The notes beneath the pieces were generated by a model. It ran no database searches. It was not told the DNA's origin and saw only the letters and a list, made by a program, of their open reading frames with translations. The position numbers and the translations under genes are program-made. Shown in pieces: positions 1-64,000 of a stretch of DNA of 64,000 nt. This stretch comes from a phage. Where the stretch lies: the sequence record PX393109.1; one strand, written 5' to 3'. Positions within the stretch are counted from its first letter, which is position 1. Every line of letters begins with the position of its first letter.

Positions 1-101
1 AACAACCATGGTGGAACCTAGACCAGGAACACTGTACGGTTAGCATAGCCTATAGGGTATTTCGGTGCCCTATGTGAAATGTTAACGTTAGGAGTAATCA
101 A

Positions 102-290
102 ATGCATACGTTAGATATATCTGACGAGGCTAAACGAATTTTAGAAGAGTTAGACGACTGGAGTGGTCCTATCTCTAAGCTGATCGCCAAGCTGAAAGAT
201 GTAGAGAACATTGAAGGTGATATCGATGTTACCTTCGATGCTGGTTATAATAATGTATCTATAATTGCAGGAGTTGATGATGAACAGTAA
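102..290 (+). CDS. hypothetical small protein
   Basis: 62-aa ORF, ATG preceded by AGGAG RBS. Confidence 0.45.
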   Translation: MHTLDISDEAKRILEELDDWSGPISKLIAKLKDVENIEGDIDVTFDAGYNNVSIIAGVDDEQ

Positions 291-834
291 ACTTAGGTTA
301 GCTCCTCATCTGTACAATAGAATGCTGAAAGAGTTGATGGATGCCGTAATGACTTATGGCCAGACTCAGCAGCTCCGTACACATCTGGCTAAGGTAGTGG
401 ATCAATACGTAGAGCCGGACCATCCACATACCAGACCCGCTCCTCAGTTTTATCAGGCAACATGGTCTTGGCGTAGCTGGGAAGTAAATGCCGTAATTAC
501 TGCAGAAGATTACAAACTACTAGAATCTCGTCCGGATGTTAAGGTAGTCATGAGAGACTTCCGTGGCTATGGTAACGATGAGGAGTTCTCCTTCTCAGAT
601 TTATCGTTTACTCCCATCGATGCTGGTATGGCATCTAACTTCGCGGTAATGAGTTGCTCAGTAAACGAAGAGGTACTATTCGATCTCTTATCCGCAGTTA
701 AGTTACAGATTCAGAGAGATGAGGTAATTGAAGAGATCGGATGCAACCGCTGCGGTGGTGCTGGTCAAGCAGTGATAGACCATGGCGAGCTCGGTATTGA
801 GCATATGGTATGTCCTCATTGCAATAAGAAATAA
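277..834 (+). CDS. hypothetical protein with C-terminal CxxC...CxxC zinc ribbon
   Basis: ORF track 265..834 (TTG); ATG at 277 after GCAGGAG; C-terminal CNRCGG...CPHCNKK. Confidence 0.5.
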   Translation: MMNSKLRLAPHLYNRMLKELMDAVMTYGQTQQLRTHLAKVVDQYVEPDHPHTRPAPQFYQATWSWRSWEVNAVITAEDYKLLESRPDVKVVMRDFRGYGNDEEFSFSDLSFTPIDAGMASNFAVMSCSVNEEVLFDLLSAVKLQIQRDEVIEEIGCNRCGGAGQAVIDHGELGIEHMVCPHCNKK

Positions 835-844
835 GGAAGTATCT

Positions 845-1399
845 ATGAGTAGTAATCGTAATGTAGTGGAAGAGACTCTGGACTTAATCAACAATCTCTT
901 CCGCAGTAAATTAAGTGGTGATCTCAATGCTATGGAGTTCACCATGAGCCGTAAAGAAGTAGCAGACATCCTCAATCACGTGAAGATGTCTATCACGAAT
1001 AACTGCGTCGCTATTCCTGATGGTCTGCATCCTGATACTCGTGAGTTGGTTCTGGACTTCGCTGGGAAGATGGCTAAGAAGTTACATAAAGCCCAGGTTA
1101 AGTATGGATTCACCAACGGATGGCGTCATCCTAACTGGGATACGGCTAAGGGTAATGATCAGTTCGAAGACCCTACCCAGTGCATCATCGCATTTAGCCA
1201 CCATATCGATAAGGGTGATCCTGTCGACGTGGCTAACTACTGCGCATTCATGGATTGGCATGGATGGTCCGCTAAATATGTCCCTGCCCCACACACTGTC
1301 ACCATCGACAATAAGGGTATGGTAGGGTCCATTAAACCAGCAACCGAGCCTGGATATGGGACCGATTATGTTGGTAGCATAGGAGACATGCCTCAGTGA
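845..1399 (+). CDS. hypothetical protein
   Basis: ORF track 782..1399; in-frame ATG at 845 preceded by AAGGAAG RBS. Confidence 0.5.
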   Translation: MSSNRNVVEETLDLINNLFRSKLSGDLNAMEFTMSRKEVADILNHVKMSITNNCVAIPDGLHPDTRELVLDFAGKMAKKLHKAQVKYGFTNGWRHPNWDTAKGNDQFEDPTQCIIAFSHHIDKGDPVDVANYCAFMDWHGWSAKYVPAPHTVTIDNKGMVGSIKPATEPGYGTDYVGSIGDMPQ

Positions 1400-1623
1400 A
1401 TAAAATAATGATGATGGGTATACTCGAAAATATTGTAACCCTTATCTGCATGACTGTTCTAGTATTGGGCCTTTATTATATGGGAGCATCATGGTGGTCG
1501 GCTATACCTGGGCTATTGGTATTCAATCTTAGTTCTGTTAAGTATAAGGAAACTAAGTCTGTTGGTCACCCAGAGAATACCACACCAACTGGGGAGGTTG
1601 CTGCTCCTCCTAAGGACAGATAA
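1396..1623 (+). CDS. small hydrophobic membrane protein
   Basis: 75-aa ORF, hydrophobic core ILENIVTLICMTVLVLGLYYMGASWW; GTG start with AGGAGA 9 nt upstream. Confidence 0.4.
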   Translation: MNKIMMMGILENIVTLICMTVLVLGLYYMGASWWSAIPGLLVFNLSSVKYKETKSVGHPENTTPTGEVAAPPKDR

Positions 1624-1934
1624 TGGAACAGTTCCGCATTGAATTAAAGATATGGAGCGCAGATATCGGGGAACGCCCTCCGGAGGGGGACGTTAACTGG
1701 AGAACTGCCTACTGCATTTTAGGTCCTGTTAATGAAGAAGACTGGACTTTAGATAAAGATAAGGCTACTTTGCTTAGTTATGACCGTCTGGATGAGCTAA
1801 ATCTGTTCGGTTTAGCTGCAAGATGCCGTAATTCCCTACGTTTATCTAACTGGGAACTAGGCTCCGTGAACATAATTAAGCTGGTAGATCCTGAGCTTAT
1901 CCATATCAACATAACGATAGATAAAGAGTATTAA
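1623..1934 (+). CDS. hypothetical protein
   Basis: 103-aa ORF, start overlaps upstream stop (TAATGG). Confidence 0.5.
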   Translation: MEQFRIELKIWSADIGERPPEGDVNWRTAYCILGPVNEEDWTLDKDKATLLSYDRLDELNLFGLAARCRNSLRLSNWELGSVNIIKLVDPELIHINITIDKEY

Positions 1935-1944
1935 GGAGCTTAAA

Positions 1945-2178
1945 ATGGATAAAGAGTTAAATGGTGCAGAAGAAGATGTTCTGTACAAATTATTCTGGTT
2001 CGGACCAGCAGCAGACGGAGACCTACCATCTAAATCTGGAGCATCTGGCTTGGTAGATAAAGGATTAGCTGCCTGGTTTAAGGGTAATAATCTCTGCCCT
2101 AAGATTTATGATGACCGTAACATGTGTATGCTTACTTCCCTTGGGGTAGACTTAGCCAGAAATAAGTATACTAAATAA
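1945..2178 (+). CDS. hypothetical protein
   Basis: 77-aa ORF with AAGGAG RBS. Confidence 0.5.
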   Translation: MDKELNGAEEDVLYKLFWFGPAADGDLPSKSGASGLVDKGLAAWFKGNNLCPKIYDDRNMCMLTSLGVDLARNKYTK

Positions 2179-2180
2179 AA

Positions 2181-2216
2181 CCGCTCTTTTGTACGGTCAA
2201 AAGGCTGTTAAACTGT
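2181..2216 (+). promoter_or_regulatory. conserved intergenic motif copy 1 (putative phage promoter)
   Basis: CCGCTCTTTTGTACGGTCAAAAGGCTGTTAAACTGT. Confidence 0.5.
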
Positions 2217-2290
2217 AGAGGTTATTCCTATAGAGCATCTGATGGTGCTCTATGTGAATAGTCTTAGGAGATATTAGGAGATATTAAGAT

Positions 2291-2650
2291 ATGTTTGAGA
2301 AATTAAAATCTATATTTAAAACTGTTCCAGCAATTCCCTTACTGACTAAATCGGAAGAGCGACTAGCTTATGAGAATATGATCCGTACTGGGGACCCTAC
2401 CGAATTTATCAGAATGTTGGATAATGACGAAATCCGGATGATTCGTAAAGATACATGGACTTGGGTAAGCGCTAATGGTGTAATCCATGTCTATAACGAT
2501 ATTTACGGTCCGGAAGTTAAGCTGGGAGGAGTAAGTGCGTTAATTGACTGTAATGGTGATGCTTACGGTCTATCTTACGAAGATGGTAAGAGAGTATATA
2601 ACGCAATCTGGGACTCCTGCGACCGCTCCAGGAGGATGGCTCATGTTTAA
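2291..2650 (+). CDS. hypothetical protein
   Basis: 119-aa ORF downstream of motif copy at 2181-2216. Confidence 0.5.
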   Translation: MFEKLKSIFKTVPAIPLLTKSEERLAYENMIRTGDPTEFIRMLDNDEIRMIRKDTWTWVSANGVIHVYNDIYGPEVKLGGVSALIDCNGDAYGLSYEDGKRVYNAIWDSCDRSRRMAHV

Positions 2651-2813
2651 GTTACTTATTATAAGTAGTATTGTTGCTCGGGATGCTCCATCAGTTCACT
2701 CGGTAATTGCGGAATTTGAGACTAAAGATCAAGCAGATCGTGCCTACGACAAAATGGTGGAATCTGCCAACCCTCAGTCCTGGGTATCTAACAAAGTAGT
2801 GAAACTTTACTAA
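2644..2813 (+). CDS. hypothetical small protein
   Basis: ATG at 2644 after AGGAGG; ORF track lists a longer alternative-frame start at 2544. Confidence 0.35.
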
Positions 2814-2869
2814 TAGCTGAGTTCTATTAAGGCACCTAACGGCCTAATAGTTGCTCTTCCGTAAAACAG

Positions 2870-3270
2870 ATTCGATAGTCTGGGAAGAGCAGCTATATAC
2901 TCTCATTAAGTAATGCGTATACATAGGGCACGATTAAGTTACGTCTCCGGCTATGGTTGCATTACGAATAGTTAGGTAGTGTCCCTATTCAGATTGTCCG
3001 GAACTGGATAGAGGATGAAGGTATTGTCGAGACCTTAGTGGGGACTGATGCGAACTACACTAAGGTTTATACCCTCTCAACATTCTTAGGGGCATCTACG
3101 TAGTATACCTTGCGTCACGCGTAGGGTGAGCGAGTTAAAGCCCAAAGTGGCTTTAGGGAGCGAATCCCAGGGGGAGGCTCGGGTGGGCAAGGTCAGAGTC
3201 TCCGGAGGAGCTTAGTCTCGTGTACGCGGCGGCTCTGCCAGCCGCCGCTACACTCCAATTGGTTAAATTA
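2870..3270 (+). ncRNA. candidate large structured RNA element, copy A (paralogue of 56070-56490)
   Basis: ~500 bp with no ORF >=60 aa in any frame; GC-rich; perfect hairpins (GCGGCGGCT/AGCCGCCGC, AAAGCC/GGCTTT); shares blocks of sequence with the second element at equal spacing. Confidence 0.4.
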
Positions 3271-3342
3271 GATAAGGGGCCGGTAGTTCCTACGTCCATT
3301 AGTTTAGGAGTTATTATTTGATTATGTTGAGGAACACTATTA

Positions 3343-3576
3343 ATGATCGTAGTTACTGAAGAGTATATTACCTCCCAGTCTAAGGCTGGTGGGAAGGCTG
3401 TTGGAAGAGTAGCAATAGCTAAACTAACCAATATGGGTTATGTTCCTAAGGACACTCCTAAGCCACCAGCACCATGGATATGGGAAAAGGAGAATGGCAG
3501 GATTATGGCTATTACCCAGTATATGGGGCCATTCAGACTCAAGATCGAATACTTAGTAGATCTGGAAGATTCGTAG
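3343..3576 (+). CDS. hypothetical protein
   Basis: 77-aa ORF. Confidence 0.45.
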   Translation: MIVVTEEYITSQSKAGGKAVGRVAIAKLTNMGYVPKDTPKPPAPWIWEKENGRIMAITQYMGPFRLKIEYLVDLEDS

Positions 3577-3577
3577 G

Positions 3578-3616
3578 CCGCTCTTTTTAGGTGCTGAAAG
3601 GCTGTTAAGGTGTCAG
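3578..3616 (+). promoter_or_regulatory. conserved intergenic motif copy 2
   Basis: GCCGCTCTTTTTAGGTGCTGAAAGGCTGTTAAGGTGTCA. Confidence 0.45.
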
Positions 3617-3636
3617 AACTACTGTTAGGAGAAATT

Positions 3637-3831
3637 ATGACTACTGAAGAAAAGATGATCCATATGTACAATCAGGTTCATGGTCCTATCTCTGCTTCCT
3701 GTTACTGGGAGTATGATGAAGAGACTAACGAATTGATCTGCATGAAAGATGGCCATGAATGCTGGCGGACATCTAGAGAAGAGATTCTGTTTGACTATAT
3801 CACTAAGGATATGACAGATGCCACAGTTTAA
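3637..3831 (+). CDS. hypothetical protein
   Basis: ORF track 3610..3831; ATG at 3637 after TTAGGAGAAATT; follows motif copy 3578-3616. Confidence 0.45.
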   Translation: MTTEEKMIHMYNQVHGPISASCYWEYDEETNELICMKDGHECWRTSREEILFDYITKDMTDATV

Positions 3832-3953
3832 GTGCTCCTGGTGTAAACAACATAAGGATGAGACTCCTATCGATATGTCGGAGTATGGTCTCGAACCAGT
3901 ATGTCTTACCTGTATGCAGGTAATCGAAGAGCAGGCTATGGGAGGAGGCTCCG

Positions 3954-4175
3954 ATGATGACGAGGAGTAATCCCGTACAGATTAATGCTCTCTGTCTAGA
4001 TGGTGTCTGGATGGCGAGTTGGGAATATTACAAAGCTAAGGATGCTAAGAAAGAGGCTGAGTTTACTGGAGAGCCGAAAGTAATTAAGCGTAGTAAGGCT
4101 AACGAAGATTGCTACTGCGGATCTGGCAAGAAGGTAAAGAATTACCCATGTAAACAATACGTCCTGAAAAGATAA
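3954..4175 (+). CDS. small protein with SEC-C-like metal-binding motif
   Basis: CYCGSGKKVKNYPC resembles the SecA/YecA SEC-C motif (CxCGSGKKYKxCC); GGAGGAGG RBS. Confidence 0.5.
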   Translation: MMTRSNPVQINALCLDGVWMASWEYYKAKDAKKEAEFTGEPKVIKRSKANEDCYCGSGKKVKNYPCKQYVLKR

Positions 4176-4184
4176 GGAATAATT

Positions 4185-4439
4185 ATGTACTTTACTGATA
4201 ATATGATCGTAGGACTGATGATTGCTTATGTCATCGGTGGGATCATCGTTTATCCGATTGCTGCTTATGTTACTGGCAGATTCCGTATTAAGCATGGTGG
4301 CTACACAGTATTGGCTACGGTATTTTGGCCGTTAATCCCTTTCGTGATCGTGGCAGTTATCATAACTAAACTGGCCGAAATAGCTTGCACGAAAGGGTTC
4401 CACTACCTCCGCGATCTCGGTGAGAAACATGCCAATTAA
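4185..4439 (+). CDS. small membrane protein (two predicted TM helices)
   Basis: hydrophobic stretches IVGLMIAYVIGGIIVYPIAAYV and VLATVFWPLIPFVIVAVIITKL; AAGGAATAATT RBS. Confidence 0.5.
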   Translation: MYFTDNMIVGLMIAYVIGGIIVYPIAAYVTGRFRIKHGGYTVLATVFWPLIPFVIVAVIITKLAEIACTKGFHYLRDLGEKHAN

Positions 4440-4998
4440 TTTCAGTATGCAGAGTCTTGAAGACTTTGTACCAGAGCATGGTAAGAGCGTAGTAGTCTTC
4501 TACCACGAGCGATTCTATTCCCGAGTAGAAATGCTACAGATGCAAGTAGAGTTCCACTACCAGATGATAGATGGCGATGGCTGCCCAGTTCCTCAGTGGG
4601 CATGCTATGATAATCGTGACGACATACCGTTCGATAAGCCATTCATCTGGAAAGATAAGCAGGTTAAGTTCCTTACTCTGGACGACTGTATGGAAATACA
4701 TAATCGTCATCCCAAGCACCACTATCGTTACTGGTGGGTTAAGGACTGGTTCCTAACTGGCGGAGGAAATAGCCAGTTAAATAGGGAACAGCTGGCGGAG
4801 ATGTCGTTAGGGATTATGAGTGCCGAACAGTTTAGTGCTGAGCTGGATAAGGGATGTGCTGATCTGGAAGCCAAGCGTATCTTACGTGAATTAACTCGTG
4901 AATCCCGTACTGGATATTGTGAGAAGCATGGCACTCGTCAGCTGGGTAAGGACCTATGTGATGTGTGCCGTATTGAACGTGCATTTATGGAGGGATGA
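4429..4998 (+). CDS. hypothetical protein
   Basis: ORF track 4420..4998 (GTG); first ATG at 4429. Confidence 0.45.
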   Translation: MPINFSMQSLEDFVPEHGKSVVVFYHERFYSRVEMLQMQVEFHYQMIDGDGCPVPQWACYDNRDDIPFDKPFIWKDKQVKFLTLDDCMEIHNRHPKHHYRYWWVKDWFLTGGGNSQLNREQLAEMSLGIMSAEQFSAELDKGCADLEAKRILRELTRESRTGYCEKHGTRQLGKDLCDVCRIERAFMEG

Positions 4999-5654
4999 TG
5001 CGGATCTGGACCGACAAGAACTCTATTCTGGAGTTTATCGGAGAGTACCGATTCCTATCTAACTTTTATCCTGTTCCTATTGAGGATAAGAATCCTTACG
5101 GGAACGAGACTCTTCCCTCCCTTACTTACCCTAGTGTGGAGCATGCCTATCAAGCATCTAAGTCTCCATCACTAGCCCATCGTCTTATCATAGCTAGACT
5201 TCATACTCCTGGTGAGGCCAAGAGATATGGACGTAAGCTGCCCATTACTGAATCGTGGAAGGAACAGAGAGTAGATGTGATGGAACACCTACTCCGGATT
5301 AAATTCGCGAAAGGTGGGGAGCTAGCTCAAAAATTGACCGATACTTGGCCTAAGGAGCTGGTCGAAGGAAATACCCACGGAGATTCCTTCTGGGGTATGA
5401 CTCGTGAGGAGTACAAGTCCGTCCTCACTGGTATTAATATGCTCGGACGATTACTGATGAAACTTCGGGAGGAGTTAGTTATGGAACAAATGACCAAGGA
5501 GACAGGATCGTTTGCGGAGTGGCATAAACTGCTGCACCAATACGCTCAGTCTCGTGGCGGTAGCGCTGCTGATGCGGAAGCCTGGCGGGATGATTACGAT
5601 GAAGGTAAGACCCCTAAGCAGGCCTACGACGATGAGTGGGGCGAAGAAGACTAA
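4995..5654 (+). CDS. NADAR / YbiA-like N-glycosidase domain protein (candidate ADP-ribosylation reversal enzyme)
   Basis: FLSNFYP...PSVEHAYQASK...ESWKEQRVDVMEHLLRIKF...LVEGNTHGDSFWG aligns by eye with E. coli YbiA motifs (FSNFAAWP...SEHYFQAQK...LVEHTENDAYWGDG); acidic C-terminal tail. Confidence 0.75.
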   Translation: MMRIWTDKNSILEFIGEYRFLSNFYPVPIEDKNPYGNETLPSLTYPSVEHAYQASKSPSLAHRLIIARLHTPGEAKRYGRKLPITESWKEQRVDVMEHLLRIKFAKGGELAQKLTDTWPKELVEGNTHGDSFWGMTREEYKSVLTGINMLGRLLMKLREELVMEQMTKETGSFAEWHKLLHQYAQSRGGSAADAEAWRDDYDEGKTPKQAYDDEWGEED

Positions 5655-5662
5655 CCTATCTT

Positions 5663-5690
5663 AGCGCTCTTTAGGGAGCGCTATTTTTAT
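5663..5690 (+). terminator. rho-independent terminator after NADAR gene
   Basis: AGCGCTC/GAGCGCT 7-bp stem, 6-nt loop, followed by ATTTTTATTT. Confidence 0.55.
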
Positions 5691-5708
5691 TTAATGTTGG
5701 GAGTAATT

Positions 5709-5948
5709 ATGGAACAACCTATCCAAGCAGTAACTAATGCGGTTGGGAGCATGCAGATCGTGGGTTATGATACCTATGAGCAAGTAGCTCAATCAGTTAA
5801 ACTCGATCCTCGCAAGAAGCGTCGTGGTCATCGTCGAGCAGCTAAGAGTCTGCTTAGTAATGGTGGGGTCTTCAATAACTACTCTGCACCAGGAACTACA
5901 TTCTGGTGGGTCGCACAATGGCATCTTAAGAAGGCACGTAATGGCTGA
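5709..5948 (+). CDS. hypothetical protein
   Basis: ORF track 5694..5948; ATG at 5709 preceded by GGGAG RBS. Confidence 0.45.
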   Translation: MEQPIQAVTNAVGSMQIVGYDTYEQVAQSVKLDPRKKRRGHRRAAKSLLSNGGVFNNYSAPGTTFWWVAQWHLKKARNG

Positions 5949-6294
5949 AGATACTGGGATTCATGACGGACGCTGGGAAGATCGATATAACTCAGTACGA
6001 CAGGAATTAGACACTACTAAGGCTAATCTGAGTAAGGCTAGAGTAGAGAATGCTGAAAACCGAGCTATGCATCATCGTATTATTCAGATGGCTATTGATG
6101 ATGGCTGGACTGGTGATCATAATAGTAATGTTGAGGATGCAGTAAAATTCCTATCGGGTAGAGAGCGTAAAGTAACTACCCCTAAAATTCATTACACAGA
6201 TCATATCACAATAGGTAAGGCATCTCCAGTATATGATGCCGTTGAAGTAGATACATTATTAACCAGTCTAGGGTATACTGTGGATAAGGATTAA
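5941..6294 (+). CDS. hypothetical protein
   Basis: ATG at 5941 overlapping upstream stop (ATGGCTGA); ORF track lists 5824..6294. Confidence 0.45.
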   Translation: MAEDTGIHDGRWEDRYNSVRQELDTTKANLSKARVENAENRAMHHRIIQMAIDDGWTGDHNSNVEDAVKFLSGRERKVTTPKIHYTDHITIGKASPVYDAVEVDTLLTSLGYTVDKD

Positions 6295-6296
6295 TT

Positions 6297-6334
6297 CCGC
6301 CGTTTCTTACCCTCGAAAGGCTGTTAAATTGTTG
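6297..6334 (+). promoter_or_regulatory. conserved intergenic motif copy 3
   Basis: CCGCCGTTTCTTACCCTCGAAAGGCTGTTAAATTGTTG. Confidence 0.45.
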
Positions 6335-6358
6335 CACCTCAACTGATAAGGATAACCG

Positions 6359-7072
6359 ATGTCTACTAAGATGATGCCACACCATCTGGCTCCGAATAAA
6401 CTGTTTAACCGATTCCTGTCATATCACGACTCCTACCACTGCGCAATTGACATCGAGACCGAGTATCTCGATTTTAAAGAGCCTGGGGTAGTTCTATCTG
6501 TAGGTATGGTGACGGTTGGTCCTGATCACTACTCCCACGTCTACTTCACTATTGATCGAGAAGAGTCGCTGGCTCTGGGTATGAAGTCTGACCCTAACGT
6601 AGTTGAATGGCTCAACACTCTCCCGAAACCCGTCCGTGATGCTGCATATGCTAATCCAGTATCTGTTGACGAAGCTCTGGATATCATCGAAGAGTACGTA
6701 GCTAAGGTACTACAGGATCCTGGTTGCCAGATGTTGAACTTCATCGGTAACGCACCAGAGTTCGACCAGGGATTCCTGGATTGGTACTTTAAGGCTAAAG
6801 GACGTAAGACCCCGTTCCTACACTGGATGAATCGAGATTACCGCACTCTGGCTAGTCTGCAGCTGATCTCATTCGATGATCGTCGCATGATTAAAGAAGA
6901 ACTGAGTAGCCAGCACGAGTCTATGTCTGATCACCATGCATTGTTCGATGCGATGCTGGAAGCTAAGACTTGGGTTCGCACCATCAATCGTGTAAAAGAG
7001 TTACAGGATCTGGAGCACGAGGTGAATACCATGATTGCTATGCAGGGTAACTCTGTGGAAGATGGAGAGTAA
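6359..7072 (+). CDS. DEDDh-type 3'-5' exonuclease (DnaQ/RNase T-like)
   Basis: Exo I-like CAIDIETEY, later NAPEFDQGFL, C-terminal HHALFDAMLEA (H-x4-D motif III). Confidence 0.6.
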   Translation: MSTKMMPHHLAPNKLFNRFLSYHDSYHCAIDIETEYLDFKEPGVVLSVGMVTVGPDHYSHVYFTIDREESLALGMKSDPNVVEWLNTLPKPVRDAAYANPVSVDEALDIIEEYVAKVLQDPGCQMLNFIGNAPEFDQGFLDWYFKAKGRKTPFLHWMNRDYRTLASLQLISFDDRRMIKEELSSQHESMSDHHALFDAMLEAKTWVRTINRVKELQDLEHEVNTMIAMQGNSVEDGE

Positions 7073-7385
7073 GCTTTGTCGGGTGGTTAATATACGTACC
7101 AATCCTAACTACGATTTATATGTTGGGAGAGGTACTATATTCGGGAATAAGTGGAGCCATAAAGATTTACCTAACGCTATTAACGTAGGTTCCCGAACAT
7201 TAGCCATCGCGAAATACAGACTATGGTTCCACCAGCAAGTAAAAGATGGCCACATAAGCATCTCCTACTTACGGACTCTTAAGGGTAAGACTTTAGGGTG
7301 CTCCTGCTTACCGTTACCATGTCATGCTCAAGTTATAGCTGACTTCGTTAATTCATTACCTGACGAAGATTCCGCTCTTTCGTAG
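7062..7385 (+). CDS. DUF4326-like protein (CxC...PCH motif)
   Basis: YVGRG...GNKW...LGCSCLPLPCHAQVIADF resembles the DUF4326 signature; family assignment from memory. Confidence 0.4.
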   Translation: MESKLCRVVNIRTNPNYDLYVGRGTIFGNKWSHKDLPNAINVGSRTLAIAKYRLWFHQQVKDGHISISYLRTLKGKTLGCSCLPLPCHAQVIADFVNSLPDEDSALS

Positions 7386-7410
7386 CCTCCAAAGGCTGTT
7401 AAACTGTTGG
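7372..7410 (+). promoter_or_regulatory. conserved intergenic motif copy 4
   Basis: CCGCTCTTTCGTAGCCTCCAAAGGCTGTTAAACTGTTGG; 22 nt before ATG 7424. Confidence 0.5.
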
Positions 7411-7423
7411 AAAGGAAATCTCT

Positions 7424-7648
7424 ATGCAATCACGTCGTATTGGTTTGTTAAGCGGTATCGGTATGGTTCTGGCTGGATTAGGTCATATGTGGCCCACCCC
7501 AGCAGTGTCTGCTAAAGGCTATGACGGATTCCGTCGCGCCTGTACCAAGGTAAGCTGCCCTAAGACTACTACAGCATCTGCATTAAAGCGTGCGGCTAAG
7601 AAGGCTAAAGGCCGTAAGGTTAATAAGCAACGTCACAAGGGTAAATAA
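7424..7648 (+). CDS. small basic protein with N-terminal hydrophobic segment
   Basis: 74-aa ORF, GLLSGIGMVLAGLG then lysine-rich tail. Confidence 0.45.
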   Translation: MQSRRIGLLSGIGMVLAGLGHMWPTPAVSAKGYDGFRRACTKVSCPKTTTASALKRAAKKAKGRKVNKQRHKGK

Positions 7649-8028
7649 TGTCTCATATGACCCGAGAAGAAATCGTATTGATGGTGGCTAAGGTGTGTCA
7701 CGAAGCTAATCGTGCATACTGCCATTCTATCGGAGACTTCACCCAATTAAGCTGGGAAGCAACATCCGATGAAATAAAACAGTCGGCTATTGATGGAGCG
7801 TATAACTGCTTACACAATAACCGTATCAGCCCAGAAGAGTCCCATGAATTCTGGGTTAAAACTAAAAAGGAGCAGGGCTGGAAGTATGGAGAAATCAAAG
7901 ATCTCGCAGCTAAGACGCACCCGTGTATGGTTCCATATTCACGGTTGCCGGAAGAGCATCGAGTCAAAGATCACCTCTTCACCAGCATCTGCGCAGCATT
8001 CATTAAACAGTACAAAAGGGCATCATGA
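7648..8028 (+). CDS. RyR-domain protein
   Basis: [43 protein letters not shown] matches the RyR domain core (W..GW.YG......HP.LVPY..L). Confidence 0.55.
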
Positions 8029-8495
8029 TGACCGTAGTTCAAGTAAAGAAAACTATTAACTGGGACGACTCTCTGGAGTTACCGAAATACGCTAAAGCTG
8101 GTGATGCTGGTCTTGATCTTCGTGCGATGATTAAGACTGACGAAATCGATAAAATCGCTGTAAATCCTGGCGAAACTATCCTGGTCCCTACCGGTCTAGC
8201 GATCAACATCGGCGATCCGAACATCGCTTCTGTGATTCTTCCCCGCAGCGGCCTCGGCCATAAAAATGGCATCGTACTGGGTAACTTGGTTGGTCTTATC
8301 GACTCCGGCTATCAAGGAGAACTGATGGTGTCTGTGTGGAACCGTAGTAACGAATCTTTCGTTATTAACCACGGCGACCGTATCGCTCAAATGGTGTTTC
8401 TTCCCGTTATCCATCCAGAGCTCCAGCTTGTGGATAAATTCTCTGATGTTTCTGAACGTGGCGACGGTGGGTTTGGCCATTCCGGGATTAAGTAA
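8025..8495 (+). CDS. dut: dUTP diphosphatase
   Basis: [55 protein letters not shown]: all five dUTPase motifs in order. Confidence 0.85.
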
Positions 8496-8526
8496 TCCTG
8501 GGGTAGTTAGACTACGGTAATTACTA

Positions 8527-8550
8527 TTGACCTCTTTGCGGAGAGGTCAA
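8527..8550 (+). promoter_or_regulatory. perfect 9-bp inverted repeat (operator- or terminator-like hairpin)
   Basis: TTGACCTCT-TTGCGG-AGAGGTCAA between dut and the next gene; no T-run. Confidence 0.35.
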
Positions 8551-8577
8551 TGTTATTCTACCATAGAACCGAGGAAT

Positions 8578-8781
8578 ATGATGGATATTGAGCAACTAAC
8601 TAAGGATCTTAATCGTAACCAGATTACGGTTATTCGTTCGGAGCACTTAGCTCCCAAGACTATGATCGTGTCTGATGATATCTGGGGCACATTCAAGAAT
8701 AATAATAATAATAATAATAATAATGCTACTGTAGAAGCTACAGATGAAGAATCTGTTAAGAACATGCTGGAGCATCCGTAA
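8578..8781 (+). CDS. small protein with poly-Asn tract
   Basis: ORF track 8527..8781 (TTG start lies inside the hairpin); ATG at 8578 after GAGGAAT; 9 consecutive Asn encoded by (AAT)9. Confidence 0.45.
   Translation: MMDIEQLTKDLNRNQITVIRSEHLAPKTMIVSDDIWGTFKNNNNNNNNNATVEATDEESVKNMLEHP
8698..8724 (+). repeat. (AAT)9 trinucleotide microsatellite inside a CDS
   Basis: 27 nt of perfect AAT repeats, in frame. Confidence 0.9.
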
Positions 8782-9404
8782 TGATCCTTGGTAAATCTTA
8801 TATTGAGCAGGCAATTACTCAAGGATTATGGACCTATCACAGTTATCTGGACAATCAGGAACCACGAATCGGACAGAATAGTGTAGATGTACGCTTAGCT
8901 CCGTTCTTCCTGGTTCCTCAAAAGATGCCTGATGGCCATGTAGTAGATCCCTATAAACCATGTACTCTTCCGGAGTATCGCGAGGTAGAGGCACTATACT
9001 ACGATCTTAAACCTGGGGAGTTCATCTTAGGCTCAGCATCTGAACGTATCGACTGTACTACCATGTTGCCTGAGAAGTGGTTCGAGCATTATGACCCACG
9101 ATACCGTAACAGCACTGTAGACCGTGGTGTGGCATTCTGTCAGCATTACGACGGTCGCAGCACTATGGGTCGTCTGGGAATACTGAGCCATGTCAGTGCA
9201 GGTTTCGGGGACTTTGGATTCAAGGGAGCATTTACTCTAGAGATTGTTAACCTAAGCCCTAACACTATCCGACTGCGTTCTAACATGCGCATCGGTCAGA
9301 TTTACTTTACTGAGGTTGCTGGTGGTGGCTACGACCTTTACAAAGGTTACGACCAGACTGACTTTAAACCAGTCGCACCAATCATAGGTCGCGATCGTTT
9401 CTAA
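8781..9404 (+). CDS. dCTP deaminase-like protein (dUTPase superfamily)
   Basis: VDVRLAPFF, GSASERIDCT, RSTMGRLGI, GFGDFGFKGAFTLEIVN, MRIGQIYF resemble Dcd motifs; adjacent to dut. Confidence 0.55.
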   Translation: MILGKSYIEQAITQGLWTYHSYLDNQEPRIGQNSVDVRLAPFFLVPQKMPDGHVVDPYKPCTLPEYREVEALYYDLKPGEFILGSASERIDCTTMLPEKWFEHYDPRYRNSTVDRGVAFCQHYDGRSTMGRLGILSHVSAGFGDFGFKGAFTLEIVNLSPNTIRLRSNMRIGQIYFTEVAGGGYDLYKGYDQTDFKPVAPIIGRDRF

Positions 9405-9416
9405 TTAGGAGAAATT

Positions 9417-9794
9417 ATGTACAACGCATTCAACGGACCTCATCCAGAGGCTCTGCCGGTAATCGACGAAGCTAATCTGGTAAAGCGCTTCCGCGAGAGC
9501 TATGCTAGCCAGGTTGATTTAAAACAAATCATAGTTCTGGCATGTAATCAGCGTAAAGCTGCTATCCAGGATAAAATCGACCAGTTAAATAAGGCCAAAG
9601 TTCGTTTAATCGACAGTCTGGCTGGTGAAGGTACTAAGTTGGGTGCGGCTGATATTAGCGACCAGGTCAGAGGCATGGTCGCAGATACCAATAATCTCCA
9701 ATCGTTAATCAAAGAGATTGACGACTCGGTGAACATGGTATTCTCAGCTCTGGGTGGGCTACTGGAAGAGCCCACCACAGAGAAATCTCTGTAA
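9417..9794 (+). CDS. hypothetical protein
   Basis: 125-aa ORF, GGAGAAATT RBS. Confidence 0.5.
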   Translation: MYNAFNGPHPEALPVIDEANLVKRFRESYASQVDLKQIIVLACNQRKAAIQDKIDQLNKAKVRLIDSLAGEGTKLGAADISDQVRGMVADTNNLQSLIKEIDDSVNMVFSALGGLLEEPTTEKSL

Positions 9795-9825
9795 TCCGTC
9801 ACGGATGATTAATTTGGAATGAACT

Positions 9826-10188
9826 ATGACTTCTGCCGATTGCGTAGCTATGGTCGTCTACTATGAGGCCAGGGGAGAGTCGGAACGTGGGCAGTTAGCT
9901 GTAGCCCACGTGGTACTCAACCGAGCGAAGAAATACGGTATAAGCCCATGTAAGGTAGTTAAAAACAGGAATACCTTTCCGTGGTACCGTCACATCTCTT
10001 ACCAGAATATGAAAGATCCTAAATCTAAGGCATCTGCTATTCATATTGCGGCAAGAGTTAAATACAGTGAAGATCCCACATTCGGGGCTACTCACTTTCA
10101 TAATGTAAAGGTTAGGCCTAACTGGAAGGGCTATAGAATGACAGCCAGAATAGGCGACCACAAGTTCTATAAGAAGGTAAAGAAATGA
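9826..10188 (+). CDS. SleB/CwlJ-like cell-wall hydrolase domain protein
   Basis: YYEARGESERGQLAVAHVVLNR is the hallmark N-terminal motif of the Hydrolase_2 (SleB) family. Confidence 0.55.
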   Translation: MTSADCVAMVVYYEARGESERGQLAVAHVVLNRAKKYGISPCKVVKNRNTFPWYRHISYQNMKDPKSKASAIHIAARVKYSEDPTFGATHFHNVKVRPNWKGYRMTARIGDHKFYKKVKK

Positions 10189-10739
10189 CTTTGAGTAATA
10201 TGGATATAGACAACCTAATCGGTATGTTGGGAGGTACAGCAGTACTCGTTCTAACAGTCCGTCCTATCGACCAGGCTGAGAGCTATGATATAGTAGTCCG
10301 AGAGTCTAGCTTTGAATTCGAGCAAGCTCTTCGTCATGCTATGCACGATCTGACTATTACCAATAACGGTATTAAGCACCGTCTACTTAAAGTGTCGATA
10401 GGTATTAAATCGTCCGATGTATTCGCTAATCCTGATATCGTAAAGACCTGGGAAATCTGCGATAATCCACACACTCCTAAGATGAACGAAGCTATCGAGC
10501 GCGACCAGCAGTATCAAGAAGTCGTTCATCAGGCGGTAGAGCTAGTATTTTTACTTAGCAACTGCCAGACTATTTATTCAGCGTATGAAGGCAAGGTCGA
10601 TATGACTCAAGAGTCGGTTCGGGAGGCCGTTCGTGTATCTCTTTTCAATATCTTATCTGGTAAGTCAGAAACCAAGATGGATGCTGAAGTAGAGAAGGTA
10701 ATTAAACCATTCCGGGAATTATTTGTACGGAGTATCTGA
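10185..10739 (+). CDS. hypothetical protein
   Basis: 184-aa ORF overlapping upstream stop. Confidence 0.5.
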   Translation: MTLSNMDIDNLIGMLGGTAVLVLTVRPIDQAESYDIVVRESSFEFEQALRHAMHDLTITNNGIKHRLLKVSIGIKSSDVFANPDIVKTWEICDNPHTPKMNEAIERDQQYQEVVHQAVELVFLLSNCQTIYSAYEGKVDMTQESVREAVRVSLFNILSGKSETKMDAEVEKVIKPFRELFVRSI

Positions 10740-10981
10740 TGGACTTGATGAAATTAAACATCAAACTAGAGGGAGTGTGTAAGGCAGGGATAGTGAAGGT
10801 ATGCTATAACTGTAAAGAGCACCCCACTCTACGTCTTGACGAGAATAACCACTTACATCTGGAGTGTCCTAACTGTAAATGGGACGACCATGAAGTGGTT
10901 ACTGATTTAGATATGGAAGATGAAGCAGTTGCTGATCGTGAGCTGGGGCTTATGGTCGAGATGTGGAATCGTCATAACTAA
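10739..10981 (+). CDS. small zinc-ribbon protein
   Basis: CYNCKEH...CPNCKW. Confidence 0.5.
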   Translation: MDLMKLNIKLEGVCKAGIVKVCYNCKEHPTLRLDENNHLHLECPNCKWDDHEVVTDLDMEDEAVADRELGLMVEMWNRHN

Positions 10982-10993
10982 ATTAATCTACAC

Positions 10994-11035
10994 AAAAATG
11001 GGACTCACTCTATCACGAGTGAGTCCCATTTATTT
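10994..11035. terminator. bidirectional rho-independent terminator at early/late boundary
   Basis: perfect 15-bp stem AAATGGGACTCACTC/GAGTGAGTCCCATTT, 6-nt loop, A-run on left and T-rich on right; sits between convergent gene blocks. Confidence 0.8.
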
Positions 11036-11366
11036 AGTGCTTAAAGATGCCGATGATGGCGTCGTTAAACAATCCTACCAGTACACTAATAATTGCTAAC
11101 GCACCACTCCAGAATTTAATCTTGTCATTTACTTCCTTAATCTCCTTCCTTAGATCATCCTGCTCATCTTCAAGGTCAGAAATCTTCTTAGACATGAAAT
11201 TCTGTGCAACGACTAGCTCACGGATATCCGCTAATATCTCCGTCTGCTTACGAGAAGACTCCATAAGTTGATCAAGGATTACTCCCTGAAACTTCTGGTT
11301 AGATTCAAGTCTCGCTAGCCTATCGAGTTGGTGTCCACCGAACTCAGACTCTTCCCTCTCGCGCAT
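11034..11366 (-). CDS. coiled-coil protein with C-terminal TM helix (lysis-associated?)
   Basis: 110-aa ORF; C-terminal FWSGALAIISVLVGLF; position in lysis cassette. Confidence 0.35.
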   Translation of the reverse strand: MREREESEFGGHQLDRLARLESNQKFQGVILDQLMESSRKQTEILADIRELVVAQNFMSKKISDLEDEQDDLRKEIKEVNDKIKFWSGALAIISVLVGLFNDAIIGIFKH

Positions 11367-11376
11367 ACAAGATTCC

Positions 11377-11586
11377 TCACTTCTGATTGCTCTCTAGGCA
11401 ATCTATATAAGATACCAATTTAGCTAATTCAGCGTTAGGAATCCTGATCCCGTCTTTTTCCGCTATCGCTGCTATCGGTGGACGGTCGCACCTTACCTTC
11501 GGCGTCTGCATCTGTACCGGTAGGCTGTTGCAGCTTACCAAACTTAGACTCCCAAGCACCAGTAGGGTCATTTTTAATTTCTTCAT
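11377..11586 (-). CDS. outer-membrane lipoprotein, o-spanin candidate
   Basis: signal peptide with lipobox LVSC (MKKLKMTLLVLGSLSLVSC), small size, near endolysin. Confidence 0.5.
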   Translation of the reverse strand: MKKLKMTLLVLGSLSLVSCNSLPVQMQTPKVRCDRPPIAAIAEKDGIRIPNAELAKLVSYIDCLESNQK

Positions 11587-11665
11587 CTTTCTTCTCCCGA
11601 GAGCGAGTCTGCATAGCAGATACGAGTAGGGTAATAAGCTGAAGAATAAGAGTAAGAGCTTTCAT
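11435..11665 (-). CDS. N-terminal TM protein overlapping o-spanin in another frame (i-spanin-like, uncertain)
   Basis: MKALTLILQLITLLVSAM then charged domain; overlapped arrangement like Rz/Rz1 but short. Confidence 0.3.
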   Translation of the reverse strand: MKALTLILQLITLLVSAMQTRSREKKDEEIKNDPTGAWESKFGKLQQPTGTDADAEGKVRPSTDSSDSGKRRDQDS

Positions 11666-11668
11666 ACC

Positions 11669-12085
11669 TTACTCCTTTTTACCCTCTGGATTTTTGATCA
11701 GAGACTTACCGTAATCAAGGGCATCAATAGCCTGGGTAGCCTTACTCACTAGGTGCGGATCATCCTGAGTTTGGACTACGTCGGAAAGAACCTGCTTAGC
11801 TTTATCCATGGTCTGCACTTTCTGCTCATCCTGAGCGGCAGCTTTCTTATCTACCCTGGCAGCTGATTTAGGCAAGTTCAGAGCGACGAAGTTTAAGATG
11901 GACGATGCATAACCGAGGTATTTCTTAATTACCCCAATGTATTCGTCGTCTTTAGTATTAGGAGTGATCTTAGCGATCTTCTCCAGAGCTTGCACCAGCA
12001 CTGATGCGAAGCCGATGATGGCTAGTGCAAGAGCGATGTAATCATCGATCTTGGATCCATCAAGTACATCCAGGATATTGTCCAT
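11669..12085 (-). CDS. holin-like membrane protein
   Basis: two hydrophobic segments and a charged C-terminus, immediately downstream of endolysin. Confidence 0.4.
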   Translation of the reverse strand: MDNILDVLDGSKIDDYIALALAIIGFASVLVQALEKIAKITPNTKDDEYIGVIKKYLGYASSILNFVALNLPKSAARVDKKAAAQDEQKVQTMDKAKQVLSDVVQTQDDPHLVSKATQAIDALDYGKSLIKNPEGKKE

Positions 12086-12099
12086 TATTGATCACCATA

Positions 12100-12747
12100 T
12101 TAAAGAGTTAAAGTCTGATTTGCTCTGCGTAGTACAGGCAGTCGGTCAGGTACGGTCGCAGCAGACCCATTTATCTTCTGGGTTACTTTGGTGAATGCGT
12201 CCTGATCTGCTAATTGATTTAATTTATTTTTATCCCAGAACCACCCTGCAGTAAGCATGATCGTTTCGAAATCCGTCTCTACTAACTCTGGATCTTCTAC
12301 CAAACGGTCATCGCCAAAGATACTCAAAGAGGCCTCTCGATAGTTAGCTTTGCCAGTTAGATGCATAGCTCCACGGCCAATGTACTTATACCCATCTCCG
12401 CTAGCTGGAGTTCCGTTACCCATGCGATTAGCATACACCTGATTGGCTAACTTCTCAGGGTCGCGTATGTAAGCATTAGCATTAAGCTTACCAGGTTCAC
12501 CGCGAAGAGTAAATCTACTCGGCCACACAGCTACCAGACGAGACGCAGAGGTATAATACAGGGACTCCACAAACTTAGTGTAGTCCCGAGTTTCAAAGGC
12601 AGTCTGCGCCATAAAATAGCGCAGACGACGATTGGTATTGATACCGTAACGCTCGATAGTAGTATTAATGGCGGGTAGCAGCTTTTCCAGCACTTCCGTT
12701 GAAGTTGTCGGGAGGAACTTCTTCAGCTGGTCAAGTGTAACGCTCAT
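12100..12747 (-). CDS. endolysin, glycoside hydrolase family 19
   Basis: FMAQTAFET, YIGRGAMHLTGKANY, AGWFW: GH19 (class I chitinase-like) catalytic motifs. Confidence 0.85.
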   Translation of the reverse strand: MSVTLDQLKKFLPTTSTEVLEKLLPAINTTIERYGINTNRRLRYFMAQTAFETRDYTKFVESLYYTSASRLVAVWPSRFTLRGEPGKLNANAYIRDPEKLANQVYANRMGNGTPASGDGYKYIGRGAMHLTGKANYREASLSIFGDDRLVEDPELVETDFETIMLTAGWFWDKNKLNQLADQDAFTKVTQKINGSAATVPDRLPVLRRANQTLTL

Positions 12748-12771
12748 ATTATACCCCTACCTAGTTAAGGC

Positions 12772-12948
12772 TCACTTCTGAGCCTGTTTTCTCTGGAGAG
12801 CCACCTGTAGTGACTCTATTTCGACCCATCCCTGGCCATCGAATCTCCATCTTTTACCCTGCAAAGACTGGAAGATTGAGTTTACCGGCGCTACTGCCGG
12901 TATTTCTGTTTCGAATCCAGTCTTGAACCATGGTTCGTTGCTAGACAT
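12772..12948 (-). CDS. hypothetical small protein (58 aa)
   Basis: ATG with AGGAGTAAAC RBS between endolysin and fibre gene; below the 60-aa ORF-track cutoff. Confidence 0.3.
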   Translation of the reverse strand: MSSNEPWFKTGFETEIPAVAPVNSIFQSLQGKRWRFDGQGWVEIESLQVALQRKQAQK

Positions 12949-12957
12949 GTTTACTCC

Positions 12958-15900
12958 TTAACTAAAGTATGCGCGAACGTTCTTAACGAACGGACGGTTA
13001 ACTGGGTTGGATAGAGACAGGGTGATACGGATGCGGGTATTAGCCACATTTACTCCTGACAGTTTGTAAGGTACAGTGTACCACCCATCTCCCAGAGCGG
13101 TTCCGGTACTCCCTGACAAGGCTACCCATTCGCTATCCTTCTGGTACTGAACGGTTACGCTAGCACCAGATGGTACATACTGATCCAGGATGACGTTAAG
13201 AGTTACCGGAGTAATGTTACCGTTAGGGATACTGAACTGACGCTGGGTATATACCCCAGGAGTATCAGTAGTACCAGAACGGAAGATGACGCCACCGAAG
13301 ACCTTCGGAGATACGGTAGGATCACCGGTATTAAACTCAGCCATCAGACTGAAAGTACCAGAGAAGTTCTCAGTATACGTTTCAGAGTTAACGTTGAGGT
13401 TAATGTTATCAGTACCGTTAGTGAGATAGAATCTCACGGAGGTATTTGCCGGAGTCTCAATATCAGCAGTAAGCGAAAGACTGTTGGTATTGCTAGCTAC
13501 CGTTACAGAACCCAAGTTAACAGTGCGAGTAGAACTATAGTCAGCAGCATGGAGACGATACACCAAGTCTTCATCCTGAACTGGAGACCAGGTAGATTCG
13601 TTCGCAGAAGTCAGAAGAACACCCTGAGCTGGCTGATTCACTACATACTGCTGCTTATCGGGATCATATCCGTTTATCTTAGCTGTGGCTACCTTACCCT
13701 GATAGTTAGCCGTAGCAACTATGATGGCATACTCAGTACCACCAGTCACTGTTACTGGATAACGAAGATTGATCTTGTTCCACCCCAGTACACACTTATT
13801 AGCCGGAACTTCACCGAAGCCATAAAGCTGAGTGGAGTTAGGGATACCTACCAAAGTAGGGACCAGTTTAATCTGGAGTGTGTTAGTAGGCAGCTCAGTC
13901 AGATAGATAGATACTGCGTTAATATCACGAGTAGCCTGGATAGTGAAGGTCTGAGCCACTGGATCGTAACCCCACGGAACAGCACCACCAGTCCAGTTCT
14001 GACCGTAGTCGACTTTACCAGAGTTGTAGATGGTTACGGTACCGCGAGTAATAGCCTTAGTGGTCTTACCAGTAGCAACATACTGATACGTACCGTTAAC
14101 CAAACCACCAGACAGCATATGAGCATACTGTACAGCACCGTTATCATCCGCAGTCAAGGTAACCACTGGCAGGTTACGGAAAGTAAGATCAATCTGTTCG
14201 TTGGCAGCATACCCAGATAGCTTAATCGTGATCGTAGTATCTACCGGCAGAAAGCCACCATGGAAGTACGACCAGAAGCTACGAGTATCGATCTTAGCTG
14301 GTGAAACAGAGATCATCGCCTGAGGTACCTGACCAGACCCAGCATACGGGTTGATGCGGGTGTCCTTAGTACGGAATTCCTGAGACTGAATTACGGTATC
14401 AGTGAATGATAACATAATACCATCAGGAGCCAGACTGGACTGCCGTGAGAAAGATGCTCCGATGAACAGCTGACCATCATCGATAATGGCGTTGTTGGTT
14501 AATCCAGCATCACGCATGTTACCGTTAAGCAGGGAGTCAACTACTACACCTTTCTTAGTCGTAGTCGGATCGGTAGAGCGAGTTTCATCACGGAGCGAAA
14601 GCTGGGCGATGTTGTACTGCATGTCGCTTACCAGAGACATCAGATCTTTTAGCTCATTATAAGTAACCACTTCGATGCGGTCATTGTTAATGACCGGATC
14701 TTGACCCTTAGTCAGACGAACAGTTGCGATAGACAGCAACGTAGCTGAAGTACCTGGTAACTGAGCGTTTGCCAAGATTGCCGGAATACCCTTAGTGATC
14801 TGAACCGCACCAGAGGCATCGATAGATACACGGTCATAGCGAGACAGGAAGTAAGAGTAGGTTACGTAGAACGTAGACCCAGATACCAGAGCATCACTGG
14901 TGGAAATAGTTATGGAGGTATCGTTCCAGGTCGGGATGAACTGATCAATGTACTGATACGTAACCTGGTAAGTAGAACCAGGAGATGGTTCGTTACCAGT
15001 AGGTGACCAGTCTACAGAGTCCCCGTTCTGTACATAGTCACTACCTTTAACATAGACAGTACCACCCTGCTGTACAGAAATAATCTGCAGAACAGGAGTA
15101 TCCGGAAGTAAGTCAGACGAACCCGTTGCGGAACCATGAGTCACCGTACGAGTCACCTGCTTAGTACCGGATACAGCAGTTACCTGATCAATTACAGAGT
15201 AGCGCAGTTGATAGGTGTAAGTACCTGCTGTAAACACGTATGGCTCTGAAGCTACGTTACCAGTATCGTTGATAGGGTCCAGACGCACGGTACTTTCATA
15301 GGCGAACAGTGCTTCGTTTCCGAGTACACGAGCCTTGCCCGCAGACATGTTCAACATAATCTGCTGGGTAGAGCCATCGATGCCTGCATAGGACAGAGTT
15401 AATCCGTCCAGAACATAGTTACCGTGAGTATCAGAATCGTAGCGACCAAGAAGACCAGAGAACTGGTCGAGATCATTACGAGACTTGGTGGTCTTAACCA
15501 GTACGCCATTCTTGAAATAGAATACTGGGAAGAAGGTATCTCCTTCTGGAACATCATCGGCCAACAGCCAAGTAGTTACCTTCTGGAGACGGTCAGCACC
15601 AGCTGAACCATAGCTCGGAGAGTTCTGATACTGCATGAGGAGCTCAGGATCTTCGAGATAGGTGATTACCTTATCAGAGATAGATACACCTAAAACAGCC
15701 TCACCAGCAGTAGGAAACGATGCATCCGTAACAGCAGGTACATTCATAGCCATACCGGCATAGATTAGCGTACCTTCGGTTATAGAGATTACACCGTCTC
15801 CAAGAGCGGAAATATCCGCCCCATCAGTAATGGCACCATCACCGACCAAGAAGCCGGACAGTGTAGAGACGTTATTGAGCTGCTGATCCTGAATTTCGTT

Positions 15901-16002
15901 TAGCTCCGAGCTCTGGAGCGGCCTGTCCGCGATAAACAGATGCTTGGCGTAGTTCTTCTTAGCCGCAAATCTGTTAAAGTAATCAGACGGTAAAGTTGCC
16001 AT
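12958..16002 (-). CDS. tail fibre protein (1014 aa)
   Basis: very large Ser/Thr/Gly-rich beta-type protein at the distal end of the fibre locus. Confidence 0.65.
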   Translation of the reverse strand: MATLPSDYFNRFAAKKNYAKHLFIADRPLQSSELNEIQDQQLNNVSTLSGFLVGDGAITDGADISALGDGVISITEGTLIYAGMAMNVPAVTDASFPTAGEAVLGVSISDKVITYLEDPELLMQYQNSPSYGSAGADRLQKVTTWLLADDVPEGDTFFPVFYFKNGVLVKTTKSRNDLDQFSGLLGRYDSDTHGNYVLDGLTLSYAGIDGSTQQIMLNMSAGKARVLGNEALFAYESTVRLDPINDTGNVASEPYVFTAGTYTYQLRYSVIDQVTAVSGTKQVTRTVTHGSATGSSDLLPDTPVLQIISVQQGGTVYVKGSDYVQNGDSVDWSPTGNEPSPGSTYQVTYQYIDQFIPTWNDTSITISTSDALVSGSTFYVTYSYFLSRYDRVSIDASGAVQITKGIPAILANAQLPGTSATLLSIATVRLTKGQDPVINNDRIEVVTYNELKDLMSLVSDMQYNIAQLSLRDETRSTDPTTTKKGVVVDSLLNGNMRDAGLTNNAIIDDGQLFIGASFSRQSSLAPDGIMLSFTDTVIQSQEFRTKDTRINPYAGSGQVPQAMISVSPAKIDTRSFWSYFHGGFLPVDTTITIKLSGYAANEQIDLTFRNLPVVTLTADDNGAVQYAHMLSGGLVNGTYQYVATGKTTKAITRGTVTIYNSGKVDYGQNWTGGAVPWGYDPVAQTFTIQATRDINAVSIYLTELPTNTLQIKLVPTLVGIPNSTQLYGFGEVPANKCVLGWNKINLRYPVTVTGGTEYAIIVATANYQGKVATAKINGYDPDKQQYVVNQPAQGVLLTSANESTWSPVQDEDLVYRLHAADYSSTRTVNLGSVTVASNTNSLSLTADIETPANTSVRFYLTNGTDNINLNVNSETYTENFSGTFSLMAEFNTGDPTVSPKVFGGVIFRSGTTDTPGVYTQRQFSIPNGNITPVTLNVILDQYVPSGASVTVQYQKDSEWVALSGSTGTALGDGWYTVPYKLSGVNVANTRIRITLSLSNPVNRPFVKNVRAYFS

Positions 16003-16013
16003 TTATTACTCCA

Positions 16014-16835
16014 TTAGAACGTGAGGATGACAGAATGACCTTCGCGGGTAGTGGACTCACGAATAATTAGGGTGTGGTTCTCGATCCCGAGCATCTCTCC
16101 CTTGTCCTTAATCATGTCTGGGGTTAGGTAAAGAGAATTCTCATTACCACTCGTGGGTACAGTTCCGATGAAGATAGCGAACTGATAGATCATGTCATCC
16201 GCAGCATCAGTATAGTTAAACTGAACATGCAGATACAGATGCTTAGTTGGCTTATCGGAGATAGACCACTTCCCTTCTGACGTTTCGATGGTACCGTTAG
16301 GATCCGGTTTCACATATTCCTTGGTGAGGATCTTACGACGTCCGACTTCAGCATACAGATCAGGCAGCGTCGGGTCCGGATTAGGTGCAGGTTTAGTCCA
16401 TGCAGACGGGAATGTAGTGTTCGTCGTAGGAGGATTAACCTTGCTATCTGGAGTAGTGCTACCATTGTCAGTAAAGCTATTGGAAGTAGACTCACCAATT
16501 TTATCATAGGAGTTGGCACCCTGGCGATAGATGATGTATTTCTCAGCATTCGCAGATGCACCCCAGTTTAACTGAATAGACTGCTGAGAAGCCGAAGCAA
16601 CGATAGTAGCAGTGGCTGCCATGGAGGCAGTAGTTTCACCGAATTTGTTAGCTGCAGTAACCACATAGGTATACGTGGCGGGATTTAGAGTACCCCCATC
16701 TACCGCGGAGGCAGACAGGGTTTCTGGAGCAGCTACAGCATCAGGGATGGTACCCCATGCAAAGTGCAGAGTCGCATCATGCACTGTTTTAGCTAAAGCG
16801 ATGTGGCCACTTTCGGCCAATACCATAAAGGACAT
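16014..16835 (-). CDS. tail-fibre-associated protein with FN3-like domain
   Basis: IQLNWGASANAEKYIIYRQG pattern typical of fibronectin type III. Confidence 0.45.
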   Translation of the reverse strand: MSFMVLAESGHIALAKTVHDATLHFAWGTIPDAVAAPETLSASAVDGGTLNPATYTYVVTAANKFGETTASMAATATIVASASQQSIQLNWGASANAEKYIIYRQGANSYDKIGESTSNSFTDNGSTTPDSKVNPPTTNTTFPSAWTKPAPNPDPTLPDLYAEVGRRKILTKEYVKPDPNGTIETSEGKWSISDKPTKHLYLHVQFNYTDAADDMIYQFAIFIGTVPTSGNENSLYLTPDMIKDKGEMLGIENHTLIIRESTTREGHSVILTF

Positions 16836-16851
16836 AGTAGTCTCCGTTTAA

Positions 16852-18306
16852 TTAACTTGCCCAGGTACCCTGAACAGTATCCATCTCCCAGTAACCGGAG
16901 ATAGCACAAACTAAGCGTAACCAGGATCCCTTATCCGAGTTGGAAATAGTGGCTTTCCCATTACGGAAGAGATCTGTACCACCAGTTTTTACTGATACGC
17001 TGTAGTTGGCACCTACAAGAACATCATAGGTCATACCAGGAACAGCGACTGGCAGGGTAACGGTAACAGCAGAAGTGGCACCATCGGTAGTGCAGATAGC
17101 ACCGGTATCAGCTGCGGTAAGAGTTACATTAGCTGTAGACGTGATGATCTTCTTAAGAGCACCAGTCATTACACCATCTACTATCTTGATGGTATCCTTA
17201 CCATTCTGGGTCAGGACTACTGATCCATCGCCTTTATGGGTTACCTTAGAAGTAAGAGTAGGTCCGTGATAGTAGGTATGAATGATATCATAGCCAGTAT
17301 TCACTGCATCGTATCGAAGAATATGATCCTCTGATGCTCTCTTACCGAAGTGGTAATCGACACCTTCAACTATGGTATCTCGGTTCCATGCGTGAGTCTG
17401 GGAAGAGGCTACCACACGATAACGAGATTCAGCTCCGCGAAGAACATGCCAGTCACGGTTAGAGTCATCGCTCATACCCGATTCCCAGATCTTAGTTCCG
17501 CTTACGCTGTAAGATACCTTAGCTCTGGCTAACCCGTTATTACTGTTAAGGTTAAGGTTAGCGTTGGACGCAGACGAGATAATTAAACCATCAGTAGAAT
17601 TACTGATGAATCTCACTGCAGCCGTCCATGAACTACCGTCCCATCCAGACATATCCAGAATCTGGACACCAGGCTTGATGGTTAAATTAGCGAGGGTATA
17701 CTTAACACCAGGGTCGATTATAGCCAGACCAGTGGTGATAGTGGTAAGCATATCCTGAACCTGGCCAGTAGAGTCGGTGAGTTTATCAGGAACAGCACCG
17801 AATTCAGTAGCTCGAAATTCTTTGCTACGACGGACTCTTACCCAACCATTCACTACGTCTTTACTATCAGATGCTATGGAGTCGTTTTCTGTTTTAACTC
17901 TGAACTCACCACCACCAGGGGTACCCTCCCCGAAGTAGCCTTTCACTATCACTCTGTCCCCATCTTTAGGAGTGATAGTTTTCAGATCTTCTACAGAGTT
18001 TACCTGACCAATGTAGCGCCAGGAAGTAGAAGACCCGAACATTGAAATAATGAAGTCTACTGCATTAGTCTGGGCGAAGATCTCGTATCCAGCTTTAAGA
18101 GTAGTTTGTTCGGCATCGGCATACGGAGTTTCACCGTCGGTGGTGTGGGGGATATCCCCCACCCACTTAACCAACACCTTCTTACCATCAGTGCGCACAA
18201 ATCTGAGAATGCAGTGGTTACCGTTTAGATAGATACCAGCCGCATAGTCACCTTTGTACTTAAGGCTGCTTAACTGCAGACTATCTGGCAATTGGGTGGA
18301 CATCAA
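16852..18306 (-). CDS. tailspike/fibre protein
   Basis: N-terminal xWxGDxP adaptor-like motif (LVKWVGDIPHT), then FGAVPDKLTDSTGQVQ beta-helix-entry-like motif. Confidence 0.55.
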   Translation of the reverse strand: MMSTQLPDSLQLSSLKYKGDYAAGIYLNGNHCILRFVRTDGKKVLVKWVGDIPHTTDGETPYADAEQTTLKAGYEIFAQTNAVDFIISMFGSSTSWRYIGQVNSVEDLKTITPKDGDRVIVKGYFGEGTPGGGEFRVKTENDSIASDSKDVVNGWVRVRRSKEFRATEFGAVPDKLTDSTGQVQDMLTTITTGLAIIDPGVKYTLANLTIKPGVQILDMSGWDGSSWTAAVRFISNSTDGLIISSASNANLNLNSNNGLARAKVSYSVSGTKIWESGMSDDSNRDWHVLRGAESRYRVVASSQTHAWNRDTIVEGVDYHFGKRASEDHILRYDAVNTGYDIIHTYYHGPTLTSKVTHKGDGSVVLTQNGKDTIKIVDGVMTGALKKIITSTANVTLTAADTGAICTTDGATSAVTVTLPVAVPGMTYDVLVGANYSVSVKTGGTDLFRNGKATISNSDKGSWLRLVCAISGYWEMDTVQGTWAS

Positions 18307-18327
18307 GAATCTCCTCAGTTTAATCTA

Positions 18328-20949
18328 TTAAACTGTCTTAAAGGCTGGCGTATCTACGGAAGTTAATACTGCGCCATCAGGAACGTTAGACTGAAGTGCT
18401 GGGTACACATCAAAGTAATAATTACCACCATTGACATAACCACTGCGGACGATAGTACCGACGTAATCAGCGCCATCCGCACCACCACCTCCTGCTATTT
18501 TAACCTTACATCCGGCAGTCTTATAATACTGGCCAGTCCAGTTAAGGTTAGTCTTAGAGCGAATAGAGTTAGATCCAGAAGTAGCGGCAGCGACAGTTTC
18601 GTTGGAGTAGAACAGAGCTCCAGGAGCAGTCACAGTAAACATAGTTCCGTCACTAGCAACAATAGTGTCGCCAGCCAGCAGAGCCATGCCATAAGGAGTA
18701 CCGGTCTTGGTATGGTAAATCACACCGTTCTGACGCCATGCTGGAGTACCACGGTAATGAGTCGCGGTAGTGGTCTTCTGAATAGGGAAGTTACAATCAG
18801 AGACCTCCAGAGTATCCACCGTGATGTTCTGGACAGTAACGTTAGCCGCACCGGTATTAGGATCAAGGCATTTCATGTTGGAGATGTTAGCAACCATCCA
18901 CTTGTTACGGCGGTAGTTATCTCGAGCATCACCAGACGTGTATCGGAAGTCGAGAATGATTTTCTCAGCTGACCAGTCCGAGAGACGATACTCGGATGCC
19001 ATACCCTGGAGAGATATGGTGGTAGCTTTGATATTCTTCATCTCGACAGTAGAGTTCAGAGTATCGGTAGTACATACCTCAACATGAACAGTACCAGTGA
19101 TATTTACGTTACGAATACGGATATTACGATGAGCGAAGGTATAGGCATTACTCACTGTACCCCACAGGAAGCGAATCATTTCCTCAGTACCATTAACTGG
19201 GGAGCCGATTACGCCATCCACATCGATATCCTTACAACCGTAGGCGATAAGGCCTCCAGTATCCAGACCTACACCAGTTGACTTATTGGCATCTGGGTAA
19301 ATCTCGATGTCTCGGATAGTGATGTTGCGGCATTTCTCCATATGGATACACTGCTTAGCACCCTTAACCTTAACGTTACTGATTACCACGTCTGACATAT
19401 ACTCGGAATCTGGAGCAGTCAGAGAGTAGTTACCAGTACCAGCCAGACCAATTGCAATACCCCAGTTGGCGTTACCAGTGCTAGTTGCGTCGACATTATC
19501 TACAGTGATGTTATCGATTCTGGTATTGGTATCTGCTACTGCCAGGTTAATCTCAATAGGGTCGCTCTTCATGTCGAAGAACTGCAAGTTCTGCAGCAGA
19601 GTCGCAGTGAGCGGCTTGGAGGATGCAGGACTACCCTGACGGAGGTAACCATAATTACAGCGACGCATAATACCGTTAGTGACGAACAGCTGGCTATTAG
19701 CCGCTAATTGCTGACACAGCAGAGCAGCAGTCGCAGAACAGTCATTAATCTCGAACTGGTCGAGTTTAAAAATACCGTTTATGTGACGAATACCGCATTT
19801 GCTAAGGTTCAGCTTAGTTATGTCAGTATCACCATTAACCAGCAGCTGTGAACTAGCACCGGTACCAACTATGGTTAGGTTCTCGATCACTACACCGGAG
19901 ATATCCACCGATTGGTTAGCGATCTTGTAAGTACCCATACCCATAAGCTTAAGACCATAAGTCTTAGCCAGAGTAACAGCGGAGCGAAGAGCTGCTGTAT
20001 CGTCCGTAGTACCGTCGCCTTTAGCTCGAGCCATTTCTGGGGTGATGTATCGAATACCATCAGCCACCGTGCCACCATATCTCAGATAGACAATAGCAGC
20101 ACCAGTAGTTTCGCCAGCAGTCATGAGCTCTGACTTAAGAGCACCAGAACCTACAGGAATCCACTTACCAGTCCCCTGTTCAGACTGAGATGGCTCCGGA
20201 TCTCCATAATTAACAACTTTAGGAAGAACACCATCCCATTTATAATACTCCCCATTTACTGAGAAGCTTACAGTCTGGACTCGGGTAGTGAGAGTCAGGC
20301 TCTGACCTTCAGACAGATCAGTAAGTTTATAATTAACGAAACCTACTTTTTCTGAGATCTCTCTGGTAAGGCTATCGATGCGATCCTGGGTAACGCTAAG
20401 AGCATCACGAGAGTTCAGCTCGGCAGTCACCAGGACGCCCTTCGACAGCTTAATCTTAGTAAGAGTGATCTTGCGACTAATAACATCGATAGTGTAATCT
20501 TCTACGCGAGTAAGGCGGACACCACCTACGAATAGACGTACGCTGGTAAAGGAATAAGGAATATTAAACTCGAATTCCCCATCCTCCTGTACCTCGTAAC
20601 TCCACTCGATACCGCTCTGTACTCCTCCAGTCCAGTAGGATTCTTCGTAGAAGTTACCAGTAGTGGTAAACGGTACAGGACCAGTCCAGTAGTACAGCAG
20701 ATTATCATATCTGACATACTGGCGGTCGTTCTCGATCACCATTCCGGAGGCATAGTTACCGAGGATATACATAGACTGACCAGCAGTCTGTTGCAACTCG
20801 TTAACGTTGCCTATTGTTTCGGCAAGAGTCTCGTCTAATACTTTCTGCTGATTTTCTAACTCTCGAATATCGAGAGTCTGGTTATCATGCTGATAAGTAT
20901 TAAGAGGAGCTCCGCCTAGTTCGCTAAATAACTTAGAACGACCGCCCAT
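18328..20949 (-). CDS. tailspike with pectate-lyase-like right-handed beta-helix (putative polysaccharide depolymerase)
   Basis: KGDGTTDDTAALRSAV (pectate lyase 3-type motif), repetitive beta-helix-like body, N-terminal YKWDGVLPK adaptor motif. Confidence 0.7.
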   Translation of the reverse strand: MGGRSKLFSELGGAPLNTYQHDNQTLDIRELENQQKVLDETLAETIGNVNELQQTAGQSMYILGNYASGMVIENDRQYVRYDNLLYYWTGPVPFTTTGNFYEESYWTGGVQSGIEWSYEVQEDGEFEFNIPYSFTSVRLFVGGVRLTRVEDYTIDVISRKITLTKIKLSKGVLVTAELNSRDALSVTQDRIDSLTREISEKVGFVNYKLTDLSEGQSLTLTTRVQTVSFSVNGEYYKWDGVLPKVVNYGDPEPSQSEQGTGKWIPVGSGALKSELMTAGETTGAAIVYLRYGGTVADGIRYITPEMARAKGDGTTDDTAALRSAVTLAKTYGLKLMGMGTYKIANQSVDISGVVIENLTIVGTGASSQLLVNGDTDITKLNLSKCGIRHINGIFKLDQFEINDCSATAALLCQQLAANSQLFVTNGIMRRCNYGYLRQGSPASSKPLTATLLQNLQFFDMKSDPIEINLAVADTNTRIDNITVDNVDATSTGNANWGIAIGLAGTGNYSLTAPDSEYMSDVVISNVKVKGAKQCIHMEKCRNITIRDIEIYPDANKSTGVGLDTGGLIAYGCKDIDVDGVIGSPVNGTEEMIRFLWGTVSNAYTFAHRNIRIRNVNITGTVHVEVCTTDTLNSTVEMKNIKATTISLQGMASEYRLSDWSAEKIILDFRYTSGDARDNYRRNKWMVANISNMKCLDPNTGAANVTVQNITVDTLEVSDCNFPIQKTTTATHYRGTPAWRQNGVIYHTKTGTPYGMALLAGDTIVASDGTMFTVTAPGALFYSNETVAAATSGSNSIRSKTNLNWTGQYYKTAGCKVKIAGGGGADGADYVGTIVRSGYVNGGNYYFDVYPALQSNVPDGAVLTSVDTPAFKTV

Positions 20950-21073
20950 TGGTGATCTCCATAAAAATATTACATGATGTACAAATACTTAGTAACTTTA
21001 GGGTAGTGATTAGTTTAAGTTAAATCTTAAATTGAAGCCTCTCCCTTCTACTACCTACGGTAAAAGTCTTTAT

Positions 21074-24061
21074 TTACTGCTTCTTTTCAAGATCGGAAAG
21101 TCTGGCTTCGATTCTTTCCAGTCTTCTTCTCTGGAATGCTGCCTCAGCAAAGAAAATTCCATCAGGTCTCACTCCCCACTCCTCACCCTCTTCGTGAATA
21201 ACCACCTCGGTGTATACAGGCTCTTCCGTGGTAGTGACATTACCCTCCTCGTCAGTATGTTCAACGACTTCATAGTGAGAGAATACCATGTCTGTCATGC
21301 GAGGATATTTGTCGTAACACAGAACAGCATATCGGCAATCCGTGCTGTCCTCATCCATCAGACCGTGAGCAATGAATACATCACGGATCTGCTGAGCAAT
21401 TACGCCAAAATGGATTCTAGCTTCATTCCCTTTTAGGTGTACAGAATCCAACCACTGGTACATAATGTAATGAACGTCTCCCCAAGCATCTAAAAAAGCA
21501 TCATCAAAAACTACCGGCTCTGTTTTCTTCTCTCCGTTAGAAGTAACAATAGGGTTGCTTCCGAGGTATGCAGTGGTGAAACGGTTGCTAGGACCACCAA
21601 GCGCAATGACGTTATCGTTATAAGGCTTAACATCAGCACTCCGAAACAGGTGCTCATCTCCGTTGTAAACTATCCTGCGAGAAGCTGTGTTACTCGCACC
21701 GTAAAGCGTAATCTGTGCACCAGTAGAAGAACTGGTGCCGTCTCCTCCGCAAAATATGATACGCTGTCCTGCGGGGTTATTAGTCGGTACAGATTTCCCG
21801 ATAAACCCATACTCACCCTCCATTAAAACTTCAGAGCGAATGTTACTACTGGTGCTGGCTCTAATGACCACATGACCTAAACCCAAATCCCCTGTAAATT
21901 CCATTGGCGCAGGAACAGTGCGAGTTCCATTCGTATCAAAAAACACTGGAACCGCTCTGTCAGGTACAGCACCATACCTGAAATCACGAGAAACGCGATT
22001 GTCTGGACCGATTTTCATTTTGTAACAATACAAATCTGAGGGATGACCGTCTGATTTGAATGGGTCCTTCTCTAAGTTATCTCCATACGTCCATGGGTTC
22101 AGATGGTCTTCCCCACCGAACATGTAATAGATATAACTATCTTTCACGACAACCGATCCGACACCGACTCCAGAGTTAACAATACCACCCTGATAAATCT
22201 GATCAGAGATGTTTACCCACTGAGTATTATCCAAGTTCCAGGTGTCGAGGTTCACTCGCGTGTAGAACGTTCGTGGGTAAGAACTGAAATATCGTTGATC
22301 CGGTGCGTTTGCTTCCCACTCGTTGTCTGCGCGTTCAGTACCGAAAAGAATCAGTTCGTTTCCTACCTTAGCGAATGGCAGGGTAGAGTGGTGTACGTTA
22401 TTCGGAAACCTCAGCGATTGCCAGGTAATCCCCAGGTCGTTACTGCGATGAAGAGAACTACCAAGACGATCAGACCTGGTTCCACGGGTTACAACATAAA
22501 GAACACCGTCAAAATACTTAACGCAGGGTTCTGACGCATCTGGCTCATATTCAGCAGGAATACGTCGTTTCTGGTAAAGACCAGGATTGTTGAACGCATC
22601 AGGGAAATACAACATACCTACTTCACGCGGAGCAACATCACCCTGGTGGTACCCCATCATGAATGAGTCGTTATTGATGGCGGTAAAACTATGAACCTCG
22701 GTAACCATAGGGATCAATCCAAGACTGGTTTTACGCCATGGTGACTGATGGAACGATGTCCCCATATGCCAGCGGTTGGTAGAGTTATTTTGGTCGAATG
22801 CTTGTTGATTTGGTGTGGTAACTGTGAACGTGTTGCGGTCAATAACTGAAGTTACAGTCATATTCCCAGAAACTCCAGTCACCCCAGAGTTTGAGAAGTT
22901 AACAAAATCCCCAGCAAAAAGACCGTGTTCGGGGATGGTAATTACAGCCACAGACTGGTTGGCCGCTTTTGTTATACCACCTGTCAGATGGTAGTTACGG
23001 GACATGGGGCGATCCCACAACTCACAGGTCACTAATGCGTTAGCTGCTAAAGTACGGGTCTCAATCATCGCAAAGAGACGATTACGCATCACTCCCATAC
23101 TCATACAGTGGTAGTTAACTGTTGGGTAATTAGGGTGTAGGTCAGTTAGCCACTCCGGGGTCGTCCAGGTCTGCCCGTCATCTCCTGAGCGAACCCAGGA
23201 TACATGAAGCCTGCTAACCCCGTGCCGATCGCTAGCCATGAACGGACAGTAAATAACATCGTCGTAAACGAACGCTTTATCCTGAGGCCAAGCATTGTAA
23301 TAAGGGGTATCGGTTATTTTAATTAACTCGCCCTGAACAAACTCGTCAGACACATAATAAAGCGGCTGGCCAGGAATACGCTCATAAACGAAACGAGTGT
23401 TGACGAATCTGCTAATATCTGGAAGCGCGGATACTTTATAGGTTCTACCGTTACCATTAATTTTCTGACCTACTGGAGCAGCGCTTAACAGATTATTAAG
23501 AGCCACAGTATCATCGACTAATCCATCACCTTTAGCTCCCCAACCACGAGGGTCGAAAATGTCACGCCATCGAGCAATCTGCAATTCGGGGTATTTTGTT
23601 GCACCATCCGGGTCTGATATTTGCCCTCGCAGTGCGGTATCACCAATACTAGCCCAAGCATCAGAAGAGACACCACCAGTAGTTAGCGGTGATGAGTTAG
23701 CATATACAGTTTTAGGGAACACACCACCCCACACGTAGCACTGGCCACCATCAATATGCCAGACAGCATCCTTTTTACTGTTTACTGTAGCACCTTCTTC
23801 AAAAGTGCCAACAAGAGTTAGTCCTAAGTCACCTAGTAATAACTTCCACTGTTCTTTAGTATTATTAATTATCGATAAATTAGACTTTTTTAAAATGGAG
23901 GTTCTAGTAGCTAATTGGGTTATTGGATGATTAATATGTCCGGATACTGGTTCATCCTTAGAATTAGTAACTAGTTGACCGCCTTCTGCCCTATCCGTCT
24001 TTTCTAAGCGGCGAATAGTCTCGGGCCAAGTTGACCCTTCTACAATTGGATTATAAGACAT
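21074..24061 (-). CDS. tailspike with Asp-box repeats and C-terminal S74 intramolecular chaperone domain (endosialidase-like)
   Basis: GAKGDGLVDDTVAL; two Asp-boxes SGDDGQTWT and SNDLGITWQ; C-terminal TSNGEKK...IHFGVIAQQIRDV...YDKY resembles Peptidase_S74 autoproteolytic chaperone. Confidence 0.7.
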   Translation of the reverse strand: MSYNPIVEGSTWPETIRRLEKTDRAEGGQLVTNSKDEPVSGHINHPITQLATRTSILKKSNLSIINNTKEQWKLLLGDLGLTLVGTFEEGATVNSKKDAVWHIDGGQCYVWGGVFPKTVYANSSPLTTGGVSSDAWASIGDTALRGQISDPDGATKYPELQIARWRDIFDPRGWGAKGDGLVDDTVALNNLLSAAPVGQKINGNGRTYKVSALPDISRFVNTRFVYERIPGQPLYYVSDEFVQGELIKITDTPYYNAWPQDKAFVYDDVIYCPFMASDRHGVSRLHVSWVRSGDDGQTWTTPEWLTDLHPNYPTVNYHCMSMGVMRNRLFAMIETRTLAANALVTCELWDRPMSRNYHLTGGITKAANQSVAVITIPEHGLFAGDFVNFSNSGVTGVSGNMTVTSVIDRNTFTVTTPNQQAFDQNNSTNRWHMGTSFHQSPWRKTSLGLIPMVTEVHSFTAINNDSFMMGYHQGDVAPREVGMLYFPDAFNNPGLYQKRRIPAEYEPDASEPCVKYFDGVLYVVTRGTRSDRLGSSLHRSNDLGITWQSLRFPNNVHHSTLPFAKVGNELILFGTERADNEWEANAPDQRYFSSYPRTFYTRVNLDTWNLDNTQWVNISDQIYQGGIVNSGVGVGSVVVKDSYIYYMFGGEDHLNPWTYGDNLEKDPFKSDGHPSDLYCYKMKIGPDNRVSRDFRYGAVPDRAVPVFFDTNGTRTVPAPMEFTGDLGLGHVVIRASTSSNIRSEVLMEGEYGFIGKSVPTNNPAGQRIIFCGGDGTSSSTGAQITLYGASNTASRRIVYNGDEHLFRSADVKPYNDNVIALGGPSNRFTTAYLGSNPIVTSNGEKKTEPVVFDDAFLDAWGDVHYIMYQWLDSVHLKGNEARIHFGVIAQQIRDVFIAHGLMDEDSTDCRYAVLCYDKYPRMTDMVFSHYEVVEHTDEEGNVTTTEEPVYTEVVIHEEGEEWGVRPDGIFFAEAAFQRRRLERIEARLSDLEKKQ

Positions 24062-24136
24062 TTAATCACCCTATGATATTGTCAACACTTCGTTTATCAT
24101 AACCCATGTACAAGTTGCACCTGCTATTGTAGCTAT

Positions 24137-24760
24137 TTATTTAGCTCGAACGATGTACAGAAATGCTACGTTCTTTGGTACAATTTCATTGGTGCCGTTT
24201 CGTCCATATACTGAAGATGATCGTGATGCCAAGAAGTTAATTACTGTAGGATACTTAGAGGTATCGTTAATATCCATTGGAAGTCCAGCTAATCTATAAT
24301 ACTGACCTTTAGTATTAGTACCGTAGAGTGATCCAGAACCAAATCCTGATGCTGTGCTTTCCCAGATTGATGCATTCTCAGTATTAACAGTCCTGAACCA
24401 CCCAAATATTTCTGGGGCAGAATCTGACTGACCAGTATTGATCGTTCGCCCTGCATCCATGCCTCTGCCATCATCATAACCACGGATAAATTGTGCACGT
24501 AGATCTTGTAACTGATTAGTTGTCCATAGCTTAGCCAGTTCTGGGTATGTTTCTGGATCGAATACCTGACCATTCATCTTCAGAAATCGCATACCTTTCA
24601 TTGAGGTGAATATCTCATCAGGCATCTTGGTAGGATGGACCCATGGGAATGGTACTCCGATTAATGGAGCTCCATTACCGATACCTAGCTGGCGTAGATA
24701 TGCTTCAACTTCAGCATCTGTACCTTCGTTCATTAAGTACTTAAGACGAGTGAGGCTCAT
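24137..24760 (-). CDS. stand-alone tail-collar (receptor-binding tip) domain protein
   Basis: GVPFPWVHP...YPELAKLW...LQDLRAQFIRGYDDGRGMDAGR...NVAFLYIVRAK, paralogous to the C-terminus of the 25444-26886 fibre. Confidence 0.6.
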   Translation of the reverse strand: MSLTRLKYLMNEGTDAEVEAYLRQLGIGNGAPLIGVPFPWVHPTKMPDEIFTSMKGMRFLKMNGQVFDPETYPELAKLWTTNQLQDLRAQFIRGYDDGRGMDAGRTINTGQSDSAPEIFGWFRTVNTENASIWESTASGFGSGSLYGTNTKGQYYRLAGLPMDINDTSKYPTVINFLASRSSSVYGRNGTNEIVPKNVAFLYIVRAK

Positions 24761-24835
24761 AATGACACCTCACTTACAATCATGATACTATCTGGAGTCA
24801 TGTAATTAATTGACATAACTACCCCTTATTAAATA

Positions 24836-25444
24836 TTACTTGGCAGGTGCTTCTGGCCATACGATAGTATCAGGATCAGTAGTTTCAATAGCTTCTACTT
24901 CCTCTTGATAATCTAGCCATAAATTGAACTTGACTTTATCAGCATCGCTCAGTCGACCCATTGCCAGTTTGGATGGCCACTGCTTACTATTGATATAAGC
25001 ATTAGCATCTTCAATCAGTGCTACTTTCTTAGCATCAGCTGCAGCTACCTTAGATTCGTACTCGGCAACCTCATCCAGTACCCAAGCACTCGTATCTTCA
25101 TCCCACTTATCATGGATTGAAGTAGGTGCGATGATCGTATAAGTGTCATCGATAGGACCAAGCTCCTGGATAGTGACCTTAGTTTGATCATCTTTTGAGT
25201 AAACTTCTACTCCACGGTGATCTTCTACGTATTCCCACTTCTTGGTATCTTCATGATATACTCGTGCATATCCTTCACGTTCTTCAAGTACTGGAACGAT
25301 GGTGGAGTGAGCTGGTACTGATACGCCTACGTAGATAAACTCTTCACGATTAAACGTGAACTCATGAGTGTTCTCATTGTAGTTATAAACCATCACCTTA
25401 CCAGAAGTGGTGGCAAAACCTTGATCGTTAAATTCAATACTCAT
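24836..25444 (-). CDS. tail fibre assembly chaperone (Tfa-like)
   Basis: C-terminal ...LWLDYQEEVEAIETTDPDTIVWPEAP typical of Tfa/gp38-like chaperones; immediately downstream of a fibre gene. Confidence 0.65.
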   Translation of the reverse strand: MSIEFNDQGFATTSGKVMVYNYNENTHEFTFNREEFIYVGVSVPAHSTIVPVLEEREGYARVYHEDTKKWEYVEDHRGVEVYSKDDQTKVTIQELGPIDDTYTIIAPTSIHDKWDEDTSAWVLDEVAEYESKVAAADAKKVALIEDANAYINSKQWPSKLAMGRLSDADKVKFNLWLDYQEEVEAIETTDPDTIVWPEAPAK

Positions 25445-26886
25445 TATAATGCCCTTACAATAATGTTGTATGCGACGTTACGTGGACGTGTCTCATTCGG
25501 AAGATTATCAACTATGTTAGTAGTCCTCATATTCTTACTAAGATCATCCAACTCACCACGAGCTCCGGCATGTAGCGTGACATTGTAAGAATTACCTGGT
25601 AGCTGAACTGGACTGCCATTAGTTTTGATCTGAGTATTATGAATATGTTCCTGAATAGATTGTGATTGACTACTCAAGATAGTTCTTCCTGCATCAACGT
25701 TTCTACCGTCATCCCAACCACGTATAAATTCACCACGTAGATCAGGTAACTTATTAGTAGGATAAACAGTAGCTAACTTAGGATACAGTTCAGCATCGAA
25801 GTTATCACCACGAGCTTGGATGAAGTGCATACCTTTCAGTTCAGGATATACTTCATCCGGCATCTTATCCGATGGCCAGTAGAAGGGTACACCAATCATC
25901 GGTACACCGAATTCATACTTGGTCTTATCCATCTTACCAGCTAATGTGACCAGTACTTGCTGCAGATCTGCCACACCAGCATTAGCGATACCTGCGAATA
26001 ACTTGACTACCCAGCATCCAATAGCCGCATTAGGACGTACTTCATCAGTACCGTCACGACCATAAGATGGACTAGATACTGAAGCATCAATTCTTATATC
26101 TAGTACTCCACTATTAGTACTAGATACAGCATTAGACATTTTACCATTATACTCAGCGATTATCGATGAGTTAGATGGTACACCTGATCCGAAGATGTTA
26201 ACTATATTACTAACTGAGCCAGTAATATTAGGTGCACCATTCTGTAGTACTTTACCGGTACGAGCTGTATCACCATTATCACCACGGATGTGCAATCCCT
26301 TTATGGAATCACTCAGCTTACCATTTAGGTCAGGTACTCGAAAAGTAGTCGTACCATCACCAGTAGTATAACAGTGACGCTTAGTAGGATCAGCTACCCA
26401 GTCAGCTTCAGGACATACTTGTACTAGTCCAGCATTAATTGCTGCCCAAGTATCAGGATACAAGATACGTGAGAAGATACCACCATCAGCTGCTACGAAT
26501 CCACCCCATAATGGTGACCCTAATAACTTACGAGAGGATAACCACTTAACTTCCAATAAGTTACCAGCACCCATTTGGTCGATCGACCAAGGTACCCAGT
26601 TAGAATGGGTGATAGGTGCGTTTGCAATATCTACTGGGAAGTTACCCTTCCATGAATATGCACGCTGACGATCAAGAGATACTACTAGATCGAATCGGTT
26701 AGATAAGATACCACCGAACTCAAAAGTAGCTGCCAGATTGTAACCACAATCGGCTAAGTCATTCGCCCACAACTCGATGATGTTATCTTGGTTGTTCTTA
26801 ATCTTAGGAGTCAATTCATTACGAAGTTCACCAGCACCATCAGATGGATTGAAACCAATATAACCACCCATATTAGTTCTCCACAA
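25444..26886 (-). CDS. tail fibre with C-terminal tail-collar domain
   Basis: GVPFYWPSDKMPDEVYPELKGMHF...LPDLRGEFIRGWDDGRNVDAGR...NVAYNIIVRAL. Confidence 0.7.
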   Translation of the reverse strand: MWRTNMGGYIGFNPSDGAGELRNELTPKIKNNQDNIIELWANDLADCGYNLAATFEFGGILSNRFDLVVSLDRQRAYSWKGNFPVDIANAPITHSNWVPWSIDQMGAGNLLEVKWLSSRKLLGSPLWGGFVAADGGIFSRILYPDTWAAINAGLVQVCPEADWVADPTKRHCYTTGDGTTTFRVPDLNGKLSDSIKGLHIRGDNGDTARTGKVLQNGAPNITGSVSNIVNIFGSGVPSNSSIIAEYNGKMSNAVSSTNSGVLDIRIDASVSSPSYGRDGTDEVRPNAAIGCWVVKLFAGIANAGVADLQQVLVTLAGKMDKTKYEFGVPMIGVPFYWPSDKMPDEVYPELKGMHFIQARGDNFDAELYPKLATVYPTNKLPDLRGEFIRGWDDGRNVDAGRTILSSQSQSIQEHIHNTQIKTNGSPVQLPGNSYNVTLHAGARGELDDLSKNMRTTNIVDNLPNETRPRNVAYNIIVRAL

Positions 26887-27214
26887 TGGAAAGAGTCAGG
26901 TCTACCATGTTCGAGTTATTAGAAGTATCTACAGCGGATGCTGAAGCTACTACCTGATCACCATCCATGAGAATTACCTTAGCAGAATCGATATTCAATG
27001 CCGACTTCTGAGGAAGATTAGTGTCTTTACCTAGCAGGTAGACATCATTTCCAGATGCTGGTTTAATCTTAAGCTGGAACTGAGCTGCAGCATCTGTAAC
27101 ACCATTATGGGCTGCCAGGATTCCAACGATTATAGCACCAGTAGCCGGAGTAGTATAAATGGTAGATTCAGATTTAGTTAGCGTAGCGCTAGCTCGTTTA
27201 AATTTAGCTGCCAT
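26873..27214 (-). CDS. hypothetical virion protein
   Basis: 113-aa ORF inside the fibre locus. Confidence 0.4.
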   Translation of the reverse strand: MAAKFKRASATLTKSESTIYTTPATGAIIVGILAAHNGVTDAAAQFQLKIKPASGNDVYLLGKDTNLPQKSALNIDSAKVILMDGDQVVASASAVDTSNNSNMVDLTLSIVEN

Positions 27215-27223
27215 GAGTATTCC

Positions 27224-28141
27224 TTAGAAAATTAGAGCATTTATGAAAGCTGCATTTTCTACTTCGTTTATGCGAGTAGTTAGAGCATTCTCTACACTAT
27301 CTAACTGGGCAACAGTAGCATAGCGATACAGAGCACCAGTCTTAACAGGAACCCATTTACCATCACCAATACCGTCCGCTTCAGGAGTACTGTTAGCATT
27401 TACGGTCTTCGGAAAATCGCCATCCCAGCGATACAGAACACCATCATGCATAACTATGCAGTGGTTCTGACGTAGAGTAAAGCCAGTACTGAAGTCGCCT
27501 CCAGTAAAGTACTTATACTCTTCTAATTCGACGGCGTAAGCAGATAAGTCTACTCCACCATTGCTATGTACGAACCATCCGCCAGCTGTTAAGCTAACGA
27601 TAGTTGATCCCTCTGGAATACCCATCGGCAAACGATAGGCTTCCTGGGAGGCTAAGTCATACAATACACGAAAGCCGTCGAGAGGACGACCTACTTTCAT
27701 GAACTGGACTTCTTCGGTCTTAACTCGGAATGCCCGAGCAACCATGTCCACTTGACGTTGGTTTACCGGAATCACCTCAGTCCATAACCCATCAGGATTA
27801 CTTTCTGGGTCGAAAATCCCACCGGTATCTTCTGGAGATGAGTTCTCGGCGACCGATTTGGGGAAGGAGCCTAGCCAGTAATACCACTTGCCAGACACCT
27901 CGTCATACACACCATCCCCAGAGTCCTGGAGATCAAACCCTATCCCGAAAGTACCTACTGGGTTAATCCCATAGATATCCAGGAATGAATTCAATGCCAG
28001 ACTACGGAGATATGTAGTTCTGTCGGTAAGATTCTTAATGGGTACGTTATCAATACCGTCATCACCACCCGACACTTTGTCAGTACGTTCGAAGGTATAG
28101 ATGTCCTCTACGTACTGATTTTTACCCTGATAAGTACCCAT
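27224..28141 (-). CDS. tail fibre/baseplate-attached protein (paralogue of 28154-28921)
   Basis: shared N-terminal GGDDGIDNVPIKNLTDRTTYLRSLAL; internal duplicated WxGxFPK modules. Confidence 0.55.
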   Translation of the reverse strand: MGTYQGKNQYVEDIYTFERTDKVSGGDDGIDNVPIKNLTDRTTYLRSLALNSFLDIYGINPVGTFGIGFDLQDSGDGVYDEVSGKWYYWLGSFPKSVAENSSPEDTGGIFDPESNPDGLWTEVIPVNQRQVDMVARAFRVKTEEVQFMKVGRPLDGFRVLYDLASQEAYRLPMGIPEGSTIVSLTAGGWFVHSNGGVDLSAYAVELEEYKYFTGGDFSTGFTLRQNHCIVMHDGVLYRWDGDFPKTVNANSTPEADGIGDGKWVPVKTGALYRYATVAQLDSVENALTTRINEVENAAFINALIF

Positions 28142-28153
28142 TTCGATATCCTA

Positions 28154-28921
28154 TTATATAGTGTAAGAGAACGTGTATCTCAGAGACAGCTCGTCTGTAC
28201 TACCCTGATTAATCTCAAGAACAGCCACACTACTGTCCACATCGGCATAAATCTGACCAGCTACTATACCAACGCCAACTCCTGAGAGGCTTGAGTCATC
28301 TGAGAAGGTAGCGTTAATAGGTAAGCCAATTCCTATTTTCATTACTTCTCCGGCATCGGTAGCAGAAGCAGTGATCTTGCCGTTAACAGTAACCACATTC
28401 CCTAGTCGGGTATATATGGCTTCTGCTATGTCTAGATTGGAGACATTCTCAATCTTAACGAAGGCTGGATTGTACTTACCGCTATACAGATTACCAGGAG
28501 CAGCTGCTGTAGGGATCTTAACCCCAGCACCCAGGTCTAGAACACTGAGATCAATAGCCACCCACTTACCGCTAGGATTGGTGATCGGATCATAGATACC
28601 ACCAGTAGTTTCTGGCTTAGAAGACTTAACCACTACTTTAGGTAGAGATCCTGTCCACTTAAACCACTTACCGGAGATCTCGTCGAAGACCGCATACCCA
28701 GCCACGTTAATCTGGAATCCTTGTTTGAACGAGCCGAGAGGATTAAGATTGAACAGCTTAAGGAATGTAAAGTCAGCAAGAGCCTTAAGATAAAACGTAC
28801 GATCCGACAGCTGGGTAAGAGGTACGTTATCAATGCCGTCCGGGCCACCTTTAACCACATCACTTTCTTCAAATTGGTACACCTGAGCATGAAAGTTAAA
28901 TGCCCCAGTATAATTGCTCAT
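28154..28921 (-). CDS. tail fibre/baseplate-attached protein (paralogue of 27224-28141)
   Basis: GGPDGIDNVPLTQLSDRTFYLKALA and KWFKWTGSLPK modules. Confidence 0.55.
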   Translation of the reverse strand: MSNYTGAFNFHAQVYQFEESDVVKGGPDGIDNVPLTQLSDRTFYLKALADFTFLKLFNLNPLGSFKQGFQINVAGYAVFDEISGKWFKWTGSLPKVVVKSSKPETTGGIYDPITNPSGKWVAIDLSVLDLGAGVKIPTAAAPGNLYSGKYNPAFVKIENVSNLDIAEAIYTRLGNVVTVNGKITASATDAGEVMKIGIGLPINATFSDDSSLSGVGVGIVAGQIYADVDSSVAVLEINQGSTDELSLRYTFSYTI

Positions 28922-28929
28922 CTAATCAC

Positions 28930-30423
28930 CTATAGATTGGCATCGCGATAGTAAGTATCATCGTGACTAATAACGTCGTTGTACAGAGGTTCGAATCCGT
29001 AACGAGTTACTTTCTCACCGCGATTATAAGTTCCGTCATGGAGAATAGTCCCATCCCGTTTCTCTAAGAGTCTTTCGGTCTTATGAGTGGTTAGGAACAT
29101 AGCTTCTCGGTAGCTAGACCAATGAGTATACCAATCGTATACTTTGATCTTTTTAATGAACTCCTGGTGAAGATAACGAGTACCATCCAGCAGGTAAGAC
29201 CCATTAATGAAGTCCATACCTTCGAAGTGTAGCCAGTCTATTTCTGGCAATCCGTAATAAGCCGTCCCGCTACGCTGAGTTTGGCCATCACGATGAGGCT
29301 GAATTACATACAGGCTATCGTATTCGAAGCTCTGATAGTTAGTTAAATCGTAACCCTCAGCGTAATTACCACCTTCATATCCGTAGTTTACTTGCTCTAC
29401 TCCCTTGGATAAGTGGTCTATCTTCCTATCCATATAATTCTCGAACCCAAACTCTGATAGGTCGATATCCAAGAACAGGAAGATCTCACGCAGCATAGAG
29501 GACTTAAACTCCAACCCAGCTACCAAGTCTGATAAGTCCAGTAAGGACTCAATCTCAGTAGTTCTGGAATCGGCGCTTAAATCTACATTAAACTTAGCCA
29601 ATGAGCTATAGAGTCTGCTGTGAGCAGTGTCGGTATTCTGGAGATCTAAGTATGTACCCATATCCAGAATAAGACCATTATCTAGCTTGATAGTTCTCCT
29701 ATCGAATACAGTCAGATAAGAGTTCATCAGACGATCTGAGAAGCGATCAATCAACACTTCAAGAGGTACTTCCATCTCCGACATAATATCGAGACAGAAT
29801 CGCAGCCATAGAGTATCCGAAATATCTGGGACTCGTATACCTACTGAACCATCCAGGATTGATGTGTCTAGCAACCAACTGGTGTCCAAGGAGGCGCTTC
29901 CGAGAGATTCAACGCCATCTGGAAGACAGTTAGCGATACCGGTAAGTCTTACGCATATCGGAAATACCTTACGCGACAGACGATCAATTAGCTTAATCTG
30001 CCGAGTAGACAAGATCACGTTCTTAGGAAGCAGGATGGTTGCCAGTGAGCAGCCTTCCGGAGTCTTCTGATACAAGATCTCTTCTATCTCTACATTTATC
30101 AGCTTAAAGATAAGATCAACCCCATCCTTCATACCCTTGTTATCAAGGATACTTGGGAGGAGTACAGATACTGAGTTTTGGTCTACCTCTGTAGTTATGA
30201 GATCTGCTAAGTCTGGTTGACCCAGTAGCTCCAGGATGTAAATCGGATCATAAGACGGTTTACTAGGATCATAAATCGCCGTATTTTTATCCATCTCTGG
30301 AAAGACAACAGTCTCTAGACCATGATCCAGCACCTGCGAGAAGAACTTATATAACTCGTTCCCTCTAAGGTTAGGAGAGAAGTAATCTAGAGTGTTGAAC
30401 TTAGCCATACTCATACCCCGCAT
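28930..30423 (-). CDS. baseplate protein (gpI/Mu gp48-like position)
   Basis: 497-aa ORF directly downstream of the J-like gene; gene order only. Confidence 0.45.
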   Translation of the reverse strand: MRGMSMAKFNTLDYFSPNLRGNELYKFFSQVLDHGLETVVFPEMDKNTAIYDPSKPSYDPIYILELLGQPDLADLITTEVDQNSVSVLLPSILDNKGMKDGVDLIFKLINVEIEEILYQKTPEGCSLATILLPKNVILSTRQIKLIDRLSRKVFPICVRLTGIANCLPDGVESLGSASLDTSWLLDTSILDGSVGIRVPDISDTLWLRFCLDIMSEMEVPLEVLIDRFSDRLMNSYLTVFDRRTIKLDNGLILDMGTYLDLQNTDTAHSRLYSSLAKFNVDLSADSRTTEIESLLDLSDLVAGLEFKSSMLREIFLFLDIDLSEFGFENYMDRKIDHLSKGVEQVNYGYEGGNYAEGYDLTNYQSFEYDSLYVIQPHRDGQTQRSGTAYYGLPEIDWLHFEGMDFINGSYLLDGTRYLHQEFIKKIKVYDWYTHWSSYREAMFLTTHKTERLLEKRDGTILHDGTYNRGEKVTRYGFEPLYNDVISHDDTYYRDANL

Positions 30424-31774
30424 TCTTATCTGTGCCTCCGGAATCTACCAGAGTCCGATCTTCCGTATAACTGATCTCCAGTTTGCGGAGCTTATAGTAC
30501 TCATTGTACTTAGCCTGTCGGTCAAGAATAGGCTGCTTAATGTAGATACGTCTAACTCGAAGAGACTCTGGCAGAGTCATATCGTTAACCGTAAAGAATG
30601 CACCGTTAGTCATGCACTTTTTATTGATGGTTTCACGAATCTTCTTGGTAATGGCATCCGTATCAGCTCCGGAGTCAATAACCACTCGCATCTTAACATC
30701 GACCATGATCCTTATAGGGTCTATAACATTTATGTTAGAACCCAGCATGGCGTACTGCAGCATATACTTCTCGAAATCTGCCTTCATAGCATCATTCATG
30801 GTTAATTCGTCGGCTCGTAGGTACGAGACGTTAACCGAGCAGCAAGAAGTAGTCGGAAGAGCAGCGTTAGCACTTATCACACCCTGATAAGAAGCACCTA
30901 TCGAAGCGTAATCGTCCAGAGTAACCAGACGTCTCTTGGCTGAATAATAACCAGGAGCAACAGCAACGATCTTCTCAGGACTATCAGGGTCTGACCCAGG
31001 GTATTTAACTTCAGATGAGTAACTCGTATTTTCAACGTATAACTGAATCTTGGTAGGATCCAGAGTTAACCCATCTAGTTTATCAGCTGGAGCAACGTAC
31101 TCTATCTTAAGTACCTGGTTAACAGCAGCCTTCCTGCCCAGTGACCCGTTCCCGAAGATAATGAATATTCCCGAGAAGTAAGAACGAATTAGGACATTGT
31201 CCGAATCCATATCTTCCGCAGCTGTGGTGTAGGAGATCTTCTCTCCATCGATATACAGGTTAACCAGATTATTATCAGGCTGAATAGGTACGTTGATACC
31301 TTTAAAATCCTTAGCATCGGTGATGGTTATCTCTTGAGAGACCCAATCACCGATAGCAACTACAATAGTATTCACGCCAACTTCTATTTGGGTAGAGTTG
31401 GTGAGAACCATGGAACGACCCATGTAGTTACCGATGGGATCTTCCTTATCCCAGTAAACTTGCTCCGTAGATGTGAACGTAATCTGGAGAAGAGGAGCAG
31501 ACTTACGATTATATACATAACCTAAGGCTGAACCAATCGACACGATGGTCGAAGTCATGTTGCCGAAATCCAGTAATGAATCTCGGCGGTTCATGTAGGC
31601 AGCATAGGCCAGGAATGCTGTAATACCAGCACCGGTATTAAGTACCGTTTCGCCAGCACCAGCCTCGTAGAAGTCCTTCCACTTAGTCTCATAATCTGGA
31701 AGAGACTTAATATAGTTCTCTAAATCCGTTCTGATCTGGTCGAAGGATAGAGAGGAATCTTGAATTATGTTCAT
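30401..31774 (-). CDS. baseplate wedge protein (gpJ-like)
   Basis: 457-aa ORF following the W/gp25-like gene; gene order. Confidence 0.5.
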   Translation of the reverse strand: MNIIQDSSLSFDQIRTDLENYIKSLPDYETKWKDFYEAGAGETVLNTGAGITAFLAYAAYMNRRDSLLDFGNMTSTIVSIGSALGYVYNRKSAPLLQITFTSTEQVYWDKEDPIGNYMGRSMVLTNSTQIEVGVNTIVVAIGDWVSQEITITDAKDFKGINVPIQPDNNLVNLYIDGEKISYTTAAEDMDSDNVLIRSYFSGIFIIFGNGSLGRKAAVNQVLKIEYVAPADKLDGLTLDPTKIQLYVENTSYSSEVKYPGSDPDSPEKIVAVAPGYYSAKRRLVTLDDYASIGASYQGVISANAALPTTSCCSVNVSYLRADELTMNDAMKADFEKYMLQYAMLGSNINVIDPIRIMVDVKMRVVIDSGADTDAITKKIRETINKKCMTNGAFFTVNDMTLPESLRVRRIYIKQPILDRQAKYNEYYKLRKLEISYTEDRTLVDSGGTDKNAGYEYG

Positions 31775-32142
31775 CGTTTCAGACCCACCTCGTAGTTAAA
31801 TTCTTGACCATCGATTCCTTTAACAGAGAACCATAAGTCTACCCAGAATATGTGATTATCCGGATCAGGAGTAACCTTAGTTTTACCTCGGTCTAATAGG
31901 GCTCTTGGCTCCCATCTCGTAACAGCGTCGACCACCTCTGCATAAACTTGCAGGCCAGTGATATCGTCGCATGGTTCCATGATGATATCTTCGAGATTAG
32001 AACCAAACTCCATATTAAACATTCTGGTACCTTTGCGAGTCTTCAGTACATTAACTATGGCCTGAAATACTGCATCACCATCCTTAAGAGAGTTACGCTT
32101 AAGGGTCTGGTCTATATCTCGATAAATTGGCTGAACCATCAT
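31771..32142 (-). CDS. baseplate wedge protein, gpW/gp25-like
   Basis: ORF track 31771..32274; likely start at MMVQPIY; size and FNMEFGSNLEDII region; follows spike gene. Confidence 0.55.
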   Translation of the reverse strand: MMVQPIYRDIDQTLKRNSLKDGDAVFQAIVNVLKTRKGTRMFNMEFGSNLEDIIMEPCDDITGLQVYAEVVDAVTRWEPRALLDRGKTKVTPDPDNHIFWVDLWFSVKGIDGQEFNYEVGLKR

Positions 32143-32146
32143 GAAC

Positions 32147-32806
32147 CTACTGTTTAGAGTTAGGCGGAGATGTACTACCACCACTATCGCCAACATGATC
32201 GTGACCGTTGTAGATAGCGCGATCTTCCGACATCTTGCGAACCTTGTCCTTGATCTCTCCTGTTCCATCGACAAGAGGAGTATCCAGTTTGATATGCTCT
32301 TTGGCGATTATCTCCAGAGCTTTAGCGATATCGACCTTACCTCCTCCTGGGGTGGTAAGAGTAAAATTAGCTTCTTGGTCAATATCGAACTGAAATCCAG
32401 AACAGTGCTTAAAATGAACTTCCTTAGACACTTTATCTATATAGAATACAGTGCCGGTAGAATCCTTAAATCCATACCTGTTGGGATAATTCTCTTTAAA
32501 CTCTTCCGGTACTTCCTTAGAGTGCCATCTACCAGTGTAGAATGGGAAATGCTGATCTCCTGTGGGGAACGAGACAGATACCTCAGTACCTACTTCTGGT
32601 ATTTCAACACGGTCAGATTCCCCATCCCCCAGGAATGCAGATGCAATAGGAATGGCCCATGGGATACCATCACCATCGAGTACCCCAGGAACCCTAACCT
32701 TTACTCTGCATTTTTGGGCAGGGTCGTTATTATCAACGACTACCCCCTTATGGATGGCCTTCAGAGGATCCTGACCATTGCGCATGAGGTCTATAATATT
32801 TATCAT
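32147..32806 (-). CDS. baseplate central spike (gpV-like)
   Basis: GVVVDNNDPAQKCRVKVRVPGVLDG...GTEVSVSF: OB-fold spike N-terminus. Confidence 0.6.
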   Translation of the reverse strand: MINIIDLMRNGQDPLKAIHKGVVVDNNDPAQKCRVKVRVPGVLDGDGIPWAIPIASAFLGDGESDRVEIPEVGTEVSVSFPTGDQHFPFYTGRWHSKEVPEEFKENYPNRYGFKDSTGTVFYIDKVSKEVHFKHCSGFQFDIDQEANFTLTTPGGGKVDIAKALEIIAKEHIKLDTPLVDGTGEIKDKVRKMSEDRAIYNGHDHVGDSGGSTSPPNSKQ

Positions 32807-32808
32807 AC

Positions 32809-33933
32809 TTAAACCTCTCTGGAATTATTCATCCCATCTCTGCACAACGTAAGGACGGTACATAAGTCTTTATTAGTGAAGATCCTACACACCTTCTGGG
32901 TTAGCCAAAGACCGGACGAATCCATATTGGCTTCCTTACGACGAGCATCAGAGTCTTCTTTAAGTAACACAGAATCGAGAACTCGGATATTGAAATAATA
33001 CCCAGTAATCTCGACCTTGGCTTTCATCATGGATAATCGGAGGAGGTTTCGGATGTTGTAATCGAAGGACGAATGGTAGGAAGAATGTACATTCTCATTA
33101 AGGATGGATACTCCTCCCAGACGCCGTCCCGTATCCGAGACTTCCTGATTACTCGATACTGATAGGATAGGGGATCCCTGAGGAGTGGAGTAGAACGACT
33201 GATTGTCGCTCTGATTGTGAACAATCCTGGATTTGGCATAGCCACCAAGAGCATTTACTGCTCCTGAATCGCTATAGATGTTAGGTGGCTTATCGTAATA
33301 AATAGCACCAGCATCTTTGGTCTCTAGGGAAGTTAACTTCCAGTTAGGATTATTCCTGTCCACTGCTGTAGAGATAGACCGGACCCTAAACAAACCATCA
33401 GTAGTAATACCTACCAATGGAGTATCGGAGTTTAAATTACTGTGAAGCCATAACTGGTTAACGAAATCTCGATCGTTAATGTTATTCTGCAGCCAGTTCA
33501 TCTTGTTATCAGATGCTGGGCAGTTGAAGTCTGCCTTAAAATACTTAGAGACTATAGACTTCATCACCTCTATTGAGGTACCAGTATGACTTGCTGCCTG
33601 GGAATCTATTCTGTACGGAACAGCTCCGAAGACTCCCAGTACTCTGAGGATTTGAGACCCTACTCCGAAATTAGTTTTCTGACGTTTTAGGATGGCTAAC
33701 TTAACGTTAATCATGCTAGCTTCGTTACGACCGAAACTGGCATAAATGAAATTACCTTCCTTGAGTACTGAGACTATTTGCTCATCTCGGCACTCGAAAA
33801 CTAGCTCATAAGTAGGCATAACGTTACCAGCCTCTTCGATGATCTTAAACTGGATAAGATCTCTAGGGCCGATGAAGTCTTTAAAGTCGCCAATCTTAAA
33901 CATGGCAACATATTGACCTTTTACACCTATCAT
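32809..33933 (-). CDS. baseplate hub/tail protein (gpD-like position)
   Basis: 374-aa ORF between tape-measure-proximal genes and the spike; gene order. Confidence 0.4.
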   Translation of the reverse strand: MIGVKGQYVAMFKIGDFKDFIGPRDLIQFKIIEEAGNVMPTYELVFECRDEQIVSVLKEGNFIYASFGRNEASMINVKLAILKRQKTNFGVGSQILRVLGVFGAVPYRIDSQAASHTGTSIEVMKSIVSKYFKADFNCPASDNKMNWLQNNINDRDFVNQLWLHSNLNSDTPLVGITTDGLFRVRSISTAVDRNNPNWKLTSLETKDAGAIYYDKPPNIYSDSGAVNALGGYAKSRIVHNQSDNQSFYSTPQGSPILSVSSNQEVSDTGRRLGGVSILNENVHSSYHSSFDYNIRNLLRLSMMKAKVEITGYYFNIRVLDSVLLKEDSDARRKEANMDSSGLWLTQKVCRIFTNKDLCTVLTLCRDGMNNSREV

Positions 33934-34307
33934 GATAAGCTCTCCACTTTAGCAGTAGCGGAGACAGATGACACATCTGGAGTCAGCGAGAAGTAAATAT
34001 CTTCCAGATCGTCAATCAGTGGATATCTCAGAACTAAGTTCATGGTTAAGTCCCATGGGAACCGCAACTCATTCACCATCATAAGAATCCACCAGTACTG
34101 AGTCAATCCAGCACCATAGATTCGTTCTGAGAGTAGGTCGGGTCTACCCACTTCTGAGATCACTGTATATGTACCATACCGAGAAAGATTCTTCAGTTTG
34201 TACATAAATTCAGAATCAACAGAGTCCAAGATAGACCCATTCTCATTAGACATGAATTTAGAGATATCATACCTCTGAGCCAATTTGTCTGAGTCTATCT
34301 TGAACAT
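33930..34307 (-). CDS. hypothetical tail/baseplate protein
   Basis: 125-aa ORF, translationally coupled. Confidence 0.4.
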   Translation of the reverse strand: MFKIDSDKLAQRYDISKFMSNENGSILDSVDSEFMYKLKNLSRYGTYTVISEVGRPDLLSERIYGAGLTQYWWILMMVNELRFPWDLTMNLVLRYPLIDDLEDIYFSLTPDVSSVSATAKVESLS

Positions 34308-34314
34308 AAGTCAC

Positions 34315-34950
34315 CTATTTAATAAACCAGGATCTTACATGATCCTCATCCGGCAGATATGCTGGGGTGAAGGACAGTTGCACCTTAGCCCATAACGGCT
34401 GACCAGTAGAGCGAGCTATTTCCTTGCTGTACTGAGTCGACACGTTCACAAGTATAAGGCTAGTTGCCCTGAACCACTGGCCGATCTGCAGAGTCCATGT
34501 ACCTGTTATAGCGGTATCCGGATTGAAATTACCAGTCGCCTTGGTTACAGAGTACCCATTAGGAGCTCCGAACATAAGTCCGTTCTTGGTAGTGTATGTT
34601 ACCCCAGCCAGGAACTCTTTAACTATGTCCAAAGGTCTGATGGATGGATTGTATGAGATAATTGTCAGAGGCACTGGAAATACTGGTTTGGTACTTCCTC
34701 GCCACTGAGCGATAGTTTCACGAATATTTCGTATAACCATCTGATCCATACCCACGGTATTAGCTACCGCGTTAGCACCTCGCGTTAAGGTACCAGCCAT
34801 CAAGTTTTCACCAGATTCAAACAGAGACGAAATATCGAATCCGAAATCCGTCTCTATAAGACCTACAGTACGGGACTTGTTACCAGGATGGACTAAGACA
34901 ATTCTAGCATCTGGATTCGCGTATAGCTTCTCGATGTCTAATACTGCCAT
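34315..34950 (-). CDS. tail protein downstream of tape measure
   Basis: 211-aa ORF, start coupled to tape-measure stop. Confidence 0.4.
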   Translation of the reverse strand: MAVLDIEKLYANPDARIVLVHPGNKSRTVGLIETDFGFDISSLFESGENLMAGTLTRGANAVANTVGMDQMVIRNIRETIAQWRGSTKPVFPVPLTIISYNPSIRPLDIVKEFLAGVTYTTKNGLMFGAPNGYSVTKATGNFNPDTAITGTWTLQIGQWFRATSLILVNVSTQYSKEIARSTGQPLWAKVQLSFTPAYLPDEDHVRSWFIK

Positions 34951-37808
34951 TATGAGAACACCATCTTGTTGAAGAACGCCAGACCATAGTCATCAATAGT
35001 GTCACTCTTATCCGTAACCACTGAAGGTACGTTAGGAGTTATAGCAGCAGGATCCTGGTTCCTGGTGGAACCAGCAGCCATAGCGGCCAATTGATTATTC
35101 TGATCTTGACGTTGTTTATTAACATCGTCTGTAGGGGTAGGAGCCTTAGGGACCTCGAGAGGTACGTTCTGAGCAACCTGGGTAGCTCCTGACTTAGATG
35201 CCTCAGCATCAGAACCATTCTTCATCCATTCTGCAGTATATGCAGCACGGTCTGCTAACCCATTATACCCACCATTGACCGCCTTAGTTGCTACTTCAAC
35301 AGTAGCTCCTTTCTTCTCCATCTGTGGTCGCACACGATCTTTCCAATATGCAACCGCTAACTTATTGGCGATTTCAGGATCTTCAGCCATCTCAGGATTA
35401 TTTTCGAGATCTATACCCAGCATCTTACCATACTTCTGGTAATTAGCCCTACCAGTAAGCTGTATCCAGCCACGACCCTTATAACGAACCCCGTCCCCAG
35501 GATTTACGTTACCCAGGTCTTTACGACCCTCGTACGCTTTACCAGAGGCTAGTTCTTTATTATAACGGAAGTTACCAGACTCATGCTGAACCTGGCCCAT
35601 GAATAGAGCCAGTTCTTTATCGTCGATTCCCTGCTGCTTAGCATACTCTGCCAGACTATTCTTACGCTCCGTCTGCTCCTTAGAGCTGGGGAGGTATCGA
35701 GAGGCATTCTGCATAGCGGACTGTAGGATACTACCACCGGCATCAACAGCACTGTCATAACCATTGGATATTATTCCACCAACAGTTCTTGCGCCATTAA
35801 CTATGGAGGCACCTGCTCCGATAATCCCATTGGATACCGCAACAGCTCCTTTCTTAAGTCCTTTAAAGAAGTCACCGACTACCGGTAGGTCTGATAGCCA
35901 ATCAAATAGGCCACCAATACCTTCACCTATAGACTTCATAGGATCATTTATAAATTCTGTAACCAAGTTAGATAATTCACTGATTTCTCCGGTTATGGAC
36001 TTGGTTACCGAGTCGTAACTATCGGAGAACCACTTAGAGGTATCGGAGACGGACTTGGAAAGCCAGTCGGATGCATTCTTATACATCCCTGAGAATGACG
36101 CCGTTAGGTTATTTGCAATATTAACCGCACCTTCGTATGTCTTCTGTACAGTATCTACAGCAGACTTAGCGACATTCACTACATCCTCTGGAGAGGCTAA
36201 CCCGAAAGTTAACCCAGAGGCTAGTGAGGCTGCCGATGAGCCAGCCTTAGCCCAGTTATCATCGCTGCCGAATAGCTCCTTAGCCTTATCTCCATCCCAT
36301 CCAGAGACAGCATCGTAAACTCCCATACCAGCAGTTACGGCTAACCCAATTCCTGGAATGAACTTAGCTCCTCTAAGGCCAGCTCTCAGAAGCGCACCAC
36401 CTCCACGAGCAGCGCCTCTCGCAAGTCCTCCGGTGGCAGCTGCGTCGACTGCTCTGCCTGCCATCCTGCCAAGTCTACCGAACCTGCTGAGTCCACGACC
36501 GAGACGAGTCCTGCCTCTTCTTCCCCTACTTCTTCTACCTCTGCGGCCACGCTCATCGCCACCGCCGATAAGATCATCAAAGATAGAATCAGCAGCACCC
36601 TGCTTCTGTTCGTTAGCGAAAGGATCAATTTCTTCATGGTTAGCTCTTCCATTAGCTCTGGTTACCGATACCAGTTGCTCATCGATATCCACCAAAGTAG
36701 ACTGACCATTAATTAACTGAGTCTGCTTACGGGACAGTTCGTCCTGGCCAGACCTAGTCTCATTAATTAACTCTCGAATGCTGTTGTTAATCTCGTCCAG
36801 CTTCTGATTCTGCTCCTCTTCTGGAGTAGGTCCGAAACTGGGTTTTGGATTTACGGTAGCATCTGGAGTAGTAATCTCGACCTTAGTCTCTTTACCGTCG
36901 ACTTTAGCAGAGGCCTCAGTGGAAGATTCTCCATCGGGTTTATTTTCTGATTTAAGAATCTCTCGAGATATGGCCTTTAATTCTTCGTCAGTAGTATCCG
37001 GTTCGTCTTTCCTTTTACGGAACATGGATGATATTGCACCATCCAATTTATCAGATATACCGAATACACTATCCAGGTCCCCTAAACCTAAGGCACCTAG
37101 ACCAGATGAGAGTGCTTCCTTGCGGACAGAACCTACGGAAAACTGCGATGGGGTATTAAGGAACGAATCCCTTAAATTACGGCCAGTTTGACGTATGTTA
37201 AATCTGTCAAGAGTATCCCTCTCATCCTTACTCCTGTTCGTTAAGTTAGCAACCTTTACCGTATCAGAATATTTAATCTTTACGTTCTGATTGGCTAACT
37301 CAGCTCTAGCTTGCTCAATGATGCGGTTATTCTTCCGCATATTGATAGTACTAAGTGAGGAATTGGATACGTTAAGTACTCGAAGTAACCCACTCAGTTC
37401 TCTCATAGCAGTCATACGGACGCCACGAGTAAGTCTAGAGTCATTTAATATTGACTGATAGGTGTCGAGTAAAGATTCTGCAGCGATGGCCTTTTGATCC
37501 TCGGCAGTAGCGTACATATCCGCAACCTGGCCTACTTTATCTCTTAAGGAGATCAGCTGCTCAGCTTCCTGGGTAGAGAACTTAGCCCTACCGTAAAACT
37601 TACCCATCAGTGTATTCAGGGTCTTAACTTCATCAGAGCTAAGACCGACATCTACATCGTTGCTGGAGAGTATCTTAACAGTAGAACGAATCCCGATAAG
37701 ATCTTCTTCCAGTTTAGACCTGGCATGCTCGTAATCAGAGGCATCCTTAATCGGATCGGTAGCTTCTGTACGAGCAATCCCAGATATGCCTCTAACTATG
37801 CTAACCAT
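34950..37808 (-). CDS. tail tape measure protein with embedded GH19 lysozyme-like domain
   Basis: 952 aa; coiled-coil N-terminus, Arg/Gly-rich tract, then FMGQVQHESGNF...RYKGRGWIQLTGRANY (GH19 motifs) near the C-terminus. Confidence 0.75.
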   Translation of the reverse strand: MVSIVRGISGIARTEATDPIKDASDYEHARSKLEEDLIGIRSTVKILSSNDVDVGLSSDEVKTLNTLMGKFYGRAKFSTQEAEQLISLRDKVGQVADMYATAEDQKAIAAESLLDTYQSILNDSRLTRGVRMTAMRELSGLLRVLNVSNSSLSTINMRKNNRIIEQARAELANQNVKIKYSDTVKVANLTNRSKDERDTLDRFNIRQTGRNLRDSFLNTPSQFSVGSVRKEALSSGLGALGLGDLDSVFGISDKLDGAISSMFRKRKDEPDTTDEELKAISREILKSENKPDGESSTEASAKVDGKETKVEITTPDATVNPKPSFGPTPEEEQNQKLDEINNSIRELINETRSGQDELSRKQTQLINGQSTLVDIDEQLVSVTRANGRANHEEIDPFANEQKQGAADSIFDDLIGGGDERGRRGRRSRGRRGRTRLGRGLSRFGRLGRMAGRAVDAAATGGLARGAARGGGALLRAGLRGAKFIPGIGLAVTAGMGVYDAVSGWDGDKAKELFGSDDNWAKAGSSAASLASGLTFGLASPEDVVNVAKSAVDTVQKTYEGAVNIANNLTASFSGMYKNASDWLSKSVSDTSKWFSDSYDSVTKSITGEISELSNLVTEFINDPMKSIGEGIGGLFDWLSDLPVVGDFFKGLKKGAVAVSNGIIGAGASIVNGARTVGGIISNGYDSAVDAGGSILQSAMQNASRYLPSSKEQTERKNSLAEYAKQQGIDDKELALFMGQVQHESGNFRYNKELASGKAYEGRKDLGNVNPGDGVRYKGRGWIQLTGRANYQKYGKMLGIDLENNPEMAEDPEIANKLAVAYWKDRVRPQMEKKGATVEVATKAVNGGYNGLADRAAYTAEWMKNGSDAEASKSGATQVAQNVPLEVPKAPTPTDDVNKQRQDQNNQLAAMAAGSTRNQDPAAITPNVPSVVTDKSDTIDDYGLAFFNKMVFS

Positions 37809-37886
37809 TATTTACTCTCCGCAGCAACTATTTCTTGATAATGGTGGAACGCCTCGGAAAAGTCCATCCTTTTCACGTGGTAAAGA

Positions 37887-38717
37887 TCAACCATGTTTCT
37901 TCTTGCCAAAAGAGATGAGATGTTTAATAGAGACTTCATCTCTACGAAACGGTTCCGCCAGTTGGCTTACCCCCTTGACCGTTACTTCGGCCTTATGTCC
38001 ACACTTAGGGCAAGCACATTCAATATACTGGCGACCAAAGTCAAGAATCTCGTCGATCATCTGAAGAGCCTGAATTATATCAGAGTCTTTATTCTCGAGG
38101 ATAATCTTCTTGGCTTCTTCGTAGGTCTTATTACGGACCATCTTAGGCAACTCTACTTCCGCAGAGCGCTCGGGAGAGATACGACGGCACACCATCATAT
38201 CATCAACCGTAAACGGAGTGAATTCCAGAGTATCCCCATTAGGAAGATCGAGGATAATAGGCAATTCTTCTATTTCGGTTAAGTCCTGGAAGATAATCTC
38301 GCTTAAGCTACGGCTAGAGGAGATATATTCCTGGCAACCTGGGCATGTGTAGGAAAGACGCCACTCGTTCTTAGAGAACGTGGTTAACTTACGGAGTACC
38401 ATAATAAGGAGGAGATCTTCGAATACGATCTGTCCCTTAGTTATACCGCGAGTTTCGATGTTGGCGAAGGTCAGTTCGATCTTCTGCTCAAGAGTCATCT
38501 TACCGTGGGACCATCTTTCTACTTCGCCGAAGCTGTAGGGCTTATACGAAATAGTGGTACCAGCAGGGTAAGCTAAGAACCGAGACGGAAGCTGTTCCGC
38601 GGTAATCAGAATACCAGTAGAGTCTGACGTAGCCGGATCGACTACGGGAGTCGCAGCAACGACTTCCTCGGAAGCCTTCTGGGACGCTAATTCTTCACGA
38701 GATACAGTTTCCATCAT
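37887..38717 (-). CDS. zinc-ribbon protein in tail-assembly position
   Basis: YTCPGCQEY and ECACPKCGH pairs; located between tube/chaperone and tape measure. Confidence 0.4.
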   Translation of the reverse strand: MMETVSREELASQKASEEVVAATPVVDPATSDSTGILITAEQLPSRFLAYPAGTTISYKPYSFGEVERWSHGKMTLEQKIELTFANIETRGITKGQIVFEDLLLIMVLRKLTTFSKNEWRLSYTCPGCQEYISSSRSLSEIIFQDLTEIEELPIILDLPNGDTLEFTPFTVDDMMVCRRISPERSAEVELPKMVRNKTYEEAKKIILENKDSDIIQALQMIDEILDFGRQYIECACPKCGHKAEVTVKGVSQLAEPFRRDEVSIKHLISFGKKKHG

Positions 38718-38723
38718 TGATCC

Positions 38724-39200
38724 TTAGTTCTTACCTGCTATGATGAAGTTCATTGTGAAGTTGACTTGATCCGAATTGGACGAGCCACTTCTGTTTACCG
38801 CACCGTCTGGGAATACATAGAATGTCTCTAACAACACTCTCTGTCTTTGACGATTTAAGGTAGCTACTATAACTGGTCTAACGCACTCAGCTAAAGTAAG
38901 TACTCCGGAAGATTCCTGGTATATTTCATCGAACCAATGCTGATACCACTCATGGAGTGTCATCTTCTCATCGTCCAATACCTGGAATGTTAAATCCGGA
39001 GATCCCTTACTCTGGGGGAACTTAAAATCTCGCATGTAAAACTGCTGAGACATAGCTAACCCAGTTACTGAGTTCAACTGATAATCCGTAGCAGGAAACC
39101 AGTCGGAGAATGGGGACGGAGCATCAGGGAATCTTACATCCCACAAGTGCATTTGTCCCCATTCGATAGACCGTACTTGTTGAACATTATTCAAAAACAC
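38724..39200 (-). CDS. tail assembly protein (chaperone position)
   Basis: 158-aa ORF between tube and tape measure. Confidence 0.4.
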   Translation of the reverse strand: MFLNNVQQVRSIEWGQMHLWDVRFPDAPSPFSDWFPATDYQLNSVTGLAMSQQFYMRDFKFPQSKGSPDLTFQVLDDEKMTLHEWYQHWFDEIYQESSGVLTLAECVRPVIVATLNRQRQRVLLETFYVFPDGAVNRSGSSNSDQVNFTMNFIIAGKN

Positions 39201-39214
39201 GGTCTACCTCTCTA

Positions 39215-39739
39215 TTAAAGAGCTCCTTCCTTGAAGTCGTCGTAGGACAACGTCAGGACTGGTTTCAGTACGTCAGCCGAAGTAGAGCCCAGCTGGCCAC
39301 CAGCATCATAATCTTCCAGGAATACACCTTCGAGATCATAATACCAGATACCGACTTTCTGACGATTCAGGCGTTTAAGACGCAGTTTCGCCTTAACATC
39401 CTGAGTACGGCCAGCAACACCAGTACCAGTCTGGTAGCACATTTCACGCCAGTTAGCAATCTGCTGAGCGATTGCGTTATCCACAGTTTCGTTACAGGTT
39501 AGTGTAAGAGTCTGAGGAGGAGCGTAAATCCCAGGCTGTTTAACCGGCACCAGACCACGAATCTGGATAGATGTGGAAGTACCAGTCTTTTTCGGAATAT
39601 CCGAAGATTCGCAACGCAGGAAGACTGCATCCGACAGATTATTCAGGCCGGAAGGTACAGTGATGAACTGTAATTCCCAGTCGACGATCGTGGCGAAGTC
39701 TCCCAGATTGCGGACTTGATCCAAAGTAATAGGCGGCAT
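39215..39739 (-). CDS. tail tube protein
   Basis: ORF track 39215..39802; likely start at MPPITLDQ just after sheath stop; size and position. Confidence 0.6.
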   Translation of the reverse strand: MPPITLDQVRNLGDFATIVDWELQFITVPSGLNNLSDAVFLRCESSDIPKKTGTSTSIQIRGLVPVKQPGIYAPPQTLTLTCNETVDNAIAQQIANWREMCYQTGTGVAGRTQDVKAKLRLKRLNRQKVGIWYYDLEGVFLEDYDAGGQLGSTSADVLKPVLTLSYDDFKEGAL

Positions 39740-39749
39740 CCTGATCTCC

Positions 39750-41549
39750 TTACAGTGCTTCCGCGGCCAGATCGAAGTCCACACTGTTATTGGTAATACC
39801 AATAGTCAGAGGGATGTATTCGGTCGAGTTATTCGGGCAAACCAGCAGGCTTACTCGCAGGATATGGTTATCCACATCGCTTGCAGTGTTGTTGGTATCA
39901 TCACAGATAGTGACGTACTTAGTAACACCGCGACGAGCCATGATCGAATCCATATAGGTATCGACCATACCTTTAGCCAGTGCACGAGTATCCGCATCGT
40001 TGAATTCGAACAGGAAGTTCGCCAACAGTTTACGGATAGCCGGACCGATGGTAACCAGCAGGAGTCGGACGTTCAGGCGATCCAGCATGGAGCTAGCGTA
40101 CTGAAGAGTCTTCTGACCCCAGATCTTGATACCTTCGCCTTCTTCGAATACGATAGGGTTAATACCCGCATCATACAGAAGATCCTGGTCAGAGTCGAGC
40201 AGGTGTACGTACGTATCCAGCACGTTAACCACACCACGCTTGTTACCACCCACTGGGTACCAGATCTCGAAGTTAGACGCAGTATCGAAGATAGCCTTCG
40301 TCGCAACGCCGTCCGGAGATACCCACAGATTACGGTCGTTGTAACGATCGTAGATCTTAACGTGAGGTGCATACATGGCAGCATAACTGGTATCCCAGTT
40401 AGTGTCGTGCTTACGATAGTTAACCATAGACTGGGCAGGAGATACGCCACCCTGTGCAGTCAGAGGAACCGAGGTAATACCGACGCAGTCAGCACGGGAC
40501 TCTGCCAGTGCGATGATCGCTGAACCGTATGCCTGAGAAGTACGACCACCGTTCATGATCACTTTAATAGCGAATTCACGAGGGTTGTTGAGCTTATTCA
40601 GAGCACGAATACAGTCTCCATCGGTAACCGGAGATCCGTTAGAACCACCACCCAATGCTGCTGGGATAACGATGTCAGCCACCGGATCAGTGTTCAGAGG
40701 GTTATTAAACACCTGAGCATAGATATTGTCGGCAGTAACATCTTCGATGTACAGAGACTTATTGTCCTGATCCTTAAGACCATTGATCTTAGAACCGATT
40801 ACGTCCAGCACCGGATTAACCAGATCGTCCGCTTTAAATACCCGCAGATTGAAGGTATTGGGGATCTTGGTGTACTCCACAGCCGGAGATACGATAACTC
40901 CGGTAGCATCGGACACGGTCAATGTAACAGGAGTAGATGCGGTAGCATTAGCTCGGCTGGTTGCCAGCTTAATACCACCAGTAGCAGGTACTGCGAAGTA
41001 AGTGGTGTAATCATTAACTTCAGCAGGCAAGTTAGAGCCAGCCAGTTTAACCGGATAACCAGCACCCCATTTCTGGGTAGACTTAAGAATACCACCAGTT
41101 ACGGCGACAGTCTCAGTAGCTTTATAGCCGAGTACCTGGAAGCGGAGTTCATCACCCCAAAGACCCTGGTTAGCTGCTGCGATCAGGAAGGACTCGTCGT
41201 CCATATCCACTGCAGACGGATCTTTAATATCACTGGCAGTAACGACGGTACCGTCTTTATTTACCAGAGCGCCTGAATAGCGAGCATCAGCAGAAGCAGC
41301 ACGAACTACCACCACGCTGGAGTATTTCTCCAACACGGTTAGCGCAGAGAAGTGCGCAGTAGACATACCGATGTCGATTTGCTCATTTGGCGTAAAGATT
41401 TTCAGGAAGTTGGGAGCATTGCCAGGCACGATCGGTTTCTCTACCGGACCTTTAACAGCATCAACTACGATAGCCGCATAAATAGTCTCAGTGGCAGGAA
41501 CGTACGCACTCAGATCGCGCTCCGCATAGCTTACGCGTGGTGCAGACAT
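39750..41549 (-). CDS. contractile tail sheath protein
   Basis: 599 aa; C-terminal GINPIVFEEGEGIKIWGQKTLQ matches the conserved sheath C-terminal motif. Confidence 0.8.
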   Translation of the reverse strand: MSAPRVSYAERDLSAYVPATETIYAAIVVDAVKGPVEKPIVPGNAPNFLKIFTPNEQIDIGMSTAHFSALTVLEKYSSVVVVRAASADARYSGALVNKDGTVVTASDIKDPSAVDMDDESFLIAAANQGLWGDELRFQVLGYKATETVAVTGGILKSTQKWGAGYPVKLAGSNLPAEVNDYTTYFAVPATGGIKLATSRANATASTPVTLTVSDATGVIVSPAVEYTKIPNTFNLRVFKADDLVNPVLDVIGSKINGLKDQDNKSLYIEDVTADNIYAQVFNNPLNTDPVADIVIPAALGGGSNGSPVTDGDCIRALNKLNNPREFAIKVIMNGGRTSQAYGSAIIALAESRADCVGITSVPLTAQGGVSPAQSMVNYRKHDTNWDTSYAAMYAPHVKIYDRYNDRNLWVSPDGVATKAIFDTASNFEIWYPVGGNKRGVVNVLDTYVHLLDSDQDLLYDAGINPIVFEEGEGIKIWGQKTLQYASSMLDRLNVRLLLVTIGPAIRKLLANFLFEFNDADTRALAKGMVDTYMDSIMARRGVTKYVTICDDTNNTASDVDNHILRVSLLVCPNNSTEYIPLTIGITNNSVDFDLAAEAL

Positions 41550-41559
41550 TTAAATCTCC

Positions 41560-41751
41560 TTATTTCATCTTAACGCCAGCAGGAAGTTTGACATCTTCCA
41601 GCCACTCTTTAGGAACATCCTTCAGGATACCCTTAGGAGGAACGAGGATAGTTTGACCACCTTTAATGGTGATCTCGACGTCATAATCCACAATAGAGAA
41701 CAGGCGAACCTTTTCGCTAACTGGGGCGTCGGTTTTATTTTGTTCAGACAT
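41560..41751 (-). CDS. hypothetical small protein
   Basis: ORF track 41560..41889; internal start MSEQNK avoids overlap with the upstream gene. Confidence 0.35.
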   Translation of the reverse strand: MSEQNKTDAPVSEKVRLFSIVDYDVEITIKGGQTILVPPKGILKDVPKEWLEDVKLPAGVKMK

Positions 41752-41752
41752 C

Positions 41753-42418
41753 TTAATCTCCGAGATCTGTAATTGTAAACTTATCCGGAAGTACTCCGCC
41801 ATTACAGGACTGGAGTTGGAACTCAACCACCTCGATAAGGTTATTGAGGTCATCCTCACCCAGTTCCGTGGCTGATATAACCGGTCCACTAATCTCCGCA
41901 GAGCCAGTTAAGGCTTTGTAGTAATTAGTCTCCAGATTAAAGGTTATATCTTCCAGAGACATGCCCCAGTTTAAGGCGAAGGTAAATTCACCTAGCGACT
42001 GCCCCATGTTCACTGTAGCATTCGTAATCCCGTTTAACCCACGCTGCGTTAACCAGTCAACCTCAAACTGCTCAACATCTTTCATATTCGTGGCGAAGAA
42101 TACGAATCTGTAGTCCATCTTCATCATGGCTACAGTTACGTTGTACCATTTACCATCGGCGCCTTTCATCTTCTGAGATATGGTTTTACCCATATCCCCT
42201 CTGCGGAAGGGCGTCCGGTTCCACGACAGAATCGGCATCGTGGATTTAGCCTCACGATAGTTATTCAATTGAATACTCGTGGCTCTGACATTCTCTATGG
42301 ATGTTTCATAACCAGCCATAGGATCAAACACGATACTCTTAACAGTCTTATAGTTAGTAGCTAACCACTTATTAAGAGCAGCAATTACATCAGCAGGAGT
42401 GATCGCCAAACTAGCCAT
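41753..42418 (-). CDS. hypothetical virion protein (neck/tail completion region)
   Basis: 221-aa ORF between capsid and sheath genes. Confidence 0.4.
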   Translation of the reverse strand: MASLAITPADVIAALNKWLATNYKTVKSIVFDPMAGYETSIENVRATSIQLNNYREAKSTMPILSWNRTPFRRGDMGKTISQKMKGADGKWYNVTVAMMKMDYRFVFFATNMKDVEQFEVDWLTQRGLNGITNATVNMGQSLGEFTFALNWGMSLEDITFNLETNYYKALTGSAEISGPVISATELGEDDLNNLIEVVEFQLQSCNGGVLPDKFTITDLGD

Positions 42419-42419
42419 A

Positions 42420-42983
42420 TCAATCCCCTATGTTTGATAATTGGAATCTGGTAACGATATCCACTTTTCGACCAAGAGATACCGGCTTAATTACTCGGAA
42501 TCTCGCGAGAGCTCCGTCTTTCCTGTCGAACTCTACGACATCACCTGTCTTTAAGTCCTTGGAGGTAAGAGCAAAAGCATACCCGCTATCCTCGAGGAAG
42601 CCTCCCTCATAGCCCGCTACTATTCGCCATTGAGATGCGGTAAGCAGTACTCGGAACTCGTCTTCTACTTCGTAACCCGAAGAGACGTCGATTTCGTTCT
42701 GAGCTAGCGCACCGTCCTCTAAAGTACCCAAGCTGGATAAGTCCAGCGACGAACCTGATGCCGATGCAACTGCATTATCCATGCCAGAATACACCGAGTT
42801 CGCTGTAATGGGGATTAGTTCGTCGACTCCTCCGTAATTGCCGTAGACCTCATCACGTAGGTCGTTGACTTTACGATACAACCGACAATATATACCAGCA
42901 GTTTTCACTGCTAAAGGTATTTGAACTAATGCGAACTTGCGGGAAGCCTCCTCCAGTCTATCCTGGTGAGTTCTCTTCTCCAT
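42420..42983 (-). CDS. hypothetical virion protein
   Basis: 187-aa ORF, coupled. Confidence 0.4.
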   Translation of the reverse strand: MEKRTHQDRLEEASRKFALVQIPLAVKTAGIYCRLYRKVNDLRDEVYGNYGGVDELIPITANSVYSGMDNAVASASGSSLDLSSLGTLEDGALAQNEIDVSSGYEVEDEFRVLLTASQWRIVAGYEGGFLEDSGYAFALTSKDLKTGDVVEFDRKDGALARFRVIKPVSLGRKVDIVTRFQLSNIGD

Positions 42984-42992
42984 AAAAGCCTC

Positions 42993-43622
42993 TTACATAG
43001 AAGCCAACATGTAATCGCTCTGGGTTTTAAGATCTTCCATAGCCTGATCATACATCTGTTGGCCGTCCGCTATTAGTGCATCACCATCCATCAGTATAGG
43101 ACTATCACTGATCTGGAAGGCTCGTCGGGACCTGCCTAAGACTTGCATCATCTTACCATGAACCATGCTCATGAACGTAGTTGCTGTTAAGTCTAAGGAG
43201 TCGATTGACTTAGTTTCTTTATTATAGGTGTGCGCTACTGCATACTCACACAAGTACTGCCCATCTTCCATATACATATTGAACACTCCGTTATCGAAGC
43301 GCCAGTAGTTCTGGGAGATGGTACCGAATCTATTGTTGGTGATTAAGCGAGTAAAACCACCATTAACGAATAGTCGGTGAATTACGATAGGGATGGGCTC
43401 AGGATTACCGTGCTCATCCTTACCAGTAAATCTTCGGTTATTCCAGAGATTCAAAGCTCCAGTAACCAGATTAGGTTTATATCTGGAGTAGGTGGCCAGC
43501 TCTTTAGCTATGATAAGCTCCACTCGGTCCTGCGTAAGAGCAGTATCATCCAGACTATCCAGAATAAATTGCCCTGATTCTAACAGGAACGATTCAACGA
43601 GTTCATCATAGCTCAGACTCAT
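42993..43622 (-). CDS. hypothetical virion protein
   Basis: 209-aa ORF. Confidence 0.4.
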   Translation of the reverse strand: MSLSYDELVESFLLESGQFILDSLDDTALTQDRVELIIAKELATYSRYKPNLVTGALNLWNNRRFTGKDEHGNPEPIPIVIHRLFVNGGFTRLITNNRFGTISQNYWRFDNGVFNMYMEDGQYLCEYAVAHTYNKETKSIDSLDLTATTFMSMVHGKMMQVLGRSRRAFQISDSPILMDGDALIADGQQMYDQAMEDLKTQSDYMLASM

Positions 43623-43906
43623 AACCCCATAGCCTCTCTGCGACGAATTGATTTAGCGCGTTTCAGCTTAACCGTGGCCTTACGCTGTACCTTACGGACA
43701 GCTTTAGAACGCTTACGGTGCTCAGTAGCTGTCATCTTCTCGATGTTGCCAGTCTGAGGATTACGCTTAAATCCTGGCTTAGGTGCCGGACCAGCGTACT
43801 GACGCTTCTGACGAATCACCAGACGACCGTCACGAATCTGTTTGATGCGCTTGATCGTATAAGTGGCTTCGTCAACAGACGAAAGAACTTCTGCTGCAGT
43901 TACCAT
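43619..43906 (-). CDS. small basic protein (head-tail joining region)
   Basis: 95 aa, Lys/Arg-rich. Confidence 0.4.
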   Translation of the reverse strand: MVTAAEVLSSVDEATYTIKRIKQIRDGRLVIRQKRQYAGPAPKPGFKRNPQTGNIEKMTATEHRKRSKAVRKVQRKATVKLKRAKSIRRREAMGL

Positions 43907-44442
43907 TATATACTCCTAGTTGGTCTTGATAAGTACTCTTGTACCTGAGAATCAGGCTGGAGAACTCCCATAGAAAACAGATTCTTCACGAGAGCCAGAG
44001 CATGTTTACACATTCCTGGTACGTTGCCTGGGTTTCTAGGAGGACGATCCGTTGTTTTACGTACATACGGCTTAAATCTACCCAGGAGAGCACCCTTAGA
44101 CTTATTAGGGTACTGCCACATGAAATAATCGTCCTTACAAGAACATCTGATCTGGACAGTATTCCGAGTGGTAGGCTTCTGAAGATAAATCTTCCCGTTA
44201 GGAGAATTGTACGTCAGAGGGAAATCAGGAGACGGAACATCAGAATAACCTACTCCAGAGAATACAATCTGGGACTGATATGCCGAATACGATTCACCAC
44301 TGGAAGGGCGTGCCTGAGATTTAACGATGAGCTGTTTATTTCTCATAACATAGTTAAAATCGAACGAGCCTACTTTACCAGTAGGATATTGATTCTTCCT
44401 GAGAGTATCTGTTCCCTGGAGAACTAAACTGCGAATATCCAT
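43906..44442 (-). CDS. hypothetical virion protein
   Basis: 178-aa ORF. Confidence 0.4.
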   Translation of the reverse strand: MDIRSLVLQGTDTLRKNQYPTGKVGSFDFNYVMRNKQLIVKSQARPSSGESYSAYQSQIVFSGVGYSDVPSPDFPLTYNSPNGKIYLQKPTTRNTVQIRCSCKDDYFMWQYPNKSKGALLGRFKPYVRKTTDRPPRNPGNVPGMCKHALALVKNLFSMGVLQPDSQVQEYLSRPTRSI

Positions 44443-44475
44443 ACTATGCTCCGTAGGCTCGTTGAATTTTAGCTA

Positions 44476-45186
44476 TTACTTGGTTACTTTAGCATCCAGA
44501 ATAGCGGTGATCGCTTCACCTTTGTTGGTGTAATCAATACCGTTAGATTCCGCGATGCTCTTAACGGTGGCCCAGTGAGTAGATTCCAGCTCTTCGCGAG
44601 TGTACTGCTCACCTTCGCCATCTTCTTCAGATTTGGTGGGTTCTTCACCGGTAAACTGACGGATGCCAGAGTCGGATTTATCTGCAGAAGCATCTTCCGC
44701 ATTACCAGCACCCTGATCTTCACCACCAGCAGCAGCGCCAGCGTTATTTAATTCTGCGTCGGTCACTTCTTTAGGAGCGACGTTAGACTCGCCACCAGTT
44801 TTAGGTGCAGCAGCATCCTGGTTAGCGCCAACTACCGCAGTATCGGGCACTTTGTCATTGATCTTATGATCAGAGCGCTCAGCAGCAGTGTTAATTTCTT
44901 CTTTGGTCAGAGCAGTACCCTGGATAACAGTACCTGGCTCTTTGTCCAGAGAGTTCGGATGTTCAGGCTCAGCTGCGACCACTTCGTCTTTATCGGTCTG
45001 ATCGCCAGACGCATCACCACTTACTTCCGTATAGGAAAGCAGGTTAGATACGCGACCGATCTCTTTAACGAAATCGCGAGACGGGTTACGAATGGTCAGA
45101 CTCTCTTTAGGAGCGATGCTTACCGGACCGTCTGCGGACAGGTTAGCTTGAACAGTGTACTCGGACTTATTAGTTACCTTATACAT
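44476..45186 (-). CDS. acidic head-associated protein (decoration-like?)
   Basis: 236 aa, Asp/Glu/Ala-rich, immediately downstream of major capsid gene. Confidence 0.35.
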   Translation of the reverse strand: MYKVTNKSEYTVQANLSADGPVSIAPKESLTIRNPSRDFVKEIGRVSNLLSYTEVSGDASGDQTDKDEVVAAEPEHPNSLDKEPGTVIQGTALTKEEINTAAERSDHKINDKVPDTAVVGANQDAAAPKTGGESNVAPKEVTDAELNNAGAAAGGEDQGAGNAEDASADKSDSGIRQFTGEEPTKSEEDGEGEQYTREELESTHWATVKSIAESNGIDYTNKGEAITAILDAKVTK

Positions 45187-45269
45187 ATCTACCTCTTTGG
45201 TTGGTGGTTAGTGCTAGTGTGTCGTCCTGACTAAATTTAGTTTGACTAATCGAGATATGTCAAAGTAAA

Positions 45270-45309
45270 TTAAAACAAGAAAAACTACGGCCTCAATAAG
45301 AGGCCGTAG
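45270..45309 (-). terminator. rho-independent terminator downstream of major capsid gene
   Basis: perfect 10-bp stem CTACGGCCTC/GAGGCCGTAG with AATAA loop; U-run on the - strand side. Confidence 0.7.
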
Positions 45310-45335
45310 CTAATGCCAACTTAACGCATCAAATC

Positions 45336-46763
45336 TTAGCTACCAGAGAAGTTAGCCAGTTTGAAGGTCAGTTTGGTTACCAGGTTCGGGTTCAGCTGGG
45401 TCATACCAGCCCAAACGCCAGCAGCTTTAGTACCGCGGAACGGGTTGTTCGGGTTCTGGATGGTATCGGTAACGATCAGCGGCATGAACGGAGAGTATGC
45501 CAGCGGGCAGTTGAAATAACCGTCCGGGTTGCAGATCAGATAAGCAGCGTTATCTTCGATAACACCAGTTGCACGAATTACCGGCACGCCGTCGTAGAAG
45601 CCATACAGAGATACGGAAGTACCGACAGACTGACCTGCTGGGGTGAACTCAGGCATACCACGGAATACCGCAGCAGCAGAGCGACCGCAGATGATACGGT
45701 TCACCGAGCCTACACCAGCGTTGTTGTGCAACACGGATTCAGCACGAGCGAAGGTATCAACCAGAGTCAGTTTGTGTTCCGCATAGGAAACACCAGCAGG
45801 AGGAGTCTGATCCCAGATAGTTTCGCCGATAGCCATCGCAGCGATCTGTTTGATAGCACGAACGTTCAGAACGTTAGTGATTTCGTTGGACAGATCGGAT
45901 GCGACTTCATCTTCTGCAGAACGACCGAAGCGGTTCTGGAAGGCGAAGTTAGCGAAGGTACCGATATCAGCAGCCAGGGTCCAGATTTCCGCACGGATAT
46001 CTTTGGAGATCAGGCCAGCCTGGATTTTATCCAGGTTATCCAGCAGATCAACATCAACGTCGAAGCGAACAGCAACCTGAGCAGTGTTAGGAACAGCTGC
46101 TTTAGCTGCGATAGTGATCGCGCCAGTTTTGTAGTTGATGGTACCATCGAAGCCGAAGCCCAGGATCTTACCGTTACCGTCGTCCTGACCGTTACCAACA
46201 CCAGGGATGTTGACGAAGACCATGTTCGGACGAACCGGATACAGTTCCAGAGTAGCGGCGAAGTTAGTTTCGCTGCCGTTACCGGTACCAATTACCTGCT
46301 GACGACGCTGGGCACCCAGGGTACCTTCACCAGGATTATCACGAGACAGCGGATCACGGATCACGTCGCCTGCAGTGTAACCGCCGGAGGTCTGGGATGC
46401 TTTAATCTGGCGATAGTAAACAATACCATGCTCTTCAGGGATCGGCTGGATAGAGCAGACCAGAGGCAGGATAGAGTTACCGACAGATGCGGTGATAACA
46501 TCCAGAGCGATTGCCGGAATAGCACCCATAGATGCCAGGCCGCTCATGGATTCGTTGACATACTTCTGGTAACCTTGGTACTGGTCCAGAGTCTGACCTA
46601 CAGCGATCATTTCGAACGGAGACAGGCTTTCGTTAACGCGAGCCAGGATGGAGTTAGATGCGTATGCATCCATTTGTTCGCTGTATTTGTCGAAGTAGGC
46701 GTTAGCCATTACATCTGCGGAAGCCTCGTCGACGTTAGACAGCACGATATTCTGCTTAGTCAT
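45336..46763 (-). CDS. major capsid protein
   Basis: 475 aa, between protease/scaffold and decoration-like genes; followed by terminator; highly biased codon usage. Confidence 0.7.
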   Translation of the reverse strand: MTKQNIVLSNVDEASADVMANAYFDKYSEQMDAYASNSILARVNESLSPFEMIAVGQTLDQYQGYQKYVNESMSGLASMGAIPAIALDVITASVGNSILPLVCSIQPIPEEHGIVYYRQIKASQTSGGYTAGDVIRDPLSRDNPGEGTLGAQRRQQVIGTGNGSETNFAATLELYPVRPNMVFVNIPGVGNGQDDGNGKILGFGFDGTINYKTGAITIAAKAAVPNTAQVAVRFDVDVDLLDNLDKIQAGLISKDIRAEIWTLAADIGTFANFAFQNRFGRSAEDEVASDLSNEITNVLNVRAIKQIAAMAIGETIWDQTPPAGVSYAEHKLTLVDTFARAESVLHNNAGVGSVNRIICGRSAAAVFRGMPEFTPAGQSVGTSVSLYGFYDGVPVIRATGVIEDNAAYLICNPDGYFNCPLAYSPFMPLIVTDTIQNPNNPFRGTKAAGVWAGMTQLNPNLVTKLTFKLANFSGS

Positions 46764-46818
46764 GAAAATTAGTCCTTAATCATGGAAAGTCAAATTACAC
46801 TTACGGATACTGAGTCTG

Positions 46819-48255
46819 TTATCGACGAGACATCAGTTTACCGGCACGAGATTGAGGTGCGTCGGCAGTTTTACCGGCAGACTCGTCTACTTTCTGAGTA
46901 TTAATCAGATTGGTACGGATCTGTCTGGTAGACATCAGAGAACCCAGGCGATTTACGCGATTCAGAGACTCTTCGACTTTAGATGGAGTTTTCTTGGATT
47001 CATCAGCGTCGTCGCCTTTGTCATCCCCACCATCTTTCTTGTCGGATTTGTCATCACCCTTATCGTCTTTACCGTCGCCTTTATCTTCGCCATCGTCGGA
47101 TTCGTCGATTTTGATGCCCAGTTCAGCAGCTTCGGCTAACAGAGCTTCTTCGACTTTATCCAGACCACCCAACGCAGTCTGCATGGTTTTAATCATGTTA
47201 GGGCTACGTTTGAATTTCTTGGCCAGAGATTCGCAGACCTGGGTCTCTTTCTCTTCGATCAGTCCATTCAGGGTGGCGATAGCTTCAGAGATCTCTTCTG
47301 GAGTACCCAGCTCTTTATATTTCTCCAGAGCTTCTTCTACGACTTCCAGATCGTGGATGTCGTGAGCAGACTCTTCAATAGTCTCGTTCAGAGATTCTTT
47401 CAGAGAAGTGATAGTTTCAGCACCTTTAGTCAATGCCTCATCTACCTGCTCGAAGGTGCCCAGAGTCTGGTATTTAGCCAGGGACTCGCTAACTTCGGCC
47501 AGCTGGGTGGTAGCGGTAGCCAGTTGGGTCTTCGCTTCTTCCAGCTGAGTTTTCAGGACCGTATTGGCCTGTTTAGATTCATCAACCTGAGCCTTCAGCT
47601 GAGCATTCTCAGTCTTAAGGTGCTCAATGAATTCGTTCTGTTCCATTTTACTCTCCTCGACGGGATCTGGTAGTTGGTTACGGATTTTGTTCAGAGACTC
47701 TGCTACTTCGGGCAGTGCCTGCTCGAATCCGGGGGTAAGTACGAAGTCTATCCTTTTAAGATAGTAGCTTCTGAGAGTTTTGACCCCATTCTCATCTGGA
47801 TGGGATAGCGCTCCCTTAGCCTTTGTAGACACCCGCAGCTTAGAGCCTGCTCGGAGTAGCGTGTTGAGAATCTGACCAGTCGGGGTATTGACTACCAGAT
47901 ACTCAGCTCGACCTACACCAGCATCATCTACAAAAAGTTTAGTTACGATATGAGACAGTTCGCCTCGACGGATGACCTCGTCATTGATATCTTCAATGTC
48001 GTGACCAATCGTACCAAACATGGTACGGTTTTGCAGCCGGGAATTAACGTCCCCATCAGCCAGCACTTTTTCCCAGAGCGCCTCTGGGTAATAAACTTTA
48101 TTACCAGAGGTTTGACCAGGAAAGAACGCAGGACCTACGGCTTTAGCTAGGACGTATTTTCCATCAACTTCGGATGCATTTTCAACTACGTCGAATTGGA
48201 CTGCCTCGGATACCTCAACTAAGTCAACAGCATTGACCGAGTCTACTACTTCCAT
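46819..48255 (-). CDS. prohead protease / scaffolding fusion protein
   Basis: N-terminal globular domain, central coiled coil (LKTQLEEAKTQLATATTQL), acidic Lys/Asp tail; between portal and capsid. Confidence 0.55.
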   Translation of the reverse strand: MEVVDSVNAVDLVEVSEAVQFDVVENASEVDGKYVLAKAVGPAFFPGQTSGNKVYYPEALWEKVLADGDVNSRLQNRTMFGTIGHDIEDINDEVIRRGELSHIVTKLFVDDAGVGRAEYLVVNTPTGQILNTLLRAGSKLRVSTKAKGALSHPDENGVKTLRSYYLKRIDFVLTPGFEQALPEVAESLNKIRNQLPDPVEESKMEQNEFIEHLKTENAQLKAQVDESKQANTVLKTQLEEAKTQLATATTQLAEVSESLAKYQTLGTFEQVDEALTKGAETITSLKESLNETIEESAHDIHDLEVVEEALEKYKELGTPEEISEAIATLNGLIEEKETQVCESLAKKFKRSPNMIKTMQTALGGLDKVEEALLAEAAELGIKIDESDDGEDKGDGKDDKGDDKSDKKDGGDDKGDDADESKKTPSKVEESLNRVNRLGSLMSTRQIRTNLINTQKVDESAGKTADAPQSRAGKLMSRR

Positions 48256-48267
48256 AGCGGTTCCTTA

Positions 48268-48534
48268 TTACGACTTAGTGTAGCCGAAGCCGTACTTTTC
48301 CATGATATAAGTCAGACCATCGCCGAGGCGAGTAGTTACTATGAGATCGCCATTGTCATCGATAGATGCAGTAGCGCCAGCATCGTGGATCTGCACGTCA
48401 CGGAGGAAGTTATCCAGCACACCATTTACGGTATCGCTGTTATCTTTTGCAAGGCGAGTCAGCGTGTACGTAGTAGCAGCAGACTCATCAACAGCTTGCA
48501 TAAGCAGCTCAGATTTATTCATTCTCTTCACCAT
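48268..48534 (-). CDS. hypothetical small protein
   Basis: 88-aa ORF overlapping portal 3' end. Confidence 0.35.
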   Translation of the reverse strand: MVKRMNKSELLMQAVDESAATTYTLTRLAKDNSDTVNGVLDNFLRDVQIHDAGATASIDDNGDLIVTTRLGDGLTYIMEKYGFGYTKS

Positions 48535-50092
48535 CTTCTGGGGGAGCAGGAGGAGTCTGCTGGGTTACTGGTACCTCAGACTTAAGCTTAATTACTCCAT
48601 GGAACGGAGAGCCTATATCTGCGAGAGTATCCGCGACTACCTTAAGCAGAGCATCGTTATCAATAGTATAATTGGAGTTCTCGATCTCGTTCTTCAGAGA
48701 ATCCAGCATTCCAGTCATACCATTAATACTTGTGATAAGAAGATCTTGAGTCTCCATATTCTCAAGAGCATCTACGTTAATCGAGGACTTCAGGGTTACC
48801 TTAATTTCAGATAACTCTAGATCCAGATTTTCGTATTTAAAGCCGAAGTGTAACAGCAGCAGATACTGCAGCCATTTACACAGACTCTTACCGATGCGCT
48901 TGATCTTCTTAGCGTAACGAATATTCGTCCTTAGGTTATCCTTAGAGGAAAGGCTTCCAAGGAATAATTCCAGAGGAATACCATAGGACTGTAACAGAAC
49001 CTCTAACTCGGATCTGATCTTCTCCGGATCGATAGTGTTATCCGACTTACCAGTATCCAGGATCTGAGGTACAGACCGATCTCCAGAGATAGGAACGACT
49101 TTAACTGATACGATATCCTGCAGATTAAACTGGAGGTTACTCATATCAGCAGCAAACAGGTTAGTACTGTTAATGATTTGGTCATAGTCGTTGACTATAG
49201 ACTTCATCTGCTTAATGTCGTTATTGTTCGGAAGAGGAACACCGATTACAGACGGACTTAGGAGGTTAGCCAGCGTCTTATAGACGTTAACCTTATCCAG
49301 CATCAAGATATTCTTGAGCTTATCCAGAGATCCCCATAAGAATGATAAGGACGAACGAATTTTAATCGACTTACCCATGAGCTTAACCATGGGTTCATCT
49401 TCACCCAGCTCTTCCGTGATTTTACGCTTCATCTGGGCAGTGACTTTATCGGGAATCGGCAGCTTAATGAAGTTCTGATCCAGAGAGAGGTAAGATACCT
49501 CTTGAGGGCCTAGATACTCCATTTTCTGACGAGACTCATAGTCTATATACCCAGCATCCTTCGTCGTATAGTTTACGAAGAAGAAAATAGGAAGGCCGGA
49601 TGAATCAGTTACTGCGATAACATCACGAGGATCAAAATCATCCACCAACCCAATCAATCCCTCGCCATCTTCCAGTGACGGTCTTAAGGGGTATGATCCA
49701 TAATGCAGTAACTCCGGCAAAATGGAAGTGAGGAAGTCTGGGATAGCTAGAGCTTTAATTAGCTCATTTGCCTCCCGAGTCAGTTCTTCATCACCTTCAA
49801 TTTCTATGACGAATCCACCATCATCCGTATTGGTGAGCACGTCATTACAGATGATATCATAGATACCAGCTGTGATATAGTTATAGCGAAATCTCGCCAG
49901 CTCGTTGAAATACTTTTCACGAGTGGTTACCATATTGGTAAGGCGATCGGTAAGGTAAGCCTGTACCGTGCCCAACAATCCATCGCTATGCTTCATAGTG
50001 ATGGTATCGTCTAGCAACTTTGCTAAGACCTCCTGGCGAGAACCAGGTTTGTCATCTAAGTCTTGCTTAGAGACCACTTCGTTTTCTGCCAT
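48515..50092 (-). CDS. portal protein
   Basis: 525 aa, immediately downstream of terminase large subunit. Confidence 0.6.
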   Translation of the reverse strand: MAENEVVSKQDLDDKPGSRQEVLAKLLDDTITMKHSDGLLGTVQAYLTDRLTNMVTTREKYFNELARFRYNYITAGIYDIICNDVLTNTDDGGFVIEIEGDEELTREANELIKALAIPDFLTSILPELLHYGSYPLRPSLEDGEGLIGLVDDFDPRDVIAVTDSSGLPIFFFVNYTTKDAGYIDYESRQKMEYLGPQEVSYLSLDQNFIKLPIPDKVTAQMKRKITEELGEDEPMVKLMGKSIKIRSSLSFLWGSLDKLKNILMLDKVNVYKTLANLLSPSVIGVPLPNNNDIKQMKSIVNDYDQIINSTNLFAADMSNLQFNLQDIVSVKVVPISGDRSVPQILDTGKSDNTIDPEKIRSELEVLLQSYGIPLELFLGSLSSKDNLRTNIRYAKKIKRIGKSLCKWLQYLLLLHFGFKYENLDLELSEIKVTLKSSINVDALENMETQDLLITSINGMTGMLDSLKNEIENSNYTIDNDALLKVVADTLADIGSPFHGVIKLKSEVPVTQQTPPAPPEDGEENE

Positions 50093-51919
50093 TTAGCCAC
50101 CCACTCGTTGCTTAATAATGTTCCGAAACATCTCCTTCGCATCCCTAGACTTATTAAGTTCGTGGAGTGCAACTTGAAGATCTTCAACCGTGGCAGTAGA
50201 CCCTATCTTATGGATATTCTCTTTAACTGACCACTGAGATCCGCAGACAGCATCCGCGATATCTTTACTCCCCGACGGAGGGTGGTCGAACTTACCTTCT
50301 CCTTCCTCCAACTCTTTAAGCTCCTTGATCAGTTTAGGTACAGCAGGAATAGTGCTGCGACCTTCGAGAATCGAGTTTCTTAAGTAGTTATACGGGTCTT
50401 TAGTCCGGTCTACAGATAGCAGAGCAGTCTCGAACCCAGCCAGAGTTAAATCCTGACGTAAGTTCGTGGATTGGTATCCATCTGTGGTTACCATTTTAAT
50501 TGGGTAACCTTGCTGAGATGCTTCTATTAAGAAGTTCTTAATCTTGTAGATAGGGACTTCCTGACCAGGCTGGCAGGTAATTTCTAATGCCCACTCAGTA
50601 ACAATCTTAGGTTCACGAGTAACCATGCGAGTACTGGTCAGAGGATCATAGGTCTCTTGGTCTACATAACCATCGAGATAAGAACAGGCTATACCAGTTG
50701 AGTCGTTCTTAAGACCCAAGTCAATATGGATGAACCGATCCTTCTTATTAAGGAAGGCAAGTCTGGGGACATCTATAGTCTGGTGAAGAGTCTGCTCCTT
50801 ATCGAAGAAGTCCAGAACTACCACGTTAGATTCAGTAGGGTTAATGTGGTCAGCTGCTCGGTTAAGCACCTCGTAGGACGAGATGAACGACCATGTACCG
50901 AATGTAGACACACCAGCAAGATCCCTGAGAGACTTAACAATGTTAGTCTCGAATTCCTGTCTATGTTCAACAGGTACAGAGATAATACGAGATGGCTCCA
51001 GACCGTCTTTAATCTTGAGAGTATTCTCATCAAAGATAAACGGATCTCGATACTGGTCACCAGCATAGACGTAGAACATTTCCCCAGAATACCCTCCGAG
51101 GTGCCATTTAGCTTCCCAGTGGGCATATCTGAATAACAGATAGTCGTTAATTCCTTTCTTGGCTTTATCCTCTAGACGAACATCGATAAAGGAACGGTTT
51201 CCCTTATTCGAAGAGTCTAGAATCAAGTGGCCAATCATCTCTACCCCTTTACCCCCGAAACGAGAGTTCATACGAGTATAGATGGTGTCGAAGTTATCTT
51301 CTGCCTGACCATGAACTACGGTCATGTCGTTTATCTCTGAGAAGATAGCACCTACGGTAGCCTGCCCCAGAGCATCCTGACCACGAGAACCGAATCCTAA
51401 GTCCACATTCTTAATGAACAAAGTACGAGGATTCTTACCACCAGTCATCTTACCTTTGAAGAATGGACTGTTCTCTATCCACTCGATGATCTCTGCGTAG
51501 AGTACATCGTAGGATAGACCTTTAGTGGCGTTCATCAACATCCAACGAATTACTGTGGATGGCAGAAGTTTAAAATGAGCGCGAGGATCTCTAAGACATA
51601 GCAATTTGCACAGGTCGTAGAGAGTGATAATCTTAGCAGCAGTTGACTTACCCAGACCGATACCACCAGTTAGATAAATCTCTACAGCTGGTGAAGTGTA
51701 AGGAGTAGGGTAAATCTTAGCTAGAGCATCCATCCATATAGGATAGACCGAGCAGACACCGTCAGCATCTACCAGAGACTTACCCAGGTAGTACGGATCC
51801 ATTATGAAATCCTGGATCGTCGGAACCCGCTCCTCGTAGCCACTCATCAACGCTAACTGATGCATAGCTTCGAGTCTAGAGCCACATGCTTCAATAAACT
51901 CATCTAATGCATCAGTCAT
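50093..51919 (-). CDS. terminase large subunit
   Basis: Walker A LTGGIGLGKSTAAK near N-terminus, 608 aa, first large gene of late operon. Confidence 0.8.
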   Translation of the reverse strand: MTDALDEFIEACGSRLEAMHQLALMSGYEERVPTIQDFIMDPYYLGKSLVDADGVCSVYPIWMDALAKIYPTPYTSPAVEIYLTGGIGLGKSTAAKIITLYDLCKLLCLRDPRAHFKLLPSTVIRWMLMNATKGLSYDVLYAEIIEWIENSPFFKGKMTGGKNPRTLFIKNVDLGFGSRGQDALGQATVGAIFSEINDMTVVHGQAEDNFDTIYTRMNSRFGGKGVEMIGHLILDSSNKGNRSFIDVRLEDKAKKGINDYLLFRYAHWEAKWHLGGYSGEMFYVYAGDQYRDPFIFDENTLKIKDGLEPSRIISVPVEHRQEFETNIVKSLRDLAGVSTFGTWSFISSYEVLNRAADHINPTESNVVVLDFFDKEQTLHQTIDVPRLAFLNKKDRFIHIDLGLKNDSTGIACSYLDGYVDQETYDPLTSTRMVTREPKIVTEWALEITCQPGQEVPIYKIKNFLIEASQQGYPIKMVTTDGYQSTNLRQDLTLAGFETALLSVDRTKDPYNYLRNSILEGRSTIPAVPKLIKELKELEEGEGKFDHPPSGSKDIADAVCGSQWSVKENIHKIGSTATVEDLQVALHELNKSRDAKEMFRNIIKQRVGG

Positions 51920-51922
51920 GGT

Positions 51923-52453
51923 TTACCCCTTAGGACCAATGCCTTCCGCCAATTGCTTAATCAAGTTATTGGCGATAGTAGACATATCTTTACGATCCTT
52001 AGGAGACTGACCTTCATTGGCAGTCTCTATGGCGGAAGCCAGACTCAGCAGAGATACTTCGATAGCTGTCCAGTTAATCGAACCAATGGTCGATTTAACG
52101 AATGCTGCCGACTGAGATGCACTAGCTAATGCCAGTTGATATCTCTCGATCTGCTCCTTCTCGGTGAGTCTGTCCAGACGCTCAGGATCAAAGATTTTCT
52201 TTTCGAGGATCTCGATAATCCCGTTAAGCTTGGCTACTCGGTTAGCCTCAGACTCAGCCAGACCTAGCTGGAGAATCTGTAAGCCTATCTCTTTACCTTG
52301 TAGGGCTTTGACGTTAACGGATTCAGAACCCTCCGAATTAACTAAGGAAAGACCCTTTTGAATAGTACTTAAGTTTTGCTTAGCTAACTCGCCCATTGTA
52401 TTTCTCCTGTTTATAGTTGAAGACGTCCCGGACGGGGCTCGGACAACCTTCAC
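51923..52453 (-). CDS. hypothetical protein (small terminase candidate by position)
   Basis: 176-aa ORF directly upstream of the large terminase. Confidence 0.3.
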   Translation of the reverse strand: MKVVRAPSGTSSTINRRNTMGELAKQNLSTIQKGLSLVNSEGSESVNVKALQGKEIGLQILQLGLAESEANRVAKLNGIIEILEKKIFDPERLDRLTEKEQIERYQLALASASQSAAFVKSTIGSINWTAIEVSLLSLASAIETANEGQSPKDRKDMSTIANNLIKQLAEGIGPKG

Positions 52454-52540
52454 AAAAACACCCTTTTGAGGCCTATCTTTAGAGCGCAGGGGCGTCCTGT
52501 AAAGCTCAAAAACCTAATTTTAACACTCTTTTTGAATAAA

Positions 52541-52584
52541 AACCGCTCTTTTGTAAGGTCCAAAGGCTGTTAAACCGTTGGAGG
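52541..52584 (+). promoter_or_regulatory. conserved intergenic motif copy 5
   Basis: AACCGCTCTTTTGTAAGGTCCAAAGGCTGTTAAACCGTTGGAGG; ends in the RBS of the 52593 gene. Confidence 0.5.
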
Positions 52585-52592
52585 AATCAAAT

Positions 52593-52934
52593 ATGAAAAC
52601 TGCTGATATCATTACGTTCCTGGGTAACCTATCTTCCCTATATAATAAGGTAGGAGACAATCGTCGTGCTGGGTCATTCGCGAGAGCATCCCAGTCTATT
52701 CAACTTCACGTTAAGATCCCCGAAGTTAAGGATTTGTCGCAACTCGGCAAGTTACCTAACGTCGGCGGGTCGACCATCAACGAATTAATCGAGATGGATA
52801 CTAAAGGGACTACCGATCGTATGGAGTCCCTGAAGAAACAGCTCGAAGAAGATGGTCCGCAGGATACTTCTGCTAAACTGGCTAACGCATTGGCTTTAGT
52901 TAAGGCTAAGCAGGCCAAGATAGAGAAGAAGTAA
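52593..52934 (+). CDS. hypothetical protein
   Basis: ORF track 52578..52934; ATG at 52593 with GGAGG RBS 8 nt upstream; motif copy just upstream. Confidence 0.5.
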   Translation: MKTADIITFLGNLSSLYNKVGDNRRAGSFARASQSIQLHVKIPEVKDLSQLGKLPNVGGSTINELIEMDTKGTTDRMESLKKQLEEDGPQDTSAKLANALALVKAKQAKIEKK

Positions 52935-53428
52935 TGTTTATGTTCGTCACTGGTCATAGGCCAGATAAACTGGGTGGCTGGGATATCTTTAGCCATGATC
53001 AGCTTACCCAGTTTGCCGAACATCATATCCAGAGGTTGACCGAAGAAAATAAGGTCGACTGCTGGTTCGTGGGTATGGCTTTAGGATGGGACATGGCATG
53101 TGCTCAAGCATGTGCTAACCTCGGAATACCATATTTCGCAGCAGTCCCTATGATTGACCAGCCCAAGATGTGGCGATCTGCAGATGTAGAAAAATGGACT
53201 GAGCTCTGCAGGAGAAGTCGTCGCACAATTATAGTTTCCGAGCCTGGGTATGATTCTTTCAAGATGATGGTGCGTAACCGTTACATGGTTAACCGTAGTC
53301 AGAAGGGATTAGCCTTATGGGATGGCAGCAAGGGTGGTACAGGTAACTGTGTAACCCATGCTAAATCTCTGGGTAAGGAAGTAATTAATGTATGGGAAGA
53401 TTATGTCAAAATCACAGGATCTCCTTAA
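52934..53428 (+). CDS. SLOG-superfamily protein, YpsA/DUF1273-like
   Basis: VTGHRPDKLGGWDIF / FVGMALGWDMACAQAC / AVPMIDQPKMW / LALWDGSKGGTGN parallel the B. subtilis YpsA blocks (recalled from memory). Confidence 0.5.
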   Translation: MFMFVTGHRPDKLGGWDIFSHDQLTQFAEHHIQRLTEENKVDCWFVGMALGWDMACAQACANLGIPYFAAVPMIDQPKMWRSADVEKWTELCRRSRRTIIVSEPGYDSFKMMVRNRYMVNRSQKGLALWDGSKGGTGNCVTHAKSLGKEVINVWEDYVKITGSP

Positions 53429-53723
53429 TGCTGTTGGTGATGTCGATGAAGGAATATTCGTCAAAACCATAGCAGCTGGTTTAACCGATGATCAGTTACT
53501 GATGATAGCTTCGTCTAATGTTGATGATGTTACTGATGAGGAAGGTATTGCTATTTCCGAATCAGCTAACAGAATCAAGCGTAGGGCTAAAGCTGCCGGA
53601 CGACTCCTTAAAAATAAGGCTAAGTCCAAGACTTTACATAAGAAAGTTAAAGCTCATGTTAAGTCGGCTGCTAAGAAAGCTGCTATCAACGGTACTAAAC
53701 ATCTTGTCAAAATGTTCTTATGA
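53388..53723 (+). CDS. hypothetical protein with basic C-terminus
   Basis: 111-aa ORF; alternative ATG at 53403. Confidence 0.45.
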   Translation: MYGKIMSKSQDLLNAVGDVDEGIFVKTIAAGLTDDQLLMIASSNVDDVTDEEGIAISESANRIKRRAKAAGRLLKNKAKSKTLHKKVKAHVKSAAKKAAINGTKHLVKMFL

Positions 53724-53730
53724 GGAAACT

Positions 53731-53886
53731 ATGAGCAAATCTGCTGAAGAGTTGGACTTCAATAATATTCCTTCTCAGGAAGAACTCGACGAAGCATCTA
53801 AGCGTGTCGAAGATCGCATGGTTAACGTAGACGAAGTTATCAGCCAGCCTGGTGACGACGACTGCGGGGACGCATGTAAGATTTAA
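53731..53886 (+). CDS. small acidic protein (51 aa)
   Basis: ATG 53731 with GAGG RBS; stop immediately before motif copy 53887. Confidence 0.4.
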   Translation: MSKSAEELDFNNIPSQEELDEASKRVEDRMVNVDEVISQPGDDDCGDACKI

Positions 53887-53930
53887 AACCGCTCTTTTGT
53901 ACCGTCGAAAGGCTGTTAAAGTGTCGGAGG
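53887..53930 (+). promoter_or_regulatory. conserved intergenic motif copy 6
   Basis: AACCGCTCTTTTGTACCGTCGAAAGGCTGTTAAAGTGTCGGAGG. Confidence 0.5.
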
Positions 53931-54005
53931 TGGTTACCTCCGATGCTTACTCTAAATCTTTTACGAGAGACTTAAAGTAAGCAAACCACGTTAGGAGTAA
54001 TTATA

Positions 54006-54548
54006 GTGAATATTTTCCGTACTCACGAAGATGCGTTAGAATGTGCTATGGACCATTGTATGCCAATGCACCAGAATAAAATGATTATCGAATGTGCTCA
54101 GCTGTTGTCCACAGCTCATCATGTTCTGGATGGCGATCAAGCTATCGAGGGTATTTACAAACAGACTCACGTAAATCACCCATCAGCACGCTGGGTCCGT
54201 GAATCTTCCGGTAACTACAACTTCGTTAAAGAGCTGGCTAACTATCTGTGTATCCTGTTCTATGAACGTACCGGTCGTATGCATGCCACAGATATTATTC
54301 TGTCGCGACTCAGCAAACTGCCTAAGAACTTGAAGGTCGGTCCGGAGACTGACATGACACCTTATGCGTGTGTGGCAGGTGCTCCTGGCGAAACAGTTTA
54401 CGAGAAGTATCGTAACTACCTGAACGATAAATACTATATCTGGGAGAAAGAGGGTCGTACCATTACTTTCTACCGCACTCCCGAATGGTATAAACCCGCT
54501 CTTTTTACAGTTCCAAAGGCTGTTAAAGTGTCTGAGGCGAGCGTCTAA
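54006..54548 (+). CDS. hypothetical protein
   Basis: 180-aa ORF; its last ~15 codons read through a copy of the conserved intergenic motif. Confidence 0.5.
   Translation: MNIFRTHEDALECAMDHCMPMHQNKMIIECAQLLSTAHHVLDGDQAIEGIYKQTHVNHPSARWVRESSGNYNFVKELANYLCILFYERTGRMHATDIILSRLSKLPKNLKVGPETDMTPYACVAGAPGETVYEKYRNYLNDKYYIWEKEGRTITFYRTPEWYKPALFTVPKAVKVSEASV
54495..54537 (+). promoter_or_regulatory. conserved intergenic motif copy 7 (inside 3' end of a CDS)
   Basis: CCCGCTCTTTTTACAGTTCCAAAGGCTGTTAAAGTGTCTGAGG. Confidence 0.45.
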
Positions 54549-54552
54549 TTAC

Positions 54553-54595
54553 GCCGCTCTTTTGTACGGTCGAAAGGCTGTTAAAGTGTTCGAAG
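54553..54595 (+). promoter_or_regulatory. conserved intergenic motif copy 8
   Basis: GCCGCTCTTTTGTACGGTCGAAAGGCTGTTAAAGTGTTCGAAG. Confidence 0.5.
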
Positions 54596-54682
54596 TGCCA
54601 ATTCCGGCTTATCTAACTAAGAAGGTATATCGTATGTAACGGTTAATCACTTAGAGAAGAAGATAAAACTTAGGAATCGTTT

Positions 54683-54726
54683 CGCTCCCTATTTCCCATC
54701 ATCACAGTGCTCGGTGATAGGGAGCG
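54683..54726 (+). promoter_or_regulatory. long imperfect hairpin
   Basis: CGCTCCCTAT...ATAGGGAGCG 10-bp outer stem with inner ATCAC/GTGAT stem. Confidence 0.4.
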
Positions 54727-54735
54727 GGCAACTTA

Positions 54736-54773
54736 ACACTCTTTTGATGACTCGAAAGGCTGTTAAATTGTCA
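54736..54773 (+). promoter_or_regulatory. conserved intergenic motif copy 9
   Basis: ACACTCTTTTGATGACTCGAAAGGCTGTTAAATTGTCA; a terminator lies ~25 nt downstream. Confidence 0.45.
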
Positions 54774-54797
54774 TAAGTTGTTCATGGGATCCGTGGG

Positions 54798-54827
54798 ACC
54801 GACTGCTAGCGTACCAGTCGGTTTTTC
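54798..54827 (+). terminator. rho-independent terminator
   Basis: ACCGACTG/CAGTCGGT stem, 9-nt loop, followed by TTTTT. Confidence 0.65.
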
Positions 54828-55167
54828 GGTGGTCTGCAGTGCTTGAGTCTGTAAGGTATGAGTGGGACTCAAATTAAAAATAAACTAAACCGTATCAGCT
54901 GTCGGGACTCCTTACCCAGAGACAGTCGTATCCGAGGCCATACGAGAATGGCAAAGTAGGAAGCTATATGGGACTATCAATCCCGGATTTGGCGTATGGC
55001 TCTTCCTACCTCCTCAGGACAGGTTGACTGAGGGCTACAAGCCTATGTGATACCAGCCAATGGCGTTACGCGGTTGGCGAGATCGGCTTAATCGCCGATT
55101 GGTAATCTGGCGCGACGAACGGCGTCCCTGTAACAGTAAGCAGGATAATATTTCTCAGGAGAGTACG

Positions 55168-64000: not shown

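Follow-up and report, generated by a model that had tools for sequence, protein, structure and literature searches.

The described systems that come closest to the locus analyzed here are the large phage RNAs GOLLD and ROOL, which are about 580-800 nt in length; the antitermination RNAs, namely, HK022 put, which consists of two plain stem-loops of about 70 nt, and lambda nut, which combines boxA with a 15-nt hairpin; the pseudoknotted riboswitches preQ1-II and SAM-II along with the leader pseudoknot of T4 gene 32; and the RNase III signals of the T7 early region, which are single hairpins of about 60 nt. To our knowledge, phages that combine hypermodified DNA with multisubunit RNA polymerases of their own are difficult to sequence, and hardly any work has addressed their RNAs.

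Here we analyze a 64,000-nt stretch of phage DNA (sequence record PX393109.1; hereafter, the window) that contains two diverged copies of a sequence element, denoted A and B. Judging from sequence comparison and predicted folds, the two copies in all likelihood represent a functional structured RNA of a new phage family, which no described family explains. The preliminary description of this DNA had proposed an undescribed functional RNA with a conserved structure, and this proposal is now supported and extended by the absence of a match in Rfam, by compensatory changes in the core, and by homologues found in a syntenic tRNA island of Acinetobacter phages.

Genomic setting of the two copies

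The closest relatives of the window are the Escherichia phages vB_EcoM_IME392 (hereafter IME392) and EP_H11, and in a blastn search of 50,697 phage records, the region was matched by these two only. The window phage is thus a member of a rare lineage that also includes IME392 and EP_H11 and that has been placed among the 'RP13-like' phages with hypermodified thymidine (PMC12686479). The genes at 1-11 kb and 52.5-64 kb of the window are located on the + strand and are separated by a minus-strand structural block; the beta and beta' subunits of RNA polymerase are annotated in the IME392 record.

Copy A occupies an ORF-free interval on the + strand (2814-3342) that is flanked by a 56-aa ORF (2643-2813) and a 77-aa ORF (3343-3576), and is 98-99% identical to its counterparts in IME392 and EP_H11. 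Copy B is located in an interval without a recognizable gene (55839-56632), 3' of the genes for tRNA-Arg(tct) and tRNA-Met(cat) and 5' of a 263-aa ORF (56633-57424); the ORF-free segment that extends on the + strand from a promoter motif to this ORF (56005-56632) lies 170 nt downstream of tRNA-Met and is 94% identical to IME392 and EP_H11. In these two genomes, no CDS is annotated over copy A, and at most one call of 37 codons (in EP_H11) over copy B. The distance from the element to the downstream ORF is always 90-170 nt, and there are two copies in the E. coli phages vs one in the Acinetobacter phages discussed below.

The surroundings of copy B have features of their own. The tRNA region at 55290-55890 aligns poorly to IME392 and EP_H11, with dozens of differences per 100 nt, and copy B, which adjoins it, is still 94% identical, so that the tRNA island of the window appears to be a hotspot of turnover. 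Within this region, a 67-aa ORF (55360-55563) shows a sub-threshold match to the DnaJ-type CxxCxGxG zinc finger (E 0.0017; 19 bits vs a cut-off of 32.7), and its 3' end overlaps the start of tRNA-Arg (55541).

The element had been described as GC-rich, which holds for the two cores (A, 3106-3253; B, 56313-56461), with G+C of 63-64% vs the window mean of 45%, whereas over the full 400-nt spans, G+C is only 50-54%. Among all 150-nt windows of the 64 kb, the cores rank highest in G+C (top 0.04%). A paralogue 53 kb away had also been claimed, and it is real: a low-stringency blastn search of the whole window with copy A yields a single significant match, between 3111-3186 and 56317-56389 (81.6% identity over 76 nt, E 1e-12), and the 21-mer TAAAGCCCRAAGTGGCTTTAG around the AAAGCC hairpin occurs exactly twice in the window, compared with no occurrences in 100 shuffles. 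The demonstrable homology of A and B is nevertheless limited to about 110 nt rather than the approximately 400 nt originally envisaged. Among the short blocks that had been listed as recurring in both copies, neither of the outer ones reaches significance: the 5' block (TCTGGGAAGAGC vs TCTGGGAGGAGT) is borderline (p about 0.065 in position-restricted shuffles), and the pair GATAAGG/GATAAAGG consists of common words, with 10 and 3 copies in the window, and is not kept in copy B of IME392, where the matching stretch is replaced. Both hairpins that had been pointed out in copy A exist, AAAGCC-CAAAGT-GGCTTT at 3137-3154 and the GC-rich GCGGCGGCT-CTGCC-AGCCGCCGC at 3226-3248, neither of them more than 2 nt from where it had been placed.

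Transcription context

A 36-nt motif with the consensus CCGCTCTTTTGTACGGTCGAAAGGCTGTTAAAnTGT is present in the window in 13 copies, all on the + strand (2182-2218, 3579-3613, 6298-6332, 7373-7407, 52544-52578, 53890-53924, 54497-54531, 54555-54589, 54737-54771, 55969-56003, 57434-57468, 58424-58458 and 63631-63665). In most cases, a start codon follows 20-45 nt after the end of the motif. With a 3' part similar to an extended -10 element, the motif is probably the early/middle promoter of the phage. The 5' half of the motif resembles boxA (CGCUCUUU), and the boxA likeness of CGCUCUUUU in the motif was judged to be a coincidence or untestable. A related motif, GCTGTTTAAAGTGT, occurs in the Acinetobacter phage Ab1-TPeters.

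One of the 13 copies (55969-56003, +; CGCTCTTTT..GAAAGGCTGTTAAAtTG) directly precedes copy B, so that transcription would start at about 56005 and yield a leader or an RNA of about 625 nt, compared with leaders of about 20 nt in other genes. The orientation of this motif implies that the RNA is read from the + strand. No promoter motif is located nearer to copy A than 2199, so that A would be transcribed within the operon. Neither element contains a sigma-70-like promoter on the + strand, nor did a scan of this strand detect a terminator within either of them. Half-copies of the 5' box of the promoter motif (TTGCTCTTCCG at 2851-2861 and CCGCTCTTTCG at 56499-56509) flank the elements and lack the GAAAGGCTGTTAAA half.

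In the tRNA island, two further ORF-poor stretches lie behind promoter motifs, one of about 150 nt (54590-54736) that contains the hairpin CGCTCCCTAT...ATAGGGAGCG and one of about 390 nt (54775-55168) without an Rfam hit; these stretches may be additional non-coding RNAs.

Predicted structure of copies A and B

Both copies can be folded on the + strand. Just 5' of the core, each contains a variable domain (A, 2976-3099; B, 56226-56304), with helices taken from the minimum free energy (MFE) fold and closed by the helix Px (…GUCCCU…/…AGGGG…), which is formed by UGUCCCUA (2980-2987) and UAGGGGCA (3087-3094) in A, and by AGUCCCUGG (56229-56237) and CCAGGGGACU (56292-56301) in B; between the copies, one A-U to G-C exchange in Px is seen in the sequence.

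The predicted core of copy A (3107-3193) consists of the helix P1a (ACCUUGC 3107-3113/GCAAGGU 3187-3193), the helix P1b (UCAC 3115-3118/GUGG 3183-3186), the strand J1 (GCGUA, 3119-3123), the hairpin P2 (3124-3168, with an apical hairpin at 3136-3155) and the strand J2 (AGGGGGAGGCUCGGGUGG, 3169-3186). In copy B, the core (56313-56398) includes P1a ((C)GCCUGCG 56313-56320/CGCAGGC(G) 56391-56398), J1 (56321-56329), P2 (56330-56371, apical hairpin at 56341-56360) and J2 (AGGGGUAGGCUCGGGUGGU, 56372-56390). In P1a, the copies are distinguished by the replacement of A-U by G-C and by one entire base pair that is lost, and the eighth P1 pair of copy B is C-G in the window, U.G in IME392 and U-A in EP_H11. 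P2 appears as a three-segment stem in which GGG/CCC of A is replaced by GCA/UGC in B, and GC/GC by AC/GU; this second segment is flanked by two apparent tandem G.A pairs (in A, around GC/GC) and the stem is topped by the invariant apical hairpin.

Downstream of P2, a G-run can pair with a C-rich strand located beyond the return strand of P1, forming P5, which crosses P1 (in A, 3171-3203, with 3171-3177 paired to 3197-3203; in B, 56374-56405, with GGGUAGG 56374-56380 paired to CUCAUCC 56399-56405, in six of the seven positions). In IME392 and EP_H11, the substitution G3198C adds one pair in the P5 register of copy A. The short hairpin P3 (CUCC-GGA-GGAG at 3200-3210 in A; AUCC-GGUA-GGAU at 56402-56413 in B) changes between the copies from CUCC/GGAG to AUCC/GGAU, that is, a C-G pair becomes A-U, and the single nucleotide involved (C in A, A in B) finds a matching partner in both P5 and P3. 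Because the 5' strand of P3 is the 3' strand of P5, the two helices are mutually exclusive.

In both copies, the core is followed by a very stable G+C-rich hairpin, P4, of 14 bp in A (3220-3253) and 15 bp in B (56420-56461). Covariation of the arms of this hairpin had been put forward as the sign of selection on RNA structure; the two hairpins are, however, unrelated in sequence and hence are analogous rather than a set of covarying columns, and compensatory change is found instead in the core helices. The P4 loop of A (3235-3239) reads CTGCC in the window, CCGCC in IME392 and GGCAG in EP_H11 (about 4436-4440); the last is the exact reverse complement of the window sequence, which suggests inversion of the hairpin loop by template switching. 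RNAalifold run on the raw MAFFT alignment produced a scattered J1/J2 helix full of single-base bulges, which was replaced by the P1/P5 model.

Homologues in Acinetobacter phages

Distant relatives of the window phage were identified by tblastn with the helicase, and the helicases share about 35% identity. The Acinetobacter phage Ab1-TPeters is syntenic with the window and has the tRNA-Arg(tct)/tRNA-Met(cat) pair in common with it. In Ab1-TPeters, this pair lies in a 3-kb stretch where only tiny ORFs, on both strands, have been annotated. The best match to J2 in the whole Ab1-TPeters genome (CAAGGGGAGTGCTCGGGATGG, 19995-20016) scores 25, compared with the maximum of 24 in 60 shuffled genomes. 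It belongs to a 390-nt ORF-free stretch that has the same orientation, is separated from tRNA-Met by about 1.1 kb on the 3' side, immediately precedes an ORF and folds with z = -3.4. A blastn search with this stretch detects one further phage, vB_AbaM_3098 (PV081573), with 73% identity over about 170 nt, and the J2 strand of the latter (GGGTAGGCTCGGG) is identical to that of copy B. The proteins encoded beside the two Acinetobacter elements are 44-49% identical and their genes are undetected at the DNA level. Because blastn detects part of the RNA region but not its flanks, part of the non-coding stretch is the best-conserved DNA of the neighborhood. In the reliably aligned part of the Acinetobacter 5' domain, there are about 13 compensatory pairs. 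An Rfam search of the Acinetobacter element loci produced no family match, ROOL included.

The RNA islands of these phages contain other sequences of note. A 157-nt non-coding block just 5' of tRNA-Met (Ab1-TPeters 18702-18858; vB_AbaM_3098 1673-1829) is 86.6% identical, far more than the flanking proteins, and could represent either a further conserved RNA or part of a longer tRNA precursor. In vB_AbaM_3098 (PV081573), positions 277-493 encode a genuine permuted two-piece tmRNA (RF04321, 108 bits vs the gathering score of 47), with the tag peptide ANDSTFGTRALAA according to ARAGORN; this is a separate gene of the same RNA island, 2 kb upstream of the element, and the record contains hypothetical-protein CDS calls over this stretch and no annotated tmRNA. 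Numerous 'hypothetical proteins' of 30-70 codons are annotated on both strands of Ab1-TPeters 17000-20200 and vB_AbaM_3098 300-2800; these calls are most likely spurious and overlie non-coding RNA. The sequence UCCGGAAGGA in Ab1-TPeters resembles the apical loop of SRP RNA, a likeness that was judged to be coincidental or untestable.

A proposed common fold

A predicted common fold, with a long-range helix P1, a variable hairpin P2, and P5 crossing P1, is supported by the comparison of four lineages, A, B, Ab1-TPeters and vB_AbaM_3098, two of which are paralogues from one genome. Because the structure guided the manual alignments, the covariation counts run too high and provide support rather than a significance test of R-scape grade: in the alignment of the four lineages, 91% of the cells are paired vs 30-49% in slid controls, and 13 pairs show double changes, a count reached by none of the 500 shuffles, and in the hand-curated alignment of the phage group (A 3106-3216, B 56313-56419 and the orthologues from IME392 and EP_H11, with N as the gap placeholder), 97.5% of the cells are paired vs 24-46% with slid 3' partners, and six pairs are altered on both sides.

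P1b is UCAC/GUGG in A, GCCAU/AUGGC in Ab1-TPeters, and GCCAAU/AUUGGC in vB_AbaM_3098, where a whole base pair is gained, and it is formed in B only in a shifted register; the strand AUUGG of vB_AbaM_3098 can pair with either an upstream or a downstream CCAAU. The motif GCGU(A/G) is common to all four lineages, the P2 hairpin is present in each of them with variable length and sequence, and in all of them the strand GGGnAG(n)G is followed by the invariant CUCGG; the Acinetobacter homologue keeps GCGU and GGGnAG(n)GCUCGGG. P5 is formed by the seven bases before CUC and the downstream C-rich strand, and the pair at position -4 is G-C, U-A, A-U and U-A by lineage. In the window copies, there are 0-5 nt between the return strands of P1 and P5, and this short gap, together with the strand shared by P5 and P3, means that the helices may be alternatives rather than parts of one pseudoknot. 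Several of the conserved pairs are G.U, which would be A.C on the opposite strand, so that the folding strand is the + strand.

Known RNA families and coding potential

Rfam 15 was searched with covariance models, a check that the preliminary description had suggested. The gathering score served as the threshold for the whole window, and a cut-off of E ≤10 under relaxed filters was used for 2700-3450 and 55840-56700. At the gathering score, the window yields just the two tRNAs, and at E ≤10, the two regions show only snoRNA/sRNA-type noise, with no family match. To the extent that their models can detect them, this rules out GOLLD, ROOL, group I and II introns, tmRNA, RNase P, riboswitches and the known small ribozymes. 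The initially perceived resemblance to GOLLD, ROOL or a degenerate intron is not supported: neither GOLLD (RF01998) nor ROOL (RF03087) matches the whole window at the gathering score or either region at E ≤10, the same holds at E ≤10 for Intron_gpI and for the Domain V and D1-D4 models of group II introns, and there are no exons to join. The context excludes an intron as well because the flanking ORFs are complete and copy B is preceded by a tRNA and a promoter motif. The ORF upstream of A ends with TAA at 2811-2813, the ORF that follows starts from an ATG with a GAGG ribosome-binding site of its own, and tRNA-Met before B is complete. A tmRNA or a tRNA-like element was rejected as well: ARAGORN finds only two tRNAs in the window, and there is no tmRNA hit in 54400-56700.

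P4 is not an intrinsic terminator because it is followed by UCCAAUUGG in A and by CUCUACUUUG in B rather than by a U tract. With regard to an expression platform, there is no hairpin-plus-U-tract terminator, and the mutually exclusive pairings P5 and P3 exist. The layout of the put and nut antitermination RNAs, with two stem-loops (put) or boxA plus the boxB hairpin (nut) close behind early promoters, differs from that of the core, a long-range helix that encloses a hairpin plus a crossing helix, and about 900 nt lie between copy A and the nearest promoter motif. The ORFs downstream of the element (77 aa and 263 aa in the window, 131 aa in the Acinetobacter phages) show no similarity to one another and no family hits, so that the idea of related downstream genes, of the kind that accompany a riboswitch aptamer, was rejected.

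The region had been thought to lack any ORF of at least 60 aa; a 92-aa ORF on the minus strand (3153-3431, TTG start) does overlap it but no gene is annotated there, and this ORF, which has no family hit, is probably spurious. Five short ORFs (three within B and two overlapping A) have no match in PHROG, and the ORFs of the region have no PHROG or Pfam hits. A coding sequence shared by A and B was rejected given that 1- and 2-nt indels inside the cores leave no reading frame in common and that the ORFs differ between the copies.

Broad searches disclosed no homologues beyond those described above. A blastn search of phages with the core alone retrieves only IME392 and EP_H11. Exact-pattern searches of viral contigs returned three hits for CAGGGGNAGGCTCGGGTGG, all in Gly-rich coding DNA, and none for TAAAGCCCNAAGTGGCTTTAG or for an Acinetobacter-type pattern; a two-gap pattern in metagenomes produced 20 hits, all by chance; a scan of E. 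coli genomes yielded no match; and protein-anchored searches with the neighboring ORFs led to nothing beyond EP_H11. A covariance model of the window-type core finds A and B only. A minimal-core model, built from trimmed pseudo-sequences, recovers the Acinetobacter copies but scores A and B poorly, and has no match in RP13 (1-100 kb) or Carin-5 (100,001-150,000). It is possible that the family is limited to a few genera or that other members have diverged beyond detection.

Possible functions

The composite explanation that we favor, with modest confidence, is that A and B are paralogues of a new RNA family, read from the + strand as parts of early/middle transcripts, preferably as a cis-acting switch. 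The individual functional readings can be ranked, with a cis-acting switch first and a stand-alone stable RNA almost as likely, followed by a polymerase or RNase signal, a ribozyme, and a non-RNA explanation.

The assignment as a conformational switch that acts in cis within early/middle transcripts is tentative. Under this model, the conserved core of about 100 nt would consist of P1 enclosing the unpaired GCGUA and the long irregular hairpin P2; the G-rich strand GGGnAGG would come next, then the invariant CUCGG, and finally the strand that completes P1, with variable domains of 100-250 nt on the 5' side. The G-rich strand would pair with the C-rich strand further downstream, and the resulting P5 would cross P1, forming either a pseudoknot or a fold that competes with it. 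Alternatively, in the window copies, this C-rich strand could pair with a second G-rich strand (P3), with the stable P4 to follow. A ligand, a protein or the transcribing polymerase would determine which of the two G-rich partners the C-rich strand adopts, and the outcome would govern how the ORF located 90-170 nt further on is read through, processed or translated. Three features speak against a leader of the switch type: the downstream ORFs bear no relation to each other, an uncommon situation for a riboswitch-type leader, the start codons are far away, and no canonical terminator follows the core.

The unrelated downstream genes of the different lineages count in favor of a doubtful but closely competing possibility, namely, that the element is a stand-alone stable non-coding RNA that would be cut from the transcript and act in trans, as a scaffold, a decoy or in a translation-related role, within a 'stable RNA island'. 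Copy B, with its own promoter motif, belongs to a 2-kb ORF-poor island together with tRNA-Arg and tRNA-Met, and the Acinetobacter homologues are located in similar islands, with the bona fide permuted tmRNA in that of vB_AbaM_3098. The size of 300-450 nt and the variable peripheral domains also fit. Many stable RNAs pair their 5' and 3' ends, and so do the MFE folds of B and Ab1-TPeters. However, copy A and both Acinetobacter copies lie between ORFs of operons and lack a dedicated promoter motif, neither processing sites nor terminators are recognizable, and the closing helices are not conserved between A and B.

Compared with the switch and the stable RNA, a signal for transcription or processing appears unlikely. 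Such a signal could be a read-through RNA that modifies the polymerase, by analogy with nut and put of lambdoid phages, or an RNase III or RNase E site that separates cistrons, as known from the T7 early region. The presence of two copies, in the sense orientation, in different + strand transcription units of one genome would be compatible with this function, as would the shape of P2, a long irregular hairpin with symmetric internal loops, the strength of the P4 hairpin and the annotation of a multisubunit RNA polymerase encoded by the phage itself; we know of no such read-through or processing signals for this polymerase. With at least 13 promoter motifs in the window vs two copies of the element, and a single copy in the Acinetobacter phages, the element is not present once per operon, and its invariant unpaired nucleotides and crossing helices are more elaborate than the known nut, put and RNase III sites.

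Small ribozymes are abundant in phage genomes, and a new intercistronic self-cleaving ribozyme would be compatible with a compact, possibly pseudoknotted core in which the unpaired GCGU and CUCGG are invariant between phages with about 35% helicase identity; the failure of all known ribozyme models to match, and the lack of any hint of a cleavage site in the sequence, make this reading improbable. The least probable explanation is that the region does not function as RNA, but rather is a DNA-level site (an origin, as replication origins of some phages are promoter-plus-non-coding modules, or a signal for recombination or packaging), a duplication that is decaying, or a group of small ORFs, such as those at 3220-3321 (+), 3153-3431 (-) and 56352-56510 (+), given that the compensatory and G.U-containing pairs fit the + strand only, indels break any shared frame, the ORFs differ between the copies and have no family hits, and the sequence is kept across genera in which the neighboring proteins fall below 50% identity.

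Beyond the cis-acting switch that we prefer, it can be speculated, with little confidence, that a new ligand-sensing or catalytic class of RNA has the core (GCGU ... GGGnAGG-CUCGG, with P1 and P5 crossing) as its active center, or that this core is a recognition RNA for the multisubunit RNA polymerase of the phage; in either case, it would be specific to the little-studied RP13-like phages with hypermodified thymidine.

Comparison with known systems

The structured RNA is retained between E. coli and Acinetobacter phages despite protein identity of 30-50%, and this conservation, along with the dedicated island shared with tRNAs (and with tmRNA in one relative), suggests an RNA function that is under strong selection in this lineage. 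The core of about 100 nt in two copies is a small, concrete target for experiment. A genuine switch, ribozyme or polymerase-binding RNA would add a new class, and even if the element is only a lineage-specific leader, it provides useful annotation of regions that are left blank or filled with spurious tiny ORFs. Overall, we regard the element as a candidate for a new family of structured phage RNAs.

Like GOLLD and ROOL, the element is phage-encoded, several hundred nucleotides long and multi-domain, and adjoins tRNA genes. Unlike these RNAs, it has no Rfam match at E ≤10, is shorter (300-450 nt), has a single core of about 100 nt as its conserved part, and is found in phages of Gammaproteobacteria with hypermodified DNA. 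With the T7 early-region RNase III signals, it shares the repeated, intercistronic, irregular hairpins with internal loops in an early operon, to which the element adds conserved junctions, a long-range helix and large flanking domains.

The possibly pseudoknotted core, with invariant unpaired nucleotides and located 5' of an ORF, is reminiscent of preQ1-II, SAM-II and the T4 gene 32 leader pseudoknot, and so are the alternative pairings and an A/U-rich stretch before the start codon. The element departs from these pseudoknots in that it matches no model, is followed by genes that are unrelated between the lineages, lies 90-170 nt from the start codon, and has neither a terminator nor sequestering of the start site tied to its core. 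The similarity to HK022 put and lambda nut lies in the two diverged paralogous copies on the sense strand of early transcription units and in a structure that is more conserved than the sequence. The element differs from both in that its predicted core contains crossing helices, its variable domains are long, it does not occur once per operon, and it is present in a single copy in the relatives.

Follow-up and report, generated by a model that had tools for sequence, protein, structure and literature searches.

AdfN (gp30.3 of T4) and the NADARs of Bas32 and Bas60 have been published as anti-DarTG1 factors (PMC11257639). NADAR-Bas32 neutralises DarT1 and rescues three DarTG1-sensitive phages (Johannesman et al.; PMC11257639); DarTG2 is not countered by it, ectopic expression of a phage NADAR alone suffices for counter-defence, no partner being needed, and AdfN-T4 is context-specific, acting on T-even DNA (PMC11257639). 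Every NADAR family tested removes guanine-ADPr, and E. coli YbiA hydrolyses it in vitro (PMC11125620). E. coli YbiA and T4 gp30.3 failed in one assay to rescue DarT1 toxicity (PMC11125620), and not every NADAR protects in vivo.

The DNA analysed here, hereafter the window, is a 64-kb stretch of a genome of ~111-116 kb; the phage, an E. coli myovirus, falls in the IME392/EP_H11 group. The original prediction regarded three of its genes, encoding a NADAR, a DEDD-type exonuclease and a DUF4326-like protein, as one anti-defence cluster. With a probability of roughly 60%, we favour another reading: the stretch consists of parts of three transcription units, with the NADAR countering DarTG1, and is not one anti-defence operon. 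The features on which the argument turns are the following:

3575..3615, + strand: promoter-like motif (~3597) starting the unit that ends with the NADAR gene; conserved at the corresponding site in EP_H11 and IME392 as well as in L012, a metagenomic relative
4420..4998, + strand: gene for a 192-aa protein, its stop codon overlapping the NADAR start codon in ATGATG
4995-5654, + strand: NADAR gene, 219 aa, Pfam PF08719
4995..5480, + strand: NADAR domain, residues 1-162, a predicted guanine-N2 ADP-ribosyl DNA glycohydrolase
5481..5654, + strand: acidic C-terminal domain of 57 aa and three helices (phrog_519), joined in frame to the NADAR domain
5662..5692, + strand: intrinsic terminator directly 3' of the NADAR stop codon; identical sequence in EP_H11 and IME392
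5709..5948, + strand: basic ORF of 79 aa, annotated in EP_H11
5941..6294, + strand: ORF of 117 aa, annotated in EP_H11
6294..6334, + strand: promoter-like motif (copy 6316) before the exonuclease gene; conserved in EP_H11 and IME392
6359..7072, + strand: DEDDh 3'-5' exonuclease, Rv2179c-like / RNase T-like, 237 aa; PF16473, phrog_255 exonuclease
7062..7385, + strand: DUF4326 protein, homologue of T4 NrdA.1, 107 aa; PF14216, its 5' end overlapping the exonuclease gene by 11 nt
7369..7409, + strand: promoter-like motif (copy 7391) starting the next unit, which comprises a small ORF, a RyR-domain protein and a dUTPase

The NADAR gene and its predicted target

The NADAR called by the original prediction is real. 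It matches PF08719 with an E-value of 7.9e-27 (94.9 bits against a Pfam cutoff of 35.1), and all catalytic and ADP-ribose-binding residues are present. An alignment of 31 sequences shows no variation at E49, K56, E124, D130 and W133, and W88 is nearly invariant; the first five correspond to E43, K50, E125, D130 and W133 of PnNADAR; R80, W88 and R92 correspond to PnNADAR R79, W89 and R93, the assignment of R80 and R92 coming from the pairwise alignment to 8BAU only (residue roles are taken from PMC11543638). The core begins at about residue 10 and carries two insertions, at residues 31-43 and 136-145. The AF2 model of the domain has a pLDDT of ~90, and its best Foldseek matches, both at a probability of 1.00, are YbiA (2B3W) and the NADAR 8BAU. 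L012 encodes a NADAR 71% identical to that of the window. The IME392 gene contains a premature stop at K156, just 5' of the C-terminal domain, and the EP_H11 gene is intact.

Among relatives with experimental data the nearest is NADAR-Bas32 (bas32_0066), which shares 44% identity over 154 aa, and it is because of this homology that the anti-DarTG idea is well supported, even if 44% identity would be no guarantee of the same specificity. The two insertions, the C-terminal fusion and a score at the border of the TIGR02464 model count against the assignment as well. As judged from the protein sequence, the window NADAR most likely strips ADP-ribose off phage DNA and so allows escape from DarTG1. 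One may picture the sequence of events as follows. A host carrying DarTG1 would release DarT1, which would attach ADP-ribose to guanine N2 in single-stranded phage DNA and stall replication; the phage NADAR, acting as an orphan DarG1-like antitoxin, would hold the phosphates of ADP-ribose through K56, R80, W88 and R92 and the distal ribose through E49 and E124, and would hydrolyse the N-glycosidic bond, whereupon guanine would be restored and replication could proceed. The gene is indeed an orphan, being phage-encoded with no cognate DarT or ART adjoining it in the 64-kb window, and ART, Macro and Nudix domains were not found among 72 other ORFs of the window. What thus stands of the proposed anti-DarTG role is an assignment by homology to Bas32 NADAR; the central idea, a phage NADAR directed against DarTG1, is already published and leaves current understanding unchanged.

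Immediately upstream, the 192-aa gene yields only a weak, below-cutoff match to DUF5662, and a profile search gave no ART match. The pair that it forms with the NADAR gene, including the identical overlap, is found in L012 as well. Coliphages of ~150 kb carry homologues of the 192-aa gene.

The NADAR might instead be a YbiA-like metabolite-repair N-glycosidase that acts on riboflavin-pathway intermediates and has no role in defence, a proposal to which we accord next to no probability. It is true that E. coli YbiA is the best PDB match by both sequence and fold, and that relatives are often annotated as 'ribA/ribD-fused' or 'GTP cyclohydrolase II'. The original prediction had named placement in the riboflavin branch as the result that would speak against its reading; against TIGR02464 the window NADAR scores 73.5 bits for a cutoff of 73.7, which is not decisive because the active Bas32 NADAR matches the same model (66.3 bits) and YbiA itself hydrolyses guanine-ADPr. 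Furthermore, the window protein is nearer to the Bas32 NADAR (44%) than to YbiA (34%), riboflavin genes were not found in the 64-kb window, and why a lytic phage should need riboflavin damage control is not evident.

Predicted transcription units around the NADAR gene

The intrinsic terminator is formed by a 9-bp stem (5662-5683) with a loop of 4, followed by the T-run TTTTTATTTA; its folding energy is -14.1 kcal/mol (z -3.74), and none of 200 shuffled sequences folds as well. A second kind of signal is the repeated motif AAAGGCTGTTAAAnTGT, of promoter-like form (cCGCTCTTTT-N10-AAAGGCTGTTAAGGTGT); its 13 copies, for a chance expectation of 0.54, all lie on the + strand. Between the copies at ~3597 and 6316 no further copy occurs. 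The first unit would accordingly run from the motif at ~3597 through five small genes and then the NADAR gene, the last of the unit, to the terminator at 5662-5692, while the third would start at motif 6316 and carry the exonuclease and DUF4326 genes as a separate, translationally coupled pair. In between lie the 79-aa ORF, which has no match in Pfam, PHROGs, NCBIfam or PADLOC and is absent from 160 sampled NADAR or DUF4326 loci (80 of each), and the 117-aa ORF, which has no significant family match.

Since the terminator directly follows the NADAR gene, the three-gene group is split; the hairpin placed at 5663-5690 by the original prediction is a real intrinsic terminator but, far from closing the group, it separates the NADAR gene from the exonuclease and DUF4326 genes. 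The predicted terminator and the separate motifs (6316 and 7391), both conserved in relatives, suggest that the three genes are not co-transcribed as one unit; were the terminator read through, the units would share a transcript. Nor does being driven by the motif indicate an accessory early module, as had been proposed: copy 58442 precedes replication genes, upstream of helicases, and the motif therefore says nothing on accessory status.

The exonuclease and DUF4326 genes

Both downstream identifications of the original prediction were borne out. The exonuclease matches PF16473 above the cutoff (E 9.8e-19, 68.2 bits against 27), and all five DEDDh residues are present: an alignment with RNase T places them at D31, E33, D136, H192 and D197. 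The five residues are shared with RNase T and Rv2179c-like enzymes, but identity to any characterised enzyme is only ~20-28%, and the C-terminal 30 residues are clade-specific. A homologue in Acinetobacter phage Ab1-TPeters is syntenic with DCD-like and cell-wall hydrolase genes, with neither a NADAR nor a DUF4326 gene within 8 kb. The exonuclease was found at 0/80 NADAR loci and 0/80 DUF4326 loci sampled; conversely, none of four exonuclease loci, and none of the three distant ones, has a NADAR or DUF4326 gene. The exonuclease is a backbone gene of the lineage, and it probably serves nucleic-acid turnover or processing.

The DUF4326 protein, which carries the CxC...PCH signature, matches PF14216 with an E-value of 2.5e-17 (63.7 bits against a cutoff of 25). 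Across 38 sequences R23, N29, C80, C82, P84, C87 and H88 do not vary, and the last five form the motif C80xC82xP84xxC87H88. A start at TTG 7035 is less likely than ATG 7062, which is annotated in EP_H11, and both EP_H11 and L011 retain the overlap with the exonuclease gene. With T4 NrdA.1 the protein shares 39.6% identity (E 2e-23), its length, the GRxxxxGN...CxCxPxxCH motifs and a neighbourhood of nucleotide-metabolism genes, a dUTPase and a DCD-like gene lying just downstream in the window; the T4 gene, however, overlaps nrdA, and that of the window overlaps the exonuclease gene. Sequence and profile searches yielded no PDB relative, and the single-sequence AF2 model (pLDDT 36.5) is unusable for fold assignment. 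Iyer et al. predicted that DUF4326 belongs to the rhodanese-phosphatase superfamily (PMC9503650). DUF4326, whose gene adjoins nucleotide-metabolism genes both here and in T4, would be an accessory enzyme, perhaps one that acts on breakdown products of ribose-phosphate or ADP-ribose, as these authors predicted (PMC9503650). It is conceivable, though very doubtful, that the exonuclease and DUF4326 together complete a pathway by which ADP-ribose or modified DNA is cleared away.

It would be attractive to unite the three genes in one anti-DarTG module, in which the NADAR would remove ADP-ribose, the exonuclease would trim damaged or modified DNA ends and DUF4326 would dispose of the ADP-ribose set free. 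The genes occupy 2.4 kb of one strand in an order that is the same in EP_H11 and IME392, and fusions of DUF4326 to NADAR, Macro and SLOG domains have been described (PMC9503650), a literature precedent for its link with NADARs. In our sample a NADAR and a DUF4326 gene lie within 10 kb of each other at 4/80 and 5/80 loci (9/160 together), among them the overlapping pair of L168; at the 80 DUF4326 loci NrdA is a neighbour in 19 and Frd in 25, against NADAR in 5, and the NADAR-DUF4326 link is weak. Against such a module speak the terminator between NADAR and exonuclease, a promoter motif for each unit, and the exonuclease, which outside this clade never co-occurs with NADAR or DUF4326 at the loci sampled (0/160) and which Ab1-TPeters keeps as a backbone gene with neither of them nearby. 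The known phage NADAR counter-defence, moreover, works by ectopic expression without a partner. We consider a single module highly improbable; the three-gene cluster of the original prediction is not supported.

A looser association deserves separate treatment. In sporadic neighbourhoods (L076, L113) DUF4326 is accompanied by SLOG and possibly by Macro, the latter a weak sub-cutoff match, and the window phage itself encodes a SLOG protein at 52934-53428; together with L168, these linkages make a functional tie between NADAR and DUF4326 possible. Iyer et al. proposed a dispersed ADP-ribose toolkit that includes phage NADARs (PMC9503650), and one may ask whether the window NADAR, as part of a dispersed SLOG/NADAR/DUF4326 set, mainly acts on other ADP-ribose conjugates, be they soluble ADPr-derived toxins or immune signals, or RNA or cytidine that carries ADP-ribose. 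The phage encodes each of the proposed network's three domains, the activity of the Glu-type NADAR and YbiA families extends to cytidine-ADPr and to guanine-ADPr in RNA, and SLOG, the weak Macro match and NADAR adjoin DUF4326 in several viral loci. On the other hand, the closest tested relative acts against DarT1 on DNA, NADAR cleavage of cADPR-type signals was not found reported in the literature consulted, and the SLOG, NADAR and DUF4326 genes of the window lie far apart, in different transcription units. We therefore regard a main role on other conjugates as unlikely and retain DarTG1 as the favoured target. In either case, the separate NADAR, DUF4326 and SLOG genes offer a compact phage system for testing the predicted ADP-ribose-processing network.

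The fused C-terminal domain and comparison with known NADARs

The sole new feature of the NADAR locus is the fused 57-aa C-terminal domain, which matches phrog_519 with an E-value of 1.6e-19. A Shine-Dalgarno-like GGGAGGAG and an ATG at 5481 belong to the domain itself, which may be translated on its own as well. Its homologues are standalone prophage proteins of 52-109 aa that adjoin Ead/Ea22 genes, highly conserved standalone forms occurring in lambdoid prophages and Ackermannviridae; among 61 matches to the domain in 1.84 billion representative proteins there is no genuine fusion. It is tempting to suppose that the fusion is functional, the domain either targeting the NADAR to DarT1, single-stranded DNA or the replisome or being an anti-defence factor in its own right, and yet we hold this to be very doubtful. 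Were either version true, it would give a widespread orphan prophage family its first function, in ADP-ribosylation conflict; the fusion is a lead on the phrog_519 family of small prophage proteins. The prematurely stopped NADAR of IME392, set against the intact ones of EP_H11 and the window phage, constitutes a natural test pair. If the anti-DarTG1 reading is confirmed, the IME392-like myovirus would be a third unrelated E. coli phage lineage with an orphan anti-DarTG1 NADAR, which would reinforce the view of DNA ADP-ribosylation as a common pressure on coliphages.

Of the systems described, the DarG1 NADAR antitoxins (E. coli C7; G. lovleyi, 8BAT) share the predicted chemistry, that is, reversal of guanine-N2 ADP-ribosylation by DarT1. 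They have, however, an Asp at the E125-equivalent position, an N-terminal DNA-channel extension and an adjacent darT, whereas the window NADAR has Glu124, no such extension and no DarT and was rejected as a DarG1 antitoxin; 8BAT was not recovered with it by sequence or fold search. AdfN (T4 gp30.3, 'phage NADAR', PF08010) is an orphan antitoxin-like DNA ADP-ribosylglycohydrolase against DarTG1, the same role as predicted here, and both proteins place a Glu and a Lys seven residues apart (E36/K43 in T4, E49/K56 in the window). T4-type NADARs nonetheless have His in place of E124, and given this difference, the absence of a PF08010 match in Pfam and a BLASTP comparison with gp30.3 that gave no significant similarity, membership of the window NADAR in the 'phage NADAR' family was rejected too. 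E. coli YbiA (2B3W) is the best structural match (TM 0.72 on target, 34% identity) and has the same Glu-type active site, but this N-glycosidase of riboflavin intermediates is chromosomal, lies in a LexA-controlled operon and gave no in vivo protection against DarT1 (PMC11125620). NADAR-Bas32, from Escherichia phage IrisVonRoten (Tequintavirus), differs in that the window protein has the 57-aa C-terminal domain and the insertions at 31-43 and 136-145, and comes from an unrelated myovirus; the neighbours of the Bas32 gene, RNase H and nucleotide-synthesis genes, also differ from those in the window. Both are nevertheless standalone Glu-type NADARs of E. coli phages, with all catalytic residues in common, a TIGR02464 score just below the cutoff and no adjacent DarT.

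Gene identities and transcription units

Between 4400 and 7700 the window matches the DNA of two E. coli myoviruses, vB_EcoM_IME392 (95.7%) and EP_H11 (92.6%). The original prediction had grouped a NADAR gene, an exonuclease gene and a DUF4326 gene into one candidate anti-defence cluster of accessory character, and all three genes are indeed present, each with Pfam and PHROGs matches.

Features of the window (coordinates, strand, identity)
4995-5654, +, NADAR gene, 219 aa (Pfam NADAR, 7.9e-27; PHROGs concordant)
6359-7072, +, exonuclease gene, 237 aa (Rv2179c-like 3'-5' exoribonuclease family, 9.8e-19; PHROGs concordant)
7035/7062-7385, +, DUF4326 gene (DUF4326, 2.5e-17; PHROGs concordant)
8025-8495, +, dUTPase, adjoining a second dCTP-deaminase-like protein
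8781-9404, +, DCD-like (DCD-fold) protein, syntenic with Acinetobacter phage Ab1-TPeters
9826-10188, cell-wall hydrolase, syntenic with Ab1-TPeters
12-52 kb, -, tail sheath, baseplate and tailspike genes
58-62 kb, +, helicase genes
2200, 3597, 6316, 7391, 52562, 53908, 54515, 54573, 54755, 55987, 57452, 58442, 63649, +, copies of the motif AAAGGCTGTTAAAnTGT

Alignment to RNase T gives the DEDDh set of the exonuclease as D31, E33, D136, H192 and D197, and in DUF4326 the residues R23, N29, C80, C82, P84, C87 and H88 are invariant across 38 viral homologues. The two ORFs lying between the NADAR and exonuclease genes (5709-5948 and 5941-6294) have no family match, and permissive Pfam scans of these and of ORF 7424-7648 returned nothing meaningful. 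PADLOC gave only weak matches (PDC-M42C for NADAR, generic DEDDh for the exonuclease), sequence and profile searches found no PDB relative of DUF4326, whose AF2 model from a single sequence (pLDDT 36.5) was too low for a fold search, and a literature search on phage Rv2179c-like exonucleases yielded nothing relevant.

Whether these genes form one cluster was judged first from their transcription signals. A GC-rich hairpin with a 9-bp stem starts 8 nt past the NADAR stop codon and is followed by TTTTTATTTA (-14.1 kcal/mol, z -3.74). The motif AAAGGCTGTTAAAnTGT, with CCGCTCTTTT about 10 nt upstream (cCGCTCTTTT-N10-AAAGGCTGTTAAAnTGT), has 13 copies, every one of them on the plus strand, where 0.54 would be expected by chance. 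The copies are confined to the strand of the early and middle genes and their core, TGnTAAAnT, is similar to an extended -10 element; the motif probably represents the phage's own class of early/middle promoter. Since copies stand at 3597, 6316 and 7391, three units are predicted, the first comprising five small genes followed by NADAR and ending at the terminator, the second with the exonuclease and DUF4326 genes, and the third with a small ORF, a RyR-domain protein and the dUTPase. Terminator and motifs recur at matching places in EP_H11 and IME392, and partly in two metagenomic relatives. The 11-nt overlap between exonuclease stop and DUF4326 start is shared by EP_H11 and by a relative with an 81% identical DUF4326. 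The terminator after NADAR and the separate motif copies thus speak against a single NADAR-exonuclease-DUF4326 cluster. Nor can the motif serve as a marker of accessory genes, as had been proposed, since a copy at 58442 precedes the helicase genes.

Other features of this genome deserve mention. At 21074-24061 (-) and in three further minus-strand ORFs lie tailspike genes: the set includes a spike of endosialidase type (End_beta_propel, E 2e-204), four proteins with a Tail_spike_N domain and a colanic-acid-degradation-like spike (18328-20949). The phage is a multi-tailspike myovirus whose targets are probably K1 and other capsules. An AAT trinucleotide run at 8695-8718, inside ORF 8527-8781, corresponds to eight consecutive asparagines and is a possible slippage-prone tract.

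Possible ties among NADAR, exonuclease and DUF4326

The exonuclease has only 36 matches in the phage database, at no more than 28% identity outside the clade. In Ab1-TPeters it is syntenic with homologues of the cell-wall hydrolase (42%) and of the DCD-like protein (46%), with neither NADAR nor DUF4326 within 8 kb; it therefore belongs to the backbone of a wider lineage. HMM searches of IMG/VR loci, 80 of them surrounding NADAR homologues and another 80 surrounding homologues of DUF4326, found the exonuclease in none of either set, and three distant exonuclease loci contained neither NADAR nor DUF4326.

In the same sample NADAR and DUF4326 are no more than 10 kb apart in 4 of the 80 NADAR loci and in 5 of the 80 DUF4326 loci. 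Densities in the phage database (2.3 Gb, with 2015 DUF4326 and 719 NADAR places) lead us to estimate about 1 and about 0.5 chance co-occurrences, respectively; the association is therefore real but weak. Three unrelated viral loci from IMG/VR illustrate it: in L168 (9544-10246) NADAR and DUF4326 form an overlapping gene pair, in L076 (13729-14410) DUF4326 overlaps a SLOG (YAcAr) gene adjoining a PNKP-type phosphatase, and in L113 (9580-13610) DUF4326 sits amid NADAR genes, and a Macro-like match, weak and short of the Pfam cutoff, separates it from a second NADAR. These contexts fit, as independent examples, the ADP-ribose-processing neighbourhoods described previously (PMC9503650, PMC7824862). 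Counted against a specific tie between NADAR and DUF4326 are the homology of the latter to T4 NrdA.1 (39.6% identity, 2e-23) and its nucleotide-metabolism neighbours, namely the dUTPase and DCD-like genes downstream in the window, and NrdA in 19 and Frd in 25 of the 80 DUF4326 loci. Taken together, the best-supported view is that the exonuclease and DUF4326 genes make up a unit of their own, tied to NADAR loosely at most.

We also considered other partners. A search of 72 further ORFs of the window found no ART, Macro or Nudix gene that NADAR might regulate. A 164-aa SLOG-family protein is encoded at 52934-53428 (+), 48 kb from the NADAR gene (PF06908, YspA, E 8.5e-07, 29.5 bits for a cutoff of 27.7; additional weak DprA-like match); NADAR, DUF4326 and SLOG domains have been linked in ADP-ribose processing by Iyer et al. 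(PMC9503650), so that the phage encodes all three, as dispersed genes. The 192-aa gene overlapping NADAR (4420-4998) was rejected as its true partner, having no informative family match and being absent from the 80 other NADAR loci. Compared with the window and IME392, EP_H11 (locus L001, 5788-6597) has a 4-nt deletion (TTCC) that joins this gene to a small membrane-protein ORF (4185-4439) in a 269-aa ORF. In 3 of 80 unrelated viral loci, strong homologues of the RyR-domain protein encoded just downstream of DUF4326 (7648-8028, +; PF02026, E 5.8e-13) lie no more than 10 kb from NADAR, a frequency similar to that of DUF4326.

The NADAR active site and its C-terminal domain

In a 31-sequence alignment the window NADAR retains all invariant columns, among them E49, K56, E124, D130 and W133, which align with E43, K50, E125, D130 and W133 of Phytophthora NADAR (PDB 8BAU), just as R80, W88 and R92 align with its R79, W89 and R93. 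These residues coordinate the distal ribose and pyrophosphate, and mutagenesis found their equivalents to be required for guanine-ADPr hydrolysis (PMC11543638). AlphaFold modelling from 38 sequences gave pLDDT values above 90 across most of the NADAR domain, and a fold search with the model recovered only YbiA (2B3W) and Phytophthora NADAR (8BAU) as significant PDB matches. With glutamate at position 124 the protein falls within the Glu-type NADAR/YbiA families and outside both the Asp-type DarG1 family and the His-type family that includes T4 gp30.3 ("phage NADAR"), whose profile PF08010 gave no match.

Residues 163-219 lie outside the NADAR fold and match phrog_519 (1.6e-19). Their homologues are standalone enterobacterial prophage proteins of 52-109 aa that share an invariant RGGSAADAEAWRDDY core; the genes for them come immediately after Ead/Ea22-like genes in prophages of the lambdoid and P22-like types. 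Salmonella, Escherichia and Klebsiella phages of ~155 kb have small genes of the same kind. When 1.84 billion representative proteins were searched with a profile, there were only 61 matches, nearly all short and none a genuine fusion: one of 127 aa reflects an upstream over-extended gene call, and one of 4322 aa looks like a spurious low-complexity match. The fusion with NADAR is found in the window, in EP_H11 and in the metagenomic protein P0020, and is therefore not a sequencing error. AlphaFold gives this domain three helices at modest confidence (pLDDT 57-71); it has no Pfam relative in permissive scans that included the standalone homologues, and no PDB relative by sequence or profile.

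At the junction a strong Shine-Dalgarno-like GGGAGGAG (5467-5483) stands six bases upstream of an ATG within the NADAR ORF (M163, at 5481), which makes a separate 57-aa product possible; the domain may thus also be translated alone, as a protein similar in length to the standalone ones. IME392 carries an in-frame TAA at the K156 position (window ~5460; locus L003, 5912-6570), which would cut short the last NADAR helix, with loss of the nearly invariant R158, and separate the C-terminal domain. This stop represents a natural loss-of-function allele or else a sequencing error, and recalls the truncated, inactive AdfN of RB69.

Comparison with known DarTG1 countermeasures

T4 gp30.3 (AdfN) strips ADP-ribose from DarT1-modified DNA and so allows T-even growth on DarTG1 hosts; two unrelated NADARs, of the T5-like Bas32/33 and of Bas60-62, neutralise DarT1 and rescue DarTG1-sensitive phages, with no rescue of DarTG2-blocked ones (PMC11257639). 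The anti-DarTG idea has thus been tested and published for other phages; for the window phage it is likely, by homology to Bas32. Among the closest relatives outside the clade in a tblastn search of the phage collection are T5-like phages (~43-44% identity), one of them Escherichia phage IrisVonRoten, whose bas32_0066 is NADAR-Bas32 itself; relatives in a few phages of other hosts reach 49%.

The window NADAR scores 73.5 bits against TIGR02464 ("riboflavin intermediates N-glycosidase", NCBIfam; cutoff 73.7). Placement in the riboflavin branch, put forward with the original prediction as grounds for refuting it, is uninformative, because the experimentally active Bas32 NADAR matches the same model (66.3 bits) and YbiA cleaves guanine-ADPr. 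The window NADAR is very likely active on guanine-ADPr. Chiefly because YbiA, active in vitro, gives no DarT1 protection in vivo (PMC11125620), the in vivo role is one that we infer, a putative anti-DarTG1 function being likely. According to the best-supported reading, the protein would be an orphan, DarG1-like DNA de-ADP-ribosylase countering DarT1. It belongs to an already known class, the C-terminal fusion being its sole unusual feature. By BLASTP it is closer to Bas32 NADAR (44% identity over 154 aa, 98.6 bits) than to E. coli YbiA (34%, 70.5 bits), whereas T4 gp30.3, of His-type rather than Glu-type, has no similarity to it.

Follow-up and report, generated by a model that had tools for sequence, protein, structure and literature searches.

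What does a ryanodine receptor (RyR) domain do in a phage? The question is raised by a single gene in a 64,000-nucleotide stretch of phage DNA (sequence record PX393109.1, referred to here as the window). The initial annotation of this gene recorded a RyR domain that occurs sporadically in phages with no established function, and read its position next to genes of nucleotide metabolism as a hint at a nucleotide-metabolism or signalling link. The statement on function is now outdated, as two 2026 preprints show that phage RyR-domain proteins are anti-Thoeris gcADPR glycosidases or sponges.

The first preprint, by Lopez Rivera et al. (2026, Kranzusch/Sorek/Hatfull), describes RyDEP, the PF02026 protein gp78 of mycobacteriophage DyoEdafos. 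RyDEP is an inverting glycosidase that acts on 2'cADPR and 3'cADPR, opening the bond between the two riboses to yield linear ADPR, which the adjoining NARP1 enzymes convert to NAD+ (Lopez Rivera et al.). The 1.65 Å structure reveals a homodimer formed through helices alpha1 and alpha4 and homology to the RyR Repeat12 domain, with H75 and D117 as the catalytic dyad, W78 stacked on the adenine, and H100 at the phosphates, all of them positions for which mutagenesis revealed a requirement in catalysis or binding (Lopez Rivera et al.). The viral family was gathered in that work by PF02026 match, and eight other homologs (H1-H8) were tested, of which six bind the signals, two bind neither, and none cleaves (Lopez Rivera et al.). 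Two of them, H4 from a Ruegeria phage and H7 from a Pectobacterium phage, act as sponges with a nanomolar Kd and allow phages to overcome type I Thoeris (Lopez Rivera et al.). The H3 fragment, as cloned according to the supplement of the preprint, is without the H/W motif, such that H3 is probably one of the two non-binding homologs.

The second, independent preprint (5 June 2026; 10.64898/2026.06.04.730250) concerns Migulavirinae/N4-like phages and describes RyR Tad, the C-terminal RyR-like domain of gp68 from Pectobacterium phage CB1. RyR Tad is a dimeric sponge that binds 3'cADPR with a Kd of 43 nM and also binds 2'cADPR and, below 1 uM, canonical cADPR (10.64898/2026.06.04.730250). Its crystal structure contains a dimer formed via alpha1/alpha4, and mutation of H129, W132, K147, H154, K170, and D171 weakens 3'cADPR binding ∼100-fold (10.64898/2026.06.04.730250). 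Against this background, we asked where the protein encoded in the window belongs.

The RyR-domain gene is a conserved coding sequence

Escherichia phage vB_EcoM_IME392 shares 93.8% identity with the region, and Escherichia phage EP_H11 shares 90.9%. The RyR-domain gene lies in a block of small ORFs, which is followed by a divergent lysis and structural module and a second block on the + strand (Table 1). The placement of the gene in an early region, as given in the initial annotation, is a reasonable inference from this layout only. Predicted promoters and terminators between 4000 and 11200 were not above the numbers expected from shuffled sequence. Two hairpins, at 5662-5683 and 8525-8552, hint loosely at a transcription unit.

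The coordinates of the gene were given correctly at the outset: the interval is an exact ATG-to-TGA ORF on the + strand, and the peptide that had been quoted corresponds to aa 66-108 of the 126-aa product. Comparison with EP_H11 reveals 18 nucleotide differences in 17 codons, with 17 synonymous and 0 non-synonymous changes, such that the protein is 100% identical. Comparisons with IME392 and four metagenomic contigs yielded 4-11 synonymous codon differences and 1 that is non-synonymous. The RyR-domain gene is under purifying selection. Two ORFs that overlap the gene, at 7698-7967 (- strand) and 7790-8059 (+ strand), were dismissed as shadow ORFs, since the pattern of substitutions fits the 7648 frame.

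The same comparisons bear on the start codon. The EP_H11 record places the start of the gene at M12; however, codons 2, 3, and 6 carry only synonymous variation among the relatives compared, which favors the 7648 start over M12. A Shine-Dalgarno-like AAGGG motif can be read from the sequence 6 nt 5' of the 7648 start. The gene as annotated in EP_H11 is probably too short.

We also considered whether the ORF is spurious or decaying and carries a RyR-like motif without function. The annotation record leaves room for this reading, in that the gene is unannotated in the closest relative, IME392, and appears as a "hypothetical protein" in EP_H11. However, the IME392 annotation is sparse, with 85 features for 116 kb, and the protein is unchanged in EP_H11 despite the 18 nucleotide differences, with similar ratios in five other relatives. 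In addition, 599 database homologs exist, the pocket residues are invariant, and the fold is predicted with confidence (see below). The substitution pattern effectively refutes the idea of a spurious ORF, to which we assign a vanishingly small chance.

Table 1. Positions of the RyR-domain gene, its predicted structural elements, and surrounding features in the window
Feature	Position	Strand	Details
Small-ORF block	~1-11,000	+	contains the RyR-domain gene
Upstream ORF	7424..7648	+	74 aa; hydrophobic N-terminus, Lys/Arg-rich tail; TAA stop overlaps the RyR ATG (TAATG)
RyR-domain gene	7648..8028	+	ATG-to-TGA ORF, 126 aa; stand-alone RyR (Repeat12-like) domain protein
Helices alpha1 (aa 6-27) and alpha2 (aa 41-56)	7663..7815	+	DSSP on AlphaFold2 model
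Core RyR motif with predicted ligand pocket	7834..7971	+	aa 63-108, Pfam match span
Pocket codons H66, W69, K84	7843-7845, 7852-7854, 7897-7899	+	
Pocket codons H91, K107-D108	7918-7920, 7966-7971	+	
Helix alpha4 (aa 102-117)	7951-7998	+	DSSP on AlphaFold2 model; with alpha1, predicted dimer interface
dut (dUTPase)	8025..8495	+	PF00692, E 1.9e-35; ATG overlaps the RyR stop (ATGA)
dCTP-deaminase-like gene	8781..9404		PF22769, E 9.5e-24
Lysis and structural module	11,034-52,396	-	divergent from the small-ORF block
Second block		+	two tRNAs, helicase, RusA

Homology extends across the entire protein

The presence of a RyR domain was borne out by a Pfam search, in which aa 63-108 matched PF02026 with 49.3 bits (E 5.8e-13), far over the gathering cutoff of 27.4 bits. 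The RyR core had been located in the C-terminal half of the protein. This is accurate for the PF02026 match; however, homology reaches beyond that half. Three PHROG families of unknown function (5154, 11782, and 18865) match aa 9-123, which indicates that the conserved unit is the entire protein. No second Pfam domain was found in the 126 residues, and the protein is a single RyR-type unit.

A phmmer search of PDB sequences retrieved RyR Repeat12 constructs and animal RyR1-3 (E 2.4e-26 to ∼1e-21), a "putative ryanodine receptor" from Bacteroides thetaiotaomicron (E ∼2e-12), and PDB entry 35tm (E 6.6e-12). The latter, a 139-aa "Ryr domain-containing protein", is DyoEdafos RyDEP, to which it is identical over all 138 residues. 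In a direct BLASTP comparison, the window protein and DyoEdafos RyDEP are 32% identical over 82 aa, and tblastn against Pectobacterium phage CB1 returned a match with 44.5% identity (E 2e-26). An alignment of the window protein with DyoEdafos RyDEP and H1-H8 from the supplement of the RyDEP preprint gave identities of 50% to H6 (Salmonella), 47% to H8 (Erwinia), 42% to H7, 38% to H5, 37% to H1, 36% to H4, 35% to H3, and 26% to both H2 and DyoEdafos RyDEP. H6, H7, and H8 align with the window protein over aa 9-118.

The sporadic occurrence that had been ascribed to this domain in phages agrees with a tblastn search, in which a homolog was found in 298 of 50,697 phage records (259 matches cover at least 80% of the query). 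The hosts span many genera, and the records include phages of Salmonella, Pseudomonas, Aeromonas, Arthrobacter, and Erwinia, among others. A protein database contained 599 homologs at E ≤ 1e-5, mostly stand-alone and 111-136 aa in length, with only a few fused to other domains. The stand-alone form is therefore the prevalent one, and fusion at the N-terminus, as in H6-H8, is the variant.

Other phage records name homologs "ryanodine receptor", "Ca2+ release channel domain", "anti-CRISPR", or "alanyl-tRNA synthetase". As a candidate function, a ryanodine receptor Ca2+ channel was rejected for the window protein, which has 126 aa and one RyR unit as compared to a multi-domain channel of ∼5000 aa.

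Predicted fold, ligand pocket, and dimer interface

An AlphaFold2 model, computed with the homolog alignment, had a pLDDT of 96.2. The main helices span residues 6-27, 41-56, 62-75, and 102-117, and a short beta-containing loop lies ahead of the last helix. The model predicts an all-alpha four-helix domain like the RyR Repeat12 domain. In a Foldseek search of the PDB, the best 50 matches were RyR repeat domains or the B. thetaiotaomicron protein.

The residues that contact the ligand in the characterized proteins can be traced in the alignments. H66, W69, H91, and D108 fall into invariant columns and correspond, with no indels, to H75, W78, H100, and D117 of DyoEdafos RyDEP. Likewise, H66, W69, K84, H91, K107, and D108 correspond to H129, W132, K147, H154, K170, and D171 of CB1 gp68 at a constant offset of 63 and with identical spacing. 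Across 80 aligned database homologs, H66, W69, H91, K107, and D108 do not vary, and conservation of K84 is at least 90%. A14, H18, and N21 are also invariant in the 80 aligned homologs. By analogy with the crystallized relatives, the window protein probably forms a back-to-back homodimer via alpha1/alpha4.

Comparison with characterized RyR-domain proteins

The RyR/Repeat12-like C-terminal domain of CB1 gp68 (RyR Tad, identical to H7; A0A2P0PB48; phage vB_PatP_CB1) is 42-44.5% identical to the window protein. The two share the same six binding residues with their spacing and the four-helix layout, and both are encoded by phages in an accessory region. They differ in architecture, as CB1 gp68 has 183 aa and an additional beta domain at the N-terminus, which is domain-swapped and not required for activity, whereas the 126-aa window protein consists of the RyR domain alone. 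They also differ in location: the CB1 gene is found in the N4-like anti-signalling hotspot by the primase, whereas the window gene resides in a dut operon of an E. coli phage of ∼111-116 kb.

The closest tested sequences are H6 (A0A0C5PQF8, a Salmonella phage of the Ackermannviridae) and H8 (A0A0A0YVI6, Erwinia), at the identities of 50% and 47% given above. Their C-terminal RyR domains have the motifs HEANRxYC, SHExW, HPCMV, and KD in common with the window protein. In both, however, the RyR domain is fused to an N-terminal region of ∼170-180 aa, whereas the window protein is without a fusion.

DyoEdafos gp78 (A0A5J6TI87; PDB 35tm) is also a small stand-alone PF02026 protein, with 138 aa as compared to 126 aa. 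The DyoEdafos protein is a glycosidase encoded inside a NARP1 NAD+-salvage operon, in the same layout as gp81 of mycobacteriophage Baudelaire, whereas NARP1 is absent from the window.

Outside of phages, the best structural matches are the Repeat12 (R12) domains of animal RyR1-3 (PDB 6uhb, 9l90, and the 6uhi chimera), with per-domain E-values of ∼1e-6 to 1e-11. The adenine-ligand residues are conserved between R12 and the window protein. Animal R12 is part of a tandem repeat pair in a ∼5000-aa Ca2+ channel, whereas the phage protein has one unit and none of the channel, transmembrane, or other RyR regions; presumably, the single phage unit rebuilds the two-fold module by dimerizing. The B. thetaiotaomicron protein (PDB 3nrt, 6uag) is a prokaryotic single-repeat RyR-domain protein with 40-41% identity over ∼60 aligned residues in Foldseek. 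In contrast to the window protein, it is a cellular protein of ∼100 aa without the full N-terminal helix pair.

Tad1, Tad2, and Sequestin are anti-Thoeris sponges that sequester gcADPR signals (10.64898/2026.06.04.730250). The RyR Tad sponges perform the same sequestration; however, the folds and families are unrelated, and the likeness is one of analogy, not homology. No member of the Tad1, Tad2, Sequestin, or Acb families was found when 40 ORFs of both + strand blocks were searched against Pfam and six ORFs against PADLOC. The RyR-domain protein itself had no PADLOC match.

The dut neighborhood is specific to the lineage

The RyR-domain gene is situated directly upstream of dut and the dCTP-deaminase-like gene, as had been reported, and its reading frame overlaps both of its neighbors (Table 1). 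It is likely that the RyR-domain gene and dut are coexpressed. The 74-aa upstream ORF has a weak PHROG match only and no Pfam match. This ORF precedes the RyR-domain gene in the four metagenomic contigs of the lineage that include upstream sequence, and the order of the 74-aa ORF, the RyR-domain gene, and dut recurs in contigs L003-L005 of the same lineage.

The initial annotation treated the adjacency of dut and the dCTP-deaminase-like gene as a clue to a link with nucleotide metabolism or signalling. We examined 80 IMG/VR viral loci (1.19 Mb) with phmmer, a single-sequence search in which highly diverged homologs may escape detection. At a distance of up to 10 kb from the RyR-domain gene, dut was present in three loci, DUF4326 in one, and the exonuclease in one, and NADAR, DCD, and SLOG were found in none of the 80. 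Since dut is nearby in so few loci, its adjacency says nothing about function. Gene linkage to dut, DCD, NADAR, DUF4326, the exonuclease, or SLOG was thus rejected as functional evidence.

Further afield, in four long contigs with distant homologs and in four annotated phages, the RyR-domain gene has unrelated neighbors. They include an amidase, lysis genes, a tRNA array by the N4-type virion RNA polymerase, and T4 gp31/rIII. In one locus (L008), the RyR-domain gene is next to a gene for a Gp3-like protein, and Sequestin and AcrVA2-like genes lie close by, a neighborhood that looks like an anti-defence island. The proximity to dut stems from the mosaic accessory region of the lineage rather than from a functional coupling to deoxynucleotide metabolism. 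Of the link that had been proposed, the signalling part stands, on the strength of both 2026 preprints on homologs, and the part concerning deoxynucleotide metabolism is unsupported, given the scarcity of dut and the absence of DCD in the 80 loci. The adjacency, being lineage-specific, does not carry the signalling link.

Sponge, glycosidase, or a different role

Based on its sequence, we assign the window protein to the RyDEP/RyR Tad family as a stand-alone member. All of the in silico features of the family are present, namely the PF02026 match, homology to characterized members, the pocket residues, and the four-helix fold (predicted). Membership is, however, no guarantee of binding, as two of the eight homologs assayed failed to bind either signal. 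We consider it probable, though by no means assured, that the window protein is a gcADPR sponge, most likely homodimeric, that blocks Thoeris.

In the proposed mechanism, a host TIR protein (ThsB) of a Thoeris-bearing E. coli would convert NAD+ to 3'cADPR or 2'cADPR after infection. The phage homodimer, held together by helices alpha1 and alpha4, would then trap the signal in a pocket between alpha2 and alpha3, where W69 is predicted to stack on the adenine, H91 and K84 to hold the phosphates, and H66 and K107/D108 to contact the terminal ribose. With the signal sequestered, the Thoeris effector would stay inactive and infection would go on. Type VI Thoeris, the signal of which is 2'cADPR, is present in E. 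coli strains S1 and ACN001, and the system is therefore relevant to the host. Both the binding of the signal rather than its cleavage and the choice of Thoeris as the target in E. coli are what we infer from these relationships.

The alternative closest to the sponge is a glycosidase of the RyDEP type, in which H66 would serve as the general base and D108 as the general acid, and the signal would be destroyed rather than held. H66 and D108 do align exactly with the DyoEdafos dyad H75/D117, as do W69 and H91 with W78 and H100, and two nearby ADP-ribose-related genes, NADAR (4995-5654) and DUF4326 (7062-7385), could handle the ADPR product. The same dyad is present in all eight homologs that do not cleave, however, and being common to cleaving and non-cleaving members, it does not discriminate between a sponge and a glycosidase. 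Relatedness argues against cleavage. A neighbor-joining tree, which is indicative only given the short domain and no support values, places the window protein in a large clade with H4, H6, H7, and H8, with DyoEdafos outside. At 26% identity to DyoEdafos RyDEP, the window protein differs from it at clade-specific residues, with H18/N21 in place of Y/A, K84 in place of R, and HPC in place of HPD. The genomic context points the same way, as the NARP1 genes (Adps/Namat) are absent from the window, from EP_H11, and from the 80 related loci: tblastn with Baudelaire gp80 and gp82 returned nothing below E 0.59 in the window and the complete EP_H11 genome, and phmmer with the same queries found none in the ORFs of the 80 IMG/VR loci. 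In the positive control, Baudelaire gp81 was recovered between PRPP-transferase-like and nicotinate-ribosyltransferase-like genes. We therefore favor the sponge because one of the nine characterized members cleaves and six bind, because the clade is shared with the proven sponges H4 and H7 while DyoEdafos is outside, and because NARP1, the context of the glycosidase, is missing. Each of these lines (base rate, relatedness, and context) falls short of being decisive, and we regard a glycosidase as unlikely.

The pocket could also serve an adenine nucleotide in another capacity, with ATP/ADP, NAD+, ADPR, the cADPR of Thoeris types VII/VIII, or His-ADPR as the ligand, or the protein could regulate the co-transcribed dut and dCTP-deaminase-like genes. 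In favor of such a role, ATP analogues and ADP are ligands of the homologous Repeat12 domain of RyR3, RyR Tad has sub-micromolar affinity for canonical cADPR, two of the eight tested homologs ignored both gcADPRs, and the RyR-domain gene overlaps the start of dut. On the other hand, the dut linkage is lineage-specific (3/80 loci, with DCD in 0/80) and neighborhoods elsewhere are unrelated, the residues that contact gcADPR in both crystal structures are all retained, and no action on deoxynucleotide metabolism has been demonstrated for any member of the family. We judge a role of this kind to be quite unlikely. It is highly improbable, in our estimation, that the protein acts in a NARP1-independent disposal of ADP-ribose signals together with DUF4326 and NADAR, or on a different signal such as the cADPR of type VII/VIII Thoeris or His-ADPR, a reading that is weakened by the absence of conserved gene linkage. 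Such a route would comprise one coexpressed unit at ∼5694-8500, in which the RyR-domain protein is accompanied by a DEDDh exonuclease, the DUF4326 protein (rhodanese-phosphatase-like), and the dUTPase, adjoined by the NADAR glycohydrolase. The RyR-domain protein would open or hand over cADPR-type signals, which DUF4326 and NADAR would then dismantle.

Implications

The function of the family was already explained in 2026, and the protein described here is a further member of modest interest in that respect. The gene can now be annotated as encoding an anti-Thoeris protein of the RyDEP/RyR Tad family. As a minimal, 126-aa version from an E. coli phage without a fusion partner, the protein is well suited to the question of what separates a sponge from a glycosidase when both have retained the dyad. 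The annotation predicts that this lineage of E. coli phages resists Thoeris systems that signal through cADPR, which bears on host-range prediction and on the choice of therapeutic phages.

ADP-ribose-related genes surrounding the RyR gene

The window contains three more members of NAD+/ADP-ribose conflict families in addition to the RyR gene, namely those encoding the NADAR-domain, DUF4326, and YpsA-type SLOG proteins. The C-terminal extension of the NADAR protein matches phrog_519. According to Iyer et al. 2022 (PMC9503650), DUF4326 is predicted to be a rhodanese-phosphatase-like enzyme that acts on ADPr phosphates, and its fusion to SLOG, Macro, or NADAR domains is frequent. Among the 80 viral RyR loci that were checked, linkage of NADAR, DUF4326, or SLOG genes to RyR genes was not conserved. 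Based on domain assignments, the RyR, NADAR, DUF4326, and SLOG proteins of the window phage are a predicted ADPr-directed toolkit.

Two further genes lie upstream of the RyR gene. The exonuclease gene, which runs 11 nt into the beginning of the DUF4326 gene, gave PADLOC matches to DEDDh and to "Effector exonuclease", both of which were weak. The 74-aa ORF that precedes the RyR gene meets it at a TAATG junction, which suggests that the two are translationally coupled. This ORF is also found upstream of the RyR gene in metagenomic contigs of the same lineage (L004-L006); a Pfam search with it returned zero matches and no homologs were found in the 80 other RyR loci.

Features of the window and of the L008 contig
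Feature	Position	Strand	Remarks
NADAR-domain protein	4995-5654	+	PF08719, E 7.9e-27
DEDDh 3'-5' exonuclease, Rv2179c-like family	6359-7072	+	PF16473, E 9.8e-19
DUF4326 protein	7062-7385	+	PF14216, E 2.5e-17
74-aa ORF	7424-7648	+	hydrophobic N-terminal segment; strongly basic Lys/Arg-rich tail
Terminator-like hairpin	8525-8552	+	within 8495-8781; 12 pairs, weak T tail
SleB-type cell-wall hydrolase	9826-10188	+	PF07486, E 2.5e-20; in + strand accessory block
Lysis-cassette gene	12100-12747	-	annotated in relatives as endolysin or lysis protein
YpsA-type SLOG protein	52934-53428	+	PF06908, 29.5 bits vs cutoff 27.7
tRNA-Arg (TCT)	55541-55617	+	second + strand block
tRNA-Met (CAT)	55763-55838	+	second + strand block
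Block with RyR homolog P0051	L008 244-9228		JGI contig Ga0679433_0000269

Variation within the accessory block

In the interval separating dut from the dCTP-deaminase-like gene, a small ORF located 3' of the hairpin contains eight consecutive asparagine codons (FKNNNNNNNNATVE); gene calling in the related contig L003 places a 60-aa gene at the corresponding position. The dCTP-deaminase-like gene is the most diverged of the block relative to Escherichia phage EP_H11, with 83.6% identity versus 95-96% for RyR and dut. In EP_H11, an extra 651-bp gene (WBU87720.1, hypothetical; L002 10739-11389, corresponding to EP_H11 57401-58051) separates the dCTP-deaminase-like gene from the one that follows it in the window. 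Because this gene is missing from the window at the corresponding site (about 9404-9417), an insertion or deletion has occurred inside the accessory block. The SleB-type hydrolase is additional to the gene of the lysis cassette.

RyR homologs in other phages

In public records, the RyR gene of Escherichia phage IME392 (L001 7349-7729) is without annotation, and the annotated start of the EP_H11 gene (L002 9034-9381) is probably 11 codons too late. Homologs from other phages carry the labels "ryanodine receptor", "Ca2+ release channel domain containing protein", "Anti-CRISPR protein", or "alanyl-tRNA synthetase"; these label problems were read from phage-record tblastn hits H17, H24, and H45-H47.

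Besides the distant homolog P0051, the L008 block encodes an AcrVA2-like protein, a Band_7 protein, and a YqaJ exonuclease. It also includes a gene for Sequestin (PF21825), a separate family of gcADPR sponges. The L008 block looks like an anti-defence island with two different anti-Thoeris sponges.

Follow-up and report, generated by a model that had tools for sequence, protein, structure and literature searches.

A leaderless SleB/CwlJ-type cell-wall hydrolase encoded outside the lysis cassette of an Escherichia coli myovirus, a candidate accessory lysin

We analyzed a 64,000-nucleotide stretch of phage DNA (sequence record PX393109.1; hereafter, the window) in which a sequence-only reading had proposed a SleB/CwlJ-type cell-wall hydrolase domain. 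The open-reading frame (ORF) encoding it lies exactly where that reading had placed it, begins with ATG and specifies 120 amino acids. It belongs to a rightward block, made up of small ORFs together with genes of nucleotide metabolism, in which it is the third gene from the end; this block converges on a leftward late block ending in the lysis cassette. The features of the locus, together with a GH19 domain encoded further along the window, are as follows.

8025..8495, plus strand: dUTPase, nucleotide-metabolism block
8781..9404, plus strand: dCTP deaminase, nucleotide-metabolism block
9826..10188, plus strand: SleB/CwlJ-type (PF07486) hydrolase coding sequence; 13.9 kDa, pI 10.1, single domain, without leader
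9841..9951, plus strand: covarying cysteine pair, from the Cys6 codon (9841-9843) to the Cys42 codon (9949-9951)
9859..9924, plus strand: motif YYEARGESERGQLAVAHVVLNR, amino acids 12-33 of the hydrolase, with the E14 codon at 9865-9867
10185..10739, plus strand: 184-aa ORFan, its ATG overlapping the hydrolase stop codon (ATGA, 10185-10188)
10739..10981, plus strand: 80-aa CxxC...CxxC protein (CYNC...CPNC), zinc-ribbon-like, last gene of the rightward operon (ORF call)
10996..11031, no strand assigned: 15-bp perfect hairpin GGGACUCACUC with A-rich/U-rich flanks (dG -26.3 kcal/mol, z -8.1)
11034..12747, minus strand: lysis cassette, at the end of the leftward late block
11034..11366, minus strand: 110-aa coiled-coil protein with a single predicted C-terminal transmembrane (TM) segment, last gene of the lysis cassette
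11377..11665, minus strand: overlapping spanin-like pair, 76 aa with an N-terminal TM segment plus a 69-aa lipoprotein (lipobox LVSC)
11435-11665 and 11377-11586, minus strand: the individual, overlapping ORFs of the spanin-like pair
11669..12085, minus strand: holin-like 138-aa membrane protein, assigned by position and TM segment only
12100..12747, minus strand: GH19 endolysin (profile matches), without signal sequence
35334..35627, minus strand: GH19 domain (profile matches), amino acids 728-825 of a 952-aa tape-measure-like protein (34950..37808)

The rightward and leftward blocks are separated by a gap of 52 nt that holds the hairpin at 10996-11031, which is probably a bidirectional intrinsic terminator. 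The hydrolase gene had been described as separate from the lysis cassette, and this stands for strand and operon: the two lie on opposite strands, in different, convergent operons with the terminator between them. It does not stand for distance, for the rightward operon ends at 10981, about 50 nt from the cassette, and the hydrolase gene itself lies about 0.85 kb from the cassette, about 1.5 kb from the holin-like gene and about 1.9 kb from the endolysin gene. The topology of the 110-aa cassette protein, a C-terminally anchored coiled coil, is unusual for a spanin or a holin. Both of the GH19 assignments made in the sequence-only reading, the endolysin and the domain in the tape measure, were recovered by profile searches, the 952-aa protein being called tape-measure-like from its position downstream of the sheath gene. 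With the hydrolase they make up the three peptidoglycan-active domains that had been anticipated.

Within the rightward block, the ATGA overlap makes translational coupling between the hydrolase and the 184-aa ORFan possible. The ORFan is found only in the lineage of the window phage, has no match in Pfam, PHROG or NCBIfam and no TM segment above threshold; its AlphaFold2 model is mediocre (pLDDT 74, pTM 0.44) and returned no fold match in the PDB. Considered as a YpeB-, GerQ- or immunity-like partner of the hydrolase, it was set aside, having neither a family match nor a fold match and being restricted to the lineage. The 80-aa protein that follows is likewise without a match in Pfam, PHROG and NCBIfam. 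A scan for sigma-70 promoters near the hydrolase gene found no excess over shuffled sequence, and early expression of the gene is probable only from its place in the dUTPase/dCTP-deaminase block. Further upstream, a hairpin with a 12-bp stem (8525-8552) follows the dUTPase gene and is overlapped by an 84-aa ORF (8527-8781) with a run of nine Asn codons; this ORF is the stretch with the lowest conservation between isolates (83-89% identity).

The hydrolase has no signal peptide, signal-anchor-release (SAR) or TM segment, its maximum 19-residue hydropathy being 0.50, in agreement with the sequence-only reading. In the AlphaFold2 model, helix 1 of the catalytic domain spans residues 3-15. The reading frame is closed by a TGA two codons before the ATG, only 31 nt separate the gene from the preceding one, and the N-terminus MTSADC is identical in a syntenic relative of 80% identity; a longer ORF, or a frameshift, that would supply a signal peptide is therefore excluded.

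Membership of the hydrolase in PF07486 (Hydrolase_2), the SleB/CwlJ-type cell-wall hydrolases, is established by a Pfam match over the full profile (positions 1-100 of 100) with an E-value of 2.5e-20 and 73.4 bits, the gathering cutoff being 27 bits. The motif YYEARGESERGQLAVAHVVLNR, which had been quoted as typical of the family, falls inside this match, and its occurrence by chance is rejected by the same E-value. PHROG 938, annotated as 'endolysin', matches the protein at 1e-22. A sequence-only search of the PDB gave weak matches to the SleB catalytic domains 4f55 and 4fet, none reaching beyond their N-terminal motif. The AlphaFold2 model, computed from a nine-sequence input, has a pLDDT of 92 and a pTM of 0.86, and a Foldseek search of the PDB with this model was significant only for the same two SleB catalytic domains (TM 0.73-0.78, rmsd 2.5-3.4 A, 25% identity), with no other fold at E<1; the best match was 4fet_B (TM 0.78, rmsd 2.5 A, 119 columns). 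The assignment to the SleB domain is secure because the full-profile Pfam match and the fold match coincide. The protein is nonetheless not SleB proper: the SleB equivalog model TIGR02869 (NCBIfam) scores 34.3 bits against a cutoff of 236.5 and is matched at model positions 90-201 only, and the hydrolase comes without a peptidoglycan-binding domain, signal peptide, YpeB or spore context. No YpeB partner or spore-cortex setting was found among its neighbors, which lack matches in Pfam, PHROG and NCBIfam, the 184-aa neighbor lacking a fold match as well.

The residues expected of the family are largely in place. The signature of the first PF07486 helix, Y-x-E-[AS]-R-G-E, is present, with E14 aligned to the Glu of YGESRGE in SleB 4f55 and 4fet. 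Li et al. 2012 and Jing et al. 2012 are cited in PMC11148199 and PMC12331253 as identifying this Glu as the catalytic residue of SleB. In an alignment of 162 family members, E14 is invariant (162/162) and H112 is likewise fully conserved; the hydrolase retains both, as well as N32, R33, G22, W100 and F114, and E14, H112, N32 and R33 belong to a set of near-invariant positions that it keeps together with about 30 others. Its only departures from near-invariant positions are Q50T and S52P, which turn the family motif QFSW into TFPW. To our knowledge, Bacillus SleB has no Gln at the position of the Gln in the QFSW motif. Across the 162 members, Cys6 and Cys42 are both present in 155 and both absent in six, the one remaining sequence being truncated at its N-terminus. 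Such perfect covariation is the signature of a disulfide and of a periplasm-adapted fold, so that Cys6 and Cys42 probably form a disulfide pair in the hydrolase. The pair is kept even in leaderless, presumably cytoplasmic, copies of the family. The C-terminal tail of the hydrolase (KFYKKVKK) is cationic.

Among the relatives of the window are Escherichia phages vB_EcoM_IME392 (about 95% identical) and EP_H11 (about 91%). In the record of the former (MH719082, with 85 features in 116 kb) the hydrolase gene occupies 10722-11084 without a CDS annotation, and in that of the latter (OP688485) it is found at 7954-8316, labelled 'hypothetical protein' (WBU87722.1). Across the window phage, IME392 and EP_H11, no gene of the neighborhood is better conserved than those of the hydrolase and the GH19 endolysin, at 99.4-99.8% nucleotide identity versus 83-97% for the genes around them. 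Comparison with the 80%-identical protein of the syntenic relative, a more distant phage present in three metagenome assemblies (L007-L009), yields a dN/dS of 0.11 for the hydrolase, with dS about 1.0. The idea that the gene is an inactive relic is rejected, since the invariant residues are retained and the dN/dS is 0.11. This metagenomic relative preserves the gene order around the hydrolase: dUTPase, dCTP deaminase, a 123-aa gene, the hydrolase, a 178-aa gene, an 80-aa gene and the convergent lysis and tail genes. EP_H11 carries an additional CDS of 651 nt (6886-7536) between its dCTP deaminase gene and a 125-aa gene; it is missing from IME392 and from the window (~9404-9417), and the stretch just before the hydrolase is thus a small indel hotspot. 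When IME392 and EP_H11 are left aside, the large terminase (50093-51919, minus strand) comes nearest to its counterparts in Acinetobacter phage Ab1-TPeters (59%) and Ralstonia phage RP13 (58%), which places the window phage in a sparsely sampled, rare lineage of E. coli myoviruses.

Beyond this lineage the family is large, and the identity of the hydrolase to relatives outside its own small lineage is no more than 50%. A tblastn search located homologues in 1,112 phage records, with hosts including Salmonella, Escherichia, Pseudomonas and Klebsiella among others, most of them annotated as 'cell wall hydrolase', 'SleB' or 'endolysin', and an exhaustive protein search with the hydrolase returned 9,260 clusters at E<=1e-3. 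Dozens of phage models in BFVD share its fold, including domains within proteins of >1000 aa. Where the complete homologue from an isolated phage was read, it usually carries an export signal, as in T5-like phages, Vequintavirus, Pakpunavirus and Chaseviridae: classical signal peptides are carried by those of T5-like TrudiRoth (149 aa), Vequintavirus naam (166 aa) and phiEcoM-GJ1 (gp74, 184 aa), and the homologue of Pakpunavirus K8 (186 aa) has an N-terminal TM segment. The only leaderless protein in this fully read set is a 129-aa copy in Roseobacter phage CRP-171, encoded in the early region before the RNA polymerase gene.

Leaderless copies are more frequent in the wider family. Starts only a few residues from the conserved Cys are seen in 46 of the 157 nearest clusters at 50% identity, and at least 37-44 of 80 IMG/VR loci encode a leaderless copy. 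These loci were gathered with an eight-sequence alignment as the query; the hydrolase protein alone retrieved no close relative from IMG/VR. A small TM (holin-like) gene stands beside the leaderless homologue at 14 of 33 IMG/VR loci, a proportion that is uninformative given the background TM rate of 18% per small ORF. Leaderless hydrolases are common in PF07486, amounting to about a third to half of the closest relatives.

Location in an early block, absence of a leader and status as a third wall enzyme had been taken to imply something out of the ordinary. This implication is not borne out, for leaderless versions are common and the placement of a SleB-type hydrolase at a distance from the holin, within the early or replication module, is a widespread, published pattern (PMC3326045, PMC11180984, PMC12210895, PMC7344957). 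It was described in 2012 for T5-like phages, with the SleB hydrolase in the early region and distant from the holin (PMC3326045); in Salmonella T5-like phages 'endolysins far from holin have the SleB domain' (PMC11180984); PVP-SE1 and BME3 are credited with 'two endolysins', the SleB homologue being located in the replication module (PMC12210895); and a similar SleB pattern is reported for Phapecoctavirus (PMC10793346). These four accounts contain no functional tests, and our literature search found no biochemically characterized SleB-type enzyme among phages of Gram-negative hosts. That the fold is damaging to Gram-negative walls is shown by two published results: the type VI secretion effector T6EC3, which has the SleB fold, makes E. 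coli cells round up and burst when it acts in the periplasm, an effect abolished by its Glu-to-Gln mutation (PMC11148199), and expression of CB7_83, a signal-peptide-bearing homologue from Certrevirus (Vequintavirinae), is toxic to E. coli (PMC7344957). The hydrolase is a previously unannotated, divergent member of a well-known phage protein family.

Taking together the gene, its family and fold, the family-invariant residues, purifying selection, the missing leader and the gene layout, we regard a soluble, holin-dependent accessory lysin of the lytic-transglycosylase type as the most likely reading, and we hold it with moderate confidence. By homology, the hydrolase would be a lytic transglycosylase that uses Glu14 to cut the MurNAc-GlcNAc bond; we infer both its activity and its bond specificity on this basis. 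The position of its operon makes it probable that transcription occurs before, or independently of, the late structural and lysis transcript. The absence of an export signal implies that the protein is cytoplasmic and kept from its substrate, where it would accumulate harmlessly: the cytoplasm contains no polymerized glycan, and a leaderless copy would therefore be harmless whenever it is made. Opening of the inner membrane by the holin would give the hydrolase its sole access to peptidoglycan. A leaderless GH19 endolysin encoded beside a holin-like TM gene implies that this holin releases soluble proteins, and the 13.9-kDa hydrolase would pass as well, acting as a second lysin beside the equally leaderless endolysin. 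The Cys6-Cys42 disulfide would probably form only once the protein is in the oxidizing periplasm. This reading is favored because the holin would pass the leaderless GH19 enzyme and because synthesis in the cytoplasm would be harmless. The ancestral action of the hydrolase may have been holin-independent, as the fully read homologues of isolated phages are mostly exported. Several points weigh against an accessory lysin: the gene and the lysis cassette are apart and face in opposite directions; the glycosidic bond in question is already a target of GH19, leaving unexplained what is gained from a second enzyme that cleaves glycan strands; and the substitutions Q50T and S52P depart from the family QFSW motif.

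Location outside the late block, in the nucleotide-metabolism block, would also suit an enzyme that locally loosens or remodels the wall early, having entered the periplasm ahead of lysis through non-classical export or with the help of a partner such as the 184-aa ORFan. Suggested roles for such an enzyme are cell enlargement, a block to division and superinfection exclusion, and the exported homologues of T5-like phages and Vequintavirus, encoded in T5-like early regions (PMC3326045) and beside rIIA/rIIB in Vequintavirus, may perform them. The overlap with a conserved downstream ORFan is suggestive of coupling, and the disulfide signature points to a fold that evolved in the periplasm. We nevertheless consider early remodeling unlikely, because the window protein has no leader, SAR or TM segment with which to reach the periplasm, the proposed partner has no TM segment above threshold, no recognizable fold and a distribution confined to one lineage, and leaderless homologues are common in phages that lack this partner.

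A redundant enzyme, or a non-lytic moonlighting protein that binds muropeptides or wall precursors in the cytoplasm or acts on neighboring cells after lysis, is a rather improbable reading, under which loss of the hydrolase would leave lysis unaffected. The target bond shared with GH19 and the change of QFSW to TFPW are consistent with it, and the KFYKKVKK tail and pI of 10.1 resemble the tails of lysins active on the outer membrane. However, the hydrolase keeps its catalytic Glu and almost every residue that is invariant in the family, the gene is under strong purifying selection (dN/dS 0.11), and the cytoplasm offers a lytic transglycosylase no polymerized glycan.

We give still less credence to a speculative variant in which the hydrolase would be a redox-latched pro-lysin, or would reshape the host wall early and non-lytically with the coupled 184-aa ORFan. 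As a pro-lysin it would be made early and stay inert in the reducing cytoplasm, where the Cys6-Cys42 disulfide cannot form, and it would be switched on only after holin-mediated entry into the oxidizing periplasm. If such a latch existed, the phage would possess a second lysin loaded in advance, with its activation chemically tied to the breach of the membrane.

A virion-associated or ejected lysin that aids genome passage through the wall is very improbable, since the gene lies outside the structural module and on the other strand, the tape-measure-like protein already bears a GH19 domain for wall passage and the product is a free 120-aa protein with no attachment domain, although it is small and very basic (pI 10.1) and SleB-fold domains do occur inside virion-like phage proteins of >1000 aa in BFVD.

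The value of the finding is practical and lies in annotation; it leaves existing knowledge unchanged. As the gene is unannotated in IME392 and 'hypothetical' in EP_H11, a rare lineage of E. coli myoviruses gains an annotated, third wall-active function. The wider question is why a SleB-type wall enzyme encoded away from the lysis cassette is retained by so many phages of Gram-negative hosts that already have an endolysin, and a leaderless hydrolase beside a leaderless GH19 endolysin would constitute a clean genetic system in which to address it.

Among known systems, SleB and CwlJ of Bacillus (4FET, 4F55) share with the window hydrolase the catalytic-domain fold and the first-helix motif with its catalytic Glu, and its single-domain architecture is its sole resemblance to CwlJ. 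Unlike them, it has no signal peptide, N-terminal peptidoglycan-binding domain, or YpeB or GerQ partner; its host, E. coli, has neither spores nor muramic-delta-lactam; and its covarying Cys pair is missing from Bacillus SleB. With canonical holin-dependent endolysins it has in common that it is a predicted soluble muralytic protein without an export signal, but it is not encoded in the lysis cassette beside the holin and spanins. It differs from SAR and signal-peptide endolysins in lacking an N-terminal signal or signal-anchor-release segment, and from virion-associated lysins in being a free, unfused 120-aa protein encoded in a nucleotide-metabolism block.

Nearer in kind are the hydrolases of Demerecviridae (T5-like), Vequintavirinae, Pakpunavirus and Stephanstirmvirinae, which belong to the same Pfam family at 34-41% identity and are likewise encoded outside the lysis cassette, in an early or replication module, as an extra to the main endolysin. 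They are longer (149-186 aa) and have a cleavable signal peptide or N-terminal TM segment (PMC7344957), whereas the window protein has 120 aa and no leader. The leaderless PF07486 proteins of uncultured phages and of CRP-171 (gp3) resemble it in length (115-145 aa) and in starting shortly before the conserved Cys, and gp3 also in its location in the early region; they differ in their hosts, many of them being marine, and in sequence, with an identity of 36-50%. T6EC3 has the same fold and the same catalytic Glu, but as the C-terminal toxin domain of a larger effector that has an immunity protein and is not phage-encoded. Finally, gp74 of phiEcoM-GJ1 (Chaseviridae), of the same family, differs in its length of 184 aa and its N-terminal signal or SAR-like segment, and, within the region inspected, it seems to be the protein annotated as endolysin, whereas the window gene comes in addition to a GH19 endolysin; located directly after the holin and annotated as an endolysin, gp74 supports a lytic role for this fold in E. 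coli phages.

Follow-up and report, generated by a model that had tools for sequence, protein, structure and literature searches.

A predicted K1F-type endosialidase tailspike precursor encoded by a mosaic gene of a contractile-tailed Escherichia coli phage

A minus-strand reading frame at positions 21074–24061 of sequence record PX393109.1 (we refer to the whole 64,000-nucleotide stretch of phage DNA analysed here as the window) raises the question of what a 995-amino acid protein does among the tail genes of this phage, where the ortholog in vB_EcoM_IME392 has been deposited just as a 'putative tail fibers protein' with the enzyme unnamed. We conclude that it is very probably the precursor of a homotrimeric endosialidase (endo-α-2,8-N-acetylneuraminidase) of the K1F endoNF type, a type belonging to CAZy family GH58, and that an E. 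coli phage with a contractile tail, a member of the IME392 lineage, uses it as a tailspike to bind and depolymerise the polysialic acid (K1) capsule. The observations behind this are the way the domains are arranged, the matches to solved structures, the functional residues that have been conserved, the purifying selection on the gene and its genomic setting. A sequence-only reading of the same DNA had suggested a capsule-degrading tailspike, 'possibly an endosialidase', and this is upheld by the endosialidase Pfam domains, a gapless alignment with endoNF and the retention of the catalytic residues; we found no evidence in this analysis that contradicts a K1 endosialidase.

The frame begins with an ATG and continues for 995 codons to a stop at 21074–21076 in the list of open reading frames, and it shares both start and stop with the IME392 ortholog (AXY86125.1), which is also 995 amino acids long (98.6% amino acid and 96.4% nucleotide identity, with 14 amino acid differences) and found at the same locus with the same neighbours, in a genome where the adjoining fibre cluster holds ~1.6 kb more than in the window. 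A Shine–Dalgarno-like GGGTGA lies 4 nt 5' of the ATG on the minus strand (24066–24071; read directly from the sequence, with its function presumed), while a scan of 20700–24900 for promoters and terminators gave counts close to those expected from shuffling, and the 124 nt that follow the gene contain no terminator-like site. Comparison with the ortholog gave a dN/dS of 0.05 over 107 nucleotide differences (0.045 in the catalytic region, and similarly low in the C-terminal domain, or CTD), and as the minus-strand frame is under such strong purifying selection, we regard the plus-strand frames inside the gene at 21032–21436 and 22103–22534 as chance. The exact protein sequence is absent from a collection of 15 billion proteins. 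The 995-amino acid frame proposed by the sequence-only reading is thus the right one, and all of the motifs it quoted were found, with GAKGDGLVDDTVAL at aa 175–188, SGDDGQTWT at aa 292–300, SNDLGITWQ at aa 540–548, TSNGEKK at aa 840–846, IHFGVIAQQIRDV at aa 883–895 and YDKY at aa 916–919.

Four endosialidase Pfam domains, together with Tail_spike_N and Peptidase_S74, were matched above their curated cutoffs, at levels well past chance for the propeller and Peptidase_S74, and the protein also matched phrog_1171, 'tail spike protein' (7.7e-288). All features lie on the minus strand. The protein starts with a lineage-specific N-terminal anchor, presumably a virion-attachment module (aa 1–80; 23822–24061), followed by the Tail_spike_N domain of the CBA120 TSP1/gp66 type (aa 81–155; 23597–23821), for which PF18668 scores 55.4 bits over aa 85–141 with a cutoff of 25 and the PDB sequence matches are 9vvr, 8x8m, 5w6h (CBA120 TSP4) and 4oj5 (CBA120 TSP1). 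The GAKGDGLVDDTVAL motif (23498–23539) marks the start of the endosialidase N-terminal extension, End_N_terminal (aa 176–242; 23336–23536; PF12218, 121 bits), and this leads into the catalytic six-bladed β-propeller, End_beta_propel, which is matched over the full length of the profile (aa 243–684; 22010–23335; PF12217, E = 2e-204). Inserted in the propeller is the polysialic acid-binding β-barrel domain, End_beta_barrel (aa 354–436; 22754–23002; PF12195, 135.9 bits), and the propeller is followed by the stalk, End_tail_spike, which ends at the predicted mature C-terminus T840 (aa 687–840; 21542–22003; PF12219, 255 bits). The two sialidase-type Asp-boxes reported from the sequence are present, SGDDGQTW (aa 292–299; 23165–23188) and SNDLGITW (aa 540–547; 22421–22444) being aligned with the K1F endoNF Asp-boxes at 362 and 610, respectively. 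A search for the pattern S-x-D-x-G-x-T-W over the six reading frames of the window matched just these two sites, with ~0.0007 matches expected in the protein from its composition.

The relationship with K1F endoNF (gp17; PDB 1v0e, 3gvj-l and 3ju4, with the chaperone as 3gw6) is very close. In a PDB sequence search, 1v0e, 3gvl and 3ju4 were matched without gaps at E = 0 and ~83% identity over aa 176–840 (the phi92 endosialidase, 4hiz, was matched at 3e-229), and the full alignment is gapless from K1F aa 145, equivalent to aa 75 here, as far as the last residues, the numbering being shifted by 70 throughout. Identity varies along the protein, with 82% in the propeller, 71% in the β-barrel, 93% in the stalk and 92% in the CTD, so that it is in the β-barrel that the two proteins differ most. 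The endoNF active site has been listed as H350, R549, E581, R596 and R647 (PMC12632334), and each of these is identical here (H280, R479, E511, R526 and R577). We checked 22 K1F residues, most of them highlighted by a mutational scan of K1F (PMC12632334), and found 21 to be identical; the exception is K410, which is A340 here, and K410A was neutral in that scan (PMC12632334). An AlphaFold2 monomer model made from a 30-sequence alignment (mean pLDDT 67) was used solely for a confirmatory fold search, in which Foldseek ranked endoNF, the phi92 enzyme and the chaperone ahead of bacterial and trypanosomal exosialidases. The model is good for Tail_spike_N (pLDDT ~83–88), the propeller and the barrel, and falls below 50 for aa 1–65 and the stalk (aa 721–847), with values below 35 in the anchor; low values in the stalk are to be expected of an intertwined trimer.

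The C-terminal part of the protein (aa 841–995; 21077–21541) is predicted to be an intramolecular chaperone that is released by self-cleavage, as had been suggested from the sequence. The Peptidase_S74 profile is present (PF13884, which scores 35.5 bits with the whole protein and 38 bits when the CTD is searched by itself, with a cutoff of 22), the endoNF chaperone structure 3gw6 matches aa 720–994 at E = 2e-173, and the Ser/Lys dyad S841/K846 is aligned with and identical to K1F S911/K916. S74 intramolecular chaperones are known to cleave themselves by a conserved Ser/Lys dyad mechanism (PMC3742443). The predicted autoproteolytic site lies between T840 and S841 and, with the dyad, falls in SNGEKK (aa 841–846; 21524–21541), where the local sequence AYLGSNPIVT/SNGEKKTEPVVFDDAFLDAW (the slash indicates the cut) differs from that of K1F by a single residue. 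In the K1F record AM084414, the boundary between gp17* and the CTD is annotated at codon 911, the CTD mature peptide starting with S911, and the last residue of the crystal constructs 1v0e and 3gvl aligns exactly with T840, so that the earlier placement of the cut near the serine of TSNGEKK agrees with the alignment. Cleavage here would convert a 111-kDa precursor into a 93-kDa mature spike and a 155-amino acid fragment of 18.1 kDa, rather than the 12–15 kDa product given before. The S74 chaperones of the GA-1 neck appendage (3gud, 2.1e-12) and T5 pb1 (4uw8, E = 0.0032) also match the CTD, and the likeness to the T5 L-shaped fibre noted previously is therefore real but weak; for GA-1, T5 pb1 and the MYRF ICA domain, the passenger domains are unrelated to our protein and the likeness is confined to the chaperone and the preceding triple-β-helix.

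At the other end of the protein, aa 1–82 searched alone gave no family or structure match in Pfam and the PDB, and among 50,697 phage records the anchor (aa 1–80) was found only in IME392 (100%) and in the sister phage EP_H11, where it is 49% identical over aa 1–59 and carried by a 560-amino acid protein with a different body, EP_H11 being without the endosialidase. The anchor contains a fibre-type motif, E-x-T-D..GG..N-x-P-[IL]-x-Q-L..R-T, that is common to the tailspike and to two other tail proteins of 305 and 255 amino acids encoded in the window. It is clear that the tailspike gene is a mosaic and was acquired horizontally, its lineage-specific anchor being joined to a Tail_spike_N domain of the CBA120 type and this in turn to a K1F-like body. 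The same catalytic body and chaperone occur with N-terminal anchors of at least five kinds in podoviruses, Schitoviridae, Ackermannviridae, P22-like prophages and the IME392 lineage, and we consider the tailspike a clear-cut case in which receptor-binding modules have been exchanged.

The gene is part of a minus-strand tail module that also encodes a tail sheath, a baseplate wedge, fibres together with proteins for their assembly, and a depolymerase of the colanic acid-degrading type. An Rfam search of the whole window returned nothing beyond two tRNAs. The cluster at 18328–28921 contains the endosialidase, the colanic acid-degrading-type spike, two fibres that have collar domains and are accompanied by a Tfa chaperone, and the 305- and 255-amino acid proteins, which have Tail_spike_N only (27224–28921), so that several distinct receptor-binding proteins are encoded together on a contractile-tailed phage. 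As both of the Tail_spike_N-only proteins have the anchor motif seen in the tailspike, we suggest tentatively, as something possible but doubtful, that they might form a branched adaptor on which the endosialidase is hung, rather than directly on the baseplate. If true, such an adaptor would give contractile tails a new means of carrying a K1F-type endosialidase, in a poorly studied lineage (IME392/EP_H11). Equally tentatively, the diverged β-barrel might give a range of capsule variants unlike that of K1F.

By homology with K1F we would expect the spike to be made and to work as follows. The 155-residue S74 domain would drive trimerisation of the stalk and folding, after which Ser841 and Lys846 would cut between T840 and S841 to remove the 18-kDa fragment and leave a stable 93-kDa spike. 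The anchor and Tail_spike_N (aa 1–80 and 81–155) may then mount the spike on the baseplate-distal receptor-binding complex, and sites in the β-barrel and stalk would hold polysialic acid while the propeller site (H280/R479/E511/R526/R577) cleaves it to clear a path to the outer membrane. Enzyme activity, self-cleavage, trimeric state and position in the virion are all predicted in this scheme from homologs. As for the host, phages whose bodies are 80–90% identical were obtained from K1 or pathogenic strains of E. coli, with hosts or isolates including K1F, 'E. coli K1 LU_100', O18ac:K1:H7 and APEC IMT5155.

Other explanations of the locus can be weighed with these results. The sequence-only reading had included a pectate-lyase-type entry motif, and a tailspike of that type, a right-handed β-helix depolymerase with a GAKGDG..DDT motif, gains something from an alignment of PF12708 (Pectate_lyase_3) to aa 173–192 at E = 0.048 and from 18/37 residues in the motif region of the endosialidase N-terminus being identical to the start of the catalytic region of the neighbouring 873-amino acid depolymerase. 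The alignment, however, scores 13.9 bits with a cutoff of 27 and covers profile positions 7–26 of 213, and the Pfam search with the full protein gave no PF12708 match at E ≤ 0.1. The motif is best regarded as a ~20-residue likeness to a short, shared N-cap motif and not as a domain, the region is assigned to End_N_terminal at 121–126 bits, and profiles, crystal-structure matches and the fold search all make the body a β-propeller with a β-barrel and stalk. These domain and structure matches rule out a pectate-lyase domain, and a β-helix depolymerase is hardly credible. A mosaic, horizontally acquired gene that the sister phage EP_H11 lacks might also be a decaying or non-functional recombination remnant that the phage does not use, but the intact 995-codon frame, the dN/dS of 0.05 over 107 differences, the retention of all functional residues and the presence of an SD-like site make this extremely unlikely.

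A tailspike that binds the capsule without degrading it is a slightly better prospect, yet still very improbable. Engineered inactive endosialidases continue to bind polysialic acid and serve as detection reagents (PMC5380687), and so a binding-only role for a catalytically dead, lectin-like adhesin with an endosialidase fold that leaves the capsule intact is physically possible; against this, H280, R479, E511, R526 and R577 are all retained here and the catalytic region has a dN/dS of 0.045. More weight, though with a probability we still judge to be rather low, can be given to an endosialidase whose specificity has shifted or broadened from that of K1F, which would refine our main reading. 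As the catalytic region departs from K1F at 17% of its residues and the β-barrel at 29% (identities of 82% for the propeller and 71% for the barrel), fine specificity could differ and might extend to O-acetylated K1 or to K92 with its alternating α-2,8/α-2,9 linkages. β-barrel loops were hotspots for host discrimination in the K1F scan (PMC12632334), and phi92 gp143 reportedly hydrolyses linkages of either type (PMC13450770). All of the named active-site residues and the checked hotspots G730, N732, G742 and S460 are nevertheless identical to K1F, and the tailspike has far higher identity with K1F (83%) than with phi92 (~51%). We retain an endosialidase of the K1F type as our reading of the locus.

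As this enzyme family is well known the finding is an ordinary one, and current understanding of the family is unchanged. It provides a precise predicted function for a gene with an uninformative label in its closest GenBank record, that of IME392, and predicts that K1-encapsulated E. coli are the target of a rare lineage of myoviruses of ~116 kb. Such strains are responsible for meningitis in newborns, for urinary infections and for disease in birds, and the prediction may be of use in choosing phages for therapy and as a further source of endosialidase for polysialic acid work.

Compared with known systems, the tailspike shares its body with K1F gp17 but differs in how it would be attached, as the gp17 N-terminus is an adaptor of the T7 tail fibre type for a podovirus tail (PF03906 in K1F-like matches), which is not the case here, where there is just 19% identity with K1F aa 1–156 and the virion is that of a ~116-kb myovirus rather than a 40-kb Autographiviridae podovirus. 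The tail spike of YX22 (WPH64569.1; Ackermannviridae, host APEC IMT5155) has the same set of domains including Tail_spike_N, with 90% identity from aa 87 on and 96–100% over much of the propeller, whereas the first ~100 residues are 14–24% identical and the virus belongs to a different family; YX22 is a multi-spike contractile-tailed phage, as here. A parallel in overall arrangement is phi92, also a myovirus, whose multivalent adsorption apparatus carries an endosialidase (gp143, PDB 4hiz), a colanic acid-degrading spike and several fibres (PMC13450770), an arrangement known here from the genes. The phi92 endosialidase has the same fold and domain order, with ~51% identity in the catalytic body, while phi92 itself is a 148-kb Justusliebigvirus that is absent among the megablast matches and unrelated by nucleotide sequence to the phage described here.

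The 995-codon endosialidase tailspike ORF lies on the minus strand at 21074..24061 in the ORF list of the window, with a Shine-Dalgarno-like GGGTGA 4 nt upstream of the ATG. The motifs on which the sequence-only reading had based a capsule-degrading S74 tailspike were all found in the protein, namely GAKGDGLVDDTVAL (aa 175–188), the Asp-boxes SGDDGQTWT (aa 292–300) and SNDLGITWQ (aa 540–548), TSNGEKK (aa 840–846), IHFGVIAQQIRDV (aa 883–895) and YDKY (aa 916–919), and the observation is confirmed. The S-x-D-x-G-x-T-W pattern has two matches in the six-frame translation of the whole 64-kb window, both within this ORF; about 0.0007 would be expected in a 995-aa protein of this composition.

Six Pfam domains exceeded the curated cutoffs in the 995-aa protein: Tail_spike_N (aa 85–141; 55.4 bits), End_N_terminal (aa 176–242; 121 bits), End_beta_propel (aa 243–684; E=2e-204) with End_beta_barrel inserted in the propeller (aa 354–436; 135.9 bits), End_tail_spike (aa 687–840; 255 bits) and Peptidase_S74 (aa 844–901; 35.5 bits against a cutoff of 22), the last giving a positive outcome to the Pfam check proposed for it. 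Crystal constructs of endoNF, the K1F endosialidase (1v0e, 3gvj-l, 3ju4), aligned gap-free to aa 176–840 (E=0) and the crystallised endoNF stalk-plus-chaperone fragment 3gw6 matched aa 720–994 (E=2e-173), and together with the endosialidase domains these bear out the earlier guess of an endosialidase. The phi92 endosialidase 4hiz was also matched (E=3e-229), the GA-1 neck appendage 3gud is a weaker relative of the chaperone (E=2.1e-12), and the suggested likeness of the C-terminus to the T5 L-shaped fibre is present as a weak match to 4uw8 (E=0.0032). Foldseek placed endoNF first for an AlphaFold2 monomer model made with an alignment of 30 homologues, followed by the phi92 enzyme, the chaperone, and bacterial and trypanosomal exosialidases, and this ranking fits a sialidase-type propeller.

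Individual residues were compared in an alignment with K1F gp17 (1064 aa), in which the K1F numbering runs 70 ahead throughout, from residue 145 to the C-terminus. The key catalytic residues in a deep-mutational scan of the K1F spike, H350, R549, E581, R596 and R647 (PMC12632334), are identical here as H280, R479, E511, R526 and R577; agreement extends to 21 of 22 K1F residues compared, the majority of which were picked from that work, and the sole mismatch is K410 to A340, with K410A neutral in the scan. S841 and K846 align with K1F S911 and K916, and the surroundings of the cleavage site (AYLGSNPIVT followed by SNGEKKTEPVVFDDAFLDAW) differ from K1F at one position; in endosialidases this Ser and Lys form the catalytic dyad for self-cleavage (PMC3742443). 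The annotation of the K1F record AM084414 ends mature gp17* at codon 910 and begins the released C-terminal chaperone domain (CTD) at codon 911, with which S841 aligns, and self-cleavage is predicted where it had been anticipated, near the TSNGEKK serine. The products would be of 93.2 kDa (aa 1–840) and 18.1 kDa (aa 841–995), and the earlier figure of 12–15 kDa for the fragment is slightly low.

Over 24 kb the window shares ~97% identity with Escherichia phage vB_EcoM_IME392 (MH719082; 116 kb). The protein is already known in that the IME392 ortholog AXY86125.1 (995 aa, 98.6% identical) has been deposited, labelled only 'putative tail fibers protein', and the exact sequence is absent from a collection of 15 billion proteins. 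The two genes have 107 nucleotide and 14 amino-acid differences, and as dN/dS is 0.05, and is just as low when the catalytic part or the CTD is taken alone, the endosialidase gene is under strong purifying selection.

Three other readings of the protein were weighed. A beta-helix lyase might be suggested by the pectate-lyase-type entry motif, and aa 147–250 were scanned separately for the pectate-lyase profile PF12708, which matched no more than 20 residues and reached 13.9 bits, its cutoff being 27. On that stretch End_N_terminal had a score of 126 bits, and 18 of 37 residues of the motif recur identically where the catalytic region begins in the adjacent 873-aa depolymerase. The pectate-lyase likeness is thus real but short, positioned where the catalytic region starts; the resemblance stands, the beta-helix domain was rejected on the two profile scores, and the data contradict a lyase of this type. 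They also contradict a pseudogene and a spike that only binds. Architecture, residues, selection and genomic context are directly observed. We consider it very likely that the whole is best explained by a baseplate-mounted endosialidase precursor with S74 self-cleavage which cleaves K1 polysialic acid, and the original interpretation holds in every essential point. The S74 chaperone would drive trimerisation of the precursor, after which the Ser841/Lys846 dyad would cleave between T840 and S841 and free the 18-kDa chaperone; aa 1–155 would mount the mature 93-kDa trimer at the baseplate periphery, the beta-barrel and stalk sites would grip K1 polysialic acid, and the propeller active site would cut the alpha-2,8 linkages, so that the capsule is cleared ahead of infection. 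Its activity, self-cleavage, oligomeric state and place in the virion are predicted here by homology, with 83–92% identity to an experimentally characterised protein. Fine specificity could differ from that of K1F: the beta-barrel is the domain most diverged from K1F (71% identity) and is a host-discrimination hotspot in K1F (PMC12632334).

The endosialidase is a three-part mosaic of anchor, Tail_spike_N and catalytic body. The anchor (aa 1–80) was found in IME392 and the sister phage EP_H11 only, among 50,697 phage records; the EP_H11 copy (49% identical over aa 1–59) starts a protein of 560 aa encoded at the corresponding locus, and the body of that protein is matched by another 'tailspike depolymerase' (PDB 24qj). 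The Tail_spike_N part (aa 81–174) is of a type known from CBA120 and other multi-spike phages, and the catalytic body (from ~aa 175) is K1F-like but closer still, at 90% or more, to the YX22 spike, YX22 being a phage of the Ackermannviridae. In a large protein database the same body occurs on T7-tail (PF03906), P22 head-binding (PF09008) and Tail_spike_N-only N-termini, among others, with no match covering more than 94% of the query, and this variety is the module exchange already described among endosialidase spikes (PMC5380687).

The gene sits in a long minus-strand structural cluster which encodes a tail sheath (39750–41549, minus strand) and a baseplate wedge subunit (30401–31774, minus strand), and the phage is therefore contractile-tailed. 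Directly downstream is an 873-aa colanic-acid-degrading-type spike (18328–20949, minus strand; phrog_6117 'colanic acid degradation', 7.7e-177), which has a weak Tail_spike_N match and an AKGDG..DDT motif as in the endosialidase, and is 98.4% identical to IME392 and at most ~40% to any other phage protein. The anchor motif is common to the N-termini of surrounding tail proteins, including a 305-aa protein which is essentially two copies of Tail_spike_N (27224–28141, minus strand) and a 255-aa protein which is essentially Tail_spike_N (28154–28921, minus strand); both are without an enzymatic body and may be adaptor or branching proteins in the spike complex.

A pair of collar-domain fibres is encoded at 24137–26886 together with a fibre-assembly chaperone. 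The fibre cluster at 25444–26886 (minus strand), especially ~25489–26448, is ~1.6 kb shorter than in IME392 (7929–9540 in its locus L001). What is missing is the 3' portion of a gene for a 448-aa fibre, then a gene for a 142-aa fibre-assembly protein and the 5' portion of the gene for the 483-aa collar fibre. The 480-aa ORF in the window looks like a chimera of these two IME392 fibre genes, with just 81–89% nucleotide identity to IME392 in the C-terminal part, and the phage therefore has a fibre and a chaperone less than IME392, and its fibre tip is diverged. In EP_H11 (locus L003, OP688485; 9386–16187) the flanking baseplate and tail genes are kept at ~93% identity and an entirely different set of three receptor-binding genes (824, 560 and 780 aa) stands in place of the endosialidase, the colanic-acid spike and the cluster of fibres; the receptor-binding cassette has been exchanged whole.

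A 484-aa protein adjoining the colanic-acid spike (16852–18306, minus strand) matched no Pfam family and has weak EPS-depolymerase/tail-fibre PHROG matches (aa ~76–222; 2.6e-11), and may be one more receptor-binding protein. A 1014-aa protein that closely follows the spike cluster on its downstream side (12958–16002, minus strand) matches DUF4815 over the full profile (7.2e-131). A 952-aa protein (34950–37808, minus strand) with a C-terminal endolysin/lysozyme-like domain (aa ~700–920; phrog_181, 3.5e-39), the EP_H11 counterpart of which is annotated lytic murein transglycosylase, is probably a cell-wall hydrolase associated with the tail, or a tape-measure fusion. Rfam and ARAGORN found two tRNA genes only in the window, tRNA-Arg(TCT) at 55541–55617 and tRNA-Met(CAT) at 55763–55838, both on the plus strand.

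The endosialidase family, the chaperone mechanism and modular spike evolution are textbook knowledge, and the novelty is modest: a function that can be stated precisely for a gene with a vague annotation, from a rare lineage of myoviruses, and the documentation of a lineage-specific anchor common to several tail proteins of the same phage. The arrangement of spikes, fibres and small Tail_spike_N proteins resembles the multi-fibre apparatus of the myovirus phi92, which likewise carries an endosialidase (gp143) together with a colanic-acid-degrading enzyme, gp150 (PMC13450770); the two phages have no nucleotide-level relationship and the catalytic bodies of their endosialidases are just ~51% identical.
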